A stretch of 64,000 nt of DNA from positions 2,048,001 through 2,112,000 of the forward strand of contig OZ245742.1 in assembly GCA_965227295.1 (NCBI GenBank), read 5' to 3'. This document shows, in pieces, positions 1 through 64,000 of this stretch. The position numbers and the translations under genes were made by a program. The notes below the pieces were generated by a model. The model was not told where the DNA came from, did no database searches, and saw only the letters and a program-made list of their open reading frames with translations. The DNA is from Leptonemataceae bacterium (GTDB taxonomy: Bacteria; Spirochaetota; Leptospiria; Leptospirales; Leptonemataceae). Numbering within the stretch: position 1 is the stretch's first letter; the number at the start of each line of letters is the position of its first letter.

Positions 1-1087
1 CCGCGTCCAGGCGAAAGACGGCGTCCTGGATGTACTCTTCGGCCTGGGCAGCGGCGAGTTCGCGGCGGCGGCGGTTTTCGTCCAGTTCCCGGCGCATGCT
101 GTCCATGTGGACGACTTCGAGCCCGGGGAGGGCGTCGCAGTCCGGGTGCACGTCTCGGGGTAGGGCCATGTCCACAACCACAAACTTACGCTCCTTAGAA
201 TCTTGCAAAGATGACTCAGTATCGCGGTGCCGTTGCAGGCGGCGCATGAGCGCGGGGCTGAGGAACGCGTCTTCCCGGGACGTGGCCGTCACCAGGCCGT
301 CCACCGGGCCGGCCACCTCGGGGTGCTGCATAAAGTCTTCGAACGAAACCGTGGCCGCGCCCAGGCTGTCGGCCGTCTCCGCAATCTTTTCGACGCTGCG
401 GTTGATCATGACGATTTCGGCGCCGGTCTTCGCCAGATAACGAGCGGACTGCCGACTCATGGGGCCCGAGCCGATCACGGCGATGCGGGCCGGGACTTCG
501 TCGGAATCGGAGCGGCGGCGTCGGTCCAGGCCGAGGCGGGATACGAGCTTGCCCGTGGCCAGGCTCGCCACGGACAGCGGCAGGTGATTCAGAGGCAGCC
601 CGGCGCGGATTTGTCGCGACTCCCGGAAGACGTACTGGAACATGAGACGCAGGCGTTTGTCCAGGACCACCGCGGACTCCAGGGCGTCTTTGAGCTGGGC
701 GCGGATTTCCGTTTCGCCCAGGATCAGAGATTCCAGGCCGGCGGCGAGGCGCAGGAGATGGCGCAGGGCGGCGTTGCCGTGCAGAAAGGCCGGCCGCAGA
801 CCGCTGCGGAGTTCGGGCATGAGGTCCACCAATTCCACGGCCAGGTTGCCGTGCTGGTGTTCGTCACTGAGGCTGTAGATGATTTCGACGCGATTGCAGG
901 TGGACAGGTAGACGAAACCCTCGATCGCCGCGGGGGCCGCCGGAGCATTCGAGGCCTCGGTATTCGGACCGAGGCGTTCTTCCAGCTTTGCATGCAGGTG
1001 GTGAGGATCGATGTTTTTCCACGGCACCACGCCGGACAAATCGCCGGCCTCTTCGAAACTCAGAATGACGCAACCAATCCCTTCCAT
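1..1087 (-). CDS. hemA: Glutamyl-tRNA reductase (3' end runs off window; absent from the ORF track)
   Basis: Manual translation from ATG at 1087 gives GFVYLSTCNRVEI (catalytic Cys motif), GLESLILGETEIRAQLKDA and the Rossmann motif IAVIGSGPM. Confidence 0.93.
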   Translation of the reverse strand, partial: MEGIGCVILSFEEAGDLSGVVPWKNIDPHHLHAKLEERLGPNTEASNAPAAPAAIEGFVYLSTCNRVEIIYSLSDEHQHGNLAVELVDLMPELRSGLRPAFLHGNAALRHLLRLAAGLESLILGETEIRAQLKDALESAVVLDKRLRLMFQYVFRESRQIRAGLPLNHLPLSVASLATGKLVSRLGLDRRRRSDSDEVPARIAVIGSGPMSRQSARYLAKTGAEIVMINRSVEKIAETADSLGAATVSFEDFMQHPEVAGPVDGLVTATSREDAFLSPALMRRLQRHRDTESSLQDSKERKFVVVDMALPRDVHPDCDALPGLEVVHMDSMRRELDENRRRRELAAAQAEEYIQDAVFRLDA

Positions 1088-1225
1088 ACAATTGTTCCAG
1101 TGTATTTGATCATATACGAAGGCGGAAGATGTCAGGAAGTTGTCAACCAGGCCGGCCATCGTTCAAAATGAGAATCAGTCTCAGTATATCAATGCGGCCG
1201 AATCTGACCAGGGGGAAACACGCAG

Positions 1226-2119
1226 GTGTGGCGGCGTTATCGGGCTGAGTTTTATCTGCTGCTCTGCACGCTCCTGTGGGGCGGGACCTTCATTGCGATT
1301 AAGCTGGCGTTGGCGGAGTCGCCGCCGCTCCTGTTGGTGGGCCTGCGCTTCGGCATTGCCGCGGTGATCTTCGGTGTCGTCTTCTTTCGTGACATCGTTC
1401 GCGCGAGCCGCATGCAGGTCTACCAGGGATTGTTGCTCGGGATCTTCGTCTTCGGCGGTTTTGGCTTTCAAACCCTCGGCCTCGAGTACACGACGGTGGC
1501 GCGCTCCGCCTTTCTAACGCAACTGCTCGTGGTGTTCACGCCGTTCCTGCAACTCGCCCTCTTTCGTCGCCGCCCGGCGACGGCCACGCTGCTCGGCATC
1601 GCCCTGGTTGTTGCGGGCATGTACTTTCTGACGTCGCCCCGGGGGCGGCTGAACCTCAACTACGGCGACTTGCTTACGCTCCTGTGCGCGATCAGTTACA
1701 GCTTTTACGTGATCTACGTGGATCGTTACGGCGGGGCCGCGAGTGCCGGGGTCTTAAGTTTCTTTCAGACGATGTTTATGGCCCTGATCTCGCTCTCGCT
1801 ATCTTTGCTGATGGAACAGCCTTACGCCGACCGTCTCGCTCCGGGATCCGCGCTCATCGGCGGCCTTGCGTACCTGGCGTTGCTGGCCACGAACCTCGTG
1901 GTCTACTGGCAGATGCGCTGGCAGCCGGAGACCACCCCCGCCCGGGCCGCGGTGATCTTCGCCATGGAACCGGTCTTCGCCGCGTTGTTTGCGTTGTGGA
2001 TTTTCGCCGACCCGCTGACCGGCCGCAGCTTAATCGGCGCCGCGCTGATCTTAGGCGGTATGCTCGTCAGTGAACTGGGGCCGCTGTGGCGCCGGGCATC
2101 CGAAGACGTTCCGAAGTAG
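1226..2119 (+). CDS. DMT/EamA family transporter
   Basis: ~10 hydrophobic segments, LLWGGTF start, LRFGIAA, EPVFAALFA motifs. Confidence 0.9.
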   Translation: MWRRYRAEFYLLLCTLLWGGTFIAIKLALAESPPLLLVGLRFGIAAVIFGVVFFRDIVRASRMQVYQGLLLGIFVFGGFGFQTLGLEYTTVARSAFLTQLLVVFTPFLQLALFRRRPATATLLGIALVVAGMYFLTSPRGRLNLNYGDLLTLLCAISYSFYVIYVDRYGGAASAGVLSFFQTMFMALISLSLSLLMEQPYADRLAPGSALIGGLAYLALLATNLVVYWQMRWQPETTPARAAVIFAMEPVFAALFALWIFADPLTGRSLIGAALILGGMLVSELGPLWRRASEDVPK

Positions 2120-2143
2120 AAGCGCCGCGGTTCGTGGCGCCGA

Positions 2144-2530
2144 TTACTCCGGATTGACCGGACGATCCGCGAGTGCCGCCACGTCGGCGAACCAGACGTC
2201 GAGAGACTCGTAGCGTTTCAGCGGCTGCGTGCCTTCGAGCAGGACGTAGACCGGGCCCTCGGCCCCGCTGTCGCCCATGTTGAAGGCGAAGCGATCGTCG
2301 TTCCAGCGAGCGAAGACCAGAAAGCCTGGAAACGCGGCGAGGATTTCCGGCGCTTCGAAGTAGAAGTTCGCGATGTCGTAGTTGCCCTGGAGGACGACGG
2401 TTCGATACGAAGGGGGGAACTGAAAGCGTAGCTGTTTTTCCCAGTCGCTCACCTGAGCCTCGGTGAACGTGGGCTCGGAACCGAAGCGGTCGTGTTGTTT
2501 CAGAAATGCGATCGTATTCTCTACGCTCAT
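2144..2530 (-). CDS. SMI1/KNR4 (SUKH) family protein
   Basis: EAQVSDWEKQLRFQFPPSYR pattern, 128 aa. Confidence 0.75.
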   Translation of the reverse strand: MSVENTIAFLKQHDRFGSEPTFTEAQVSDWEKQLRFQFPPSYRTVVLQGNYDIANFYFEAPEILAAFPGFLVFARWNDDRFAFNMGDSGAEGPVYVLLEGTQPLKRYESLDVWFADVAALADRPVNPE

Positions 2531-2551
2531 AATGATGAAAAATTGCTCCGA

Positions 2552-3628
2552 TTAATTCGCGGTCAAGAGGATTTGCCCGCCGCCCCTGGAAACGTTCGGT
2601 CCGTCCACGCGAACGGCCCGGCGCCCGCGCAGCAGTCCGAGGCTTTCTTCGAAATGGCCGGCATCCTCGCGCCGGCCGCGGAGGCGCAGCAGTTCCGCGG
2701 CCCCGCGGTTCAGTAAAAGGAAATCACCGGGCCGGGGCCGGCCGCGGCGTTGCCCGCTCTCTGCGTCCGACAGCACCAGTTGCGGTCGCACGGCGACGGC
2801 CTGGTCGTGGGTGGCGGCGTCACGCTCTGCATCCCACATGGCGTCCAGGAGATGGTACAGCTCGCCCGGGGCCAGTTCGTCCCGGCACGGGTCGTAGAGC
2901 ACGTAGTTGCCGCGAGCGAAGTGGAGAGCGCTGCGTACCGCGCGGCCGGGACCGAAGCCGGTGTAGTGTTCGATGATGCTGAGCGCGCTGTCCGGGCGCA
3001 GGTCCCGTAACTCTTCCTGCGCGAATGTTTGCAAAGATCCGGCGAAGCCGTCGTCGACGAGGACGATCTCAGCCGTGCTCGCCAGGCCGCGTTGCGTGAG
3101 AAAGTCCCGGTAGTACGGGAGCCTGGCCGTGATCTGCGCCGGGTCTGCTGCGACCGGCAGAATGCTCAGGGTTCGGCGTTCGCGTTCCCGGGCCAGCACC
3201 GGCGGCGGCTTTTCCAGGGCGGCCAGGGCCGGCGGGCCGGCAAGGGACTTCAGCTCACGGGCGAAGCCGGACGGGCTGCCGGCGTAACGGATCGTGAGCC
3301 CGGTGCCGGCGGCGACCTGCTCCAGCTCGCGGCGAAACGATCGACTGCTCTCGAATTCCAGAAGAGCGATGCCGCCGGCTTCGAGTTTGCCAAAGAGTTC
3401 GATGTAGTCCCGGGGCCGGGCCGGCAGTTCGCTCGCGGCGACATACAGGGCGTCGAGGCTCAGGGCTCCAGCCTCGTGCAGGTGAAGATAGTCGATGCGG
3501 TCGGCCGCGGGAAGCTGCTCGGGCCGCGAGACCCGGGCTGCTGCCGACGTCGACAGTCCGGCGCGTCGGGACCAGGCGGGCATGCCGGCGGCCAGCGCCC
3601 GGGCGATGAATTCCGTTCCGGCACTCAC
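2552..3628 (-). CDS. Hypothetical protein with a degenerate GT2/GT-A glycosyltransferase-like C-terminal half
   Basis: LSILPV...EIVLVDDG...GPGRAVRSAL..ARGNYVL; GTG start at 3628 overlaps the upstream stop (GTGA). Confidence 0.5.
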   Translation of the reverse strand: MSAGTEFIARALAAGMPAWSRRAGLSTSAAARVSRPEQLPAADRIDYLHLHEAGALSLDALYVAASELPARPRDYIELFGKLEAGGIALLEFESSRSFRRELEQVAAGTGLTIRYAGSPSGFARELKSLAGPPALAALEKPPPVLARERERRTLSILPVAADPAQITARLPYYRDFLTQRGLASTAEIVLVDDGFAGSLQTFAQEELRDLRPDSALSIIEHYTGFGPGRAVRSALHFARGNYVLYDPCRDELAPGELYHLLDAMWDAERDAATHDQAVAVRPQLVLSDAESGQRRGRPRPGDFLLLNRGAAELLRLRGRREDAGHFEESLGLLRGRRAVRVDGPNVSRGGGQILLTAN

Positions 3629-4101
3629 CGCGTTGTGTTGCTCTGTGGCCTCGCGTCGGCGGGCAGTGGTTGCTGTCGGAGATGGACGACATAACGCCCC
3701 ACGAGCCGACGTTCCTCCGCGGACATTTGCGGATAGGCGTTCATGAGCGTGCCGGGAATGCCGCTTTGCAGCGTGGCCGCGATGGCCTCCGCGCTCGTGC
3801 CGCGCCGGTAGGTATTCAATGCACGAAAGTTGCGCGGCGGTGGTTGGACTCCGGCGCTGGCCGGACCGTCGCCGCCGCCGAGATCGCCGTGGCAGGCCCG
3901 GCATCCGTAGGCCAGATAGAGTTCCCGACCGCGCTGGATGGCCGCCGCGTCCGTGTCTTCGTTGCCGGCCGTTTTTCCGGCGGTCCGGGCCTCAAATTCC
4001 GCGACGGCGGCCGGATCCTGCGGGGCCGGGAGTTGTGGAATGTCCGCGCCGCAAGCAGTGGCGGACATTATGAGCAGTATTACGAATGAAAGTCGATGCA
4101 T
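3625..4101 (-). CDS. c-type cytochrome, probable lipoprotein
   Basis: CRACH heme motif, PPPRNF, GIPGTLM (axial Met); signal peptide ending in ATAC. Confidence 0.88.
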   Translation of the reverse strand: MHRLSFVILLIMSATACGADIPQLPAPQDPAAVAEFEARTAGKTAGNEDTDAAAIQRGRELYLAYGCRACHGDLGGGDGPASAGVQPPPRNFRALNTYRRGTSAEAIAATLQSGIPGTLMNAYPQMSAEERRLVGRYVVHLRQQPLPADARPQSNTTR

Positions 4102-4263
4102 GGATTGTGGATCGTTGGTTATGTCAGCAGGCAATCCGGCTGAGAACACAAGAAAAATGAAATTTTCCGGGGAAAAATCGTCGAAAAGAGAGTAGGATCC
4201 CCGTTTTATAGTAGAACATCCGCTTTGAATGGGGTACATGGATACATCCGTCTGTACATTCTT

Positions 4264-5418
4264 ATGCCGGTATCACGGAAACATTCATTTTTTAACTCCA
4301 CGCGGGGTTTCATCGTCGGAGCGTTGCTGTTTGGTCTGCTCACGACGGGGCTGAGCGCGGAACTCATTCAACTCAAGAACGGTGACTATATTCAGGGACG
4401 CATCGTGTCTCAGGATCAGCAGCGTGTCGTCATGAAAACCGACGCCGGCCAGCGGGTAATTCTGAAGTCGAGAATCCGCCGCATCGTCTACGATAAAGGC
4501 ATGGAAGCGCGGTTGATCGCCGCGAAGAAAGCCGAAGAAGAGGCGCAGCGCGAAGCCGAGCGGCGCAAGCGCGAAGAAGAACTGCGCCGGCAAAAAGAAG
4601 CGGAGCTCGCCGCGCTGGAAGAAGAACGCCAGCGCAAAGAAGCCGAAGAGCGGCGCCTGCGCGAAGAGCGCGAACGCATTGCCAACGAACGCCGCGCCCG
4701 GGCCGCTCGCGCGCGGTACGCCTACGTCGTCGCAGAGTACAATCGTCGCAAGGCGGCCTACGAGCAGCAGCTCGCCGAAGAAGAGCGCCGCAAGAAAGAG
4801 CAAGAAAAAGAAGTCGTTCAAAAAGAAGAGGATGCCACAAAGACCGAGGTCGATCGCTGGGGGCCGTTCTGGCGCTCCATGTTGATCCCGGGCTGGGGAC
4901 AGATGTACGCCGGGCAAACGGGAATCGGCGTGGCCTTCACCGGGGCCTTTGCTCTGACCGCCTACAACTCCTACGCGGCCCGCGGCATTGCCGTGGGTGC
5001 GGGCAACGAGTACACCAGCTTTACGGATACCACGTTTCTTACGCCGCTTCTGCCGGGCGCCGGTGCTCCCGTCGCCGCCTACGTCTACTTTGAGACCGAT
5101 CGTCTGGCACGGACTTACGAGAATCGCGTGGCCGGTTATACGCAGAGCCTCTACTTTCTGGGCGGCGTTTACATCGTGCAGCTCCTGCACGCCGCTCTGC
5201 TAAGCAAAGAGATTACTACCGCAAGTTTACTCGAAGATACCGGCGACGAAAACGGCGGCTTTGAATTGATCATGGATCAGCCGCGGACGCTTACGCCGCT
5301 GTACAGCAGCGCGCTTCCGAACTCCGCCGGTTTTTCCACGCCGTCCGCGTTTGTCGAAGAAGAACTCCGCACCACGCCCGCGGATCGCATCGGCGTGCGT
5401 TATTCCATTCACTTTTAA
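4264..5418 (+). CDS. Exported protein with LA_0442/LA_0875-like N-terminal domain, coiled coil and DUF5683-like region
   Basis: ELIQLKNGDYIQGRIVSQD after signal peptide; E/R/K-rich coil; WRSMLIPGWGQMY. Confidence 0.7.
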   Translation: MPVSRKHSFFNSTRGFIVGALLFGLLTTGLSAELIQLKNGDYIQGRIVSQDQQRVVMKTDAGQRVILKSRIRRIVYDKGMEARLIAAKKAEEEAQREAERRKREEELRRQKEAELAALEEERQRKEAEERRLREERERIANERRARAARARYAYVVAEYNRRKAAYEQQLAEEERRKKEQEKEVVQKEEDATKTEVDRWGPFWRSMLIPGWGQMYAGQTGIGVAFTGAFALTAYNSYAARGIAVGAGNEYTSFTDTTFLTPLLPGAGAPVAAYVYFETDRLARTYENRVAGYTQSLYFLGGVYIVQLLHAALLSKEITTASLLEDTGDENGGFELIMDQPRTLTPLYSSALPNSAGFSTPSAFVEEELRTTPADRIGVRYSIHF

Positions 5419-6210
5419 ATGAACCAGCCGACTCGTTTCGGCGCCGTGAGCGCCTTTGTCTTTGCAGCCTGCGTCACGTTCTGTAATCCCGGGGCAGAGC
5501 CGATCACCCCGGCCGAACGGGCGGCACTGTACGGCAACGTCTCGCCGGAAGCCTACCTGCTGGGCGATTTTTCTCCAGAGCAACATAAGGCCTTCGTGCG
5601 CCTCGACCGCCACGGCGTTCCCGTGTACGAGGGCCGGGCCATCTACCTGCGTCGCGAAGCCGCGGACGCGCTCAAGAAGATGCATGCGGCCTTTCGTAAG
5701 GAGCACGCTGAGATTCCGTTTTCGGTTCGCAGCGGGACGCGCAACTTCCGGGCGCAACAGGGCATCTGGGAAGGCAAGTGGAACGGGGAGCGCCGCGTCG
5801 ACGGCGGTCGTTTGAACGAGACCATTCCTGATCCCATGCAACGAGCGCTGAAGATCCTGGAGTTTTCGTCGATGCCCGGTACCTCTCGCCATCATTGGGG
5901 CAGCGACTTCGATTTTCACAATCTTACGAACGCCTACTATCAGAGCGGTGACGGCAAGGTTTTGTATGATTGGCTGCGCGCGAACGCCGCGCGCTTCGGT
6001 TTTTGTCAGCCGTACATCGCCGGGCGGACGTCCGGCTACTTCGAAGAACGCTGGCACTGGTCCTACCGGCCCCTGGCCTCGAAGTTCTTGCGCGAATGGA
6101 AGGAACGGCTCACCGAGAAGTACCCGGCCGGGCGCAGCTTCGACGGCTCCGGTACCGCCGCGCGACTCGCGCGCATTTACGTGGAAAGCATCGACCCCGC
6201 CTGCGAATAA
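5419..6210 (+). CDS. M15 family D-Ala-D-Ala carboxypeptidase (VanY-like)
   Basis: SGTR..., PGTSRHHWGSDFD and EERWHWSY zinc-binding motifs. Confidence 0.9.
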   Translation: MNQPTRFGAVSAFVFAACVTFCNPGAEPITPAERAALYGNVSPEAYLLGDFSPEQHKAFVRLDRHGVPVYEGRAIYLRREAADALKKMHAAFRKEHAEIPFSVRSGTRNFRAQQGIWEGKWNGERRVDGGRLNETIPDPMQRALKILEFSSMPGTSRHHWGSDFDFHNLTNAYYQSGDGKVLYDWLRANAARFGFCQPYIAGRTSGYFEERWHWSYRPLASKFLREWKERLTEKYPAGRSFDGSGTAARLARIYVESIDPACE

Positions 6211-6271
6211 GGAGTTGCGGGCAGGCTGATTTGCGTCTACTAAAAGTTAGTGGGCGTAAGTTTGACGGCGT

Positions 6272-6490
6272 TTAGTCGTCCACGAAGAAGGCCGCCGGCT
6301 TGCACTGGAAGACCTCGCAGAGGGCGCAGATCAACCGGTGGGAGGCGTTGTCCGCGCGTTCCAGTTGCTCCACACGCTGATGCGTGAAGCCGCTGAAGTG
6401 GCCGGTGCCGGCGATGTATTCGGCCAGGTCTCTTTGCGTCCAGCGACGTTCTTCGCGCATGCGGCGGATCCTGTCACTATCGAAACGCAT
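6272..6490 (-). CDS. XRE-family helix-turn-helix protein
   Basis: IRRMREERRWTQRDLAE...ICALCEVF, 72 aa. Confidence 0.8.
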   Translation of the reverse strand: MRFDSDRIRRMREERRWTQRDLAEYIAGTGHFSGFTHQRVEQLERADNASHRLICALCEVFQCKPAAFFVDD

Positions 6491-6569
6491 GTGGTGAATG
6501 CCCGGGCGAAGCAGTCGAACCCTGATCGCGGCGGAGGCGATGTCAACGGAAATTTTTCTTTACAGGCGT

Positions 6570-7760
6570 TCAGCGACGCCGGTGCCACGCGGTCCCGGTG
6601 AAGTACCACCAGATCTTGCCGGCGGTGCCGATATCGGGGGCCGGAGTGCAATACGGCAGGCGGTCCAGCCCCGATTGGCCGGCGTTTACGTGGCCGCCGT
6701 CCCAGAGTTGGTCGCAGCCGTGTTCGGCCAGCGTGCGCCCGACCTTGCGCCGCGCGCTTTCCGGGAGCATCTCGAAGTGATCCTGTAAAACTTTACGGCA
6801 CCACACCCGGTACTCGACAACCGGTAACTTTCGGTAGGTAACATCTTCTATGGTGAGGTCAAAGCGTTTCTTACCGGCGGCGTGGGCCTTCGCGTTGGCG
6901 CTGAGGTACGGAAGATAGGTGCGGCCCATGTGCGTAAGCAGCGCGCCCCAGCCGTAGGGCAGGCGGCCGGGCTTTGCATTCCAGCGTTTGTTTTTGTGCG
7001 CCGATGCGCGCGCGTCCCACATGCGTGCGACCCAGGCATAGACCGCCGGCGCCTGTTCGCGCATGATGCGCCCGGGCGTGGGATCGATGCTGAAGTGGCG
7101 GAACATGGATGCGAAGAATCCGAAGTCCGCGAGACACGGCCGTTCCCCCATGAGATAGTCGTTGTTCTGGAGAATCGTTTCCAGGCGCGCCAGCGTGCCG
7201 AGGTACTGGTCTTCGACGTGTTCGCGGGTATCGCGACTTACGCCGTCGCCGCGGACATAGGTGGCCTTTTGCCGGCTCGTGAGATACCAGCGTGTCAGGG
7301 TGCGCGTGCCCGGCGGATGAAAGATGAAGTCTTCCATGAAACGCCGGCCGTAGAGTTGCCGATCCTTCTTGAACGACCAGCGATAGTGCAGGGCCGGGCG
7401 CCACATCCATTCGTCGGCGTAGTCTTCGATCAGGCGGCAGAAGAAGGCATGGTAGGCGTCTTTCGGCAACACCGCCCCCGCGGGATAGCGCGGTTCGAAG
7501 TACTCGGTGATCATGGGCGTGGTGTCCCGCAGCCACTCGCCGTCGGAGGTCTCTACGACCGGCACCTGCATGAGTCCGGTGTGCGGCAGAATTTCGCCGG
7601 CCATCATCTTCCAGGTGATGTGTCGATTTTCGTGAGGGATTTCTTTGTAGCGTAAGTACGCCTGCATCTTCCCGCTGAAGTACGAGATGTCCATGTAGTA
7701 GAGGCGATACGGTTCGGCGCCGCTGTTGTCGACTTTCCGTTTGCGTCCCGGAAGATGCAT
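6570..7760 (-). CDS. Glutathione S-transferase family protein
   Basis: SYFSGKMQAYLRYK, QVPVV, DTTPM, EDYADEW, YLMGERPCLADFG; the ORF-track extension to 8222 runs into the repeat array. Confidence 0.85.
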   Translation of the reverse strand: MHLPGRKRKVDNSGAEPYRLYYMDISYFSGKMQAYLRYKEIPHENRHITWKMMAGEILPHTGLMQVPVVETSDGEWLRDTTPMITEYFEPRYPAGAVLPKDAYHAFFCRLIEDYADEWMWRPALHYRWSFKKDRQLYGRRFMEDFIFHPPGTRTLTRWYLTSRQKATYVRGDGVSRDTREHVEDQYLGTLARLETILQNNDYLMGERPCLADFGFFASMFRHFSIDPTPGRIMREQAPAVYAWVARMWDARASAHKNKRWNAKPGRLPYGWGALLTHMGRTYLPYLSANAKAHAAGKKRFDLTIEDVTYRKLPVVEYRVWCRKVLQDHFEMLPESARRKVGRTLAEHGCDQLWDGGHVNAGQSGLDRLPYCTPAPDIGTAGKIWWYFTGTAWHRRR

Positions 7761-7834
7761 GCCTGCGATTTTTTGCAAGGCCGCGTGCGTGGCCAGTGAA
7801 ATTCGGCACGGTTCGAAACCCCGCTCCGGAAACG

Positions 7835-8926
7835 GAGTCGCAAACCGACGTCCGGGTCGAACGCAGCATGCTTTGCAGTACGAAAATCCACAACTCCCGC
7901 AAAGCCGTAGCCAAAAAATTCCCTTCAAAGTTTGGCGACTTACTCCGCTTTTTTCACGGCAAACGCAACGAACCGCAGCTCCTGGATTACCGGAAACGCT
8001 CGGATAGCTCGCAAACGCCCCGAATCGTGGTGTAAGTGGCGGCCAGTTTGTATTAAGCCTTGTATGGGTACAGCTGGTTCCAGCAGATGAACGGAGGTCA
8101 TGCCGGGGAATGTGGTAAGGCGCACCGGAACGGCGTCTTCGCCGCAAGAAACGCGAGGGGAGATGAGTCGCACAACCAGCGTCCGGGTCGAGGCGGACTA
8201 ACTTAACAAAACGAGAATCCACAACTCCCGCTCAGCCGTAGCCAAAAAAGGAATTTCACGGTTGCGCAACTTACCTCATGTTTCTCGCGGCAACCGTTAC
8301 GAACCGCGGCTCTTGAACTACCGGAAAGTTTTTAGTCGTTCAAGCACGCCCCGAATCGTGGTGTAAGTGGCGGCCAGTTTGTATTAAGCCTTGTATGGGT
8401 ACAGCTGGTTCCAGCAGATGAACGGAGGTCATGCCGGGGATATGTGGGGCGCGCACCGGAACGGCGTCTTCGCCGCAAGAAACGCGAGGGGAGATGAGTC
8501 GCACACCCGGCGTCCGGGTCGAGGCGGACTAACTTAACAAAACGAGAATCCACAACTCCCGCTCAGCCGTAGCCAAAAAAATCTCTGCACGATACGGCAA
8601 CTTACTTCACGTTTCTCACGGCAACGGTAGCGAACCGCAGCTCTTGAATTACCGGAAACGCATCGGTTGTTCGCGGACGCCCCGAATCGTGGTGTAAGTG
8701 GCGGCCAGTTTGCATTAAGACTTTTTTGGGTACGGCTGGTTCCAGCAGATGAACGGAGGTCGTGCCGGGGAACATGGTAAGGCGCACCGGAACGGCGTCT
8801 TCGTCGTAAGAAACGTTATGATAGCTGATCCGCACACCCGGCGTCCGGGTCGACTCCCGCTTCGCTGTAGCCAAAAAATTCCCTTCAACGTTTGGCGACT
8901 TACTTCCTGTTTTTCACGGCAAACGC
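7835..8926. repeat. Non-coding tandem array, ~3.3 copies of a 331-bp unit
   Basis: CGAATCGTGGTGTAAGTGGCGGCCAGTTTG at 8021, 8352, 8683; CCAAAAAA of GTAGCCAAAAAA at 7911, 8242, 8573 and 8871 (last unit shortened by ~33 bp). Confidence 0.95.
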
Positions 8927-10119
8927 CGCGAGTCCTGCGAGGCCATGGTGCAGAGATTGTAGAGCAGCATGTAATCGAGGCCGTTGTAGCGGTTGTCCGT
9001 AACGACTCCGCCGGGTTCGCCGTGTTGATGTTCGTGTTTCGGATGCGTAAAGCGAAACGGTGAACGCCAGCCGGGGGGTGCCAGGAAGGCGGGCCCGGTC
9101 GCCGCGGCTTCGGTTAACTGTGCCTGACTTTTTATTAAGGACGCTTGCCGATGCGCGGCGGCGTTCCGGTTTTCCGGAAACAACAGGGCGTTCAGTAAAG
9201 GATAAATGTACCAATCGTGCTTCGGGGCGAGTTTCATGAGGGCGTCGGTGGTGCGCGGGCCCCAGCCGTTGCCGAGGGCCGCAAGGACCATGGTCATGTG
9301 CAGATTGTCGGAGCTGTAGAGATAACCGGGATGCCACGGTTCGGCCATGAGATCCCAGAGCCAGTCGTGCCACCAGCGCGTGCCGGGATTGTAATGATCG
9401 TCGGAGATGTTCCGCGCGGCCCGGCGCAGACCGCCGGCGTAGGCGAAGGCGTTCGCGCCCCTGCGCACCGCGCGACCGCAGGCGGGGTTGCGGATGGTCC
9501 AATCGTGGCGACGCATCCATTTTACGATCTCCACCGCCCGGGCGATCATCGCTCCCGATACGTCGTAGCCGTTGCGCTTAAGTTCCGGTGTGTAGTTCTT
9601 AACGATTGTGAACCCCAGGTACAGATGATAGACCTGGTCCTGGCTTTCTTCTTTGTTGAACGGCGCCGCGATGGAGTCCACGAAGTCCGAGAGCACCAGA
9701 TCCGCGTCGATCTCCGCCGCCACGTCCAGGGGCACGTCGTCGCGGATGAAAAAGCCGGGCTCGTTGTGTTGATAGGCGCCGCAGACGCCGACGAAGTACT
9801 TTTCGGCCGTATCGCACAGGCGATCGACGGCCTTCGCCGCCAGCAGGAGTTCTTCGGCGGTGCGTTCGACATTGCCGACTGCGGCGTACTCCGGATACTC
9901 GTCCGGCCGGCTCAGTAGATAGTGCTCCGTGGCGAGGACGGCGAGGTACCAGCCCAGGCGGACGGTGCCGTCGCTCCACTTCGCGATCCGGGAGGGCCGG
10001 CTCGCCCGGAGCGCGGCCGGGATGCTGCGGCCCGGTCCTTCGCCGACAAGCGTGAATTCCGTGCGGAGGCGTTCGCGATGAGCGCAGTAGATCTGTACAT
10101 CTGCGTTGTGCATGCGCAC
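8914..10119 (-). CDS. Hypothetical protein (~400 aa)
   Basis: Long ORF with protein-like composition and motif-like segments (GWYLAVLATE, GFFIRDDVP, ESQDQ); no family recognised with confidence. Confidence 0.75.
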   Translation of the reverse strand: MRMHNADVQIYCAHRERLRTEFTLVGEGPGRSIPAALRASRPSRIAKWSDGTVRLGWYLAVLATEHYLLSRPDEYPEYAAVGNVERTAEELLLAAKAVDRLCDTAEKYFVGVCGAYQHNEPGFFIRDDVPLDVAAEIDADLVLSDFVDSIAAPFNKEESQDQVYHLYLGFTIVKNYTPELKRNGYDVSGAMIARAVEIVKWMRRHDWTIRNPACGRAVRRGANAFAYAGGLRRAARNISDDHYNPGTRWWHDWLWDLMAEPWHPGYLYSSDNLHMTMVLAALGNGWGPRTTDALMKLAPKHDWYIYPLLNALLFPENRNAAAHRQASLIKSQAQLTEAAATGPAFLAPPGWRSPFRFTHPKHEHQHGEPGGVVTDNRYNGLDYMLLYNLCTMASQDSRRLP

Positions 10120-10285
10120 TAATTTCTTGTGCGAGTTGGTTACGGGCGACTGTTCTTCGGTATCGGACGGCGCAAACGGACGGTTTTCGCGGCGGGATCG
10201 TAGTTATTTGCAGCGCGGGACCGCCTGAATTCATTATGTGCAGCCCGCGTTTTATGCTGGTGTGTTTTTTAACGGTGTGCGATCG

Positions 10286-11467
10286 ATGGGTATGATGAAG
10301 CGGATGTGGATGATCTCGACGGCGGCGGCGTTGCTGTGTTTTCAACCGGGCTGTAGTTCCACGGTTCCGAAAGGAGAGCTCGCGCGAGGCGACGTGAACG
10401 CCGCGAAATTGCAGCGCGTTTTGCAGGGCGAGGCCGTGTACGTGCGTTACCTGGGAGCCGGCGGCGCGTTGATTCATTTCGGCGATCGTACGTTCATGAC
10501 GGCGCCGTACTTCTCGGGCTACAGCCTTCTGAAAGTGATCGGCTCGTCCGCGATCTTCGGCGCCGTCTCGCCGCTCCGGGTGAACCCGAGGATGTTGGAT
10601 CAAAACGCGGCGGCCCTGGAACAGGCGGCGCTGGACACTTCCGCCGCGAGTGTGGAGGCGATCTTCGTCGGCCACGGTCACTACGATCATCTCCTGGACG
10701 TGCCGCGCTTTGTTCGCTGTCACGCTCCGCAGGCCGTTGTGTACGGCAGTGCTACCGTGGGTGAGTTGATGGCCCAGGAATCTTCGCGCATTCGCTCCAA
10801 CGAGGTGCCGGTCTGCGGGGCCGACGCGGGTGCGGAGCGGATGAAAGATCCGCACTTCTCGGCGGCGTTTGAACCCGTGGAAGACCGACTATCGATGGAG
10901 TTGCCGAATCCGAACGACTCGCGCTTTCGCGTCGTGGCGATTCCGTTGCGTTCGGAACATGCGCCGCACCTGTTCGGCGTCGATGCCTTAGAGGTTTGTA
11001 ACTGTCTTCAGTTTTGTTATCAGCACCGCCCCGCGCGCACGACCTGCGATTGGCGGGTGGGGCGTACGCACGCTTACGTCTTTGAGCTGTACGACGGCAG
11101 CGAATTGAAGTTTCGCCTGTATCATAACGACGCCGGGGCCTCTCCGGAGAAAACGAACCATGCCGGGCTGAAAGATTACGCGGGGAACATTGCCGTGGAG
11201 AAGATTGACATTGCCATCCTGACGCTCGCGTCGTACTCCGAGGTGGATCCCTATCCGGATGCGTTTCTGAAACTCGCACGGCCGGATCACTTGATTCTGA
11301 GTCACTGGGAAGATTTTTTCCAGGAGTACGACGTTTCCAGGCCGGCCGAAGATTATCGGGACGGCGTGCCGGCGAGCAGGGTGCAACCGTTTGTCGAGCG
11401 GATGCGCGGGGTTAAGGGGATGTCGACGTATTTGCCGGATATCGGGGCGGAGTTTGTACTGAACTAG
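10286..11467 (+). CDS. MBL-fold metallo-hydrolase, probable lipoprotein
   Basis: GHGHYDH motif, HAPH, SHWEDFF; N-terminal signal with Cys. Confidence 0.82.
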   Translation: MGMMKRMWMISTAAALLCFQPGCSSTVPKGELARGDVNAAKLQRVLQGEAVYVRYLGAGGALIHFGDRTFMTAPYFSGYSLLKVIGSSAIFGAVSPLRVNPRMLDQNAAALEQAALDTSAASVEAIFVGHGHYDHLLDVPRFVRCHAPQAVVYGSATVGELMAQESSRIRSNEVPVCGADAGAERMKDPHFSAAFEPVEDRLSMELPNPNDSRFRVVAIPLRSEHAPHLFGVDALEVCNCLQFCYQHRPARTTCDWRVGRTHAYVFELYDGSELKFRLYHNDAGASPEKTNHAGLKDYAGNIAVEKIDIAILTLASYSEVDPYPDAFLKLARPDHLILSHWEDFFQEYDVSRPAEDYRDGVPASRVQPFVERMRGVKGMSTYLPDIGAEFVLN

Positions 11468-12537
11468 CGAAAATCCCGCAGCCGCACCGGTAATCGTTTC
11501 GCCCCCCAGTCGCCCCGCTTTGCTTCAAACACTCCCGCGCAGGCTTCGCCGCAGTGGGCGCAGCGTCCTTCCGGCGTCACGGTGTACTCCGATAACACGT
11601 ACCAGTCCCGGCCGATCAGCAAGCCGTCGCAGGCGTGGCAGTAAGTACTCTGCGTTGGTTTGTCGTGGACGTTGCCGGTGTAACAGTACCGCACGCCGGC
11701 TTCGCGGGCGATGTCCCGGGCGCGCAGTAACGTCGTTATCGGTGTGCGCGGCAGATCGGTGAGTTTGAAGTCCGGGTGAAAGGCCGTGAAATGCAGCGGT
11801 ACGTCGGGGCCGAGTTCGTCCACGATCCAGCGTGAGAGTTCCTTAAGTTCTACCGGGGAATCATTACGACCGGGGATGAGCAGCACGGTGATCTCGAACC
11901 ACACGGACGTCTCGTGTTTGAGGTAGCGCAGGGTATCGAGCACGGGCTCCAGATCGCCGGCACAGAGGTCCTGGTAAAAACCCTGCGTGAACGCCTTGAG
12001 ATCGATGTTCGCCGCGTCCATGTGCGCGAAAAAATCCCGGCGGGCCCCGGCGTTGACGTATCCGGCGCTGACTGCGACCGTGCGAATGTTACGTTCCCGG
12101 CACGCCCGGGCGACGTCGGCGGCGTACTCGAGAAAGATGACCGGGTCGTTGTAGGTAAAGGCGACGCTTCGGCAACGCAGTTCACGGGCCGCTGCCGCGA
12201 TCAACTCCGGGGCGGCTTCGTCGGCCAGGGTATCCATTTCCCGGGACTTCGAGATGTCCCAGTTCTGGCAGAAGCGACACGAAAGATTGCAGCCGGCCGT
12301 GCCGAACGAGAGCACCGGCGTGCCGGGCAGAAAATGATTCAGCGGTTTTTTCTCGATGGGATCGACGCAGAAACCGCTGGAGCGCCCGTAGGTCGTAAGC
12401 ACGATCGCATCGCCTTCGTTCATGCGCACGAAACATAAACCGCGCTGGCCGTCTTTCAGTTTGCACTCGCGCGGGCAGACGTCGCATTGCACACGGCCGT
12501 CCGGGAGTCGCGTCCAGTATTTCGTGGGAACGTTCAT
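11464..12537 (-). CDS. amrS: AmmeMemoRadiSam system radical SAM enzyme
   Basis: VQCDVCPREC, DPIEKKPLNHF, GCNLSCRFCQNWDISK, AFTYNDP; amrB/amrA nearby. Confidence 0.93.
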   Translation of the reverse strand: MNVPTKYWTRLPDGRVQCDVCPRECKLKDGQRGLCFVRMNEGDAIVLTTYGRSSGFCVDPIEKKPLNHFLPGTPVLSFGTAGCNLSCRFCQNWDISKSREMDTLADEAAPELIAAAARELRCRSVAFTYNDPVIFLEYAADVARACRERNIRTVAVSAGYVNAGARRDFFAHMDAANIDLKAFTQGFYQDLCAGDLEPVLDTLRYLKHETSVWFEITVLLIPGRNDSPVELKELSRWIVDELGPDVPLHFTAFHPDFKLTDLPRTPITTLLRARDIAREAGVRYCYTGNVHDKPTQSTYCHACDGLLIGRDWYVLSEYTVTPEGRCAHCGEACAGVFEAKRGDWGAKRLPVRLRDFR

Positions 12538-12581
12538 TGCGTCGGGTGTTCGTCGCGGTAGGACTCCGTGTGACTGCGAAC

Positions 12582-15500
12582 TCAGTCGACTTCGATGCCG
12601 ACGACGGTGATGTCGTCCTGGATCGGCGCCCCGTCCATGAACCGGCGGACGTCCTTTAAGACACGGTCGACGATGTCGCCGGCCCCCTCGTCCTTCCAGG
12701 CCCCGATGCGTTCGTGCAGGCGCTCCTCGCCGTACTCCACCAGGTCGTGGTCGAACTGTTCGAAGATGCCGTCGGAGAAGAGGAGGATCCGGTCGAGTTC
12801 GGCGAAGGGGAAGGAGCGCGTTTTGTAACGCATGCCTTCCATGATGCCCACCATGCTGCCGGTGTGCGGCATTAACTTAAGTTCCCCCTCACTTAACAAG
12901 ATTTGCGTGGGATGGCCGGCGGAGCAGTAGCTCAGGGTGTTCGTGTTGCGATCGACGTCCACGATGATGGCGGTGAAGTACGAGTTCAGCGAAAGATACT
13001 TCTGGTAAAAATCGTTGTTCAGGGTCGCCATGAGTTCCGCCGGGTCGCGGACGGCGTCTTTGAAGTTTTCGTAGGCGCCCTTGATGGCCATGGTCATGAG
13101 CGCGGCCTGAATGCCGTGGCCCGTGGCGTCGGCGACGAAGATGCGAATGAGGCCGGGACGAACCTCGGCGACGTCGAAGAAGTCGCCGCCCACCTCGGCC
13201 ATGGGCAGGTACTTCGTATGCAGGCGCAACCCGGCGATCTTATCGAAGCGCGGCAGGATGTTCGACTGAATCTTTTGCGCCGTGGCGAGATCCGACTTAA
13301 TGCCGGCCAGCGTTGCGTTCAGTTCCGCCGTACGATCTTCGACCTGCTGCTCCAGGTTTTCGTAGAGGATGGCGTTGTCGAGGGAGACCGCGGCCTGGGC
13401 CGCCAGCAGCCGCAGCACCTGGACCCGGGCCGGGGTAAAGGCGCCGGTGGCGAGATTGTTTTCGACGTAGAGCACGCCGAGCAATCTTCCGGTTTGCACG
13501 ATGGGCGTGCACAGAATCGACTTCGTGCGCCGCTCTTTGATGTACGGGTCCTTGTTAAAGCGCGCGTCGTAACTCGCATCGTCCAGCACGACGTCTTCTT
13601 TGGTGCGCACGACGTAGTAGATGATGTTCTCGGGAACGTTTTCGATGGGCCGCGATTCCATGATGCGAATCTCGCCGGACTCCACGGAGGCCTCCGCCTG
13701 GATCATGAGATCGCCGGTGCCCTTGACGTCCAGGATGAGATAACCGCGTTCCGCGCCGGCGTTTTCGATGACAATCGATATCAGTTTTTCCAGCAGCCGA
13801 TCCAGTACGATTTCCCCGGAGATGGCCAGGGACGCCTTCATGACCGTGCCGAGGTCGAGGCTGCCCTGTTGTTCGGAACCCGTACTCGTCGCGGCGGTAC
13901 TGGTGATGCCGTGCGCCGTTTGCGTGGAAGCGTCGCCGCGTACGCGGCCGGCCAGTGAGGGGAACTCGCGTTCCAGGCGGCGCAGCATGGCCTCGGCCCC
14001 CCACTTGCGATAGTAGTAGTAGGCTTCTTCGGCGTAGAGTCGGGCGATTTTGAATTCGCCGTGATGTTCGTAAAACTGCGCCGTGAGACAATGCGCCAGG
14101 GCCTCGTCGTTCAAGTAATCGTGGGCCCGGGACAATCGCCGCGCGTCTTTGTAGTTTGCGACGGCGTCCAGGTACTTTCCCCGCGCGCGATGGTACTCCG
14201 CCTGTACGAGATGCCACTTGTGTAAGTTGTTTCCCGGCGCGGCCCCGGCCCAGCGCTTCAGCTTGCGTTGATTGCGTCGTACCCGGCGCAACGTACGCCC
14301 GCGCAGCCAGGTGCGATGTTCGTTGCCTCGCGCGTGCAATCGTCCCAACAACAGCAACGAGTCATAGTAGTAGTACGGAGCGATCATCGGCGTGGAGAGC
14401 GCGCCGTCCATGTAGCGCCGGGCGTTTTCCGAGTATTCGAAAGCCTGCTCGAAGTGACCGCCGTGATACGCCAGCACCATCTTGTTGAAGTAGAGCGTGT
14501 AGAGCGTCGTGCGGTCGTTGGCTTCCAGGTGCGCGCGGAGCGATTCTTCCTCGCTGTAGGCGTCGCCTTCGAGCAGGGCCGCGGGTTCGGCGTCGTCGCG
14601 CAACATGTTGCGCACGGACTGCTGGATGATGGAGAGCCAGTAGAGCGGAAACCGTTGTTTAAACTGTAAGATGCGCTGGCGGTACTTGCTCATCTCCTCG
14701 TCGACGCCGTGCAGTTCGCGTCCGGTGAGCCACAGGAAGTAACAGTACATCGCCGCGTTGTAGGAGGCGTACTCCAGGTCGCCGGTTTCCACGCCGACCT
14801 GGTAACCGGCGATGGACGGGTCCAGGCTTTCGCGATAGGGTTCCTTCCAGTGACGAATGAGGCTGTTTACCGCGAGAATCGTGCGGGTCTGGGTTTGCGA
14901 GGACATGCCCCGGGCGCTGAAGTCTTCGAGCAACTGCATGGCCAATCGACCGAAACGATAACCGCGGTCGATCTCCTGGGTGACGCCGCAGAGGATGAAG
15001 CCGTAGAGGGCGTAACCGAACGTCGAGAGCGGGGTGTTCCCGTACTTCAGCGACAACTGCACCGTCTTGAACGCGAGCAGGATGACGAGTTCCGGCATGG
15101 TGGTGTAGGCCGGTACCGAGAGCGACGCCAGGATGCGCATGGCCCCCAGTATGTTCGGATCGCTCATGGCCGGCAGGTCCGCCAGGTTTTCGACGGAACG
15201 ACCGCGGAGCGCTAACTTTGTACGCAAGAGACCTAAGAGAACGTGGGGCATCTTCGGCTTCGCGGGAAAGCGGATGCCCAGGTCGCGCAGGACACGCAGG
15301 GCGGTCTTTACGGCGGCGGCGGGTTCGTTCTTCGCGACGAGGGCGAGGATGCGGATTTCATGAGCTTTCACGCGATGCAGAAGCTTGCGGGCGTTATCCA
15401 GGACTTCCTGGGAGAGACGTTCCATCTCGGCGAAGTCCGCGCTGAGGTAGGCCGCCTCCGCCGCCTCGCTGTATAGATTCAACGTGAGGACGTAGGCGTC

Positions 15501-17873
15501 CTGCCAGCGATTCTCGCCGAGTAGTTCGACGCCCGCCCGCAGATACGTAAACGCCGGAGCGTAGGCCGCCGACGCCTTGGCGCGTTTGCCGGCCGCTAAG
15601 TTTAACTCGCTTAATCTTTCCAGTTCCACCGGATCGTCGATGAGGGAGCGGCCCAGGTTCAGGTGACTGACGATATCGAAGATGCGTTCGTTGCGGGAGC
15701 CCACGTCGTCGGCCCGGTCGAGCAGCAGCCGGCCGATCTGCAAATGCAACGCCGGGGCTTCTTCTTCGGCGATGAGCGAGTAGGCGGCCTGCTGGACGCG
15801 GTCGTGCAGAAAACGATACAGCACCGGCCGGTCCGCCAGCTCCTGGACGAACTTAAACGAATCGTCCACCGGCATGACCAGGCCTTCCTGCAGGGCCTCC
15901 CACAGATCGCGAGCCGTGTCCGCGCGGGACTTTTCGTAGACCACGGAGAGCGTGCTCAGGTCGAAGACGTTGCCGACGCACGCCGCCATTTTTAAGATGT
16001 TCTGCGTTTCCGGGGCGAGTTTCTTGATCTTGCCGGTCATCAACTCGATGACGTTGTCGGTCATGCCCCGGCGTTGGATGGCTTCTAAGTCCCAGTGCCA
16101 GCTCATGGACTCGGTGTTGAATTCGATGAGCCGCTCTTCGTGGAGCATGTTCAGAAACTGATTGAGAAAGAACGGATTGCCGCCGGTGCGCTCCAGGCAC
16201 AGGTCCGCCAGGGGCGCCGCGGTTTCGACGTCGGTCTTGAGCGTATCGGCGACGAGTTGCAGCACGCAATCGCGGTCCAGGGCCTTGATCTTGATGGTGC
16301 TGATGGTCACGCCGACTTCTTTGACCCGGGCGATACTGATTTGCAACGGATGGGTCGGTTCCACCTCGTTGGAACGATAGGCGCCGATGAGCAACATGTA
16401 CTTCATGGACGGGTCGCTTAACAGTTGCTCAACTAACTTTAGTGACGGCGGGTCGGCCCACTGGAGGTCGTCCAGGAACAGCGCCAGGGGATGTTCCCGG
16501 TCCGCGAAGATTTCGACGAAGCTCTGGAATACGAAGTGGAAGCGGTTCTGGGACTCCACCGGCGGCAGTTCCGGCACCGACTGCTGCGGCCCGATGATGA
16601 GCTCCACCTCGGGAATGACGTCGATGATCAACTGCCCGTTGTTGCGCAGCCGATCCAGCAACTTGTCGCGCCACATCGCCACGCGCTGTTCGCTCTCGGT
16701 CAGGATCTGGCGAATGAGTTCCTGGAAGGCCTGAATGAGTGAGGCGTAGGGTTTGTTGCGATTGAGCTGATCGAACTTACCGGAGATGAAGTAGCCCCGG
16801 CTTTCGACCAGGGGTTTCTGCACCTCGTGCACCAGGGCGGATTTGCCGGCGCCGGAGTAGCCGGTGACGAGGACCAGTTCCGTGGCGCCTTGATTCACGC
16901 GGCCGTAGGCGGCGAGCAGGCTCTGCACTTCGTCGGCGCGCCCGTACAACTTTTGCGGGATCTGGAAGCGATCCGAGGCGTCGCGCCGACCGATGACGAA
17001 GTCTTCGATGGTGGCGCCGTCCCCGGACGCGCGGAGCCGGGCCAGACATTCTTCAAGGTCGGCCTTGAGTCCGTGGGCGCTCTGGTAACGATCCTCGGCG
17101 GTTTTCGCCAGCAGCTTCATGATCATGCGCGAGAGCGGGGCGGGAATCTCGCGATTGATCTTTATCGGTTCGACGGGAAGCTTCGCGATGTGACAGTGCA
17201 CGAGTTCCATGGGATCTTCGGCATCGAAGGGCAGTCGCCCCGTGAGCATGCGATAGAACGTCGCGCCCAGGGAGTACAGATCCGTGCGATAGTCCATGGC
17301 ACGGTTCATGCGCCCGGTTTGTTCCGGGGACATGTACGCGAGCGTACCTTCCAGGACTTCCGGATTGCGCACCTCGGGATTCTCGCGACTCAGGGGCGTG
17401 GAGATGCCGAAGTCGATGATCTTCACCTGGTCCGTCTCCGGATTCCAGACGATGTTCGCGGGGTTGATGTCTTTGTGAATGATGTTCTGGCGATGGATGC
17501 TGCCGAGGATGTCGGTGACGCGAATGGCCAGGGACAAGAATTCCTTGAGCGTAAGTTTACGTGCCAGGAGATTACGGATCAGCGACTCACCGCCGAAGTC
17601 CTCCAGTACGATGACGGGTTGGTTGCCGGCGCGCAGAAGATTGAAGGCCTGGATGGCGTGGGGATGGTCGAGCTGCCGGGTGATTTCGAATTCTCGTTTG
17701 AAGCGCGCCACCTGCTCCGGGGTGGGGTATTCGTGGCCGAGGATCTTGAGCACGACGGTGTCGCCCTCGTCGGATCGTCGCGCCCGATAAATGGCGGAGT
17801 TCTGACTCTCGTAGAGTTTCTCGAGAATCTGGAATCCCGCGACGGAGACCGTATCGCTGGAGGCTGCCTTCAT
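12582..17873 (-). CDS. Ser/Thr kinase - AAA ATPase - GAF - SpoIIE/PP2C phosphatase multidomain signalling protein
   Basis: HKDINPAN/DFG kinase; GYSGAGKS and LFLDDLQWAD; GAF region; VGGDFFD, DATGHG, FSDG, DDIT phosphatase motifs; ATGA overlap with the upstream gene. Confidence 0.93.
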   Translation of the reverse strand: MKAASSDTVSVAGFQILEKLYESQNSAIYRARRSDEGDTVVLKILGHEYPTPEQVARFKREFEITRQLDHPHAIQAFNLLRAGNQPVIVLEDFGGESLIRNLLARKLTLKEFLSLAIRVTDILGSIHRQNIIHKDINPANIVWNPETDQVKIIDFGISTPLSRENPEVRNPEVLEGTLAYMSPEQTGRMNRAMDYRTDLYSLGATFYRMLTGRLPFDAEDPMELVHCHIAKLPVEPIKINREIPAPLSRMIMKLLAKTAEDRYQSAHGLKADLEECLARLRASGDGATIEDFVIGRRDASDRFQIPQKLYGRADEVQSLLAAYGRVNQGATELVLVTGYSGAGKSALVHEVQKPLVESRGYFISGKFDQLNRNKPYASLIQAFQELIRQILTESEQRVAMWRDKLLDRLRNNGQLIIDVIPEVELIIGPQQSVPELPPVESQNRFHFVFQSFVEIFADREHPLALFLDDLQWADPPSLKLVEQLLSDPSMKYMLLIGAYRSNEVEPTHPLQISIARVKEVGVTISTIKIKALDRDCVLQLVADTLKTDVETAAPLADLCLERTGGNPFFLNQFLNMLHEERLIEFNTESMSWHWDLEAIQRRGMTDNVIELMTGKIKKLAPETQNILKMAACVGNVFDLSTLSVVYEKSRADTARDLWEALQEGLVMPVDDSFKFVQELADRPVLYRFLHDRVQQAAYSLIAEEEAPALHLQIGRLLLDRADDVGSRNERIFDIVSHLNLGRSLIDDPVELERLSELNLAAGKRAKASAAYAPAFTYLRAGVELLGENRWQDAYVLTLNLYSEAAEAAYLSADFAEMERLSQEVLDNARKLLHRVKAHEIRILALVAKNEPAAAVKTALRVLRDLGIRFPAKPKMPHVLLGLLRTKLALRGRSVENLADLPAMSDPNILGAMRILASLSVPAYTTMPELVILLAFKTVQLSLKYGNTPLSTFGYALYGFILCGVTQEIDRGYRFGRLAMQLLEDFSARGMSSQTQTRTILAVNSLIRHWKEPYRESLDPSIAGYQVGVETGDLEYASYNAAMYCYFLWLTGRELHGVDEEMSKYRQRILQFKQRFPLYWLSIIQQSVRNMLRDDAEPAALLEGDAYSEEESLRAHLEANDRTTLYTLYFNKMVLAYHGGHFEQAFEYSENARRYMDGALSTPMIAPYYYYDSLLLLGRLHARGNEHRTWLRGRTLRRVRRNQRKLKRWAGAAPGNNLHKWHLVQAEYHRARGKYLDAVANYKDARRLSRAHDYLNDEALAHCLTAQFYEHHGEFKIARLYAEEAYYYYRKWGAEAMLRRLEREFPSLAGRVRGDASTQTAHGITSTAATSTGSEQQGSLDLGTVMKASLAISGEIVLDRLLEKLISIVIENAGAERGYLILDVKGTGDLMIQAEASVESGEIRIMESRPIENVPENIIYYVVRTKEDVVLDDASYDARFNKDPYIKERRTKSILCTPIVQTGRLLGVLYVENNLATGAFTPARVQVLRLLAAQAAVSLDNAILYENLEQQVEDRTAELNATLAGIKSDLATAQKIQSNILPRFDKIAGLRLHTKYLPMAEVGGDFFDVAEVRPGLIRIFVADATGHGIQAALMTMAIKGAYENFKDAVRDPAELMATLNNDFYQKYLSLNSYFTAIIVDVDRNTNTLSYCSAGHPTQILLSEGELKLMPHTGSMVGIMEGMRYKTRSFPFAELDRILLFSDGIFEQFDHDLVEYGEERLHERIGAWKDEGAGDIVDRVLKDVRRFMDGAPIQDDITVVGIEVD

Positions 17874-18730
17874 CTGGGTTTTTCGGCGTAGACGCGGCCG
17901 TAGCACCACAGCCCGCGCTTCAGCGCCCGGTACTGGTCCCGGGCTCCGATGATGTTGTCGGTCTGGGTGCGGCTGCGAATGCGCAGCAACTCCGCGATGC
18001 GTCCGAGAAAGATCGTCGGCACGGCCAGACGGTAGAGTCGCCGGGCGGAGGGCAGGACACGTTCGGTAATATCTTCGAAAGCAACGTTAGTGAAGCCGGC
18101 TGCTTCGGCGTCGCGGACGAAGCCGGCGTGATCGGCCAGGTTGTCGACGGCCCAGCCGTTCACCCAGGATTTCAGCACGGCGGCGTCCTCGCCGTCGTGT
18201 TCGTGCCACGGCCGTTTGACGAAGCCGTCGCAGAGGATCAGCCGGCCGCCGGGTTTCAGCACGCGGAACGCTTCGCGCAGAAAGTCGGCTTTCACGGCGG
18301 CGTGGCAGACGCTCTCCACGGCCCAGACGACGCTGAACGTCGCGTCTTCGAAACGCGTGTCCGTGAAATCCCGAACCAGAAACTCGAATTGTTCGTCCGG
18401 GAGTTCGGCCGCCCGGGCGAAACCCCGCGCCTGCTCGATTTGCCGGCCCGCCAGGGAGATTCCCGTAACTTTACATCCGTAAGTGCTAGCAAGATGGATC
18501 GAAGATCCGCCCACGCCGCAGCCCGCGTCCAGCACGTGATCCGCGGACGAGATTCCGGCGAGTTCGGCGAGCCAGTCGTTCTGGCGGATGAGGGCCTGGG
18601 AGAGATTGCGCACGCCCTCGTCCCAGTAACCGTAGTGCAACGCCTTCGCGTCGTTCAGGTTCCAGAGCCAGCGATAATCGATTTCACAAGAATCATAGTA
18701 TTCAATAATTTTGTCGCTGGTAATTGCCAT
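17870..18730 (-). CDS. Class I SAM-dependent methyltransferase (tocopherol/sterol MTase-like)
   Basis: LHYGYWD, VLDAGCGVGG, VLKPGGRL. Confidence 0.9.
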   Translation of the reverse strand: MAITSDKIIEYYDSCEIDYRWLWNLNDAKALHYGYWDEGVRNLSQALIRQNDWLAELAGISSADHVLDAGCGVGGSSIHLASTYGCKVTGISLAGRQIEQARGFARAAELPDEQFEFLVRDFTDTRFEDATFSVVWAVESVCHAAVKADFLREAFRVLKPGGRLILCDGFVKRPWHEHDGEDAAVLKSWVNGWAVDNLADHAGFVRDAEAAGFTNVAFEDITERVLPSARRLYRLAVPTIFLGRIAELLRIRSRTQTDNIIGARDQYRALKRGLWCYGRVYAEKPR

Positions 18731-18856
18731 TCCTGTTCCAAAAATGAGGTATATACCGTGCTTATCAACGATATAAACGATGCTCACGATGATTGACGTC
18801 TTTTGATCGCCGGGTTATCATCGCCGAGCATCAATAAAACTTAGCGAAGATCAGTT

Positions 18857-19663
18857 ATGTCCAAAACCCGTCCCGCTGCCCTGGCCGGCACGTTCTACCC
18901 CGCCGATCCCCGCGCGCTGCGCGATGAGGTGGGGGCCTGTCTGGACGCCGCCCCGGAACATCCCGGCGCGCCGGAGGCCGTCATTGCCCCACACGCCGGC
19001 TACATGTACTCCGGTGTCGTCGCCGGCCGGGCCTATCACGCCTGGCGCGGGCTTGCCGGAATCGAACGCGTCATCCTGGCCGGGCCGTGCCATCGCAAAC
19101 CGGTGCGGGGCCTGGCCCTGTCCGGCGCGGATGCCTTCGAGACCCCGCTCGGTTCCGTGGCCGTGGACGTGCCGGCCCGGGAACGCCTGCTGTCTGAGTT
19201 CGGCCCCGAACACCTGCGCATCGACGACGAGGCCCACGCGCACGAGCACAGCCTCGAAGTGCAGCTTCCGTTTATTCAGACGATATTTCCGGGCGCAAAA
19301 ATACTGCCGCTGGGCGTGGGTCGGGGTGGTCCGGACATTTTTCGGGCGGTGCTGGAGCTTTTTCAGGATGATGCGACCCGGGTGGTTGTGAGTTCGGATC
19401 TGAGCCATTTTCACGCGTTCGACGAGGCCCGGCGGCGGGATCGGCGGACCTCGGATCACATCGAGGCCGGGCGGGGCGCGGAGATCGGCTACGAGGACGC
19501 CTGCGGCCGGGACGCCGTGGCCGGGCTGCTGCAATATGCCGCCGGTCGGGGTCTGCGCGCGCTGACGGTGGACCTGCGGAACTCCGGGGACACTGCCGGT
19601 CGCAAGGACCGCGTGGTGGGCTACGGGGCCTATCATCTTACCGCCCGGGCGGAACCGGCGTGA
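18857..19663 (+). CDS. amrB: AmmeMemoRadiSam system protein B (MEMO1 family)
   Basis: RPAALAGTFYP, IAPHAGYMYSG, EHSLEVQLPF, SSDLSHF, VVGYGA. Confidence 0.93.
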   Translation: MSKTRPAALAGTFYPADPRALRDEVGACLDAAPEHPGAPEAVIAPHAGYMYSGVVAGRAYHAWRGLAGIERVILAGPCHRKPVRGLALSGADAFETPLGSVAVDVPARERLLSEFGPEHLRIDDEAHAHEHSLEVQLPFIQTIFPGAKILPLGVGRGGPDIFRAVLELFQDDATRVVVSSDLSHFHAFDEARRRDRRTSDHIEAGRGAEIGYEDACGRDAVAGLLQYAAGRGLRALTVDLRNSGDTAGRKDRVVGYGAYHLTARAEPA

Positions 19664-20283
19664 CCGTCGACGACGAAGCCGTGCTGCTCGCAGCGGCCCG
19701 GCGGTCGATGGAACGCGAGCTGGAGCGCCGGGAGAGCGGGGCGGATCGGCGTGCGGACGCCCTGGACCGGTCGTACGCGGAGGAGGTCGGGCGGGATCGG
19801 CCGGAGCTGCGGGAGCCGGGGGCGAGCTTCGTAACCCTGCGCACGGCGGAAACCGGCAAGCTGCGGGGCTGCATCGGCAGTCTGGAACCGGAACGCCCGC
19901 TGCTGCTCGACGTCTTGCGGAATGCGCGCCGGGCCGCCTTTCACGATCCGCGCTTTCCGGCCCTGGAGCGGGAGGAGTACCAGGCGGGCTTGCATCTCTC
20001 GATCTCCGTGCTCGGCCGTCCGGAGCCCCTGCCGGCGGGCCCGGACGAGGCGGCGTTCCTGAAACGGCTCCGGCCGGGCGTGGACGGCCTGGTGCTCAAA
20101 CACGCCTCGGGACGGGCGACCTTTTTGCCGGCGGTGTGGGAACAGCTTCCGGCCCCGGTGGAATTCTTGCGCCAGCTCAAACGCAAGGCCGGCCTGCCGG
20201 AGGACGCCTGGCCGGCCGACCTCCGTTTCGAGCGTTACGAAACTCGTTCATTCAGTGATGCCGTTAGTATGAAAAGAGATTGA
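19660..20283 (+). CDS. amrA: AmmeMemoRadiSam system protein A (AMMECR1 family)
   Basis: [38 protein letters not shown]. Confidence 0.93.
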
Positions 20284-20320
20284 CGTACCGGGTGCCTTTT
20301 CGATACAACACCTGAATCCG

Positions 20321-20725
20321 ATGTCCTCACGGAACAGTAATCTGAATTTTGGCTCCGGTCCGGACAATACGGACGGCCTCCAACTCAAGCTCACCTTCGA
20401 CGAGGACACGCGCACGGTCTACGGCGAGTACCGTTGCCCGCCGAAGTTCCAGGGCGACGAAGGCAACGTCCATCCCGGCGTCCTGTCCGTAATCCTCGAC
20501 GAGATCATGGCCGCGATCAACGGCGCCATGAATTTCGACACCACCACCGGTGAACTCACCATTCGCTATTTGCAGCCGGCCATGATCGGCGAGAACATGT
20601 ACCTGCGCGGCTGGTTCGTTAAAAAGAACCGTCGCATTGTAGAAAACCGCGCCGAGATCGAAAACGAGATCGGCAAGATCGTCGCGCGCGGCAAAGGCAA
20701 GTACATCGAACGCGAAGAAGACTGA
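20321..20725 (+). CDS. PaaI/hotdog-fold thioesterase
   Basis: [30 protein letters not shown]. Confidence 0.85.
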
Positions 20726-20856
20726 GCGCCTGCGGGAGCGAGGGACGGACGTGTCCGCTTCGAGCGAGTTTGATCACTACGTAAAAGGCTACCCCGAGAT
20801 TCTACAGGCCTGCGCCCGTGTTCTGGACGCGGTCTACGCGCGTTTTCTGATATTTT

Positions 20857-21387
20857 TTGACAGAAACAGTGGTCTCGCCATTTTCGGTAAGGCGGGTTCG
20901 TGCGTTGAAGTCAGTAGAGAAATACTATTGCGAGCTATATGCGGACGAAGATCTGACCGCGCTGCTCAGATTTTTTTCGGAGAATCCTACCAAAATGCTG
21001 CGGGATCGCCCGCTTCAGGTGCTTCAGGCATCGGTTGATCACAGACAGATGATTGTCGTCCGCGCGGAGGATTCTGACCTGATTGTTGGAACGGCCGCGG
21101 TTTTTCAGTTTCTTGACATGCAGTATGTGGAACTCGGTTGCATGAGCCTGGGTTCGGCTGTTCGTGGGCAGCGTTTGCAGAGTGTTTTGATTGCGATGCG
21201 GATTTTGCAAAGCTATCTGCTGGCCGCCCGCCACGTATTCTGCGTGGTGAAAAAATATGAAGCAAAGACTGAGGAGCGGACACGATCTTATAAAAACCTT
21301 TTGCGTGCGAACTTTGAGGAATGGGAACAACCACCTGATGAACTAAAGGCCGCCCGGGCAAAACTCTTAACGTCGGAAAGTGCATAA
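20857..21387 (+). CDS. GNAT-like protein (start uncertain)
   Basis: LIVGTAAV...VELGCMSLGSAVRGQRL resembles GNAT motif A; SYKNLLRANF resembles motif B; lower GC than flanks. Confidence 0.55.
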   Translation: MTETVVSPFSVRRVRALKSVEKYYCELYADEDLTALLRFFSENPTKMLRDRPLQVLQASVDHRQMIVVRAEDSDLIVGTAAVFQFLDMQYVELGCMSLGSAVRGQRLQSVLIAMRILQSYLLAARHVFCVVKKYEAKTEERTRSYKNLLRANFEEWEQPPDELKAARAKLLTSESA

Positions 21388-21394
21388 TTTTACC

Positions 21395-21411
21395 ATGCAA
21401 TTTTATTGCAT
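21395..21411. promoter_or_regulatory. Perfect 7-3-7 palindrome ATGCAAT-TTT-ATTGCAT, candidate operator
   Basis: Seen directly; lies 15 bp upstream of a TTGACG -35-like hexamer (21427) preceding the HTH gene. Confidence 0.5.
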
Positions 21412-21463
21412 TTTGCAACAAAAGGCTTGACGCGGTTGCATTCTGTGCCGAAATTTAAATGTA

Positions 21464-21802
21464 ATGAAAACCCGGGTTCGATCATTAAGCTCCTTGCTTC
21501 AGCGCATTTCGCAGGAGCAGTTGGCGGAGATTCTGGACGTTTTGAATCATCTCGTCAAATCCCCGGACGAAGTGTCAGATGAAGATTTTGTTGCCGCGGT
21601 TCGTGTCTGTAGTGAATTTTTGAATTTCTCGACGCAGGACCTGGCGATAGAGTTTGCCGTTACGCCGAGCACGATCAGTCGCTGGAAAAACGGCAAGAAT
21701 ATGCCGATTCATCTCGCGCGCAAAGCCGTCCTCATGCGAGTGGCGGCGGCTGTTTCTGAACGAATCGAGCTGATGAGAGAAGACGCATCCTCTCGCGCGT
21801 GA
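21464..21802 (+). CDS. XRE/Cro-like HTH protein
   Basis: STQDLAIEFAVTPSTISRWKNGKNMP. Confidence 0.78.
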   Translation: MKTRVRSLSSLLQRISQEQLAEILDVLNHLVKSPDEVSDEDFVAAVRVCSEFLNFSTQDLAIEFAVTPSTISRWKNGKNMPIHLARKAVLMRVAAAVSERIELMREDASSRA

Positions 21803-21883
21803 TATGCGCATCATCCTGTAGATGACGTTTGTTTGCTGTTAGCAATTCCAGGATCGCAGCGGGCCTTTTCCTTTCCGGAGACC

Positions 21884-22780
21884 TTATCTCTTCTTGAGTT
21901 TGAGAAGCACGTACTTCTTCTTTTCCTGGAACGTTTCCGGTCGAACCTTGCCGACTTCTTTTTCCAGCTTGCCGTCGATGTAGTCGCGGATGCGTTGCGT
22001 GAGATAGTAGAGCCGCGGCCGCTTGTGCTTCAGCTTTTCGTAGCCGTAGTGTTTGAGCGGGAAGATGAATCGATTCGCGTACATGGTTACGAACGACAGC
22101 GTCGGCAGGATGTTCGGCGTGATGTCCTGTTCGTACTCCAGGTCCCAGCCGTACTGCTCCGCCGTCTCGTGGAAGTTCTTCAGGTTGTGCGGCTTTTTCG
22201 TGTCGCCCAGACTGAAGTAATCGCAGATGATCCAGTTGCCGCCGGGGGCGATGAGTTCTTCCGTTTTGTTGAACGCCGCCTCGAGCGGAAAGACATACTG
22301 CAACGACTCGGAGTTGATGATGGTGCCGTAGCGTTTCCCGGCTTCGTAGTGTTCGTAGTTGGAATGGTGCGTCGTAAGCTCGGGGTAGTGCTGCTTGATG
22401 TACTCGATTTGATTGAGGTTCGGCGTGAGGCTTTCCACGGGATAGCCGCGGCTGTTCAGCATTTGCGATAATCCACCCAGGCCGCAGCCGACGTCGAGGA
22501 TGGCTTTGTCTTTGTCCTCCACCAGCGCGATGATGTTTTCCCAGTACTGTTTTTGCGCGTCTTCGAAGTCCTGAAAGGAGATGGACTTCGGGTCGACGTC
22601 GACATCCTCGAAGTAGCCGTAGTGCAGCATGTTGTTCGTGAGAACTTTCGAGTAGAGGTAAAGTTCCAGGTCGTAGTTGACCTTGTCCGCCTTGCGGTTC
22701 TTGCGGGCAAAACTTCCGGCTTTGAACCACTGGATGGGATTGAGGAACGGCGTGATGAGCTTCATAATCGGTGGCGCCAT
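21884..22780 (-). CDS. Class I SAM-dependent methyltransferase
   Basis: MLHYGYF, ILDVGCGLGG, IAPGGNWIICDYF. Confidence 0.88.
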   Translation of the reverse strand: MAPPIMKLITPFLNPIQWFKAGSFARKNRKADKVNYDLELYLYSKVLTNNMLHYGYFEDVDVDPKSISFQDFEDAQKQYWENIIALVEDKDKAILDVGCGLGGLSQMLNSRGYPVESLTPNLNQIEYIKQHYPELTTHHSNYEHYEAGKRYGTIINSESLQYVFPLEAAFNKTEELIAPGGNWIICDYFSLGDTKKPHNLKNFHETAEQYGWDLEYEQDITPNILPTLSFVTMYANRFIFPLKHYGYEKLKHKRPRLYYLTQRIRDYIDGKLEKEVGKVRPETFQEKKKYVLLKLKKR

Positions 22781-22849
22781 GGAATTGACGGCGGACGGAT
22801 TCGTCTATTATGATTGTGGCGCGGTGGCGCGGCGGAGGTCAGCGGCGGG

Positions 22850-23841
22850 ATGGATTATGCTCAGCTTTTACAGAACATCGGCGCGATGCACCGAAAGGCC
22901 GACGCGGCGGCGCGCCTGGGTTTGAACGCGGCCGTGCTGGATTCCCGGCGGGAGATCGGCCGGTTGCTCGTCGAGGGCGAGATGGACGGCGCCCTGCGCG
23001 CTCGCTACGGTTCGGAGCTGCTTAAGAATCTTGCAGTTGATCTTAAGGAGACGTTGGGCCCGGGTTACTCGCAGCGCGGCCTGCACATGATGGCGCTGTT
23101 CTTTCGTTTGTTTCGCGGGCGCAGGCTGCGCTACGAGCTGAACTGGACGTCGTATCGGGTGCTGTTGCTCGTGAAAGACGATGCGTTGCGCGGCGTTCGG
23201 AACGTGAGGCGGCGGATTTGCTGTTGTCCACGCGGCAACTGGAAGCGCTGGTTCGGGAGCGCCTGGGCAAAGCGCCGCGCACGTTCGCGTGGGATCGTCC
23301 GGCGGGGGAATTGTTTTCGTTTCGCGTGCGGCGGACGATCGCCGGCTTTCCCACGGCGCATCCGGTGCTGGACCTGGGCTTCGCGTTGTACTTTCGGCCG
23401 GACTGTCCGGAGCTGGATTCGTTCGCGGACGACGAGACGGTGCTGTCGGTTAAAGATTCGGTGAGTGGAAGTTACCGTTTAACGGCCGGCGCCGATCCCG
23501 GCGCGCGGCATTTGTATGCGGCGCAGGTGATGCGCGTGATCGACGGCGATACGTTCCTGGCGTTCATTGATTGCGGCTTCGGCATGATCGTTCGCCAGCG
23601 TTTGCGTTTGCGGCGCGTGGACGCTCCGGAATTGCACGAGCGCGGCGGGAAGGAGGCGCGGGCGTTCGTGGAAGCGCGCTTGCGGCCGCGGCAGGTGGTG
23701 GTGCTGCGGACGTTTCGGACGGATAAGTATGATCGGTATGTTTGTGATGTTTGGTACGGGAAGGCCGGGGCGGATGCGGCGCGTGTGGTGCGGGAGGGCG
23801 TGTTGTTGAATGAGGAGATGGTTGGGTTGGGGTGGGGGTGA
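22850..23841 (+). pseudogene. DUF1016 (YhcG) N-terminal domain fused to thermonuclease (SNase), frameshifted near 23190
   Basis: First frame: EIGRLLVE..RARYG..LLKNLAVDL...GYSQRGL..M..F...LNWTSYRVLL; second frame continues RRSEREAADLLLSTRQLE and has RVIDGDT, RLRLRRVDAPE, DKYDRY. Confidence 0.75.
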
Positions 23842-23842
23842 G

Positions 23843-24460
23843 TTATAGAGAAGACATGACGACGCGAACTTTTCCCTCGATGTTGAATTCCCGCCCAATT
23901 TCTATTGGCTTAAAGTCTGGATTGAGCGACTCCAGCAAACAAATCCCACTATCGAGTTTGCGTATCACCTTTATGAGCGGGGAGCCCTCGTTAACGCAAA
24001 CGACGATATCTCCGTCATTCGCTGCCTGGGCCTTTTCTGCGATTACGATATCTCCGTTGTGTATGCGGGGCACCATTGAGCTACCGCGGGCTTGAACGAT
24101 GAAAGCCCGATCCGGCGGGAAGCCCAAGAGTCTTATGGGAACGGGGATTCGCTCAATAGGATTGCCATCGAGTATCGATCCACTGGGCCCGCACTGAGCA
24201 AGACCGTAGCGATTAACGTATGCAATTGCCTTCTGGATCGGATCACTGAGTATTTGGTAATCTCGAGAATTTCCGGGATTCCGTAGCAAGTAGCCTTTTT
24301 TTTCCAATTGCGTGACGTGATGATGAACGAGATTGGGCGCGGACAATCCCAGCTCTTCCTGTAATTCCCGCATACTCAACGGCTCGTCGATCGTTTCCCT
24401 GAGTAAAGAGAGCAAACGCTTCTGAGTCGGATGCAGCTCGCCTTTCTTTGATCTAGCCAT
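23843..24460 (-). CDS. LexA-family repressor (winged HTH + S24 peptidase)
   Basis: SMRELQEELGLSAPNLVHHHVTQLEKKGYL; AQCG at the cleavage-site position; RGSSM catalytic Ser; LIK catalytic Lys; NPDFKPI. Confidence 0.9.
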   Translation of the reverse strand: MARSKKGELHPTQKRLLSLLRETIDEPLSMRELQEELGLSAPNLVHHHVTQLEKKGYLLRNPGNSRDYQILSDPIQKAIAYVNRYGLAQCGPSGSILDGNPIERIPVPIRLLGFPPDRAFIVQARGSSMVPRIHNGDIVIAEKAQAANDGDIVVCVNEGSPLIKVIRKLDSGICLLESLNPDFKPIEIGREFNIEGKVRVVMSSL

Positions 24461-24991
24461 TTACTAAGTATATGATTAGTGTGTGAGTCGAGCACGCAAT
24501 AGAAAAAGCTTTCTAAGTCTATGAAAAAGTGTACAATAATTTCCTTGCAGTAGTTTTTGTACCACAATAGTGTCCAATTATGTGCAAGAGGCATTTCCCG
24601 CGTTCGAATCCGGATACTTCGGGACGCGATAATTTGGGCTGATTTGTGACCCCAAAAAAATCGCTACTGACGAAAAGTTACATTTTGGCACTCAAGAGGG
24701 GTGATTGCTAATTTTTTTCGAAAAAGAGCCAATCCGTCTTGACATCTCGTGAAAAAAGGAATCATTTTTCGTAGGGACAGGATGCCCTGAAAAAAAGGAA
24801 AGCCCCGGCATGGCCGAGGCTTTGTAGTGCTTACTGGCGCAAAGGCCAATAAAGTTGCTAAAAAAAGACTAAATCGCCCGCCCGCGCCAGGTCAAGCACT
24901 ACATTTCGTTTTTGTTCACCTTGGATAGCCCGTTTGGCTATCCGGGGCGCAGCATACCTGTCTCCAAAATCAACATTTTAGGAGACATAGT

Positions 24992-26701
24992 ATGATTCCA
25001 TCGCTCGTTCTGATCGATCCTAGCCTGGGACCAATCGAGAGAGCCGAAATTGACGAGGCACTGGGCGGTACTCCGTTCAATCTCATCAATTGCGACTCCA
25101 GTCTGACCCTCTGGAAGAGCCGGCAGGCGGACTGGGGTTTTCTTAAAAACCAGCAAATCCGTAAATTCGATTCAGTCATCGCACCGGAGCTCCACTCTGC
25201 GGAAGTCCGTGAGATTTACTTTGCCGGGCTTACTTCCATTCCCACGGCGGTCCATTGGGGTTACCTCTGCGGGCGTATACGCCCTGTCAGAGTTCTCCAG
25301 CGCCATCATCGCACTGGTTCGTGGAAATGGGGGGAGGCTGATTTTTCGCCGAAGCCTCTTTGCAGGCTGCCGCAAGAGGAATATTCAGCCTTTGGCGATG
25401 TTGTTCTGTGTGTAAGCACGTCTCATTCCGTGAATTTGGAAGCGGTTCGTCGGCAGGTGCCGAACGCTATTTACACTGCCGCCATTGAGCTGCGGGAACC
25501 CGACGAAGATGCGATTACTTCGCATGAATACTGCGAGCAAATCGCTGACGAATTCAAGTCTATCTTGGATGCAATAAGTACGCGCATTCCCAGGGCTGGT
25601 CGTATTCATCTCTTTGCGGCTGTTCCCTGCGGCCTCGCGTTTATGTTGGGAGCTCGCATTAGTCCGACGATGCATAAACCAATTCAGACCTACAATTATG
25701 TAGATGGTACTCGTTATGCTCCTGCGATTCCGATTTGTCCGAAGCATGAGGAGCCTTTGGTGGTTTTGCTGTCAGGCGGGGAGTGCGCACGCTTGCGAGA
25801 GATCGCACAGGCTGAGTTAACCGGGCTGTCGCGGTCTTTCCTTAATCTTGGAAAGCATATCGAAGCCGGCGATTGGAGAAAGCAGATTGAGAAAGACTTG
25901 GATCTTGAGATAGTCTCTCCGGACTTTGTGAACTTACCTCCGCTGCATGAGACTGACATTAAACACAGCCGTGTTTCAACGAAGGCCGATGACCCCAGGT
26001 TTTTTGATAGGGAGACTCTGGAGTGGAGTGTGTCGGACGAATTACTTGCGATCCTAAGTCGTAACTTCACCGATTCGGACCGCCTCAGACGGGCTCTTCG
26101 TATGTTTTTCATACATGAAGCGCTGCATCCTCATCAGTCGATTACCTCCTATAACTACGGGGGACTCGGGAATTTTACGAATAGTGCCGCCGCTGCGGAC
26201 TACGTTGCGGATGTATACGCGTTGGGTTACGAATACTCGTATACATGCATGTCTCAGGAATGCAATCAAAGGGAATTCCTCAGGGAAGCGATAGAAGTGG
26301 CGATTGAGACAATCTGGGCCTTCAATCACGATAATCAAACGCCTCTCGACCGGCTGGAACTACGCGTTTTTCAAAGGTTACTTACCTGGTACTGGGTACT
26401 TACGAAAATACTGAATTCGGAAGGCTCCCAATTTCAAGAGCTTTTTCGATCCCATTATATCGAGATTATCGGGTTACCGCTGATCGTAGACGACGGCCGA
26501 GTTCACGTTTCGTTACGGCCGGCTGAGATGCGCCTTGAGCTTGGCGCCATCGTCAAAGGTCGTTTTGAACGGTATAGCGAGAATAGCAACCGGCACTTAT
26601 CTAACTTGGTCTCTGCTGTGAGTGAGAGAGGTCATGAACAAATAAAGCATGAGATGCAGGCAATTCATCCTGCTCTGACTACTAAAGGAGTTGCCATATG
26701 A
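24992..26701 (+). CDS. CBASS effector: N-terminal SAVED domain + C-terminal HExxH metallopeptidase-like domain
   Basis: SAVED-like motifs IYFAGLTSIPTAVHWGY, LQRHH..GSWKW, LCVSTSHSV, IHLFAAVPCGLAFMLGARI; HEALH at aa 375-379; overlaps the CD-NTase start (ATGA). Confidence 0.8.
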   Translation: MIPSLVLIDPSLGPIERAEIDEALGGTPFNLINCDSSLTLWKSRQADWGFLKNQQIRKFDSVIAPELHSAEVREIYFAGLTSIPTAVHWGYLCGRIRPVRVLQRHHRTGSWKWGEADFSPKPLCRLPQEEYSAFGDVVLCVSTSHSVNLEAVRRQVPNAIYTAAIELREPDEDAITSHEYCEQIADEFKSILDAISTRIPRAGRIHLFAAVPCGLAFMLGARISPTMHKPIQTYNYVDGTRYAPAIPICPKHEEPLVVLLSGGECARLREIAQAELTGLSRSFLNLGKHIEAGDWRKQIEKDLDLEIVSPDFVNLPPLHETDIKHSRVSTKADDPRFFDRETLEWSVSDELLAILSRNFTDSDRLRRALRMFFIHEALHPHQSITSYNYGGLGNFTNSAAAADYVADVYALGYEYSYTCMSQECNQREFLREAIEVAIETIWAFNHDNQTPLDRLELRVFQRLLTWYWVLTKILNSEGSQFQELFRSHYIEIIGLPLIVDDGRVHVSLRPAEMRLELGAIVKGRFERYSENSNRHLSNLVSAVSERGHEQIKHEMQAIHPALTTKGVAI

Positions 26702-27801
26702 ACAGAATTTATAACCGCGAATATTTGGAAGAAATTCTCGATCGCATTGGGGCGGCGCTGGATCTCCCCCCGGGGCGGGAGGACAATATTAAGAATCGGT
26801 ATAAGAGCGTTCAAGAATACCTTTGTGGGGATGAATTTTTTAGATCAAGAGATTTGAATGTTTATCCTCAAGGCTCTTTTCGGCTTGGTACGGTGAATAG
26901 CGGTTTTAACGGAGAAGACGTCGATCTTGACTTTGTCCTGGAAATCGTTTCAGAAGAATTCGAAGTCGGCCCCATGAGACTGTATAGTCTTGTCCATGAA
27001 AGACTTCTGGGGAATGAGCATTATCGTTCAAAGGTAAAGACCAAAAATCGCTGCCTCCAATTGCAATACAAGGGTCAGTTTCATATGGATATTCTGCCTG
27101 CCATTGCTGTCCCAGGTAGAAGTGATACGAGCATCCTTATCCCCGATCGTAAGCTTCAGTCATGGACTGCAAGTAATCCGCGCGGCTATGCCGTTTGGTT
27201 CGAGAATCAGACCATTCAAATGCGTGAGAACTTCTTGTCTATGAAGGCTGAGGCTCTGGCCGGAGATCACCAAGTGGAGCCAGTGGCGGATCGCGAAACG
27301 CATGAACAAAAACTCCCACTCAAGAAAGCGATTCGGCTAATGAAGCGGCATCGAGATATTTACTTCGCGAATAAACCGAAGTTGAAACCGATTAGTATCG
27401 TGTTAACTACGCTGGCATCTGAGAATTATGCGGGAGATCTTGATGTGTATCCGACCTTAATGAACATTCTGAACAGTCTCTGTCAGAAGTACTCGGGTCT
27501 TTGGGGGCCGCCAGAAATCAAAAACCCGACGAATGCAAATGAAAACTTTGCTGAAAAATGGATCGCGGAGCCACACTTGTTCCGGGCTTTTCAAGAGTAT
27601 ATCAAGTATCTACGGGACTGGTGGGCGACCTTGCCGGAAAGATGGCCGGAAGACTTGGGACATTCGCTAAGTGAACACCTGGGCGATGGGGTGCGCAGGG
27701 TCTACGAAGAATATCAGAGAAACCTCGCGGATCGCGAGAGCTTCGGAGCTCCGGCCGTAATAAACTCAAAGGAAAGAACAAAGCCATGGCGAATCCAGTG
27801 A
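26698..27801 (+). CDS. cGAS/DncV-like nucleotidyltransferase (CD-NTase, SMODS)
   Basis: YPQGSFRLGT, DVDLD, FHMDILPA, SNPRGYAVWF, IRLMKRHRD, PISIVLTTL, NPTNANENFAEKW. Confidence 0.93.
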   Translation: MNRIYNREYLEEILDRIGAALDLPPGREDNIKNRYKSVQEYLCGDEFFRSRDLNVYPQGSFRLGTVNSGFNGEDVDLDFVLEIVSEEFEVGPMRLYSLVHERLLGNEHYRSKVKTKNRCLQLQYKGQFHMDILPAIAVPGRSDTSILIPDRKLQSWTASNPRGYAVWFENQTIQMRENFLSMKAEALAGDHQVEPVADRETHEQKLPLKKAIRLMKRHRDIYFANKPKLKPISIVLTTLASENYAGDLDVYPTLMNILNSLCQKYSGLWGPPEIKNPTNANENFAEKWIAEPHLFRAFQEYIKYLRDWWATLPERWPEDLGHSLSEHLGDGVRRVYEEYQRNLADRESFGAPAVINSKERTKPWRIQ

Positions 27802-28478
27802 TTTCCCGTGCGCGGCGCTCTACGTTTCTCCGGAAAGAGTTGGCTGTTGCAAAGATGTTGCTAAAAAAAGCAAAGGTGACTTGGGGCAGTCAGGTGTCTG
27901 TGCGCGGATGGTTTCATTTTAGCACGCGCGTCGATGGCAGGGTTATTGAGGACCTGTACGAAATTCGAATAGTTTTTCCGGAACAATACCCAGGCTTGTG
28001 GCCAGTCGCTTATGAATTACAGAATCGAGTGACGTCTCAATTCCATCGCAACCCTGACGAGTCACTATGCCTCGGCTCGAATCTTGATTTGCATCGCATC
28101 TATAGTAGGGATAAAGGGTTTGAGAATTTTATCAAAGAGATGCTTACTCCTTTTTTAGCCGGGCATAGTTTCTGGAAGCGTTATGGCGTTGCGCCCTTCG
28201 GAGAAAGGGCGCATGGAGGAGATGGCGTTTGGCAGGCTTACTTGGATTTGTATTCGGAGGAAAGTCTGGATACAGTCCTTGGTGCTGTTGAATGGGCATT
28301 AAAGAATCGTGAAGAACGTGGTCATGTCGTTTGTCCCTGTGTGCTGAAGGCCAAAATGCGTGAATGCGGTCAGAGCGGTTGTAGGTTGTTCGCAGGGCTA
28401 CAGCTAATCCAATCTATGCACCCAGCTCTGTTGCGCCAGGATCTCGATGCACTACGTAGTTCATTGATCCGGGAGTAG
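27786..28478 (+). CDS. Prokaryotic E2 (ubiquitin-conjugating-like) CBASS ancillary protein with degenerate SEC-C-like tail
   Basis: YEIRIVFPEQYP..WP, FHRNPDESLCLG (putative catalytic Cys), PFGERAHG, CPC..K.KMREC. Confidence 0.78.
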   Translation: MANPVISRARRSTFLRKELAVAKMLLKKAKVTWGSQVSVRGWFHFSTRVDGRVIEDLYEIRIVFPEQYPGLWPVAYELQNRVTSQFHRNPDESLCLGSNLDLHRIYSRDKGFENFIKEMLTPFLAGHSFWKRYGVAPFGERAHGGDGVWQAYLDLYSEESLDTVLGAVEWALKNREERGHVVCPCVLKAKMRECGQSGCRLFAGLQLIQSMHPALLRQDLDALRSSLIRE

Positions 28479-28633
28479 GTAAACGAATCCCCGCGCCAGG
28501 GATGCGCGAGCCCGAAGCAGCCCACCTACTCGATCCCAAACAATCTTTCAAAAGAACCTGAGCCCACTGCCGACTCTCGCGGTAGCGCACAAACGTCCCG
28601 AAACACAGTCATCGAAATGCGGATAAACACAGA

Positions 28634-29650
28634 TTGACGCAGGCCCCCCGCCGGCCGAAACTCAGAGAATCGAGGAGCATCCAATTTTGCACGTGCGCGT
28701 GCGAAATTCGGGAAGGAGAAACATCCACGATCGCCGAACTCCTCGCCCCTGATGACACAAATCGAATCACATTTTCATTGACTCAAAACCGCAACTCGTA
28801 CAATGGACGAAGCCCGCGAGGTGCCGCCACGCAATACGACATCGCCAGCAAAGAGTTCATGCACATCAGCGGGCGGGAGATCCTACAAAAGTTCCTGCAA
28901 ACGAAGCCGACGCTGGTCGAAGCAATGGAAGAGTTACCGACCGAGACGGTAAACGTCCGGCGATCCGATGCACCGGTCCGTATGATGCAGGCGGACGGGG
29001 CGGAGCGGATCGTGCTCGTGGAGTACCAGACGAACTGGGAGAGTGAGTTACCGATGCGCCTCGTAGAGTATCACGCGCGGTATTGGCTAAAGTACCGGGT
29101 GCCGGTGGATACGTTGGTTTTTTTGATCCGACCTCATCAGGCGGCGAACGCAGAGTATGCGAATCATGCCATCCGATTTCAATATCGGCTGATTAAACTC
29201 TGGGAGTTGCCGGCCGCGGAGTGGATCGAGGCCGAATCGGCGTTGTTGCCGTTTGTCCCCTTAATGAAGGACGGCGGGCAGTACGTCGAGCGAGCCCGGG
29301 AGCGGATACAGAAAGATGCAAAACTCAGTGCCGAAGAAAAAACGAGTTTATTAACGGTGCTATGCGTGTATACCGGGATGCACGATCCCGAGCAGGCGCG
29401 GGACATCCTCAGAAAGGCAGGCCAACTTATGATAGAATCACCCGTCTACGATTGGATTCGGCAAGAGGGCGTCGAAGAAGGCCGTGAAGAAGGCCGTGAA
29501 GAGGGCCGTGAAGAGGGCCGTGAAGAAGGCAAGCTGGAAACTGCGGCGCGTATGCTGGAACACGGCCTGGACCTGGCGACGGTCCTGAAAGTAACGGGCC
29601 TGTCGGAAGAATTGCTGCGCGCTCGCGGCGTGTGGCCGGGCGAATCTTGA
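28634..29650 (+). CDS. Rpn-family (RpnC/YadD-like) PD-(D/E)XK nuclease; true start probably downstream of 28634
   Basis: YDIASKEF, RRSD, VLVEYQT, MRLVEYH, YRLIKLWE, LLPFVPLM, EEGR repeats and ETAARML..GL....VLKVTGLSEE tail. Confidence 0.85.
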   Translation: MTQAPRRPKLRESRSIQFCTCACEIREGETSTIAELLAPDDTNRITFSLTQNRNSYNGRSPRGAATQYDIASKEFMHISGREILQKFLQTKPTLVEAMEELPTETVNVRRSDAPVRMMQADGAERIVLVEYQTNWESELPMRLVEYHARYWLKYRVPVDTLVFLIRPHQAANAEYANHAIRFQYRLIKLWELPAAEWIEAESALLPFVPLMKDGGQYVERARERIQKDAKLSAEEKTSLLTVLCVYTGMHDPEQARDILRKAGQLMIESPVYDWIRQEGVEEGREEGREEGREEGREEGKLETAARMLEHGLDLATVLKVTGLSEELLRARGVWPGES

Positions 29651-29708
29651 TTTCGCGTATCGATGAATACCGGAGCCGTCAGAATAGCAGTAGGTCTCGA
29701 TGCCATGC

Positions 29709-30863
29709 TGAAATAGTCAAGATTCCATCTGACACTCCGATATAATTTGTATCGGAGGAAAGAGATGACAGCAGAACAAAAAATCGTAAAGCACCGGGTG
29801 GGCATCTTGAGGCTGGCCCGTACTCTGAATAACGTTGCAGAGGCTTGCCGGGTGATGGGCGTATCACGCGATACGTTCTACCGGTATCAGCGGTTGTACG
29901 AGACCGGAGGCGAAGAGGCCCTGAAGGATCTCACGCGGCGCAAGCCGAACAAGAAGAACCGGATTCCGGCGGATGTGGAAGACGCGGTGATCGAGTTCAC
30001 GTTCGAGAAGCCGGCGCACGGTCAATTGCGCGTGTCGAATGAGCTGCGCAAGCGCGGCGTTTCGATCTCACCGGGCGGCGTGCGTCAGGTCTGGTTGCGG
30101 CACGACATGGAGACGTTCAAGAAGCGTCTGAAGGCCCTGGAAGCCCGCGTCGCGCAAGAGGGGATCATTCTCACCGAGGCACAGGTCGCGGCGCTTGAGA
30201 AAGGCCGCCAGGACAAAGAAGCGCACGGCGAGGTCGAATCGCACCACCCCGGCTATCTGGGCTCGCAGGACACGTATTACGTGGGCAATATCAAGGGCGT
30301 GGGGCGGATCTACCAGCAGACCTTCATCGACACGTACGCTAAGGTCGGCTTTGCAAAACTTTACGATCGCAAGAACGCACTGACGGCGGCCGACTTGCTG
30401 AACGATCGTGTGTTGCCGTTCTACGCGGACTACAACATCCCGCTGCTGCGCGTGCTCACCGATCGCGGCACGGAGTACTGCGGCAAGCCGGAGAATCACG
30501 AGTACGAGTTGTACCTCGCGATGGAGGACATCGATCACACCAAAACCAAAGCGCGGCATCCGCAAACGAACGGCGTCTGCGAACGCTTTCACAAGACGAT
30601 TCAGGAAGAATTCTACGCCGTCGCGTTTCGCAAGAAACTCTACTCAAGCATCGAGGAGCTGCAAGCCGATCTGGATGAATGGATGCTCGAGTATAACCAG
30701 GAACGGACGCACAGCGGCAAGTACTGCTTCGGCAAGACGCCGGCGCAAACGTTCGCTGAATCCATCGCCGTGGCGCGTGAAAAGATGCTGCATAAACAGC
30801 ATCAGGTATCGACCTGATCATATCTGACAGGCAGGAGTGTCAGATCGGGTGTTGGCTAGTACA
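29709..30863 (+). mobile_element. IS481-family insertion sequence, complete
   Basis: 30-bp imperfect terminal inverted repeats (23/30; 29709-29738 and 30834-30863) and 6-bp target duplication CCATGC at 29703-29708 and 30864-30869. Confidence 0.95.
29765..30817 (+). CDS. IS481-family DDE transposase
   Basis: NVAEACRVMGVSRDTFYRY HTH; QDTYYVG, LTDRGTEYCG, PQTNGVCERFHKT; GGAGG RBS. Confidence 0.95.
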   Translation: MTAEQKIVKHRVGILRLARTLNNVAEACRVMGVSRDTFYRYQRLYETGGEEALKDLTRRKPNKKNRIPADVEDAVIEFTFEKPAHGQLRVSNELRKRGVSISPGGVRQVWLRHDMETFKKRLKALEARVAQEGIILTEAQVAALEKGRQDKEAHGEVESHHPGYLGSQDTYYVGNIKGVGRIYQQTFIDTYAKVGFAKLYDRKNALTAADLLNDRVLPFYADYNIPLLRVLTDRGTEYCGKPENHEYELYLAMEDIDHTKTKARHPQTNGVCERFHKTIQEEFYAVAFRKKLYSSIEELQADLDEWMLEYNQERTHSGKYCFGKTPAQTFAESIAVAREKMLHKQHQVST

Positions 30864-30865
30864 CC

Positions 30866-32323
30866 ATGCTCTTTCGGAGCGTGCTGGCGTATCTGTATGA
30901 GCAGGGCGTCTTTCCGAACTCCTATACTGATGCCGATACCGGTGCCACGGTAAACATCGACGAACCCTGGCTCGATGTCCGGGACGGCGCCACGGAGGAC
31001 CCCGCGCTCGTGCTGCGATTGACCGGGACTCTGAGTAACAATGGAGCCGACGCGGAGTTCGAGTACGAGTTTGATCTGGCTCCCTTCGCGCGTTCCATTG
31101 CGAATCAGGCTCCGGTCGCCGCGCTACAGTTGCGTCCCATGCCGGATGCTCCCCCGGATCCATTAAGAGAACGTCTCGAAGCGTCAGTCGGCAATGTTCT
31201 GAGCCAATTCGATATTCCCATCTTTGATCCTTTGATCGGCCTTCTTGAAGCTTCTCATTTTCCCGAGGGCAACCCGCCCTCGAGGGACGAATGGACGGCT
31301 GAGTTTTATCTGGGACGTGTTGGGAATCTGGAACACCGGGATATCCTGTTCCGGGCCGGACGACCGGACATTCCTGAAATACGCCAGACGACGATGCTGC
31401 AGACGGTGCCGGCCCTCATGGCCACGCTCGCTTTACCGGGGGAGAGTGCAATTCTGCCCGGAAGAGCCTCGATCGTACCCCGGGCGACGGGGATTCAGAT
31501 CCTGCTCAGTCGTCCCGCCATGGATGCCCTGCTCCAGGCGCAGGCCGATGCTCGCGTGGGTACCCGGGTACAGGGGGCCACGATCCAACGGAATCGCATG
31601 TTGATGCACGACCTCGGCATCGAGATTCGCGGGCGGGCCAGGCATTCAGAAAAAGCTACGACCATTGATTGGGACGGCGTCTTGCTCATCATGTTTCGTA
31701 AGCGATTCGTTCACCGGATTGACGGGCGCATCGGCTGGCACGACGGCTTCGTATCTGTATTCGCTTCGGGTATTGATGTCGACGTGGATTATGATTGGTG
31801 GGTTGATCTACTTCGCGGTTTGAGCGGTTCTCTTTTGTGGGCCTTCCATCTGATCATGGAAAAGGAGGCCTTCCGGAAGGCCGAAGAGGCGCCCGACGTC
31901 GTGCGTTCCGCTTTCCGGGACCAGGTCAGCGGCTCGTTGCGAGCGATGATGGCGGCCGCGGCCGGCTTGAGTAACCTGGACGCCGCGCCGTTCCTGACCT
32001 TCGGTCACGACGCCTGGGTGCTCGAAGGCCACTATACGATGAGCCTCATCGCTTTCGCCGGATTGACGAAGACGGAAATCGTCGAAGTGCAGCACGACGT
32101 ATTCGACGTCGAAGGCGCCGAAGGACAATCGGTGGGCTTGCTGAAGATCGGCACGGGACACTTGCTGCATCCGGAAGAAGCGGGGCGTTTGATGAAGGCG
32201 GATCTCCTGCGAATCCCCGGGCATCACGGCGTCGAAGCTGAATACGGTTTTTACGTTCGTTCGAATCCCAACGAGACCGGCGACGACAATCTTGTAGACC
32301 CGAACCTGATTCACGAAAAGTAG
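30866..32323 (+). CDS. Hypothetical protein with DUF3892-like C-terminus; original 5' end (29663-29708) separated by the IS481
   Basis: 485-aa ORF; C-terminal YVRSNPNETGDDNL; removing the IS restores an in-frame MNTGAVRIAVGLDA-MLFRSV. Confidence 0.7.
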   Translation: MLFRSVLAYLYEQGVFPNSYTDADTGATVNIDEPWLDVRDGATEDPALVLRLTGTLSNNGADAEFEYEFDLAPFARSIANQAPVAALQLRPMPDAPPDPLRERLEASVGNVLSQFDIPIFDPLIGLLEASHFPEGNPPSRDEWTAEFYLGRVGNLEHRDILFRAGRPDIPEIRQTTMLQTVPALMATLALPGESAILPGRASIVPRATGIQILLSRPAMDALLQAQADARVGTRVQGATIQRNRMLMHDLGIEIRGRARHSEKATTIDWDGVLLIMFRKRFVHRIDGRIGWHDGFVSVFASGIDVDVDYDWWVDLLRGLSGSLLWAFHLIMEKEAFRKAEEAPDVVRSAFRDQVSGSLRAMMAAAAGLSNLDAAPFLTFGHDAWVLEGHYTMSLIAFAGLTKTEIVEVQHDVFDVEGAEGQSVGLLKIGTGHLLHPEEAGRLMKADLLRIPGHHGVEAEYGFYVRSNPNETGDDNLVDPNLIHEK

Positions 32324-32394
32324 CGCCCAATCGCCACAAAATAGCCCCTGAAAATTGTAGCGCCCTCATCCCGCGCGCACCAATCTGACGCGCG

Positions 32395-33882
32395 ATGAAA
32401 TTCCTTTCGAAATTCTTCTCAATGAAATTATACACGAAGATTCTCCTCGGCATGGCCGCCGGCGTGGTCGTCGGCTGGGTCCTGCATACCACCGGCCTCG
32501 AATCCTGGACACTCTACACCGACTACGTCGGCACGCTGTTCATTCGACTCATTAAAATGGTCGTGGTACCGCTGGTGCTCGCGTCGCTAATTCTCGGCGC
32601 GGCAAACTTAGGCAAGGACGATCCGAAGCGCGTCGGCGGGCTCGGGCTCAAGGCCATCCTGTTCTTCATGACGACGACGGTCTTCGCCGTTACCATCGGC
32701 GTGGTTCTCGCGAACGTCGTGAAGCCGGGCAAGTTCCTGCCGCCGGATACGCGCAACGCCCTCGTCGAGAAGTATCGTGATGACGCGACGACGAAGCTTG
32801 CCGGGGACGATTCCACGCTCTGGAAAGAATTGAATCGCCTGGCCGGCATGATGCGTGAGTCCGAGACTCTCGACGGTGAGGCCGAGAACGAGCTGGAAGA
32901 GTACCAGGAAGAGTTAACAAAAAAAGTCGAAATGGCCGAACGGCCGCCGGGGGCCGGAAAGTCGGAGTTGCAGAAAGTCCTGGATATCATCGTCAAAATG
33001 GCACCGACGAATCCAGTGGAGGCCCTGGCCCGCGGGGACATGCTCGCCATCATTTTCTTTGCGCTCTTTTTCGGGATCTGTCTGGCGTTGGTGATGCGCG
33101 GCGGTGATGAAGACGACCCGGACGACCTGCACGGCAGTGACACTCCGCGCGAGTATGCGCGTTTTCTGTACAACGCCGTGGGCGGCTTGAACGAGGTCGT
33201 CATCAAGATGGTCAACCTGGCCATGGAGGTCGCCCCGTACGGTGTCTTCGCTTTGATGACCGGTGTCGTGGCGACCATGGGCCTGGATATACTCATTCCC
33301 CTGGCCTACTACGGTGTTGTCGTCGTGGCCGGCCTGTTGTTGCATCTTACGATCACGTACATGTCGATCATCATCTTCTACGTGCGCACGAGTCCGCTCA
33401 AGTTCTTGCGCGCCATCAAAGAAGCGGTGGTCCTCGGTTTCTCGACGTCGTCTTCGAGCGCAACGCTGCCGGTATCCATGCGTGTCGCGCGGCAGAACCT
33501 CGGTGTCTCCAACGAGGTGTCGTCGTTCGTGCTGCCCCTCGGCGCCACGATCAACATGGACGGCACGGCGTTGTATCAGGGCGTGGCGGCCATCTTCATC
33601 GCCCAGGTCTACGGCATGGATCTCAGCACTTCGCAGCAATTAACCATGATCCTCACGGCCACGCTCGCGTCGATCGGCGCGGCCGGTGTACCGGGAGCGG
33701 GCATGATCACCCTGGCCGTTGTCCTGGAAACGGCGGACGTCCCGCTCGAAGGCATCGCGTTGATCTTCGGCCTCGATCGTTTGCTCGACATGTTCCGTAC
33801 TTCGGTGAACATTGTCGGTGATTTGACGTGCACCACGGTCATGGCGAAGTCCGAGGGCGAAACGGTGAGCGTGCAAACGTGA
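32395..33882 (+). CDS. Dicarboxylate/amino acid:cation (DAACS, GltP-like) symporter
   Basis: FIRLIKMVVVPLV, FSTSSSSATLP, LPLGATINMDGTALY, SIGAAGVPG, DRLLDMFRTSVN. Confidence 0.95.
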   Translation: MKFLSKFFSMKLYTKILLGMAAGVVVGWVLHTTGLESWTLYTDYVGTLFIRLIKMVVVPLVLASLILGAANLGKDDPKRVGGLGLKAILFFMTTTVFAVTIGVVLANVVKPGKFLPPDTRNALVEKYRDDATTKLAGDDSTLWKELNRLAGMMRESETLDGEAENELEEYQEELTKKVEMAERPPGAGKSELQKVLDIIVKMAPTNPVEALARGDMLAIIFFALFFGICLALVMRGGDEDDPDDLHGSDTPREYARFLYNAVGGLNEVVIKMVNLAMEVAPYGVFALMTGVVATMGLDILIPLAYYGVVVVAGLLLHLTITYMSIIIFYVRTSPLKFLRAIKEAVVLGFSTSSSSATLPVSMRVARQNLGVSNEVSSFVLPLGATINMDGTALYQGVAAIFIAQVYGMDLSTSQQLTMILTATLASIGAAGVPGAGMITLAVVLETADVPLEGIALIFGLDRLLDMFRTSVNIVGDLTCTTVMAKSEGETVSVQT

Positions 33883-33925
33883 AAAAATCGCTCGTTCCAG
33901 GCGCGCGTTTCGTCCATAGTGTAGT

Positions 33926-35143
33926 ATGATGCGCCGATTCGCATTCTGCGGCCTTCTTGCCGCAATGGGAGCCGCGGTCGCCTGCGTTCAGGTGGACACC
34001 GCGGACACGGACATCACCGAACTCCCCGGCGCGCTGATCCTCGCGCTTACCGGCACGAACGGAACAACGGCGGCCACCGGCAGTGACGACAGCGGTGACG
34101 GGGTCACCACGACGACGATCACGCGGACCAAATACGTCTACGTCACGAGCCGCAACGACAACACCCTCGGCATCTTCTCATTCGACAACGATACCGGCGT
34201 CATCACCGCCACCGGGGCGAGCCCGTACGCCCTCGGCGCCACTCAGGGACCCATCGGCATCTGCATGCATCCGACGATGCAGTACGTCTACGTCGCCGTG
34301 CGCGACGCCAACGCCACGCGCGGTTTTTCCATCGATAGTACTTCCGGGAATCTTACCGAACTGGGCGGTAGCCCGTACGCCGGCGGCAGTCAGCCCTGGG
34401 ACTGCGAGGTAACTCCGGACGGCAACTGGTTGTATACGGCGTTCTTCGGCGGCGGCAACAGCACGAATTATTTTTCCATCAGCAGCGGCGTGCCGACGTT
34501 GCTCGGCGCGGTATCCACCGGCGGCAACACCGCGCAGAGCCTCAAGGTTTCCGGCGACGGCCAGTATCTCTTTGCCTCGCATACGAACTCGACGGATATC
34601 AGCGCTCTCAGCATCAATCCGTCGACGGGGGCACTGACGGCGAATGCCGGCAGTCCTTACGCCGGCGGTAGCTTCAACCGGCAAATCGCCCTTTCTCCGA
34701 ATGGAGACTTTGCCTACGTCCCCATTCGCAACGACAACAACATGCGCATCTACAGCATCAGCGGCGGCGTGTTGTCCGAGATCGGAGTGGGCTCACCGCA
34801 AACCCTGAGCGGCCTCGGCATGGGCGCGGCGGTGAGTCCGGACGGCAACTACGTCTACGTCGGTGAGCAGACGTCGAACCTGGTGCGCATCTTCAGCCGC
34901 GATCAGAGCACCGGGCAGTTGAGTCCCATCGGCACCGACATGCCCGTAAGCAATCCGCAGACGCTCTACTTCGAACCGGGCGGCAAGTTTCTGTTCGTAA
35001 TGAGCACCGCTGCGTCCGCAAACGTCATCGTGTTTCAGTACAATTCCGCGGACGGCCAGCTTACCCACGTTACCGGCAGTCCGTTCAGTTTCGGCAACGG
35101 CATCCACCAGGCCGCGTTTGTCTCCGAGACCATTACGCAGTAG
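33926..35143 (+). CDS. Lactonase-family beta-propeller lipoprotein
   Basis: Lipobox AVAC; repeated P(D/N)G.(Y/F)(L/V)Y blades and GSPY motifs. Confidence 0.8.
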   Translation: MMRRFAFCGLLAAMGAAVACVQVDTADTDITELPGALILALTGTNGTTAATGSDDSGDGVTTTTITRTKYVYVTSRNDNTLGIFSFDNDTGVITATGASPYALGATQGPIGICMHPTMQYVYVAVRDANATRGFSIDSTSGNLTELGGSPYAGGSQPWDCEVTPDGNWLYTAFFGGGNSTNYFSISSGVPTLLGAVSTGGNTAQSLKVSGDGQYLFASHTNSTDISALSINPSTGALTANAGSPYAGGSFNRQIALSPNGDFAYVPIRNDNNMRIYSISGGVLSEIGVGSPQTLSGLGMGAAVSPDGNYVYVGEQTSNLVRIFSRDQSTGQLSPIGTDMPVSNPQTLYFEPGGKFLFVMSTAASANVIVFQYNSADGQLTHVTGSPFSFGNGIHQAAFVSETITQ

Positions 35144-35147
35144 GCAA

Positions 35148-38100
35148 TCACTGCCCCCCGAACCGCTGCTCCTGCTCGCGCAATCTATGCGTCGTTTCCA
35201 TGGGCGAACCGGTCCACCGTCCGAAGATGCCGTAGAACGCGGGCACCAGATACAACGTGAGCAGCGTGGCCACGAGGACTCCGGCGAAGATGACCACGCC
35301 GATCGTGAAGCGCGATTCCTTGCCGGCGCCGGTGGCCAGGATCAGCGGCACGGCACCGGCCACCGTGGAGACCGAGGTCATGAGCACCGGCCGTAACCGC
35401 AACTGAGCCGCTTCTAAGAGCGCGGCCGAGAACTCTTTGCCCTGATCGCGCAACTGGTTTGCAAACTCCACAATGAGAATGCCGTTCTTCGCGGCCAGGC
35501 CGATCAACATCGAAACGCCGATCTGCGAATACACGTTGAGCGAACTCTGAAACACCACGAGGCCGAGCAACGCCCCGCCCACGGCGAGCGGTACCGTCGT
35601 GAGAATCACTACCGGATGCACGAAGCTCTCGAACTGTGCCGCTAACACCAGATAAACAATAATTAAGGACATGCCGAACGTGATCAACAGCTCGCCCGAG
35701 GCCTCCTGGTATTCCCGGGACTGCCCCTTGTAATCGATCTTCGGATCCTGGCCCAGTTCTTCGCGGGTAATGCGTTCCATGTACTCCAGGGCCTCGCCGA
35801 GGGTGTAGTCTTCGCTCAGACCGGCCTCGATGGTAATGGCCCGCAAACGATTGAAGCGGTTGCGCTCCGGCGAGTCCGCGAATTCTTTCAATGAGATGAG
35901 GCCGGACAGCGGGACCAGCCGCCCCGTGGTATCGGAGCGCACGTAAATGCCGCCGATCTCGTCGGGGCTGTCCTTCTGCGGATCCATGCCTTCGAGCATC
36001 ACGTCGTACTCTTCGCCGCGATCCAGGAACGTCGTCACCCGGCGAAAGCCGAGCATCGTTTCCAGCGTGCGGCCGATCTCCTGCATGCTCACGCCCAGGT
36101 CCGCGGCGCGGTCGCGGTTCACGCGGACCTCGAGCTGCGGCTTCGTTTCTTTGTAGTCCGAGTCCATGCCCACGAGGCCCGGGTTTTCCCGCGCACGTTC
36201 CAGGATGCGATCCCGCCACCGCGTAAGTTCTTCGTAACTTCCGCCGCCGATGACGAACTGCACCGGTCGTCCCGTACCGCCGCCGAGACCGCTGCGCGAA
36301 ATCGTAAACGTGCGGTAGCCGGGAAACGTGCCGAGTTCTTTGTTCACGGCGTCCATGATCTCCTGAGCACTGCGCGAACGTTCGCCCCAATCTTTTAGTA
36401 CGATGATACCGAAGAACGAGTTCACGCCCGAGGCACTGTTGAAGCCGCGGGGAATGATCATCAACACGCGATTCGCTTCGCCGGTTTTATCGTGGAGCGG
36501 CATGAGCGTGTCCTCGGCGCGTTCCATCATGCGAAAACTTTTTTCGAACGTGGCGCCTTCCGGTCCGCTGCCGATCACGAAAAACGCGCCGCGGTCCTCT
36601 TTCGGGACGTACTCTTTGACGACGACGGCGTAGAGCACTCCGGTGAGCACGACGAAACCCAGCGTTCCGATGACGGCGATGAACGGGCGTTGCACGAAGC
36701 TCGCGAGTGAGTTGCCGTAGCGTTCGGTGAGGCGGTCGAGCAAATCCGTAAGGCGTTTCGCGATGCCGGAGGCCTCGGTGTTTTTTAAGATCTTCGAGCA
36801 CAGCATCGGCGAGAGCGTGAGCGCAATCAAACTCGAAAAACACACGGCGCCGGCCAGGGCCAGGGCGAACTCCGAAAACAGGCGGCCGGTGTTCCCGCGC
36901 ATGAAGGCGATCGGCACAAAGACCGCCACGAGCACCAGGGTCGTGGCAATTACGGCGAAGCCGACTTCCCGGGCTCCGCGGTACGCGGCCAGAAGCGGCG
37001 GCTCGCCGAGTTGTTTCATGCGCCGTTCAATGTTTTCCAGCACGACGATGCTGTCGTCCACAACCAGACCGATCGCTAAGATCAATGCAAGCAAAGTTAG
37101 CAGGTTGACCGAAAAGTCCAGGGCGTACAGCAATGTGAACGAGGCGGTCAAAGAAACCGGCACGGTGATCGCGGGAACCAGGGTCGCGCGCAGATTGCCC
37201 AGAAAGAGATACATCACGATGATGACGAGCAACGCGGTCAAAAAGAGCGTGAAGAAAACCTCGGAGATACTGCGTTCAATAAACACCGAAGAATCGTAGC
37301 TGTCGTAGAGCTGCGTGCCCTCGGGCAACGACTCGCGGACGCGTTCCGCCTCCGCCTTCACGGCCTGGGCCACCTCCAGGGTGTTCGCCTTCGATTGGCG
37401 AATGAAACCCAGACCCACCATGGCCTGGCGATTGCCGCGCAACAGCGAGCGGTAGTCCTCGGCGCCCAGTTCCACCCGGGCCACGTCGCGCAACCGCACC
37501 AGGTAACCGTCGGTACCGCGGCGCACTACCAGGTTTTCGAAATCCCTGGCGTCATTGTACTGCCGCGCGATCCGCACCGTGAACTCGATCTCTTTCGATT
37601 CCACGCGGCCGGCGGGCAACTCCAGGTTCTCCGTTCTTAAGGCATTCTCAACATCAGTTACGGCGATACCCCGGGCCGCCATGGCCTCGCGGTCCAGCCA
37701 GATCCGCATGGCGTACCGCCGGGAGCCGCCGATGCGCACCCGGGCCACGCCGGGCAGCACCGAAAACCGATCCACCAGGTAACGATCGGCGTAGTCCGTA
37801 AGTTCCAGGCGGTTCATGTTTTCGCTGGCCAGGTTCAACCAGAGGATGACGTCGGAGTTCGCGTCGACCTTAAAGACCTCGGGCGGATCGGCTTCGTCGG
37901 GGAGATTGTCCAGTACCCGCGAGACCCGGTCCCGCACGTCGTTGGCGGCCGCGTCGATGTTGCGATCCAGGTTGAACTCGATGGTGATTTCGGAAACGCC
38001 GTCCCGGGAGACACTGGAAATACTGCGCACGCCTTCAATGCCGCTGATGCGTTCTTCGACGACCTCGGTAATGCGCGTCTCCACGACGTTGGCCGCGGCG

Positions 38101-38258
38101 CCCGGGTAGTTCGTTTCCACGGAAACCACCGGCGGATCGATGTCGGGGTACTCCCGCACGGCCAGGCGGCTGTACGAGATGAAACCGAAGACGGCCAGAA
38201 TCAGGCTGATGACGGCGGCAAAAACCGGCCGGCGGATCGAGAAGTCGCTCAATAACAT
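35148..38258 (-). CDS. RND efflux permease (AcrB/AcrD/AcrF family)
   Basis: SIRRPVFA, GLVVDDSIVVLENI, AKNGILIVEFANQ, RLRPVLMT; 1036 aa. Confidence 0.96.
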   Translation of the reverse strand: MLLSDFSIRRPVFAAVISLILAVFGFISYSRLAVREYPDIDPPVVSVETNYPGAAANVVETRITEVVEERISGIEGVRSISSVSRDGVSEITIEFNLDRNIDAAANDVRDRVSRVLDNLPDEADPPEVFKVDANSDVILWLNLASENMNRLELTDYADRYLVDRFSVLPGVARVRIGGSRRYAMRIWLDREAMAARGIAVTDVENALRTENLELPAGRVESKEIEFTVRIARQYNDARDFENLVVRRGTDGYLVRLRDVARVELGAEDYRSLLRGNRQAMVGLGFIRQSKANTLEVAQAVKAEAERVRESLPEGTQLYDSYDSSVFIERSISEVFFTLFLTALLVIIVMYLFLGNLRATLVPAITVPVSLTASFTLLYALDFSVNLLTLLALILAIGLVVDDSIVVLENIERRMKQLGEPPLLAAYRGAREVGFAVIATTLVLVAVFVPIAFMRGNTGRLFSEFALALAGAVCFSSLIALTLSPMLCSKILKNTEASGIAKRLTDLLDRLTERYGNSLASFVQRPFIAVIGTLGFVVLTGVLYAVVVKEYVPKEDRGAFFVIGSGPEGATFEKSFRMMERAEDTLMPLHDKTGEANRVLMIIPRGFNSASGVNSFFGIIVLKDWGERSRSAQEIMDAVNKELGTFPGYRTFTISRSGLGGGTGRPVQFVIGGGSYEELTRWRDRILERARENPGLVGMDSDYKETKPQLEVRVNRDRAADLGVSMQEIGRTLETMLGFRRVTTFLDRGEEYDVMLEGMDPQKDSPDEIGGIYVRSDTTGRLVPLSGLISLKEFADSPERNRFNRLRAITIEAGLSEDYTLGEALEYMERITREELGQDPKIDYKGQSREYQEASGELLITFGMSLIIVYLVLAAQFESFVHPVVILTTVPLAVGGALLGLVVFQSSLNVYSQIGVSMLIGLAAKNGILIVEFANQLRDQGKEFSAALLEAAQLRLRPVLMTSVSTVAGAVPLILATGAGKESRFTIGVVIFAGVLVATLLTLYLVPAFYGIFGRWTGSPMETTHRLREQEQRFGGQ

Positions 38259-38264
38259 GTTAAT

Positions 38265-39374
38265 TTATTCGCCGTCGACGCTGGTGTCGGCGGATTCGTC
38301 GCTGCTGTCGCCTGCGGCGACCTGAAGTTTCGCGCCGTTTCGGACCTTCACCAGGCCTTCCGTAACCACGCGTTCCCCGGCGCTCAGGCCTTCCACAACT
38401 TCCACGAGGCCCGGGCTGCGTCGCCCCGTGCGAATGTCGGTTTCCACGGCACTGCCGTCCGGGCCGACGACGTAGACGAACTTACGATCTTCGCGCATGA
38501 TCACGGCGCCTTCCGGAATCACGAGCGCGCGGCTCTGCTCTTTTACGAGATCCACGCTCAAGAGCATGCCCGGTTTCAAGAGCCCCTGCTTGTTCGAAAG
38601 ATACGCCCGTACGATGACCGCGCGACTCTCGCGATCGATGCGGGAATCCACGGCGCGCACCTGGCCCTGAAACACGCGGTCCGGGTAGGACTCGGTGCGC
38701 GCCACGATCGTTTTGCCGCGCTCCAGGTCCGCGAGGAAGTTCTGCGGCACCGGAAAATCCAGACGCACCACACTCACGTCGTCGAGGGTCGTAATGACTT
38801 CGCCCGGCTGGACGACCATACCCGGGCTCACGTTGCGAATGCCCACGCGACCGGAGAAGGGCGCGCGAATCGTATAGTCACCGAGGCGGGCGCGCAGGCT
38901 GTTAACATTTGCTCGCGCGCGCTTAAGCAGACCTTCTTCTTCGTCGAGCTGTGCGCGGGAGGCGGCTTCGAGTTCAACGAGTTCTTTGATGCGTTCGTAC
39001 TGGCGTTCCTGTTCTTCGAGCGTCGCCTGGGCCTCGGCCATCTGCGAGCGGATCGCGGCATCGTTCAAACGCACGAGGGACTGGCCGCGTCGCACGTAAT
39101 CGCCGTCGTCGAAGTACAACCGCACAATGCGATCCGAAACCGTGGCGCGAATTTCCACGGTCTCCCGGGCTTCGACGGTGCCCAGGGCTTCAATGGTATC
39201 GCGCAGGTTGGAGTACTCGGCCGCGGCGACGGCCACGGGGACGGGGGGTTGCTGTTTTTTCCCCTGGGCGTTCGAGCCACCGGACAGAAAAAAGTTCACC
39301 GCCAGGGCGACGGCGACGACCGCCAGCAAGCCGAGCATGAAGCGGGATGTTAAGATTCGCAGGATGGTTCGCAT
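38265..39374 (-). CDS. RND efflux periplasmic adaptor (MFP)
   Basis: IRAPFSGRVG, LKPGM, GLSAGERVVTEG; directly upstream of the permease. Confidence 0.93.
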   Translation of the reverse strand: MRTILRILTSRFMLGLLAVVAVALAVNFFLSGGSNAQGKKQQPPVPVAVAAAEYSNLRDTIEALGTVEARETVEIRATVSDRIVRLYFDDGDYVRRGQSLVRLNDAAIRSQMAEAQATLEEQERQYERIKELVELEAASRAQLDEEEGLLKRARANVNSLRARLGDYTIRAPFSGRVGIRNVSPGMVVQPGEVITTLDDVSVVRLDFPVPQNFLADLERGKTIVARTESYPDRVFQGQVRAVDSRIDRESRAVIVRAYLSNKQGLLKPGMLLSVDLVKEQSRALVIPEGAVIMREDRKFVYVVGPDGSAVETDIRTGRRSPGLVEVVEGLSAGERVVTEGLVKVRNGAKLQVAAGDSSDESADTSVDGE

Positions 39375-39546
39375 AACGGTAATAGTGCCAGAGTTGATTA
39401 CAATATAATGGTCCCGGCCGTAGATAGCGAGAAAAAACCGAACGCGTTGCCGGGATGCGTGGCGCTTGACAGAAGTACCTCCGTCGCCAGTTTGACTGGA
39501 TCCTGGCCGCAAGATCCGGCTCGCCCCGGGGTCTCAGCCTCGTTCC

Positions 39547-41001
39547 ATGCTCTTCCAATCGCCCGTCTTCTTTGCGTTCTTCGGAGTGCTCTACGTTCTC
39601 TACTGGAACGTCCGTGATGCGTACCATCGTCGCTGGATCCTCATCGCGGCGTCCCTGTTTTTCTACGGATGGTGGGACTGGCGCTTCCTGCTGCACTTCC
39701 TTGCGATCATCGCGGTGAACTACGTTCTGTATCGCCTGCTGCGCGAGAGCCGGAGCCGCCGCCGACACTGGCTGACCCTGATCATCGCGCTCAACCTGGC
39801 GAACCTGGCCTTCTTTAAGTACGCTTACGCGGTCCTGGAAATACTCGGAGAGAGCCTCGGGCTCCCGTTCCTTCGAGAACTACAGGCCACGACCCACATC
39901 GTCCTGCCGCTGGCCGTCAGCTTCTATACGTTTCAGATCCTGGCCTTTGCCATCGACGAGTACCGCGGCGAAATGAACGCGCGCGTGCCCGCGGAAAACT
40001 ACGCCCTGTTCATCCTGTTCTTTCCGCAACTCATCGCCGGGCCCATCATGCGCCACGGAGATTTCTTTCATCAGATCGATCGAGTCAGCTTCGATGAGCG
40101 ACGCATGTGTGCCGGTTTGTTTCTCGTTCTCTTTGGATTGTTGAAGAAGGTCTGGCTGGCAGATGGGATTGCTCAGGTCATCGATCCGGTCTACGGGAGT
40201 CCGTCGGCCTTTTCCGCGGAAGCCAACGTGGTGGCCGCGGTGGGATTCGCGTTGCAACTCTATCTCGACTTTTCCGGATACACGGACATGGCGCGCGGCA
40301 TCGCGAAGATGCTCGGCTACGAACTCCCGGCTAACTTTCGCGGGCCGTACTTTTCCGCGTCGTTCTCCGAACACTGGCGGCGCTGGCACATCACACTGTC
40401 CACCTGGCTGCGGGATTATCTTTACATACCACTCGGAGGCAATCGCCTGAGTCCCGCAAAGACCTACCGCAACTTGTTTCTCGTAATGTCGCTCGGCGGA
40501 CTCTGGCACGGTCACGACTTTACGTTCTTGATCTGGGGCATGCTCGAGGGTACGTTCTTGATTCTGGAGCGCGGGCTTGCCGCATTGCGGCGGCGACGCC
40601 AGGCTACCGGGGCGGACGAAACCTTCGGATCGAATCACGCCGGCAGGGTTTACTTCAGCGCGGTTAAGGTCCTGGCGGTGCTGATCGTATTTTCGGGCAG
40701 TGTATTTGCGCGGATCTTCTTTCGCGCGGACAGCCTGAGCGAGGCCCTGGCAGTGATCGCGGGAATCTTCGGAGGCGGAGCCACGGCCGAACCGGAAGGA
40801 CTGGGCAGTGTCTACCGGCTGTTCTTGTGGGCGGTGGTCTTTCACGCGCTCGAGTACTACCAGCACGTTTCCGGTGGCGCCTTTGGAACGTGGGTTCTGA
40901 AACGCAGGTACTATCTTCTGCCGCCCGCGGCGGTGCTTACCATGTTGCTGTTGGCCGCCATTCAACACCCCGGATTTCTGTTTATCTATTTTCAGTTCTG
41001 A
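39547..41001 (+). CDS. MBOAT family O-acyltransferase (AlgI/DltB-like)
   Basis: LPLAVSFYTFQ, FFPQLIAGPI, DFSGYTDMA, WRRWHITLSTWLRDYLYIPLGG, GLWHG. Confidence 0.95.
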   Translation: MLFQSPVFFAFFGVLYVLYWNVRDAYHRRWILIAASLFFYGWWDWRFLLHFLAIIAVNYVLYRLLRESRSRRRHWLTLIIALNLANLAFFKYAYAVLEILGESLGLPFLRELQATTHIVLPLAVSFYTFQILAFAIDEYRGEMNARVPAENYALFILFFPQLIAGPIMRHGDFFHQIDRVSFDERRMCAGLFLVLFGLLKKVWLADGIAQVIDPVYGSPSAFSAEANVVAAVGFALQLYLDFSGYTDMARGIAKMLGYELPANFRGPYFSASFSEHWRRWHITLSTWLRDYLYIPLGGNRLSPAKTYRNLFLVMSLGGLWHGHDFTFLIWGMLEGTFLILERGLAALRRRRQATGADETFGSNHAGRVYFSAVKVLAVLIVFSGSVFARIFFRADSLSEALAVIAGIFGGGATAEPEGLGSVYRLFLWAVVFHALEYYQHVSGGAFGTWVLKRRYYLLPPAAVLTMLLLAAIQHPGFLFIYFQF

Positions 41002-41027
41002 GAGGAACTTCTCCGAGGATCATCGTC

Positions 41028-42182
41028 GTGCGCAAGTTACAGGTTTACTTTCCGTTTCTCTTGTTGATTCTGCTAATTGCCGTGGATCGCATGTTAACGA
41101 CCCCGCCGCTGCTCGAAGCCGGGCGCACCAAACCGAGCCGCGCGGAATTTCTGGAAGGCGTCGTTCTGGCCACCGGGGAGCGCTTCCTGAACGAGGCCGA
41201 TACCGCCGCGGATCGCCGGAGCATCGTCTTTCTGGGCTCGTCCCGATCGAATTACTTTTCGCTGCTCGTGAGCAAGCCGTCGCACTTCGGCACGCATACG
41301 AATCCCGAAGGGTACATCAGCGAAACCCGCCTCGGCGTGCCCGGCATGGACGCGCTCTCGCTCGCGTATACGGTCCACAATCTGCGGCGGTTGCAACGGC
41401 GCGAGGGCCGGGCGGACGGTCCCATCTTCGACTACATCGTCATCGAGGCATCGCCGTTTACGGTGTACAACACGAAACTTTCGTATCGGCGCTGGTACTC
41501 CAGCGTGTACGCGGAGAGCTTTCTGCGAGAGTACCTCCTGGCCTTTCCCGATGAGATGCGATCCGACGCGGCGGCCCGACTGCTCTTTCGCACATACAAT
41601 TACAAAACGAGCCTGCCCCGATTGCTCAAGGCACTCAAAGGCAGCCCGGAGTACCAGGACACGGACCAACAATCGATGATCAGTTACTTCGCGCACGTCG
41701 CCGTGGCCGCGGACGACGATCTCACGGATTACGATCCCGATTCCGTCGGACCCCACGTATTCATGGCGCCCTTTCAGGGCCCCGCGGCGAAGGCTAAACG
41801 TGCGGTCATCGCCGATTACGATGCGCAGGTCGCCATGGGCCCGACGTTCCGCCAGGCCGTCCAGGACGCAAGCGGCCTGGCCCGGCGGGTCATCCTCTGG
41901 TTACCGCCGACCCATCCCATCTTCTCCGAGAAAATCTACGCCGCGGAGAATGTGGACGGTCGTTTCTGGGAGCGCTACTTCGCCGTGATCGAAAGCACCG
42001 GCCTGCCGTTTCTGAACGGTTACGATCTGTTGTCGCGCTGCTATCGTTTCCGCGACGCTTCGCACTACGGGGCGAGCTGTTTTGATTTGCTGACGTCGGA
42101 GATTTTGAAGTGTGCGGAGTCCTGCCCGGTGAATCGAACCGTTCCCGGCTCCGGAGGAGCGCCAGGGGCTGTGCGGGATTGA
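41028..42182 (+). CDS. SGNH-like partner of the MBOAT (DUF1574/AlgJ-like)
   Basis: N-terminal TM, FLGSSRS, C-terminal FRDASH; follows the MBOAT gene. Confidence 0.65.
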   Translation: MRKLQVYFPFLLLILLIAVDRMLTTPPLLEAGRTKPSRAEFLEGVVLATGERFLNEADTAADRRSIVFLGSSRSNYFSLLVSKPSHFGTHTNPEGYISETRLGVPGMDALSLAYTVHNLRRLQRREGRADGPIFDYIVIEASPFTVYNTKLSYRRWYSSVYAESFLREYLLAFPDEMRSDAAARLLFRTYNYKTSLPRLLKALKGSPEYQDTDQQSMISYFAHVAVAADDDLTDYDPDSVGPHVFMAPFQGPAAKAKRAVIADYDAQVAMGPTFRQAVQDASGLARRVILWLPPTHPIFSEKIYAAENVDGRFWERYFAVIESTGLPFLNGYDLLSRCYRFRDASHYGASCFDLLTSEILKCAESCPVNRTVPGSGGAPGAVRD

Positions 42183-42209
42183 TGGTGTTAACTTTGTTTA
42201 GGGGACGAT

Positions 42210-42707
42210 TTAGAGATTCCCTTCCGGCGTTGAATCCATGGCGACAAGTTCTCGGACGCTCACTTTCATCTTGCGGCCGCGCCGTTCAAGGACGAGTGTC
42301 CAGTCGCCGGCGAGTTTCAGCAGATCTTTGCGAGGAGCGGCTAAGATGAATTCAAGATATGAAACAACGCCGGCAATGCGCCGCCCCGGCATCCTGACCT
42401 CACGCATGCTACAGCCGGCAATTGAAAACAATCTGTCGCCGTGTTCGAATGGCCCCAATTCCGCCCACTCCTTGCCGGTGAGCTCCAGCCAGGGTGAGGG
42501 CTCAGGCTCAAGTTCCCCTTGTATGCCGATGCGACCCGAGCGAAAAAGCAATCCGTACTTCTGAATATGCGGACTATTCTGGTCGGCCTCCCACTTGAGC
42601 GTGCAAGGTCCCGCAGCGGGATGGCCTTCGATCGTTGCGTCCGAATCGGTGCACGCACCGCAAACGAGGCCGAAACTTAAGAACCCAACAAGAGCTAAAT
42701 GTTTCAT
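42210..42707 (-). CDS. Hypothetical lipoprotein
   Basis: MKHLALVGFLSFGLVCGAC signal/lipobox; GGAGG RBS; ATGA-coupled to the upstream ORF. Confidence 0.65.
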   Translation of the reverse strand: MKHLALVGFLSFGLVCGACTDSDATIEGHPAAGPCTLKWEADQNSPHIQKYGLLFRSGRIGIQGELEPEPSPWLELTGKEWAELGPFEHGDRLFSIAGCSMREVRMPGRRIAGVVSYLEFILAAPRKDLLKLAGDWTLVLERRGRKMKVSVRELVAMDSTPEGNL

Positions 42708-43003
42708 TCGTTCCCCTCCCCGGGGCCTGGATATGGACGATTCGTCTGAGTAGTTGTACGCCAGGAGTCCAGTCCACGCTCACGACGTAGCATGTTTTCC
42801 GTAATGGCTCCCGGTAGATCTATGTAATATTCAGTGCCTTCTTCATCTAGCTTAAAGACGCGGAAGGGATATCCTATTGTTGCAATCTCTTCTTCAATTC
42901 CGAATGCCATTCTAAAAGTCCCATTCGGACGCCGATGTTCAAAGGCCCGTATCTCCTCCAGGGGCAGATTCATGCCACTGAGAGTCCTCTGAATATGAAT
43001 CAA
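42704..43003 (-). pseudogene. Lower-GC C-terminal fragment of unknown protein (possible orphan toxin tip)
   Basis: 99-aa ORF with weak TTG start, stop coupled to the lipoprotein start. Confidence 0.35.
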
Positions 43004-43162
43004 CTCATGCGCGAGGATAAACTCTTCGGGGTTCTGTGTCTCGATAAACTCCCCGCGCTCGAGTTCAACACGGCCTCTTTGAGTTGTTCCGCTTCGTTGG
43101 CGATACGAAGCCCCGGCGATAAATCCAGGTTAGGTGTGCGTGTGGGTGGAAGCGTGCCCGAT

Positions 43163-43798
43163 TCACACGTCAGCGCGGCGGTTACGAGCTGCGCACCGGC
43201 CGCACACGTGGCCGCGCTGGATTTCATCGGCGGCGATCGAGAACGCGACGATGCCCGACGGGCAGGCCTCGGAGACCGTGCGTGTGAGACTGACGCGAGC
43301 CGCGCGAGCCACCGCGGCGGCCGGCGCCGTTAATGCTGCGCGCATCAAACTTAGGGGATGAATGCGTCCTTTGCCGTTCGTTAACAGGTCCGGTTGCTTG
43401 CGATAGGTGTGCTCGATCGTATTGTGATCGATGTGCCCGTGCGCCGCGAAAACGCGCGTGCGCCACGGATCGAAGTGGAAGACGTTCGCATCTTGCGCGG
43501 CCATTCGAAAGACGGCGAGCGCCGCGCGGGTATACAAGCCGTGCTGATGATCTCGTTCGTCGCGCTGCAGCCACGAGGACCAGGCCGTGTCTTCCGGGAT
43601 CTCCGCGCCGATTTTCGTAGGATGCGCATCCGGGCGAATGCGCCGTTGCAGGGTTTGAATCCCGGTCTCGCCGGCCAGCAGTCGTTCAAAGAACGGTCCC
43701 GCACCTGGCCCGATGCCGAGGGAAGACAATCCGGCGAGGCCCGTCACGGCGGCGCGATGGCTTCGAACCTGATTGGCCGTGGAATCGGCGGGATACAT
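43163..43798 (-). pseudogene. Truncated beta-ketoacyl-ACP synthase (FabF-like N-terminal half only)
   Basis: AAVTGLAGLSSLG, LLAGETGI, TVSEACPSG (active-site Cys), AADEIQRG, then stop; C-terminal domain absent. Confidence 0.65.
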
Positions 43799-44307
43799 GG
43801 GCACAGGCCGCGCTAAGATTAGTGCAAGTGCGACTAATTTTAGTACACGCCCGGTTTGGCGAGTTGTCGCTATTTTGTAAAGCGCGATGGGCACGGATGT
43901 GGCTGGCGAATGATAGAGGTGCCGGTGTTTTCGAGGGCCGGGCGGTGGCCGCACGGCGGGTTTTTTCCGGGTTCGTCCGGTGTATGCAGGCGGCGGGACT
44001 AGTTCGCGGTCAATGGCAATTAGGGGCGGAGTACGCTAAATGCCTACGAATTTTTGCTAATATGGCGTGTCCTGTGAATGGGGGACGAGGAGCGGGCAGC
44101 CGAGGCTTGGCCAAGAGCTTCCACATTGCTGTGCGGCCGCTATGTCTCGGGAAAATCCCGGAGCGGCTTCCGTGGGCGCTTCCGAAGGAATATTCGACAA
44201 CGCGGCTTCCAGTTTCTGCGTGCTCTTTATTTTTTTCGTTGCGGACCGATACACACAGTGGAATTTGAATCTTTGGCTGTGGTTATCCGAATTTCGGATA
44301 AGAGCCG

Positions 44308-46313
44308 TTAGGCGTCATTGCCTAGTCTTTCCTTTTACAGTATGACACTAAAATCTACCGACATTGAACCCTTCTATCAAGTCATTGTTTTCGTTGCGGA
44401 CGGAAATCCTATTAAGGAAATGCTAGAATGTCTTGATCGTGGAATGCAGGAGTTGGCCCAAAAAAGTGGTCATCTCATTAATTATAAAGTCATAACAGAT
44501 ACAAAAGATCTAAAAATACGACAGTATACTCACAAATATTTTCCAACTTGGTTAAAGAATGCCCCGGCCCTGTCTCCTGGGGAGACCGCAAAAGAACTGG
44601 AAAATAAAGATAATGCAATTTTCATACTGTACAAATCAAAGAAGTATATATTCATGCATGTTTCCAGCGAATATATAGAGAGGCATGCTTTCGACTATAT
44701 CAGAAAGGAAACCAAATCATATAGACCAATTGACCTTGCAAAACTATACGCATTCACACGCGGCAACGGATTGGACTTCAGAACTTTGGGGCTTACAAAT
44801 GTATACAATGCCGGTGGCACGGCACCAGAAGCAAAAACATTCTATGGCAGAAATACTGAGTACTCCCTGTCTGTTTCGAGCGATGCAGGATACAGTTTCA
44901 ATTATGGGCTCGGTTCACGGAAACGTGCTGGCAAGAAGAATCCCTTCGGCGTATCGACTAAGAAGCGGAAGATTTGGGGGAGTTGGACAAAAGGTGTAAA
45001 AGATTTTCAAACGCTATGCAAAGCCTTAGTTAAGGAACTCGATAAAACCGTGAAAAGCAAGAAATTTGAAGTGCTCTGCACTCCAATAGAGGTAGAGACA
45101 ACCAAGAAGTTGAAGTTATTCCATTGTTATATTGACTACGTTGACCCGAAAAAGGGCATGCGCTTATTAAAATTTCCCGGTACTAGTGAGTATACTTTGG
45201 ATTGGAATTGCGCTCTGGATGAAGAACACAATGATCAAATTGTTATAAATCATGAGAATTCCGGCAACTCAGTTCAAATCAACCTTAAAAGGACAGATTC
45301 TCTAGGTTGGGAATTCAGTTACTCTTCGACTTCGAAAACTCTGCAATATTTAGTGGCGGAGGAGGGCGCAAGCTTGGCGGGCCGGCGGGGTACTGATTTT
45401 CTGAATCTGTTAAACAAGCAGGAAGATTTTACTTTACTATTTGAAAAAGGAATCGCTTACCGGAACGAAGTTTACTGGAAAGATAATAGATTCACGCAAC
45501 CATTTCTTCTGTCTGAACTGCTTATTGACTGGGCCAAAACTAATATTCAGAAGGAATCCAGTAATTCAGCAATAGCAGGGGAGTCCATTTCGGAAACCGT
45601 GGTGACATATCTTAAATCTCTCAAGGGCACGAATAAACCAATCTTTATTATTGATGACGACGGAGCTAATGAAGTATCCGATCTAGTTGTTATTACGGCT
45701 GTAAAAAAAATCCTGATACACCTTAAGTTTAGCGCATCTAGTGCTCCGGGGCTGCGAATTAACGATTTACAAGTTGTATGCTCTCAAGCTCTCAAGAACC
45801 TGCGTTTCTTCAATCCAATACTTATTTCGAGTCGAATTGATCGGCTAAAAAACAAAGTGAAATTCCCCCTTGCAATTCCTCCCACTATAGCAGTCGATCT
45901 TGAGAGCCATTTCGGGAATATCCATGCCAGGAATGAGTGTTGGATAGTTCAACCAGGTATTTCCAAAAAAAAATTAGAGAAGGATAAGTCCAATAAAGCA
46001 CATATGCTATTGAACTATCTTCATGGTATTTGCCTCAGTAATAATATAGATTTTAAATTCATATGTTCGCCTTAGCTTAATGCGCAGGCAACGACGCCTA
46101 ACGGCGGATATGCGCTGCGCGCCGCTCTGCCACGCTTCGCGCCGCTCGGGTTTGGGCCTCTCGCGAAGGCGCGCGTCACAAAATTTTGGTTGAGAGTGTA
46201 GTTCCGCGCGCCATCGCTCGCGCGGACTCGGCGCGGGGGGAAAAATGAAATGCGCCTCGCCGCGCCGGCCCTTCACCACATTGCGGAACGGATCGTCGCA
46301 TATCCGCGGTACG
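44308..46313 (+). mobile_element. Integron-type gene cassette 1 (~2.0 kb)
   Basis: Begins at G|TTAGGCGTC (44307-44316); its exact reverse complement GACGCCTAAC (46093-46102) follows the single AT-rich ORF. Confidence 0.85.
44342..46075 (+). CDS. Hypothetical protein with C-terminal PD-(D/E)XK-like nuclease motif
   Basis: IIDDDGANEVSDLVVI...ILIHLKFS...DLQVVCSQALKN; markedly AT-rich. Confidence 0.7.
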   Translation: MTLKSTDIEPFYQVIVFVADGNPIKEMLECLDRGMQELAQKSGHLINYKVITDTKDLKIRQYTHKYFPTWLKNAPALSPGETAKELENKDNAIFILYKSKKYIFMHVSSEYIERHAFDYIRKETKSYRPIDLAKLYAFTRGNGLDFRTLGLTNVYNAGGTAPEAKTFYGRNTEYSLSVSSDAGYSFNYGLGSRKRAGKKNPFGVSTKKRKIWGSWTKGVKDFQTLCKALVKELDKTVKSKKFEVLCTPIEVETTKKLKLFHCYIDYVDPKKGMRLLKFPGTSEYTLDWNCALDEEHNDQIVINHENSGNSVQINLKRTDSLGWEFSYSSTSKTLQYLVAEEGASLAGRRGTDFLNLLNKQEDFTLLFEKGIAYRNEVYWKDNRFTQPFLLSELLIDWAKTNIQKESSNSAIAGESISETVVTYLKSLKGTNKPIFIIDDDGANEVSDLVVITAVKKILIHLKFSASSAPGLRINDLQVVCSQALKNLRFFNPILISSRIDRLKNKVKFPLAIPPTIAVDLESHFGNIHARNECWIVQPGISKKKLEKDKSNKAHMLLNYLHGICLSNNIDFKFICSP

Positions 46314-46319
46314 TTAAGA
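46096..46319 (+). other. attC-like site 1 (~224 bp)
   Basis: R'' GCCTAAC 46096; inner repeats GCGGATATGCG 46104-46114 / CGCATATCCGC 46297-46307; R' GTTAAGA 46313. Confidence 0.82.
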
Positions 46320-47944
46320 GCCATTCCGCCGAACTTATGAGAACAATAGATATTACTGCCGACGATTTATTTGGAAATCTCATGGCACAGCATGAGGATG
46401 AGGAAATATTTAATTCCTACGTCTACGAGCGGGAAGATCTTAAAGCCTTCTGGGACCCGAAGAAGAGAATCCTAATAGTAAGTGCAATAAAGGGCACAGG
46501 CAAAAGCTCCCTATGCCGAATTACAAAAGAGAAAATTAAGAAAGCTCACCCTGATCATATTCTTCTCCTCAAATACGACTCAGAAATAAGCCCAGATTTA
46601 GACACTGAAGATATAACTGAGTGGGTTAAGTCTTGGAAGCAAAACATACTCCAATCTGTGGCTTCTGAACTCGGGCGCAGAATTGGATTCGCGTGGACAG
46701 ATGATGCAATAACCCTCGTTGAAGAGGCTCGAAAGGGCGGATATCGGGAGCATTCACTACTGGGTGCCATTCTGGACCGAATAAGGTCCTCAAAATTATA
46801 TGTCGAGTCCCCCAAGCGAAAAATCAGCGAAGATTTCTTAAATCGAGTCACATCAAAAAATAATAGAGTCTGGTTGATATTGGATGAAGTAGATCAACAC
46901 TTTGACAGCACAACCAAGCAAAAGTCCAAATTGACCGCTTTTTTTATCGCATGCTCCGAGTTATCCCTTAGTATTCCGGAGATCATATTCCGGCTAACAG
47001 TTCGACCGAATGTATGGTCAATCCTCGCAGCATCTCAAGCCTCTCTCTCCGGCCTGCGGCAGTATATCAAAAAGCTCAGCTGGGACTATGACCAGATCAG
47101 AAAACTTCTGGCACTGAGGGTTCAGGCTTATCTTAAGCGTACGGGACAGACAATACCAGAAACGGATATAGACCAAGTCGATGACCAAGAATGGTTCTTG
47201 ATGCAAGTATTCACCGGCAACTTTGATCTAGGGTCCGGATCTCGCTCTCCAGGTGTCGTACTAGCAACCTTATCTGCGCGCCGACCGAGATGGCTAATGG
47301 AGCTATGCAAGGCATCCGCAACAGAAGCCGCAAATCAACAGCATGATTCAATCAGTTACGAGACTGTAGAAGCGGCCATGCGCTCATTTGGATTTGATAG
47401 GATGCAAGATCTCGCAAGCGAATACAAGGCACAATCAGAACAAATCCTCGAAATCATAACAGCATTTACAGGTGAATCCCCTATTTACAACGAATCACAT
47501 AATCTCCTTCAATTCATAAGGGATCCTATACTAACTCAGGTAGACATCCAAATTTCTGACCGGAGCGGGGAAGTAACCGCCGCGGACGTCGCTAACCTTC
47601 TGTACATGATCGGCTTTATACATGCCCGAAAACAGGAGGACGATGGCAGCTATATCCACCTTCAATATCAAGACCGACAAGACTTGTTCAAAAATGAGAA
47701 GCGAGCGGATGATGATTCAGTATTTTCTTGGGAAATTCATCCTATGTTTCGCAATGCACTTTTTTCGAAAAGGGAAACAACACCCGGAAGCCGAAAGAAG
47801 AGACAGAAAAAGGGAAAGATAGGTAAAAGAGGCCGTAAATCTCGACGGCGAAACGGCTCTTAACTTTCATGTTACTCGCAGCGCTTCGGCTACGCTTGGG
47901 TAGTGTGCTCAAAGATCGCTCGCCAGCGTCGTGTAACATTGGCG
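46314..47944 (+). mobile_element. Integron-type gene cassette 2 (~1.6 kb)
   Basis: Begins at G|TTAAGAGCC (46313-46322); exact reverse complement GGCTCTTAAC (47855-47864) contains the ORF stop codon. Confidence 0.85.
46337..47863 (+). CDS. P-loop ATPase (Sll1717/FunZ-like)
   Basis: Walker A AIKGTGKS, Walker B VWLILDEVD, RRPRWLMELC, LLYMIGFI, WEIHPMFR; AT-rich. Confidence 0.8.
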   Translation: MRTIDITADDLFGNLMAQHEDEEIFNSYVYEREDLKAFWDPKKRILIVSAIKGTGKSSLCRITKEKIKKAHPDHILLLKYDSEISPDLDTEDITEWVKSWKQNILQSVASELGRRIGFAWTDDAITLVEEARKGGYREHSLLGAILDRIRSSKLYVESPKRKISEDFLNRVTSKNNRVWLILDEVDQHFDSTTKQKSKLTAFFIACSELSLSIPEIIFRLTVRPNVWSILAASQASLSGLRQYIKKLSWDYDQIRKLLALRVQAYLKRTGQTIPETDIDQVDDQEWFLMQVFTGNFDLGSGSRSPGVVLATLSARRPRWLMELCKASATEAANQQHDSISYETVEAAMRSFGFDRMQDLASEYKAQSEQILEIITAFTGESPIYNESHNLLQFIRDPILTQVDIQISDRSGEVTAADVANLLYMIGFIHARKQEDDGSYIHLQYQDRQDLFKNEKRADDDSVFSWEIHPMFRNALFSKRETTPGSRKKRQKKGKIGKRGRKSRRRNGS

Positions 47945-47950
47945 TTAAAC
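47858..47950 (+). other. attC-like site 2 (~93 bp)
   Basis: R'' TCTTAAC; inner repeats ATGTTAC / GTAACAT; R' GTTAAAC at 47944. Confidence 0.82.
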
Positions 47951-48181
47951 GACATGCGAGCGCTGGATTGCTTAGTTTGAATGCGGACGTTCCGTATTCG
48001 GTAGCGATCGATCCAATCGGCGATCACCGGGAATGTACTTTCATCAGGCAGCTTAGCATCATTTTTCTGAATATTTGGTGCCGAATGTCTGTTGACCCGG
48101 TACTCCACCGAGTCGAATCTTTCCAGGCTGGCCTGTTCAGTAATAGAGAAGGCTGGCCCCGTACTTCTACAGTCCTTGGTT

Positions 48182-48904
48182 ATGCACGCGTCTCATCGTC
48201 TGCCGGTCATCCTGTCCTGCGCGGTTCTCGCCGTGGCGCTCGCCGGCACGCCCCTCGGAAGCCAGGCTGCACCCCCGCCGGATCGGCCGGAAATCGCGGC
48301 CCGCGTTCGGGTCTTTAATGATCTTGTAGTGAAAGGGTTTTCCGACGCCGCCGTCGAGTTCGCGGCGATCGGATACCTGCCGCGCGAAGCGGTCCAGATG
48401 GGTCCCGACGGTGTGCGACCGATCGCCGCCGGAATGATCGGCCGCATCGAGGCGTTGCATCCGTGGAAGCCCTGGGGCCGGCACACACCGAAGGCCACGC
48501 CGGACAATCGTGCTGTAACGGAGAACCCCGCTTTGTTGCGCGGTTACGTTCACACCTACAATAAGTTCATCAACGCCGGCGATGACTACGCTGCTGTGGT
48601 AATGGCACGCCGATATTTTCCGCGGTGGTTGTATGCGGCTTCCGTCGATGACTTTGAACGGCCGCGCGCGGTGGATAAGCTCGACGTGCAGGAGCGCAAA
48701 GACGGGCGCGGTTATGATGTAACGTTAATTTTCAGTCCGCGGCGTGACCCGTTGAAGATCGGCTACAATCCCGGGCCGATTGTTCCGGAGGAGGATGTCG
48801 AGGTCCATCTCACTCCGGAGGAAAAGGCAAAGAAACGCCAGCTTGAGGCGTTGGGCGCTCCGTTCTCGGAGCTCGAACCGGACAGCGCGGAAGGAACTGG
48901 ATGA
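48182..48904 (+). CDS. Hypothetical exported protein
   Basis: Signal peptide MHASHRLPVILSCAVLAVALAGTPLGSQA; host-like codon usage. Confidence 0.6.
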   Translation: MHASHRLPVILSCAVLAVALAGTPLGSQAAPPPDRPEIAARVRVFNDLVVKGFSDAAVEFAAIGYLPREAVQMGPDGVRPIAAGMIGRIEALHPWKPWGRHTPKATPDNRAVTENPALLRGYVHTYNKFINAGDDYAAVVMARRYFPRWLYAASVDDFERPRAVDKLDVQERKDGRGYDVTLIFSPRRDPLKIGYNPGPIVPEEDVEVHLTPEEKAKKRQLEALGAPFSELEPDSAEGTG

Positions 48905-49342
48905 GCCCGTTAAGGTTTACAATCTCAAGGTCGAGCCGCATGCGAACTACTTCGTCGGCGTCGGTGACGAGGCGATCATTGGAAGGACATCCGCGAGTTC
49001 GAGAAATACTACCGGCCGGACGGTAACTATACATTGCGTGATGTTAATCCACGATTCTATACGAAGGACGGGACCATCTTCCATGAGCGCCTGCACCAGC
49101 AGCAGATGGACCGGGAGATTGAGAACGTGGAGCCGTACATCGAACGTAACATCGGCAAGATCAGCGCGAAGACTCCGCAACAGGCAATGCGGCAGGCGAC
49201 CTGGGCTCTGGAAGATTACAGAAAACAGATCAACACCAACATGCAGGCGCCGGCCGCTCACAAGTCCATCTACTTGCAGGAGTGGCACTTCTATCACCGC
49301 CAGTATGAGCAATACCTGAAATCCCGGGGGGCGGGGAAATGA
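48895..49342 (+). pseudogene. Polymorphic toxin remnant: HINT C-terminal motif then a frameshifted HExxH-containing tip
   Basis: PVKVYNLKVEPHANYFVG in one frame; TIFHERLH...KSRGAGK in the 49034-49342 frame. Confidence 0.55.
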
Positions 49343-49875
49343 GCTGGATGCGTTTCTTGTGCGTCGGCGCGTTTGTTCTGCCCGTGTTCTGTTGCGGCCC
49401 GACGCCGCCGGGCGCGGAGAGTCAGTACTACGACCCCGGCGAGGCGCCCGAAAGTCCGATCTTCGTAGAGCTGGCATTCCTCCGCTATCATGACTACGCC
49501 TTCGAGGGTGAGTCGTTCCCGGCGCTGCTGAAATTCGAGAACCGTAGCGATCAAAAGCAGACGCTCTCGCCGCTGGTGAATGTGGGGTTATCGCTTTTTA
49601 CCGCCGGCCACAAGTATCAGTTCGAAGAAAGTTTGTTTCGCTATGACGAAGACATGCTCGCAATCGCGGATCCACCGGAAGTCCTGGAGCCCGGCGAATC
49701 GTGGCAACTGAGATTGGACGTGCAACGTTGGATTGCGTCCGTCCCCGCGAAAGAGGCGCCGCCTGCGGGGGATGTGGAGTATTTTATGAGTCTGTCTTTT
49801 GCGATGGGGCGGTTGTTGTCCGAGGAGCAGCTGACCGTTTGGACGGAGACTCGGCCGGTGGAGATTCGGAGGTGA
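49339..49875 (+). CDS. Hypothetical lipoprotein (candidate immunity protein)
   Basis: Signal ending VFCCG; ATGA-coupled to the toxin-like fragment. Confidence 0.65.
   Translation: MSWMRFLCVGAFVLPVFCCGPTPPGAESQYYDPGEAPESPIFVELAFLRYHDYAFEGESFPALLKFENRSDQKQTLSPLVNVGLSLFTAGHKYQFEESLFRYDEDMLAIADPPEVLEPGESWQLRLDVQRWIASVPAKEAPPAGDVEYFMSLSFAMGRLLSEEQLTVWTETRPVEIRR
49516..49648 (+). repeat. 133-bp direct repeat, copy 1
   Basis: Matches 51848-51980 with 2 mismatches. Confidence 0.93.
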
Positions 49876-49915
49876 TTGGGGCGTGTTTACCAGATATGCG
49901 CAGTGCTTTGAGCCC

Positions 49916-50950
49916 CTACATGGCTGTCGTGTTATCTTTCAACTGAGAGGCCAAATCGCCGAGGGCAATGTATGTATGAAGGATCCCGAAACGAGCCTGG
50001 TCCAAACTGATAGAATCGTGCACTCCTTTGCAGAGCAAATCATGAATATGTTCGACGTATTCCACAACGAAGAGTAGATGCGATTCTTGAAGTCTTAACG
50101 ACGTACCTGAACGAACGACGTGATCAAACAGCGCGGATAGACGGTTGAGATATTTGTCCCCCGTTACCTTTAGCCTTTTTCCGGAGCGAGTGGTGTATTC
50201 TTCCTTGTCGGCGTAGTCGTCCAGAAACTTGGCAAAGAGACCGTCAGCGAGCTCTTGGAAAACGCGGCGGCACGTCGTTAGAGCTTGCGCCCAAGACTCC
50301 GGATTTCCGGACGGTAGGTTTTCGTATGCTGCAGCAAGTTTGTTCAAAGATTCGGGGGCGATCGACACAAATTTATGGTCAACAGAAATTCGGTACTCTT
50401 GAAAAAGTTCTTCGGACTTCTGTCCAAATTTGAGTTGGTGGGACACTTGCAGAGCGTATGAATGGTAGGCACCCCGAAGTATGGCGAGTTTTTGTTGGGC
50501 AGCGGTTATGACTTGCCGAGTGGTAGATGCTTCGACCGTTACGTTCCTTGAAAGGTTATTCAAGGCCAAGGCGGCATATTGACCTTCGACCGCGACGCCT
50601 TGAGTCGTAAGGCTACCGATTGAAGCATTTGCGGCGGCAATCGTTGCCTCAAGCTCGGACGCCAGTTCGGAGAAAATGTAGCGTTTAGTATCATCTTCCG
50701 TCGAACTCGGTCGCAGGCGTCCCCGAGCGTACCCAATATCGAAGGCTGATTGGAGGATTTTCTTTCCACCTTGGGCGCGTGGATATCCCGATATCTCGTA
50801 TTGCAGCCAGTCGATACCATCGACATCGTTCATCAGGCGGGCGAGGCGCATACACCGCAAGGCCGCACTAGCCGTGGAGAGGGTTTCTAATTCGAGACCC
50901 TCTAGAATTTGTTCTGATAGTACCGAGGCTTGAGTTAGACGATCTTCCAT
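49916..50950 (-). CDS. AbiTii-like domain protein
   Basis: AALRCMRLARLMND...WLQYEISGYP N-terminus; ESWAQALTTCRR, KYLNRL, CKGVH C-terminal motifs; lower GC. Confidence 0.72.
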   Translation of the reverse strand: MEDRLTQASVLSEQILEGLELETLSTASAALRCMRLARLMNDVDGIDWLQYEISGYPRAQGGKKILQSAFDIGYARGRLRPSSTEDDTKRYIFSELASELEATIAAANASIGSLTTQGVAVEGQYAALALNNLSRNVTVEASTTRQVITAAQQKLAILRGAYHSYALQVSHQLKFGQKSEELFQEYRISVDHKFVSIAPESLNKLAAAYENLPSGNPESWAQALTTCRRVFQELADGLFAKFLDDYADKEEYTTRSGKRLKVTGDKYLNRLSALFDHVVRSGTSLRLQESHLLFVVEYVEHIHDLLCKGVHDSISLDQARFGILHTYIALGDLASQLKDNTTAM

Positions 50951-51154
50951 GGGTGTGTTCGGCGCAGAGTATTGCGCATAAAATCTATTCAACGAATTGC
51001 ATATGACTTTCGGACAACAAGAACTGAATAAATTATCGAATCGCATAATCAAGCCGAAATTTCTGAAATCTGCACCTCAAACGGGAGAACAGATCGAGGG
51101 CGGAACAGTTGCAGGAATCAGCAAAAGTATTGCTATTCTCGTGACATGGATTTT

Positions 51155-51204
51155 GAACAGGTGTGGGCGAAGACCCCCGCAGGGGTTTTCGCCCACACCT
51201 GTTC
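51155..51204. repeat. 23-bp-stem hairpin (REP-like palindrome)
   Basis: GAACAGGTGTGGGCGAAGACCCC-CGCA-GGGGTTTTCGCCCACACCTGTTC, 22/23 Watson-Crick plus one G-T. Confidence 0.85.
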
Positions 51205-51407
51205 TGGAATTTCCGCACGCCCACCGATCGTTGCGAGATCCACGGGCATTGTTAAGACTTCTTTCGCCGCGTCCTTTAAGTTCGCCCCGCCGTGCTATTC
51301 TTTGTTCATCAGAAGCTAGCCACAAACACAATAAATAAACATGTTGTGAAAAAATGCTTGAGTTTAAACCGGCCCCACGCTAACATTCGCGCCAAGGAGG
51401 TTAGCAT

Positions 51408-51767
51408 ATGATTAGCATTGAAAAAATCATTGGTGCTCACGAAGGAATGGAAGCGCTCAAAGAGTTCGAGTCCATCCGCGTGGAGCACGAAGAATACCCG
51501 CTGCTCGTCATCGAGTTTCTGGGACCGGGTCCCACCGCTCGCCCCGCCATGGGCGTTTCGCAGTTCATCAAGCAAGCAAACGGCCGCTGGCTGTGCGCTC
51601 GCGAAATGCAGTTCGAAATCACGGTGGACAATGAGTGGTTCCCGTTCGCGCTCAGCAGTGAAACCACCGGTGAGCACAAGGAAGTCTACGAACCCGTCTT
51701 GCAGCGTTTTGGGTTTCTGGACTTGAATCGCATTTCGCTTATTGACACGCGAACGACTTTACCATGA
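51408..51767 (+). CDS. Hypothetical protein
   Basis: AAGGAGG RBS, 119 aa, host-like codon usage. Confidence 0.7.
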   Translation: MISIEKIIGAHEGMEALKEFESIRVEHEEYPLLVIEFLGPGPTARPAMGVSQFIKQANGRWLCAREMQFEITVDNEWFPFALSSETTGEHKEVYEPVLQRFGFLDLNRISLIDTRTTLP

Positions 51768-51847
51768 TCACCGTCAGTCTTCAGGGGGAAAGGTCAAACT
51801 TACGACCGGGCGAATCTTTCCAGCGCACCTTTTCTCTCGGTGATTTC

Positions 51848-51980
51848 TTCCCGGCGCTGCTGAAATTCGAGAACCGTAGCGATCAAAAGCAGACGCTCTC
51901 GCCGCTGGTGAATGTGGGGTTATCGCTATATACCGCCGGCCACAAGTATCAGTTCGAAGAAAGTTTGTTTCGCTATGACG
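51848..51980 (+). repeat. 133-bp direct repeat, copy 2 (inside chimeric fragment ORF starting at 51764)
   Basis: Encodes FPALLKFENRSDQKQTLSPLVNVGLSL as in 49339-49875. Confidence 0.93.
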
Positions 51981-52027
51981 GGGGGCCATACTGGCCAGCC
52001 CCTCGCTTCGCCCCCCCCTTTCAATCC

Positions 52028-53449
52028 CTAACGCAATTCATCGCTTTCGTCGACGGCTTCCGTGCGCCAGTCGCCGCCCAGGGCTCGAATCAATTGCACC
52101 GTATTCAAGTAACGATCGCGGCGGATCTGCACGTCGCGGCGGCGGTTACCCAGTAACTGACGCTCAGCGTCGATTACCACCAGGTAGTTGACGAGGCCGC
52201 CCTCGAACTGAATGCGCGAGAGTTCGTAGACCCGCTCCGAAGATTCCAGGGCCTGACCGTTGGCGGTGACCCGGCGGGCCAGGGCGCCGTCCGCGGCGAG
52301 GGCGGATTCGACTTCGGCAAAGGCCTGCAAGATCGTCGCGCGATAATCGAGCAGGGTTTCGCGATACTGCGCCTCGGCGAGATCGATGTTCGCGAGCACG
52401 CGCCCGCCCTGGAAGAGCGGTACGCCGATGGACGCGCCCCAGGCGCCGCTGAAGTTGGAACGATCAAACAACTCATTCGCTTCGCCGCTGGAAAAACCCG
52501 CGTCCGCCGACAGCGAGATGCGCGGAAAGAGATCGCCCTTCGCCACACCGATGCGCGCGTTGGCCTGGCGCAGTTCTTCTTCGGCAGTGCGAATGTCCGG
52601 GCGGCGCTGCAACAAGAGCGACGGCACCGTCGCCGGAATCACCGGCGGCTGCGCGGCGACTTTCGTTTCGGCGAGCGGTTCCAGTCGGAAGTTCGCGGGG
52701 GTGCGGCCGAGCTGAATGGCCAGGGCGTTCTCGGCGGCGATGCGATCCTGATCGAGGGAATGCAACAGAGCCTCGTTTTCGTTCTTGAGCGCCGTGGCCT
52801 GGACCAGGGGCAACCGGCTGATGAGGCCGGCCTTGAACTGCGCGCCGAGAATCCTTAACTCATCTTCGTTAATTTCTAACGTCCGTCGAATCAGCGCGAT
52901 CTCTTCGTCCAGGAAACGCAGGCCGAAGTAGGCCAGGGCGACGTCGGCTTCTAAGGCCAGGCGCACCGCCTGCTCATCGAACTCCGCCGCGCCCAGTCCG
53001 GCCTCGCTCGCTTCGTAGGCCCGGCGCACGCGGCCGAAAAGATCCAGTTCATACGAAAGCATGAGCGGGGCACGAAACGAATCGCTCACGCGCGGGCCGC
53101 CGTCCGGCCGCGGTTCAATGTACTGGCGACGTTCGCCCGAGGCGCTGAACGAGAGCGAGGGAAAGAAACCGCCCCGCACACTGTCCAGGCGGGCCCGGGC
53201 CTGCTCCACGCGTTCGACGGCGGCGAGCATCTCCAGGTTTTCCTCGCGCGCCGCTGCGATGATTTCATTCAGCCGGGCGTCACCGAAACTCTCCCACCAG
53301 CGACCGTCGTCGGGATAGGTCGCGCCGTCGGCTTCGGCGGCGTAGCGGAACTGCGCATCCTCCGGCCCCTCCGGTCGTTCGTAGTCGGGGCCGATGGCGC
53401 AGGCGCTGACGGCGAGGACGAGGGCAATCGTAAGGATGCGGAATATCAT
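52028..53449 (-). CDS. Efflux outer membrane factor (NodT/OprM family) lipoprotein
   Basis: SACAIGPDYERP, WWESFGDARL, SYELDLFGRVR, LLQRRPDIR, RALGGDW. Confidence 0.93.
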   Translation of the reverse strand: MIFRILTIALVLAVSACAIGPDYERPEGPEDAQFRYAAEADGATYPDDGRWWESFGDARLNEIIAAAREENLEMLAAVERVEQARARLDSVRGGFFPSLSFSASGERRQYIEPRPDGGPRVSDSFRAPLMLSYELDLFGRVRRAYEASEAGLGAAEFDEQAVRLALEADVALAYFGLRFLDEEIALIRRTLEINEDELRILGAQFKAGLISRLPLVQATALKNENEALLHSLDQDRIAAENALAIQLGRTPANFRLEPLAETKVAAQPPVIPATVPSLLLQRRPDIRTAEEELRQANARIGVAKGDLFPRISLSADAGFSSGEANELFDRSNFSGAWGASIGVPLFQGGRVLANIDLAEAQYRETLLDYRATILQAFAEVESALAADGALARRVTANGQALESSERVYELSRIQFEGGLVNYLVVIDAERQLLGNRRRDVQIRRDRYLNTVQLIRALGGDWRTEAVDESDELR

Positions 53450-53485
53450 GCGGGTTATTCTGGAGCATAATGAGTTTCTTGATGT

Positions 53486-54082
53486 ATGGCCGCAAGCAAA
53501 CTCGACGAATACAAAGAAGTCGTCCCGGCGAATCGCAAGGCCTGGCGGCAGTGGCTTGCGAAGCATCATGCAAAGTCCCCCGGCGTCTGGCTGGTCCTCG
53601 AAAAGAAGGGCAGCCGGAATCCGGAGCGGCTCATGCTGGACGAGGCCGTCGAGGAGGCCCTGTGTTACGGCTGGATCGACAGCGTGCCACGCAAGCGCGA
53701 CGAAGCAAGCTATCTACTGCTCATGACGCCGCGTAAGTCCGGGAGCGAGTGGTCGGCGATCAACAAGCGCCGTGTCCGGAAACTCATCGACGCCAGGCTC
53801 ATGACGAAGCACGGTCTTGCGAAGATCGAGGCCGCGCAGCATGACGGCTCCTGGTCGAAACTGGACGCGAGCGATCGCCTCGAAGTCCCGGCGGATTTAC
53901 ACAAGGCCTTCGCGAAACACAAAACCGCGCGTAAGAACTTCGACGCCTTTCCGCCCGGGGTTCGCAAGAACATCCTCGCCTGGATCCACAGCGCCAAACG
54001 CGAAGAGACGCGGGCGAAGCGCATCGCCGAAACCGTGGCAAAGGCCGCGGAGAATGTGCGCGCGAATCAGTGGCGGGGTTAG
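53486..54082 (+). CDS. YdeI/OmpD-associated family protein
   Basis: WRQWLAKHH, EEALCYGWIDS, WSAINK, SAKREETRAKRI. Confidence 0.9.
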   Translation: MAASKLDEYKEVVPANRKAWRQWLAKHHAKSPGVWLVLEKKGSRNPERLMLDEAVEEALCYGWIDSVPRKRDEASYLLLMTPRKSGSEWSAINKRRVRKLIDARLMTKHGLAKIEAAQHDGSWSKLDASDRLEVPADLHKAFAKHKTARKNFDAFPPGVRKNILAWIHSAKREETRAKRIAETVAKAAENVRANQWRG

Positions 54083-54284
54083 GGAAAATCGAACTTCCCT
54101 TTAACTTCGTGAGCAGGGATACTGGCGGATCATGTCGTTTCGGAATCGCATCCTCGGCCTGGGCGTATGCGCCCTGCATGTCGTCGTGTGCAGTCCGAAA
54201 CATCCGCTGTTTGCTCAATGGTCTGAGATTCGCAATGCGTCGGCGGGTACAATTCCGAAAGCGGCAGGAAGTTTGCTCTCGTCT

Positions 54285-54997
54285 TTGCCCCGCGAGTTCA
54301 AGTTATATTCACTCTCCCGGTTTCGTAGATCTGAGATGGAGCCGCTGGGAACTAAAGCGCATGCCTGGTATCGACCGGATGAGTCCGATCGTCTTTCTTT
54401 CCTGTATAAGAGAACTCGAGAAAACACGGGCGAGGCGTGGGTCGAGAAATTAACGGCGGATCTTGCGGCGATGATCGGTCTTCAGCATGCGCGGCAGTAC
54501 CTGTGCCGTGAAGAAGATAGCGCCGCGGGAGTGCTGTCACTTAAGTTCGTAATGCCGGAGCCTCTGCGCGGTAAGAGTCGCGCACGGAAGGCCTTGCGGT
54601 ACATCTCTTCCTCGTTAATGGAAGGAAACCGCATATTGCATCTCTTGAATCCGAAGTACGATATGAAAAAGGTCCGCGGGCAGGTGGAAGCCGCTTTTAT
54701 GAAAAGGGGCGTAGTGCCATCTATCCGGAAGATGGTACCGGCAAAGCGCTTACTTTTACCGAACTCGCGAAGGCCTGTGTCAGTGCGGAGTACAAGCACG
54801 CGGGAAGTGCTGCATATTGCGAGGAAGTGATTTGCAATATTCAGACCGTTCGTAGCGAAGACGTCGAGAAAGTCCTGGAGCTATTCCCGCCGGAAATGTT
54901 GACAGAGGCCGACCGTAGATTTACGCTTGAATATCTGGCTCACAGCCGGGAGGTTTTATCCAGTGTCGCAGAGACTATTCCTCATCTGGAAAGCTGA
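54285..54997 (+). pseudogene. HipA-like kinase with internal deletion and frameshift near 54680
   Basis: EPLGTK..W, FLYK, GEAWVEK, GVLS, LMEGN in the first frame; GRSAIY...LFPPEMLTEADRRF in another frame ending at TGA 54997; catalytic N-x-D-R-H loop missing. Confidence 0.7.
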
Positions 54998-55724
54998 CTC
55001 CATGAACGGAGAAAACTTTCCCATCGGCGCACTGGATTTTGACGGCGAATGCTATGAGTTCCGCTATCTGTCCGGCCTTCGCGCGGCGCGGGAGAAGGGC
55101 TTTACGCTGCTGCCCGAGTTTTCGGACGACGAACGCACGTATCGCAGCGAACACCTCTTCCCGTTGTTCTCGAATCGAATCGTCCAGTCTGGACAAAAAA
55201 AATTCCCGGAGTACATCCGGGCCCTCGGTCTGGAACAGCAAGATTCAAAGTGGATGCCCTTGTACATGCTCGATCGATCCCGCGGCTTACGGGCAACGGA
55301 TAGTTACCGACTCTTTCTTTGTCCGGAACCACAGGCCGGTTGCTTTCGCGTGCGGACCTTTACTTCCGGCGCCACCCGGGATCGTTTTTACGACAATCTG
55401 CTCCGCTTTTCCCGAAAAAAGAATCCCCCGGCAAACCTGCTTTTACGCCGGGAGCCCGAAAACAAGTACGACAATAACGCACTCCTCGTCATGGACGCCG
55501 GCGGCCTGGAACTCGGTTTCGTGCCCGCGTATTACGCCTCCGAGTTAAGCCCGCGCATTCGAAAGCGGGACCAGGTGGACTGCCGTCTGGTGCAGTTCAA
55601 TACTCCGGTGAGTCAATGGGGTCCCGATGTGCTGCTGATCGAGTTGGAGTGCTCCTGGCCGAAGGACTGGCAGCCGTTCTCGACGGGTATGTATGAGGAA
55701 TATCGCAGCGCGGTCAGCGTGTAG
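54963..55724 (+). CDS. HipA-N/HipS-like plus HIRAN domain protein
   Basis: LFLIWK..PIGAL..YEFRY..LFPLFSNRI..RATD; LRREPENKYDNNALLV, LGFVPAYYA; GGGAGG RBS. Confidence 0.8.
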   Translation: MSQRLFLIWKADSMNGENFPIGALDFDGECYEFRYLSGLRAAREKGFTLLPEFSDDERTYRSEHLFPLFSNRIVQSGQKKFPEYIRALGLEQQDSKWMPLYMLDRSRGLRATDSYRLFLCPEPQAGCFRVRTFTSGATRDRFYDNLLRFSRKKNPPANLLLRREPENKYDNNALLVMDAGGLELGFVPAYYASELSPRIRKRDQVDCRLVQFNTPVSQWGPDVLLIELECSWPKDWQPFSTGMYEEYRSAVSV

Positions 55725-56043
55725 ATCGGCGGCGGAACTGATTCACTATTTTCTTCTCGAACGCGCCGAAACCAGGCGGACATTGGCCCTTGATAAGATC
55801 GATGTTAGCTGCGGCTCCGTCCCAGTAGTCTTCGACGAAGTCTCGCGCCAGTTCCGTGCTGCCGTGGCCATACACGCGGTCTAAACGATTAGAGATTTCG
55901 GTAAGTTCGTTCAGGGTTGCCTTTGGGTTCGGATCTTTCTCGGCGCGATATTTTTTCCCGGCGTACTTACCGTAGCCGTTGGGGCCGATCAAAACGTCCG
56001 CGCCCTGTCCACACAAAACCAGTTCCCGATTCTCCATTCGCAT
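55714..56043 (-). CDS. Hypothetical protein
   Basis: Fills the gap between flanking genes; plausible composition; no motif. Confidence 0.4.
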   Translation of the reverse strand: MRMENRELVLCGQGADVLIGPNGYGKYAGKKYRAEKDPNPKATLNELTEISNRLDRVYGHGSTELARDFVEDYWDGAAANIDLIKGQCPPGFGAFEKKIVNQFRRRSTR

Positions 56044-56065
56044 ACTATCTTCCTGAATAGCCCCC

Positions 56066-56725
56066 GTGAAAGGCCCCATCAAACTTGCCCTCATCCTGTT
56101 CGTCGTCTTCCAGACGTTGTTCTTCTTCAACTACACGTTCGGCTGGATCACCGTCGACAACGTGCGCGCATTGCTCGCATCGCTCCAGGCCTCGCCGCGG
56201 GCCGCGTTATGGATCGCGTTGCTCGTCATCGCCGTGCTCGCTGTCGACAGCGTGCTCGCCGTGCCCACGACGGCGACGGCCATCCTCGCCGGTTACTTTC
56301 TCGGCATGCTCACCGGCGGCGCGGCGACGTCCCTGGGTCTGATGATCGCGGGTTCGATTTGTTTCTTCGGCAGTCGTTACGGCGGCGATCGACTGTTTCG
56401 CATGATCGTCCCCGACGATGAAAACGAACGCCTGCGCGATTGGTTCGAGGCGTCCGGCGGGCTCGCGTTGATCATCTGTCGTGCGCTGCCCATGCTCCCG
56501 GAAGTGCTCTCGTGTCTCGCGGGCATTTCCGGCATGCGCACGGCGAAGTACTATCTCCTGTTCGCGGCGGGGAACATCCCGTTCGCCTTTCTCGCGGCTT
56601 ACGCCGGTTCCATCAGCAGCCTGGAGCAACCCTGGCCGGCGTTGGCCGTGGGCGTGGGATTGCCGGCCCTCGCCTGGGTCGTGTGGTACTTTCTTAAGAT
56701 GCGATCTCGTGATATTAAGATTTAG
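56066..56725 (+). CDS. TVP38/TMEM64 (VTT/DedA) membrane protein
   Basis: LAVP...ILAGYFLG...G, LIICRALPMLPEV. Confidence 0.85.
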   Translation: MKGPIKLALILFVVFQTLFFFNYTFGWITVDNVRALLASLQASPRAALWIALLVIAVLAVDSVLAVPTTATAILAGYFLGMLTGGAATSLGLMIAGSICFFGSRYGGDRLFRMIVPDDENERLRDWFEASGGLALIICRALPMLPEVLSCLAGISGMRTAKYYLLFAAGNIPFAFLAAYAGSISSLEQPWPALAVGVGLPALAWVVWYFLKMRSRDIKI

Positions 56726-57852
56726 CGGGCGGACCTGTCGCGGCGTTCAGAAACTGAGCCAGCTGATGCTGCTTGCATAATCCCGTACAGACGAATCAAC
56801 TCATCTTTCCCGCGGAGTCGCCCGCGGCCCGCGTGCCGGAGGCCCTGTCGATCGGCCTCGCTCAGGTACTCGTAGTAGGCCTCACTGACCAGGACGCCGG
56901 CGCCGAGTTTCTTACACGCCCCCTGGATGCGCGCCGTAGTGTTCAACACGTCGCCCATGTACGCGATCTCGCGTTTCCAATCGCCCAGTTCGCCGACCAT
57001 GGCCGGACCCACGTGGATGCCGGACTTGAACTCCGGGACCAGGCCGTAACGTTTTTCGTAGTACTCCCGTCGCGAGGCCAGGCGCGCGTGCACGGCCTGG
57101 ACGCAGCGCAACGCCGCGGCGTTGCGGGCGCCGCGTTCCACCGACCACACGATGATGATCTCATCGCCGACGTACTTGTTGATCTCCCCGCCGTGTTCGA
57201 GGATCTCCGCGCCGGCGTCCGTCATAAAGTCCTGGATCAACGCGAAGAACTGCGTGGGACCGATGCGCTCGGCGATCGTGGTCGACGAGTTCAGATCCAT
57301 AAACATGAAGACCCGCTCCACAATGCGCGGTTTCTTAAAACGTGCGAACAAGAACTTACCCGTGATGCCGCGCCCCACTAACGACGTCATCTGATGGGCA
57401 AAGATGATGCTGATGAAAAAAATAAAGTAAAAGACCAGATTGATGATGACCACCGGGCCGGAAAAGTACTCCCGCACTCCGGCCAGGACCTCGGGATCCA
57501 GCGGGCCTTTGCCGGTGGTCTGCACGTTGTAGAGCACGGACATGAGCACGGTCAGGCCGATGTACAGCAACATCAGGAGACTGCCCCGAATCAACACCTG
57601 AAGCAACAGACCGAACCGCCGAAAGAAGTTCGCGAGCACGAAGAACTCGAAGATCGAAAAGACCGTGCCGCCGATCAGTCCGCCCAGGACGTACGTCACC
57701 AGGTTCTGGGTGGTGTCGTAGTTACCGATTTGCTGCAGGTCCGGTGCGGTGCGAATGAAAGCATCGTTGAAAAACAACAGCAACGAAAACAGGACCGACG
57801 CGACGACCGTTAACAGGGCTTCTTTCAATCGCATGCGAAAGGAGCGGCTCAT
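56722..57852 (-). CDS. Membrane-bound class III adenylate/guanylate cyclase domain protein
   Basis: FMFMDLNSSTTIAE, KYVGDEI, GDVLNTTARI, LRGK; four N-terminal TMs. Confidence 0.92.
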   Translation of the reverse strand: MSRSFRMRLKEALLTVVASVLFSLLLFFNDAFIRTAPDLQQIGNYDTTQNLVTYVLGGLIGGTVFSIFEFFVLANFFRRFGLLLQVLIRGSLLMLLYIGLTVLMSVLYNVQTTGKGPLDPEVLAGVREYFSGPVVIINLVFYFIFFISIIFAHQMTSLVGRGITGKFLFARFKKPRIVERVFMFMDLNSSTTIAERIGPTQFFALIQDFMTDAGAEILEHGGEINKYVGDEIIIVWSVERGARNAAALRCVQAVHARLASRREYYEKRYGLVPEFKSGIHVGPAMVGELGDWKREIAYMGDVLNTTARIQGACKKLGAGVLVSEAYYEYLSEADRQGLRHAGRGRLRGKDELIRLYGIMQAASAGSVSERRDRSAR

Positions 57853-57956
57853 GTACTCAAGTCTCTGCAAGCTGCTTCGAAAAAGCAAGCCCGATGTCGA
57901 ATTCGTTTTGCCTTCGTTCGAGTTGACGGCGGCGTGCGGCCGTGCGCGGATAGTCC

Positions 57957-58742
57957 ATGCCGAAGATTCATCCCACCGCCATCGTAGATTCCGCCGCCGA
58001 GTTGCACGACAGCGTCGAGGTCGGCCCGTATTCCATCATTGACGGCCACGTAAAAATCGGCGAGGGCACCATCGTCAGCTCCCACGTACGCATCTACGCC
58101 CACGCCGTCATCGGCAAACGCAATCGCATCTACCACGGCGTCGTACTGAACGGCGATCCCCAGGACTACGGCTTCAAGCCGGGCGATCCCTGCTACACCG
58201 TCGTCGGCGACGACAACCTCATCCGCGAAGACTTCAACTGCAGCGGCTCCGCGGACCCCGGGCATCCTACACGCATCGGCAACCATAACATGATGATGTG
58301 CGACACGCACATCGGCCACGACGTACAGTGGGGCGATCACAGCGTGCTTGTACCCGGCGGCATCGTTGCCGGCCACGCGGAGATCGGCAGCTACGCCATC
58401 ATCGGCGGCGGCACGGCGGTGCATCAGCACAACCGCGTCGGCGACTACGCCATGGTGGGCGGTATGACGGGCGTGCGCAAAGACGTGCCGCCGTATTCGT
58501 TAGCTGAAGGCGCGGATCACTTTACCTGGAAGGGATTGAACGTCATCGGCCTCAAGCGCGCGGGTTTTACGCCGGACGAGCGCAAGCGATTAAAAGATTT
58601 CTACAACAAGATCTATCGGAGCGGCAAGGGCATGGGCACCGCGGTCAAGGAACTGGCCGAAGATCCGTCTCTGAACGAGCGCGAGCGTATGATCATCAAG
58701 TTCTTTCAGGACAGCAAGCGCGGCATGATCCCGCCGCACTGA
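57957..58742 (+). CDS. lpxA: UDP-N-acetylglucosamine O-acyltransferase
   Basis: IHPTAIV, hexapeptide repeats, PQD, HIGHD, VHQ, KDVPPY, GLNVIGLKRAGF. Confidence 0.9.
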   Translation: MPKIHPTAIVDSAAELHDSVEVGPYSIIDGHVKIGEGTIVSSHVRIYAHAVIGKRNRIYHGVVLNGDPQDYGFKPGDPCYTVVGDDNLIREDFNCSGSADPGHPTRIGNHNMMMCDTHIGHDVQWGDHSVLVPGGIVAGHAEIGSYAIIGGGTAVHQHNRVGDYAMVGGMTGVRKDVPPYSLAEGADHFTWKGLNVIGLKRAGFTPDERKRLKDFYNKIYRSGKGMGTAVKELAEDPSLNERERMIIKFFQDSKRGMIPPH

Positions 58743-58895
58743 GCCGGCGCCCCGCCTGGTTAAGTTTTATTCGGGGCGTAGTTTCGGGAATTTTTTCTTT
58801 ACGCAAATTTTGATTCAGTGGATGCTCGCCCGAGTCCTCGGGATTGCGGTCCCGGGTGTATAGCGTAAAATACTTCACTTTCACAGGAGGCATGT

Positions 58896-59561
58896 ATGTC
58901 CGCTCCTCTCGTAGGACAAATGCAGCCCTTCGGATTCAACTGGGAGCCGCGCGGATGGATAATCTGCAGCGGGCAGACTCTGCCTATTTCCCAGTTTACC
59001 GCTCTCTACTCCCTCATCGGTGATCGCTTCGGCGGCGACGGCCGGGTGACCTTCGGCATCCCGGACCTGCGGGGGCGGAATTGCATCGGCTCCGGCGGTG
59101 GCCCGGCTACGAGCAACTACCCCTGGGGTGCCGGGGGCGGCGCGGAAACGGTGACCCTGGCAAATTCCAATCTGCCCTTGCACAGCCACCCGCTGGCCAG
59201 TACCGGCCCGCCGCCCATCGACGCGACGACCGAAGTGGTCGCTTCGTCCTTAACGTCCACGGCGACGGTCAAGGCCAACGGAAGCGCCGGCACCGGCTAC
59301 TCGCCTGTGAACCAGTACTACGGAGCCAGAAGCGGAGAGAATGTCTACAGCTTGAGCAATGATACGACCATGGCGAACGATATGCTCACCGTCACGACCA
59401 CCCTGGACTCTCTCACTTTGAGCACCACGGGCGTCGTGGACCTCACCGGCGTGAGCACCGGAGACACCGGCCAGGGTGTGCCCTTCGACATTCAGGATCC
59501 CTTTACAGCCATCGGCTGTTACGCCATTGCCAACGAGGGTCTCTATCCTCCGCGCAACTAA
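58896..59561 (+). CDS. Phage tail-collar domain protein (MdpB-like) 1
   Basis: FGFNWEPRGW..CSGQTLPISQFTALYSLIG..FGGDGRVTFGIPDLRGR; GLYPPRN end. Confidence 0.9.
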   Translation: MSAPLVGQMQPFGFNWEPRGWIICSGQTLPISQFTALYSLIGDRFGGDGRVTFGIPDLRGRNCIGSGGGPATSNYPWGAGGGAETVTLANSNLPLHSHPLASTGPPPIDATTEVVASSLTSTATVKANGSAGTGYSPVNQYYGARSGENVYSLSNDTTMANDMLTVTTTLDSLTLSTTGVVDLTGVSTGDTGQGVPFDIQDPFTAIGCYAIANEGLYPPRN

Positions 59562-59594
59562 TTCCAGAATCCTCAACAATTAAGGAAGAATCAT

Positions 59595-60263
59595 ATGTCA
59601 AATCCCCTCATCGGCCAATTACAACCCTTCGGATTCAACTGGGCACCGCACGGTTGGATCGGCTGTTTCGGCCAACTGCTCTCAATTTCGCAATCCCAGG
59701 CCCTCTATTCCCTCGTCGGTGACCGCTACGGCGGGGACGGCCGGAGCACCTTCGGCATCCCGGACCTGCGCGGACGCCGTCCCATCGGCTCCGGCCAGGG
59801 TCCGGCTACGAACAACTATCCCTGGGGTGCCAGGGGCGGCGTGGAACAGGTCGGCCTGTCGACGGATCATCTGCCGGCGCACAGCCACCCGTTGAGCAGT
59901 GCCACCCCGCCGCCCATCGACGCGACGACCGTGATGACCGAATCCAGTCTCACATCCACGGCCGTCGTTAAGGCCAACGGTTCCGGCGTTACGGGCTACG
60001 TGCCCACGGGGCAGTATCCCGGAGCAAACGTGGCTGCGGACATATACAACGCCAACGCTGACAACGCCACGATGGCGAACGATATGGTCACCGTCACAAC
60101 CACTCTGGACTCCGTGACTCTGAGCACCACGGGCACCGTGGACCTCACCGGCGTGAGCACCGGAAACACCGGGGCCGGAGAAGCCTTCAGCGTCCTGAGC
60201 CCGTATACGGCGATCGGCTGCTACGCCATCAACGAAAACGGTACCTATCCCTCGCGGAATTAG
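59595..60263 (+). CDS. Phage tail-collar domain protein (MdpB-like) 2
   Basis: Same motifs; close paralogue of the preceding gene. Confidence 0.9.
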   Translation: MSNPLIGQLQPFGFNWAPHGWIGCFGQLLSISQSQALYSLVGDRYGGDGRSTFGIPDLRGRRPIGSGQGPATNNYPWGARGGVEQVGLSTDHLPAHSHPLSSATPPPIDATTVMTESSLTSTAVVKANGSGVTGYVPTGQYPGANVAADIYNANADNATMANDMVTVTTTLDSVTLSTTGTVDLTGVSTGNTGAGEAFSVLSPYTAIGCYAINENGTYPSRN

Positions 60264-60684
60264 AGCCGGGGCTTTCGATTACCTCTCCGCGATAATCGAA
60301 AGCCCGTTGATCCCCAGGCCGCCTGAGCAGACGTTGCTCACCGCCGTGGCATCGCCTTTCAGGTCGGCCTTCAGGAACTCCGCGCTCACTCGCGCCGCCG
60401 TTTCGATGACCGTGGCCTGGTCCAACGTCTGGGCGTTGGAGTCCGCCCGGGCGTCCTCCGGAAGATTCGTATCCGTGAGGCCGTAGTGGTTCGACCCATG
60501 CCTTAAGCGCCGCTCACGTTGCAAAGTTATCAGTCCCGAACAAACCGGCGCTCCACAAAAAAACGACAATACCACAATCGTCCGTCCCGGCAGTCATTAA
60601 TTGTCTTGAATAAATAAACGCTGCAGCTAATCTGCCGGGTCGTATCGCTCCGCGTGTACGCAGCGGGGGGGGGGGGAGGTATAT

Positions 60685-61371
60685 ATGTCCGAGCCGATGA
60701 TGGGTTCCATTCAGATGTTCGCGTTCACGTCACTGCCGCGGGGCTGGGCGTACTGCGACGGCCGACTGCTTAATATCCAGAGCTTTCATTCCCTGTTCAC
60801 CCTTGTGGGGGATCAATACGGTGGCGACGGCCGCGTGGCGTTTGGCTTGCCGGATTTTCGAGGAAGGGCACCGGTGGGTGCCGGCCAGGCTCCGGGGATG
60901 CAGGATTATCCGGTCGGATCCAAAACCGGCAGGGAATTTGTGAGGGATGTGCCGCGGCACTCCCACGCCCTGACCGGCGGTAAAGTCTTCTGCAGCGCAG
61001 GCACTTATTTGAGGGAATCAAAAATCGAATCCACGGCTACGGCGTACGCGAACGGTCAGACGTTTGCGACGTATCAACCATCCGGAAATTACCCCGGCAC
61101 AAACACTTCCTACGATGTGTACGCCTCCGAGTCGAACACTACCATGCATCCCGATTTCATTACAGTCGAGTCGAAGCTGACTGAGCTCGAATTACAGACG
61201 GATGTCGCTGCGTATTTTGAGCCCCCCGGCGTCGAGCCCGCGGGCCAGCATAGCGAACTGGACATCCGGCAACCGGTGCAGACCATCGGCAACTTCGGCA
61301 TCAATTTCAACGGCCGCTATCCGGTGTGGGCGAGCGAGTCGGAAGACACGCTGGCACCGACGCCCGATTAG
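60685..61371 (+). CDS. Phage tail-collar domain protein (MdpB-like) 3
   Basis: PRGWAYCDGRLL...YGGDGRVAFGLPDFRGR. Confidence 0.88.
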   Translation: MSEPMMGSIQMFAFTSLPRGWAYCDGRLLNIQSFHSLFTLVGDQYGGDGRVAFGLPDFRGRAPVGAGQAPGMQDYPVGSKTGREFVRDVPRHSHALTGGKVFCSAGTYLRESKIESTATAYANGQTFATYQPSGNYPGTNTSYDVYASESNTTMHPDFITVESKLTELELQTDVAAYFEPPGVEPAGQHSELDIRQPVQTIGNFGINFNGRYPVWASESEDTLAPTPD

Positions 61372-61374
61372 CCC

Positions 61375-61800
61375 TCACTTCACCGCGCTGGTGTACGAGA
61401 TCGGCACGGTATCGCGGATCATCGACGCCACCGAGCAGTAGGTATCGACGCTCAGTTCGACGGCCCGGGCGAGTTTCGCCGGGTCCACGTCGCCGGTGGC
61501 GCTGAAGTGTATGTGAATCTTCGTGTAGATCTTCGGCACCTCGTCGCGGCGTTCGCCTTTCACCGTAATGTCCAGGTCCTTAAGTTCCTGGCGCTGCTTC
61601 TTAAGAATGCTCACAACGTCCATGGCGGAGCAGGTGGCCAGCGCCACCAGCACGGATTCCATGGGGCGCATGCCCGCGCCGCTGCCGCCCATGTCGGCCG
61701 GCCCGTCGATCACCACGGGCGGGGCGTCGGGATTCGCGTGGCCCGTCGCCTCGAACTTCACCGGCCCGGTGCGTTTGATGTTTACCTGCATGGTTGACAT
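61375..61800 (-). CDS. OsmC family protein
   Basis: GMRPME..L.ALATCS..DV..IL.K; YCSV. Confidence 0.9.
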   Translation of the reverse strand: MSTMQVNIKRTGPVKFEATGHANPDAPPVVIDGPADMGGSGAGMRPMESVLVALATCSAMDVVSILKKQRQELKDLDITVKGERRDEVPKIYTKIHIHFSATGDVDPAKLARAVELSVDTYCSVASMIRDTVPISYTSAVK

Positions 61801-61829
61801 ACGAGAGATACCTTTAGATTAAATTTGAA

Positions 61830-61998
61830 ACTCCGAGGGCCGAGGGACCGAGCGAAAGAATGGGAGAGGCGCCGTGATTGCATGCGGTCGGGCAATGAGA
61901 GCTGAATGATTAAAAAGCAAAGCAACAAGAATCGCTAACCAGCAATCAATCGCCATTCACCCTCCACATCTTCCCCTCGGTACCTCGGTCCTCGGAGT
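61830..61998. repeat. ~170-bp intergenic element bounded by 23-bp inverted repeats
   Basis: ACTCCGAGGGCCGAGGGACCGAG (61830-61852) vs CTCGGTACCTCGGTCCTCGGAGT (61976-61998), 21/23. Confidence 0.7.
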
Positions 61999-62013
61999 CC
62001 AAAACTCTTAAAC

Positions 62014-62940
62014 TCATTTCTCAAACAAGTCACTCGATAAATACCGGTCCCCACGATCACAGATGATTGTCACCACCACGCCTGCATCGATCTCTTTACA
62101 GACTTGCAGGGCCGCGTAAGTCGCGCCGCCGGCGCTCGCGCCGCAGAAGACACTCATTTCCCGTGCCAGGCGCCGGGCCGTTTCTTCGGCGTGTTCTTGT
62201 TGTACGTCGATGACGCGATCGACCCGCGGCCGTTCGAAGATCTTCGGCAGGTACTCTTTCGGCCAGCGGCGGATGCCGGGAATGCGCGCGCCTTCGCCGG
62301 GTTGCACGCCCACGATCTGTATGCTTTCGCTGTACGACTTCAACGATCGCGACACGCCCATGATCGTGCCCGTGGTACCCATGGCCGAAACGAAGTGTGT
62401 GACCTTGCCCTCGGTGTCCCGCCAGATCTCCGGACCCGTGCCGTGCACGTGGGCGGCGTAGTTGTCGGGATTCGCGAACTGATTCGGCATGAAGTACTCC
62501 GCGGGGTTGGAGTTGAACTTTTCGTGGGCGTAGTCGATGGCGCCTTCCATGGATTTGTCCGCGGGGGTCAGCGTCACCTTCGCGCCGAAGGCCTGCATGG
62601 TGAGTACGCGTTCGCGCGTGGAGTTCTCCGGCATGACCAGCTCAATGTCGTAACCCTTCGCGCAGGCGATCATGGCGAGCGCAATGCCGGTGTTGCCCGA
62701 CGTCGGCTCGATGATCTTCATGCCCGGTTTCAGATCGCCGCGCTTCTCGGCTTCGTTAAGCATCCAGAAGGCCGGCCGGTCTTTCACGCTGCCGCCGGGA
62801 TTGTGGCCTTCCATTTTGCCGTAGAGCTTCACGCCGGGCTTCGCCGCGTCACCCAGGAGGCCGGTGATATCCACCAGCGGCGTGTTGCCGATGAGATCGG
62901 TGATGTTGGACGCGGTGCGGGGTTGGTTGACTACGGACAT
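62014..62940 (-). CDS. cysM: Cysteine synthase B
   Basis: IGNTPLV, NPGGSVKDR, PTSGNTG, MGTTGT, IPGIRRWP, CDRGDRYLS. Confidence 0.93.
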   Translation of the reverse strand: MSVVNQPRTASNITDLIGNTPLVDITGLLGDAAKPGVKLYGKMEGHNPGGSVKDRPAFWMLNEAEKRGDLKPGMKIIEPTSGNTGIALAMIACAKGYDIELVMPENSTRERVLTMQAFGAKVTLTPADKSMEGAIDYAHEKFNSNPAEYFMPNQFANPDNYAAHVHGTGPEIWRDTEGKVTHFVSAMGTTGTIMGVSRSLKSYSESIQIVGVQPGEGARIPGIRRWPKEYLPKIFERPRVDRVIDVQQEHAEETARRLAREMSVFCGASAGGATYAALQVCKEIDAGVVVTIICDRGDRYLSSDLFEK

Positions 62941-63109
62941 GATGTTTCCTTTTGAATGAACGTTGCGACGCGGGCAATGTTGACAGGATACATAGGAATG
63001 TCGTCGCTGTCATCCTGAAATGATCGGGGACCCTCTCCGCCCCGGAAGCCGAAAGATTCTGAAATATCTTGCGATTCCGCGGCCCGGTAGGCATCCTTGC
63101 CCCCATCAC

Positions 63110-64000
63110 ATGAAAGAAAAACCCTCCGATGCACTCTACGACCTCCAGTCGCTGAAGGCCCCGCGCCTGGCGGGCCTGGCGTTGCGTATCTTCGCGAACC
63201 TCATGGAACGCGCGCCCACGCGGGCGTTGATCCTGCCGAAGCTGCTGAAAGACAGCGGATTCGAGGACTTTCGCGCCGACGAGCCCGAAGAGGCACCGAC
63301 GGTCTTCCCGCTCGTAATTCCGGACACGCCGCCGCAGAAGTACAGGGAACTGAGCGCGGCGCAGCTCACGAAGATCGCGAAGGCCGGAGCGGCGAAGCCC
63401 GCCGCAAATAAACGCAAACCCACGTTCGAAGGGGAGTTTGTTTTCCCCACGACGCTGGATTACCACGCGGCCTACAAATCAAAGCGCATCAGTCCCGTGG
63501 ATGTGGCCGGCCGCTTGATTGCCGCCATTGAAAGCTCCAATGCCGGTGACAGGCCCATGCGGGCCATCATCCAATCGAAGACCGAGGATATTCTGCGCCA
63601 GGCCGAGGCCTCCGCGGAGCGCTGGAAAAAGGGCAAGCCCCTGGGCCCCCTCGACGGCGTGCCCGTCGCCGTAAAAGACGAGGTCGATCAGTTGGGCTAC
63701 GCGACGACGGTCGGCACGAGTTGGTACGGTCGCGAGGTGGCGCGCACGGACAGCACGGTGGTGCATCGTCTGCGGGAACGCGGGGCGTTGCTCTACGGCA
63801 AGGCGAACATGCACGAGATCGGCATCGGCGTGAACGGCAACAATCCGCATCACGGCGTCGCGCGCAATCCCTACGACGAGGATCATTACACCGGCGGATC
63901 CTCCAGTGGTTCCGGTGCCGCGGTAGCCATGGGGCTCGGGCCGTTCGCCGTGGGCGCCGACGGCGGCGGTTCGGTCCGCATCCCCGCCGCGTTTTGCGGA
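63110..64000 (+). CDS. Amidase-signature family enzyme (runs off window; absent from the ORF track)
   Basis: Manual translation: MKEKPSDALYDL..., PLDGVPVAVKD, GKANMHEIG, TGGSSSGSGAAVA, GADGGGSVRIPAAFCG. Confidence 0.92.
   Translation, partial: MKEKPSDALYDLQSLKAPRLAGLALRIFANLMERAPTRALILPKLLKDSGFEDFRADEPEEAPTVFPLVIPDTPPQKYRELSAAQLTKIAKAGAAKPAANKRKPTFEGEFVFPTTLDYHAAYKSKRISPVDVAGRLIAAIESSNAGDRPMRAIIQSKTEDILRQAEASAERWKKGKPLGPLDGVPVAVKDEVDQLGYATTVGTSWYGREVARTDSTVVHRLRERGALLYGKANMHEIGIGVNGNNPHHGVARNPYDEDHYTGGSSSGSGAAVAMGLGPFAVGADGGGSVRIPAAFCG

What the first reader, a model, noticed from the sequence alone, without database searches (positions are those of the whole stretch)
24992..28478. CBASS with a SAVED-HExxH metallopeptidase-like effector (top candidate)
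Seen: three overlapping genes, effector, CD-NTase and E2. The 569-aa effector has SAVED motifs in the first ~250 aa and a helical C-terminal region with FFIHEALH (H375-E376-H379) followed by D403-Y-V-A-D, matching the HExxH...(E/D)xxAD spacing of zincin peptidases such as ImmA/IrrE, CapP and Lit. No nuclease, TIR or transmembrane effector is present. Established: SAVED binds cyclic oligonucleotides; well-studied fusions are Cap4, Cap5 (HNH), TIR, 2TM, Lon (CalpL) and CHAT. Inference: a cyclic-nucleotide-activated zinc protease, an effector type I do not know to be experimentally characterised. Its target could be an essential host protein or the adjacent LexA-like repressor.
Basis: partly seen in the sequence, partly recalled or inferred. 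Interest (0 to 1): 0.85.

Follow-up and report, generated by a model that had tools for sequence, protein, structure and literature searches.

The report
CBASS operon with SAVED-HExxH effector
This is an intact three-gene anti-phage alarm system whose killing protein joins a signal-sensing domain to a probable zinc protease; databases already list this effector class, but I found no study that has tested it.

Summary
Three overlapping + strand genes encode a 569-aa SAVED effector, a CD-NTase and an E2-only protein: a type II-short CBASS. They lie in a low-GC, IS-bounded insertion that two same-genus genomes lack.

The effector's C-terminal domain (aa ~255-569) matches no Pfam or NCBIfam model. 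It does match PADLOC's CBASS models 'Effector/Peptidase' (E 4.6e-99, full length) and 'SAVED_peptidaseM48', so the class is already catalogued.

An exhaustive search found 455 cluster representatives. Conservation in a 150-row alignment:
- H375: 142 of 146
- E376 and H379: 145 of 146 each
- D403: 149 of 149
- D407: 148 of 149

Homologues serve type II, II-short and III CBASS, with no conserved partner gene. A LexA-like neighbour occurs at 3 of 58 loci, so it is more likely a regulator than the target.

No paper or solved structure was found. Verdict: a new member of a known but untested effector class; a zinc protease is probable, not shown.

The parts
24992..26701 (+). CBASS effector, 569 aa: N-terminal SAVED sensor plus C-terminal HExxH domain
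   Evidence: ORF. PADLOC PDLC00754 'Effector/Peptidase' E 4.6e-99, aa 45-558 on profile positions 53-592 of 598.
25157..25732 (+). SAVED domain (aa 56-247), presumed cyclic-oligonucleotide sensor
   Evidence: Pfam PF18145 E 7.3e-36. NCBIfam NF033611 E 8.3e-34. PDB sequence matches only to SAVED parts of solved proteins, best 7rwk at 1e-08.
25754..26698 (+). C-terminal HExxH domain (aa 255-569): zincin-like helical core (aa ~260-480) plus a small beta-rich subdomain and two helices (aa ~490-567)
26114..26128 (+). HEALH motif (H375, E376, H379), inside the long helix aa 362-382 of the model
   Evidence: H 142 of 146, E 145 of 146, H 145 of 146.
26198..26212 (+). DYVAD motif (D403, Y404, D407) in the next long helix (aa 396-419). 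D403 is the candidate third metal ligand; D407 is the candidate His-orienting residue.
   Evidence: D403 149 of 149, D407 148 of 149. It aligns in register with E.EAD of M48 and Lit and with E.eAN of M78 in hhalign. The ligand roles are inferred.
26698..27801 (+). CD-NTase (367 aa), signal synthase
   Evidence: Pfam SMODS 2e-14 and DncV-like NTFase 1.8e-07. PADLOC cyclase PDLC00815 1.7e-88. G59-S60, D74xD76 and D131 present.
27786..28478 (+). E2-only ancillary protein (230 aa), H87...C95 motif, Cys-rich C-terminal stretch at aa 183-199
   Evidence: PADLOC E2 PDLC00871 8.7e-42, no Pfam hit. Motif positions.
23843..24460 (-). Divergent LexA-like S24 repressor (205 aa); candidate DNA-damage-responsive regulator of the operon, not a core CBASS part
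   Evidence: Pfam Peptidase_S24 3e-19 and LexA_DNA_bind 1.7e-12. NCBIfam lexA at 88.8 bits, below the 110.95 cut-off. Homologues near 3 of 58 loci.
24959..24987 (.). Inverted repeat TGTCTCCAAAA / TTTAGGAGACA (11-nt arms, 7 nt between) overlapping the effector's ribosome-binding site; function unknown

Best explanation
This is a type II-short (E2-only) CBASS anti-phage operon carried on a horizontally acquired, IS-bounded insertion.

Proposed mechanism:
1. On infection, the CD-NTase, primed by the E2 protein, makes a cyclic oligonucleotide.
2. The effector's N-terminal SAVED domain binds it. By analogy with other SAVED effectors, binding drives assembly.
3. Assembly switches on the C-terminal domain, a divergent zincin-like metallopeptidase. 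H375 and H379 would hold the metal, E376 would act as the general base, D403 would be the third ligand and D407 would orient a histidine.
4. The protease then cleaves proteins not encoded in the operon, either host or phage, and this stops phage production.

Shown here: gene identities, operon architecture, domain boundaries, motif conservation, a confident all-new model with zincin-like topology, and use of the same effector family by type II, II-short and III CBASS.

Inferred: metal binding, peptidase chemistry, activation by oligomerisation, the ligand and the substrate.

The divergent LexA-like gene is most simply a DNA-damage-responsive transcriptional switch. It occupies the place that CapH/CapP-like genes hold in homologous loci.
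For: System:
- SAVED, CD-NTase and E2 assignments.
- CD-NTase active-site residues and the E2 HxN...C motif.
- Overlapping genes.

Family:
- 455 representatives at E <= 1e-3 and 190 at E <= 1e-30.
- Near-invariant HExxH and DYxAD.

Topology from the model: a long backing helix, three short strands, a helix bearing HExxH, then a helix bearing DYxAD. This is the order seen in zincins (established knowledge).

Fold:
- Core-only model: again 20 of 50, and 9 of the top 11.

Profiles:
- hhalign against M48, M78 and U49 gives P 0.032, 0.044 and 0.097. Reversed-template nulls give 0.18, 0.22 and 0.32.
- Both motifs are aligned in register each time.
- RNase III gives P 0.32 against a null of 0.33.

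Other:
- ESM-Atlas features place the C-domain nearest Peptidase_U49 and M48-named clusters: score 0.90, and 21 of 30 hits carry that family set. This is a lead only.
- Among 58 loci the effector sits in type III CBASS (26), type II (9), E2-only operons (4 plus the window), and beside a CD-NTase alone or with other genes (5 plus the window).
- PADLOC's curators reached the same label independently.
Against: - No significant similarity to any peptidase was found by any method.
  - Foldseek: 0 hits at E <= 1e-3 in PDB, on both the whole and core models, and 0 in BFVD.
  - hhalign probabilities are 0.6-1.6%, whereas U49-M48, U49-M78 and M78-M48 score 95%, 82% and 40% with the same alignments.
  - None of 85 members hits a peptidase Pfam at E <= 10.
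- I could not read model coordinates, so the convergence of H375, H379 and D403 on one site is unverified.
- This copy departs from the family at two near-invariant positions. E400 is E in 143 of 149 but Ala here. P488 is P in 149 of 150 but His here.
- No substrate candidate emerges from gene neighbourhoods.
Confidence: 0.6

Rival explanations
1. The HExxH domain is a metal-dependent enzyme acting on something other than protein, such as a nucleotide, nucleic acid, lipid or cell-wall precursor. The system would then be a CBASS with a new non-protease hydrolase or oxidase effector.
For: - No significant relationship to any peptidase family.
- A near-invariant basic cluster could bind phosphate: R458 147 of 150, the next position R in 135 of 150 (Val in this copy), and R462 149 of 150.
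- Foldseek's top, non-significant rows for the whole C-domain were RNase III proteins in both PDB and BFVD.
- An Fe/pterin enzyme appears among the VIA rows.
Against: - The RNase III rows have probability 0.06-0.09 and TM 0.11-0.14. They vanish when the C-terminal subdomain is removed.
- RNase III has no profile support: P 0.32 against a null of 0.33.
- Zincin peptidases dominate both VIA lists, 20 of 50 each.
- The HExxH plus acidic-xxx-D pair on consecutive helices is the classical gluzincin/aspzincin arrangement (established knowledge).
Confidence: 0.2
2. The effector is a regulatory protease, as CalpL is. On signal binding it cleaves one dedicated regulator, here the adjacent LexA-like repressor, and so triggers a transcriptional response rather than cell death.
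For: - A LexA-like S24 repressor lies divergently 531 nt upstream.
- SAVED-protease signalling cascades exist: CalpL and SAVED-CHAT, seen in the search listings.
Against: - LexA-like homologues are near only 3 of 58 loci. One of those is a 70-aa fragment at a locus edge.
- No other gene is conserved across type II, II-short and III contexts.
- S24 repressors cleave themselves and need no external protease (established knowledge).
- CapH/CapP-like regulator clusters occur within the fetched flanks at 18 of 58 loci, which points to a regulator role for genes upstream of these operons.
Confidence: 0.07
3. This particular copy is a weakened or inactive effector in a decaying island, even if the family as a whole is active.
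For: - E400A: only 5 of 149 rows have Ala at this position.
- P488H: 1 of 150 rows.
- The best homologue is only 31% identical.
- The island holds gene fragments (DUF1016_N only) and an IS.
- A same-order relative carries a copy with an internal TAA stop.
Against: - The reading frame is intact, with a good ribosome-binding site, and is translationally coupled to intact CD-NTase and E2 genes.
- H375, E376, H379, D403, D407, R458 and R462 are all retained.
- Two otherwise typical members, P0008 and P0027, also have Ala at position 400.
- The model is confident, pLDDT 91.4.
Confidence: 0.1

Closest known systems
PADLOC CBASS effector models PDLC00754 ('Effector / Peptidase') and PDLC02018 ('SAVED_peptidaseM48')
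   Same: Full-length match: E 4.6e-99, aa 45-558 on profile positions 53-592 of 598. Same SAVED-plus-HExxH architecture and the same CBASS context.
   Different: The best homologue found by sequence search is only 31% identical, and this copy has Ala at 400 and His at 488. The 'M48' label is not borne out here: no PF01435 hit in 85 members, hhalign probability 1.6%, and motif spacing of 23 against 50-75 in 29 of 30 sampled M48 proteins.
E2-only (type II-short) CBASS of Serratia marcescens (bioRxiv 10.1101/2022.05.25.493364; passages read)
   Same: CD-NTase plus an E2-only protein plus a SAVED effector. The E2 carries a His...Cys pair (H87/C101 there, H87/C95 here). The CD-NTase has a Gly near its C-terminus: SFG at 348-350 here, and NFG or AFG in 8 homologues.
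   Different: That system's effector is a 2TM-SAVED membrane protein and it also carries an exonuclease. Here the effector is soluble with an HExxH domain. Whether G350 is the conjugation site was not tested.
ImmA/IrrE (Pfam Peptidase_M78, including CapP) zinc peptidases
   Same: HExxH followed 21-33 residues later by an acidic-xx-A-[DN] motif on the next helix, against 22-26 in this family. hhalign puts both motifs in register.
   Different: No PF06114 hit. hhalign probability 1.2%, P 0.044. The proposed third ligand is Asp, not Glu. The domain is about twice as large and has an extra beta-rich C-terminal subdomain.
Lit (Peptidase_U49), the e14 phage-exclusion protease of E. coli. That it cuts EF-Tu is recalled, not read here.
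   Same: An abortive-infection HExxH protease of about 300 aa, the size of this C-domain. The nearest named ESM-Atlas clusters carry U49 (score 0.90; 21 of 30 hits carry that family set). Motifs align in register.
   Different: hhalign probability 0.6%, P 0.097. Spacing is 16 residues in 66 of 77 U49 proteins against 23 here. Lit is stand-alone and peptide-triggered, not nucleotide-gated.
SAVED-fused proteases of type III CRISPR: CalpL (Lon-SAVED) and SAVED-CHAT (seen in the search listings)
   Same: A SAVED sensor gating a protease.
   Different: Those use serine (Lon) and cysteine (CHAT) catalytic folds and have dedicated operon-encoded substrates. Here the domain is a metallo-type HExxH domain and no conserved partner gene exists.

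Membership tests
CBASS, type II-short (E2-only) | CD-NTase with intact active site | tested here: met
   Pfam SMODS 2e-14; PADLOC cyclase 1.7e-88. GS 59-60, DxD 74-76 and D131 present.
CBASS, type II-short (E2-only) | Effector with a cyclic-oligonucleotide sensor domain in the same operon | tested here: met
   SAVED E 7.3e-36, and the genes overlap.
CBASS, type II-short (E2-only) | E2-like ancillary gene without E1 or JAB | tested here: met
   PADLOC E2 8.7e-42. No E1 or JAB domain among the 18 ORFs between 19660 and 35143 scanned with Pfam.
CBASS, type II-short (E2-only) | Protects against phage through nucleotide signalling | not testable with these tools
   Needs phage assays.
SAVED-HExxH CBASS effector family (PADLOC PDLC00754) | Full-length match to the family profile | tested here: met
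   E 4.6e-99, profile positions 53-592 of 598.
Zincin metallopeptidases (gluzincin or aspzincin type) | Conserved HExxH on a helix | tested here: met
   H, E, H in 142, 145 and 145 of 146 rows. The motif lies in the helix at aa 362-382.
Zincin metallopeptidases (gluzincin or aspzincin type) | Third acidic metal ligand on the following helix | tested here: inconclusive
   D403 is invariant in 149 of 149 rows and lies in the next long helix. The geometry could not be checked because coordinates were not readable.
Zincin metallopeptidases (gluzincin or aspzincin type) | Zincin fold | tested here: inconclusive
Zincin metallopeptidases (gluzincin or aspzincin type) | Binds zinc and cleaves peptide bonds | not testable with these tools
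   Needs biochemistry.
Peptidase M48 (PF01435) | Matches the family profile | tested here: not met
   0 of 85 members hit PF01435 at E <= 10. hhalign probability 1.6%.
Peptidase M48 (PF01435) | HExxH to ExxAD spacing typical of the family | tested here: not met
   50-75 residues in 29 of 30 sampled M48 proteins, against 23 here.
Peptidase M78 / ImmA-IrrE / CapP (PF06114) | Matches the family profile | tested here: not met
   0 of 85 members hit it. hhalign probability 1.2%.
Peptidase M78 / ImmA-IrrE / CapP (PF06114) | HExxH followed about 20-35 residues later by acidic-xx-A-[DN] | tested here: met
   23 residues here; 21-33 in 10 of 17 sampled M78 proteins.
Peptidase U49 / Lit (PF10463) | Matches the family profile | tested here: not met
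   0 of 85 members hit it. hhalign probability 0.6%. The ESM feature similarity of 0.90 is a lead only.

The most novel reading that the evidence does not exclude
The C-terminal domain founds a zincin-like peptidase family of its own. It is absent from Pfam and NCBIfam, has no solved structure, and is not detectably related at profile level to M48, M78 or Lit. It would be the metalloprotease arm of CBASS: a cyclic-oligonucleotide-gated zinc protease that aborts infection by cutting one conserved host or phage protein, Lit-style, rather than by degrading DNA, membranes or NAD. The same module is also fused to other sensor or adaptor domains outside CBASS, for example EAD11.
Probability: 0.35. 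Interest if true: 0.75.

Novelty: new member of a known kind. Interest (0 to 1): 0.5.

Why it matters
CBASS effectors studied so far act on DNA, membranes or nucleotides such as NAD. A nucleotide-gated metalloprotease would add proteolysis to that list and raises a concrete question: which protein must be cut to stop a phage?

The family is sizeable, with 190 cluster representatives at E <= 1e-30. It spans three CBASS types, has a confident predicted structure and clear point-mutation targets (H375, E376, H379, D403). It is therefore directly testable.

This particular locus is one divergent example, not the discovery of the class. Its added interest is the E2-only context and a LexA-type switch in the place of CapH/CapP.

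Tried and rejected
Fold and profile searches:
- Foldseek against PDB (whole C-domain and core) and against BFVD found no match at E <= 1e-3.
- The recurring weak RNase III rows were followed up with an RNase III profile: P 0.32, equal to the reversed null of 0.33. They disappeared for the core-only model. Rejected.
- PDB sequence and profile searches matched only SAVED parts. Nothing matched the C-domain; the best E was 0.19, a chance row.
- A Pfam scan of 85 members at E <= 10 found no peptidase family.
- hhalign against M48, M78 and U49 was not significant.

Other sequence searches:
- A viral-contig scan found no relative: 39 pattern matches, 0 confirmed.
- Rfam on 20000-31000 gave only a sub-threshold miRNA row, treated as chance.
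- ARAGORN found no tRNA in 18000-36000, despite a T-loop-like TTCGAATCC at 24603.

Papers:
- Nine searches found no study of a SAVED-metallopeptidase.
- Millman 2020, Makarova 2020 and Burroughs 2015, which probably describe the class, are not held. What they say is unknown to me.

Earlier findings of this scan: nothing on this genome or sequence.

Not run or not possible:
- I ran no complex prediction, because I claim no specific binding pair.
- I could not inspect model coordinates; none were laid in the script box.
Full report
WHAT IS THERE

One search lists three overlapping + strand ORFs: 24992-26701 (569 aa), 26698-27801 (367 aa) and 27786-28478 (230 aa). An AGGAG ribosome-binding site lies 7 nt before the first ATG.

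- First protein: Pfam finds SAVED at aa 56-247 (E 7.3e-36).
- Second protein: Pfam finds SMODS and DncV-like nucleotidyltransferase domains. PADLOC calls it an oligonucleotide cyclase (1.7e-88). It keeps GS 59-60, DxD 74-76 and D131.
- Third protein: no Pfam hit, but PADLOC calls it E2 (8.7e-42). It has an H87...C95 motif.

No E1, JAB, HORMA or TRIP13 gene is nearby. This is therefore a type II-short (E2-only) CBASS.

A divergent gene at 23843-24460 (-) encodes a LexA-like protein, with Peptidase_S24 at 3e-19 and LexA_DNA_bind at 1.7e-12. It scores below NCBIfam's LexA cut-off, 88.8 against 110.95 bits.

SETTING

- GC falls to 0.46-0.53 across 24000-28500, against about 0.60-0.63 on either side.
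- In two same-genus genomes the left flank is syntenic up to about window 20740. Nothing between there and about 32400 matches, except a 150-nt IS end at about 30713-30862.
- The stretch also holds an HTH gene, a methyltransferase, a DUF1016_N fragment, an SNase-like ORF, a 338-aa unknown and an rve-type transposase at 29747-30817.
- The effector's C-domain was found in 2 of 41 related genomes searched. One is the window's own genome. The other is a same-order genome whose copy has an internal TAA.

The operon is acquired cargo.

THE EFFECTOR FAMILY

Beyond SAVED, Pfam and NCBIfam see nothing. PADLOC matches the whole protein to PDLC00754 'Effector/Peptidase' (4.6e-99) and to PDLC02018 'SAVED_peptidaseM48' (6.7e-32). 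The class is therefore already in a curated defence database.

The word-indexed search found 7 non-self proteins, of which 4 are relatives over most of the length, at 31% identity or less. A profile of five C-domains, run exhaustively, found 455 representatives at E <= 1e-3, 345 at 1e-10 and 190 at 1e-30. Most are 570-620 aa, with the C-domain starting near residue 270.

Conservation in a 150-row alignment:
- H375: 142 of 146
- E376: 145 of 146
- H379: 145 of 146
- D403: 149 of 149
- Y404: 144 of 149
- D407: 148 of 149
- R458: 147 of 150
- R462: 149 of 150

Four full-length members have lost the first His (P0092, P0101, P0130, P0148), and P0115 has a shifted motif. The window's copy is atypical at two positions: Ala where 143 of 149 have E400, and His where 149 of 150 have P488.

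IS IT A ZINCIN PEPTIDASE?

For:

- The AlphaFold2 model of aa 251-569 is confident (pLDDT 91.4, pTM 0.91). It shows a long helix, three short strands, a helix carrying HExxH (aa 362-382) and then a helix carrying DYxAD (aa 396-419). That is the order of elements in zincins (established knowledge). A beta-rich subdomain and two helices follow.
- A second model of the core alone (aa 255-480, pLDDT 89.0) again gave 20 of 50, and 9 of the top 11.
- hhalign against alignments I built from genome hits put HExxH on HExxH, and DYxAD on E.EAD or E.eAN, each time. The alignments were M48 (30 sequences), M78 (17 sequences) and Lit/U49 (77 sequences). P values were 0.032, 0.044 and 0.097, against reversed-template nulls of 0.18, 0.22 and 0.32.
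- The motif spacing is 23 here and 22-26 in 136 of 153 family proteins. That fits M78 (21-33) better than U49 (16 in 66 of 77) or M48 (50-75).
- ESM-Atlas features put the C-domain nearest U49 and M48-named clusters at 0.90, which the tool rates as a lead only.

Against:

- None of this is statistically significant.
- Foldseek found nothing at E <= 1e-3 in PDB or BFVD.
- hhalign probabilities are 0.6-1.6%. The same alignments relate U49 to M48 at 95%, U49 to M78 at 82% and M78 to M48 at 40%.
- None of 85 members hits any peptidase Pfam at E <= 10.
- I could not read coordinates to check the metal-site geometry.

Foldseek's weak RNase III rows were tested and dismissed.

My reading is that this is a very divergent zincin-like domain that is not a member of M48, M78 or U49. 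Peptidase chemistry is probable, about 0.6, but unproven.

CONTEXT ELSEWHERE

57 genome loci were fetched, mostly from Bacteroidota and Myxococcota by record title. Their ORFs were clustered and one representative per cluster was named with PADLOC.

Counting the window, of 58 loci:
- 26 have CD-NTase, HORMA and TRIP13 upstream of the effector (type III). A further 3 show TRIP13 only.
- 9 have CD-NTase, E1-E2 and JAB (type II). A further 1 shows JAB only. One locus, L093, has both a type III and a type II operon.
- 4 have an E2-only gene of one cluster. The window's own E2 did not join that cluster.
- 6, including the window, have the effector followed by a CD-NTase. In Myxococcota these often sit beside Ser/Thr kinase genes.
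- 9 show no context, mostly on short contigs.

CapH/CapP-like clusters lie within the fetched flanks at 18 loci. LexA-like homologues lie at 3. No other gene is shared across the CBASS types, so no operon-encoded substrate is evident.

Sixteen of 30 odd-length family members lack SAVED: 13 have no Pfam match at all, 2 have only sub-threshold hits, and 1 carries EAD11. Fourteen non-SAVED members, 13 of them from this set, still match the C-terminal half of PDLC00754. This suggests a portable effector module, although some may be truncated metagenome calls.

THE LEXA-LIKE GENE

Its rarity beside homologues argues against it being the substrate. It lies divergently upstream of the operon, a place that CapH/CapP-like genes also take beside some homologous operons (for example L062 and L081). 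That position suggests a regulator.

Earlier notes of this scan report LexA-type repressors beside other CBASS operons (e1-1004497, e1-1334568, e1-2121081). These are unchecked AI notes and serve as a lead only.

LITERATURE

Nine full-text searches found no experimental work on a SAVED-metallopeptidase.

I read passages of the following:
- the E2-CBASS preprint, which describes E2 Cys/His-dependent conjugation of the cyclase and a 2TM-SAVED effector
- a type III effector review
- a type II CBASS paper
- a Myxococcus defence-island paper
- a CBASS review

None of them mentions this effector. The three papers most likely to describe the class are not held, so a prior description beyond the PADLOC labels cannot be excluded.

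VERDICT

The class is already catalogued, and the LexA-as-target idea is unlikely. This is a new, divergent member of a known, experimentally untested effector class.

Noticed in passing
window 20740-30862: Low-GC insertion that two same-genus genomes lack. It carries an HTH gene, a methyltransferase (21884-22780 -), a DUF1016_N fragment (22814-23464 +), an SNase-like ORF (23218-23841 +), the LexA-like gene, the CBASS operon, a 338-aa unknown (28634-29650 +) and an rve transposase (29747-30817 +). The IS end also matches contig ends in one relative.
   Followed up: partly
window 24799-24823: A strong terminator-like hairpin with a T-run on the minus strand (11 pairs) lies in the 531-nt gap between the LexA-like gene and the effector, with no annotated minus-strand gene ending there. 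It could mark an antisense or small RNA opposite the effector's 5' end. Rfam found nothing credible.
   Followed up: partly
window 24598-24613: A palindromic stretch contains TTCGAATCC, like a tRNA T-loop, but ARAGORN finds no tRNA in 18000-36000. It may be a remnant attachment site.
   Followed up: partly
window 28332-28382 (E2 aa 183-199): The E2 protein ends with a Cys-rich CPC...CxxxxC stretch reminiscent of a SEC-C metal-binding motif; the name is recalled, not tested. An earlier unchecked note (e1-1059294) mentions an E2-like SEC-C protein in another E2-only CBASS.
   Followed up: no
window 27739-27801 (CD-NTase aa 348-367): The CD-NTase has SFG 18-20 residues before its end. Eight homologues from E2-only or effector-first loci have NFG or AFG 3-7 residues before theirs. 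Eight of the 9 from E1-E2/JAB loci end in ...SA or ...QA. Gly350 may be a processed conjugation site.
   Followed up: no
P0115, P0100, P0109, P0117, P0129, P0136, P0144, P0150, P0152 (library proteins): These carry the HExxH C-domain without SAVED. One has an EAD11 adaptor domain and a degenerate motif. Others have 60-190 unassigned N-terminal residues. The module may serve other conflict systems.
   Followed up: partly
L136 (G012:C12:13660-14574, -): A same-order relative has a copy of the C-domain interrupted by a TAA stop, about 2.2 kb from a Peptidase_M78 match (G012:C12:16807-17166, L047). It is possibly a decayed CBASS with a CapP-like regulator.
   Followed up: no
L056, L060, L061, L063, L094, L099: In Myxococcota-type loci the effector and CD-NTase pair is flanked by large Ser/Thr kinase genes (PADLOC 'kinase' C3a189 and PD-T4-6-like), and in L094 and L099 by a 279-322-aa unknown.
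   Followed up: no
L093: One Fluviicola MAG contig carries a type III and a type II CBASS operon in tandem, each ending in a copy of this effector family.
   Followed up: no
model residues 240-317 (effector aa ~490-567): The beta-rich C-terminal subdomain with two helices has no assigned fold. Foldseek's weak RNase III/dsRBD-type rows depended on it.
   Followed up: partly
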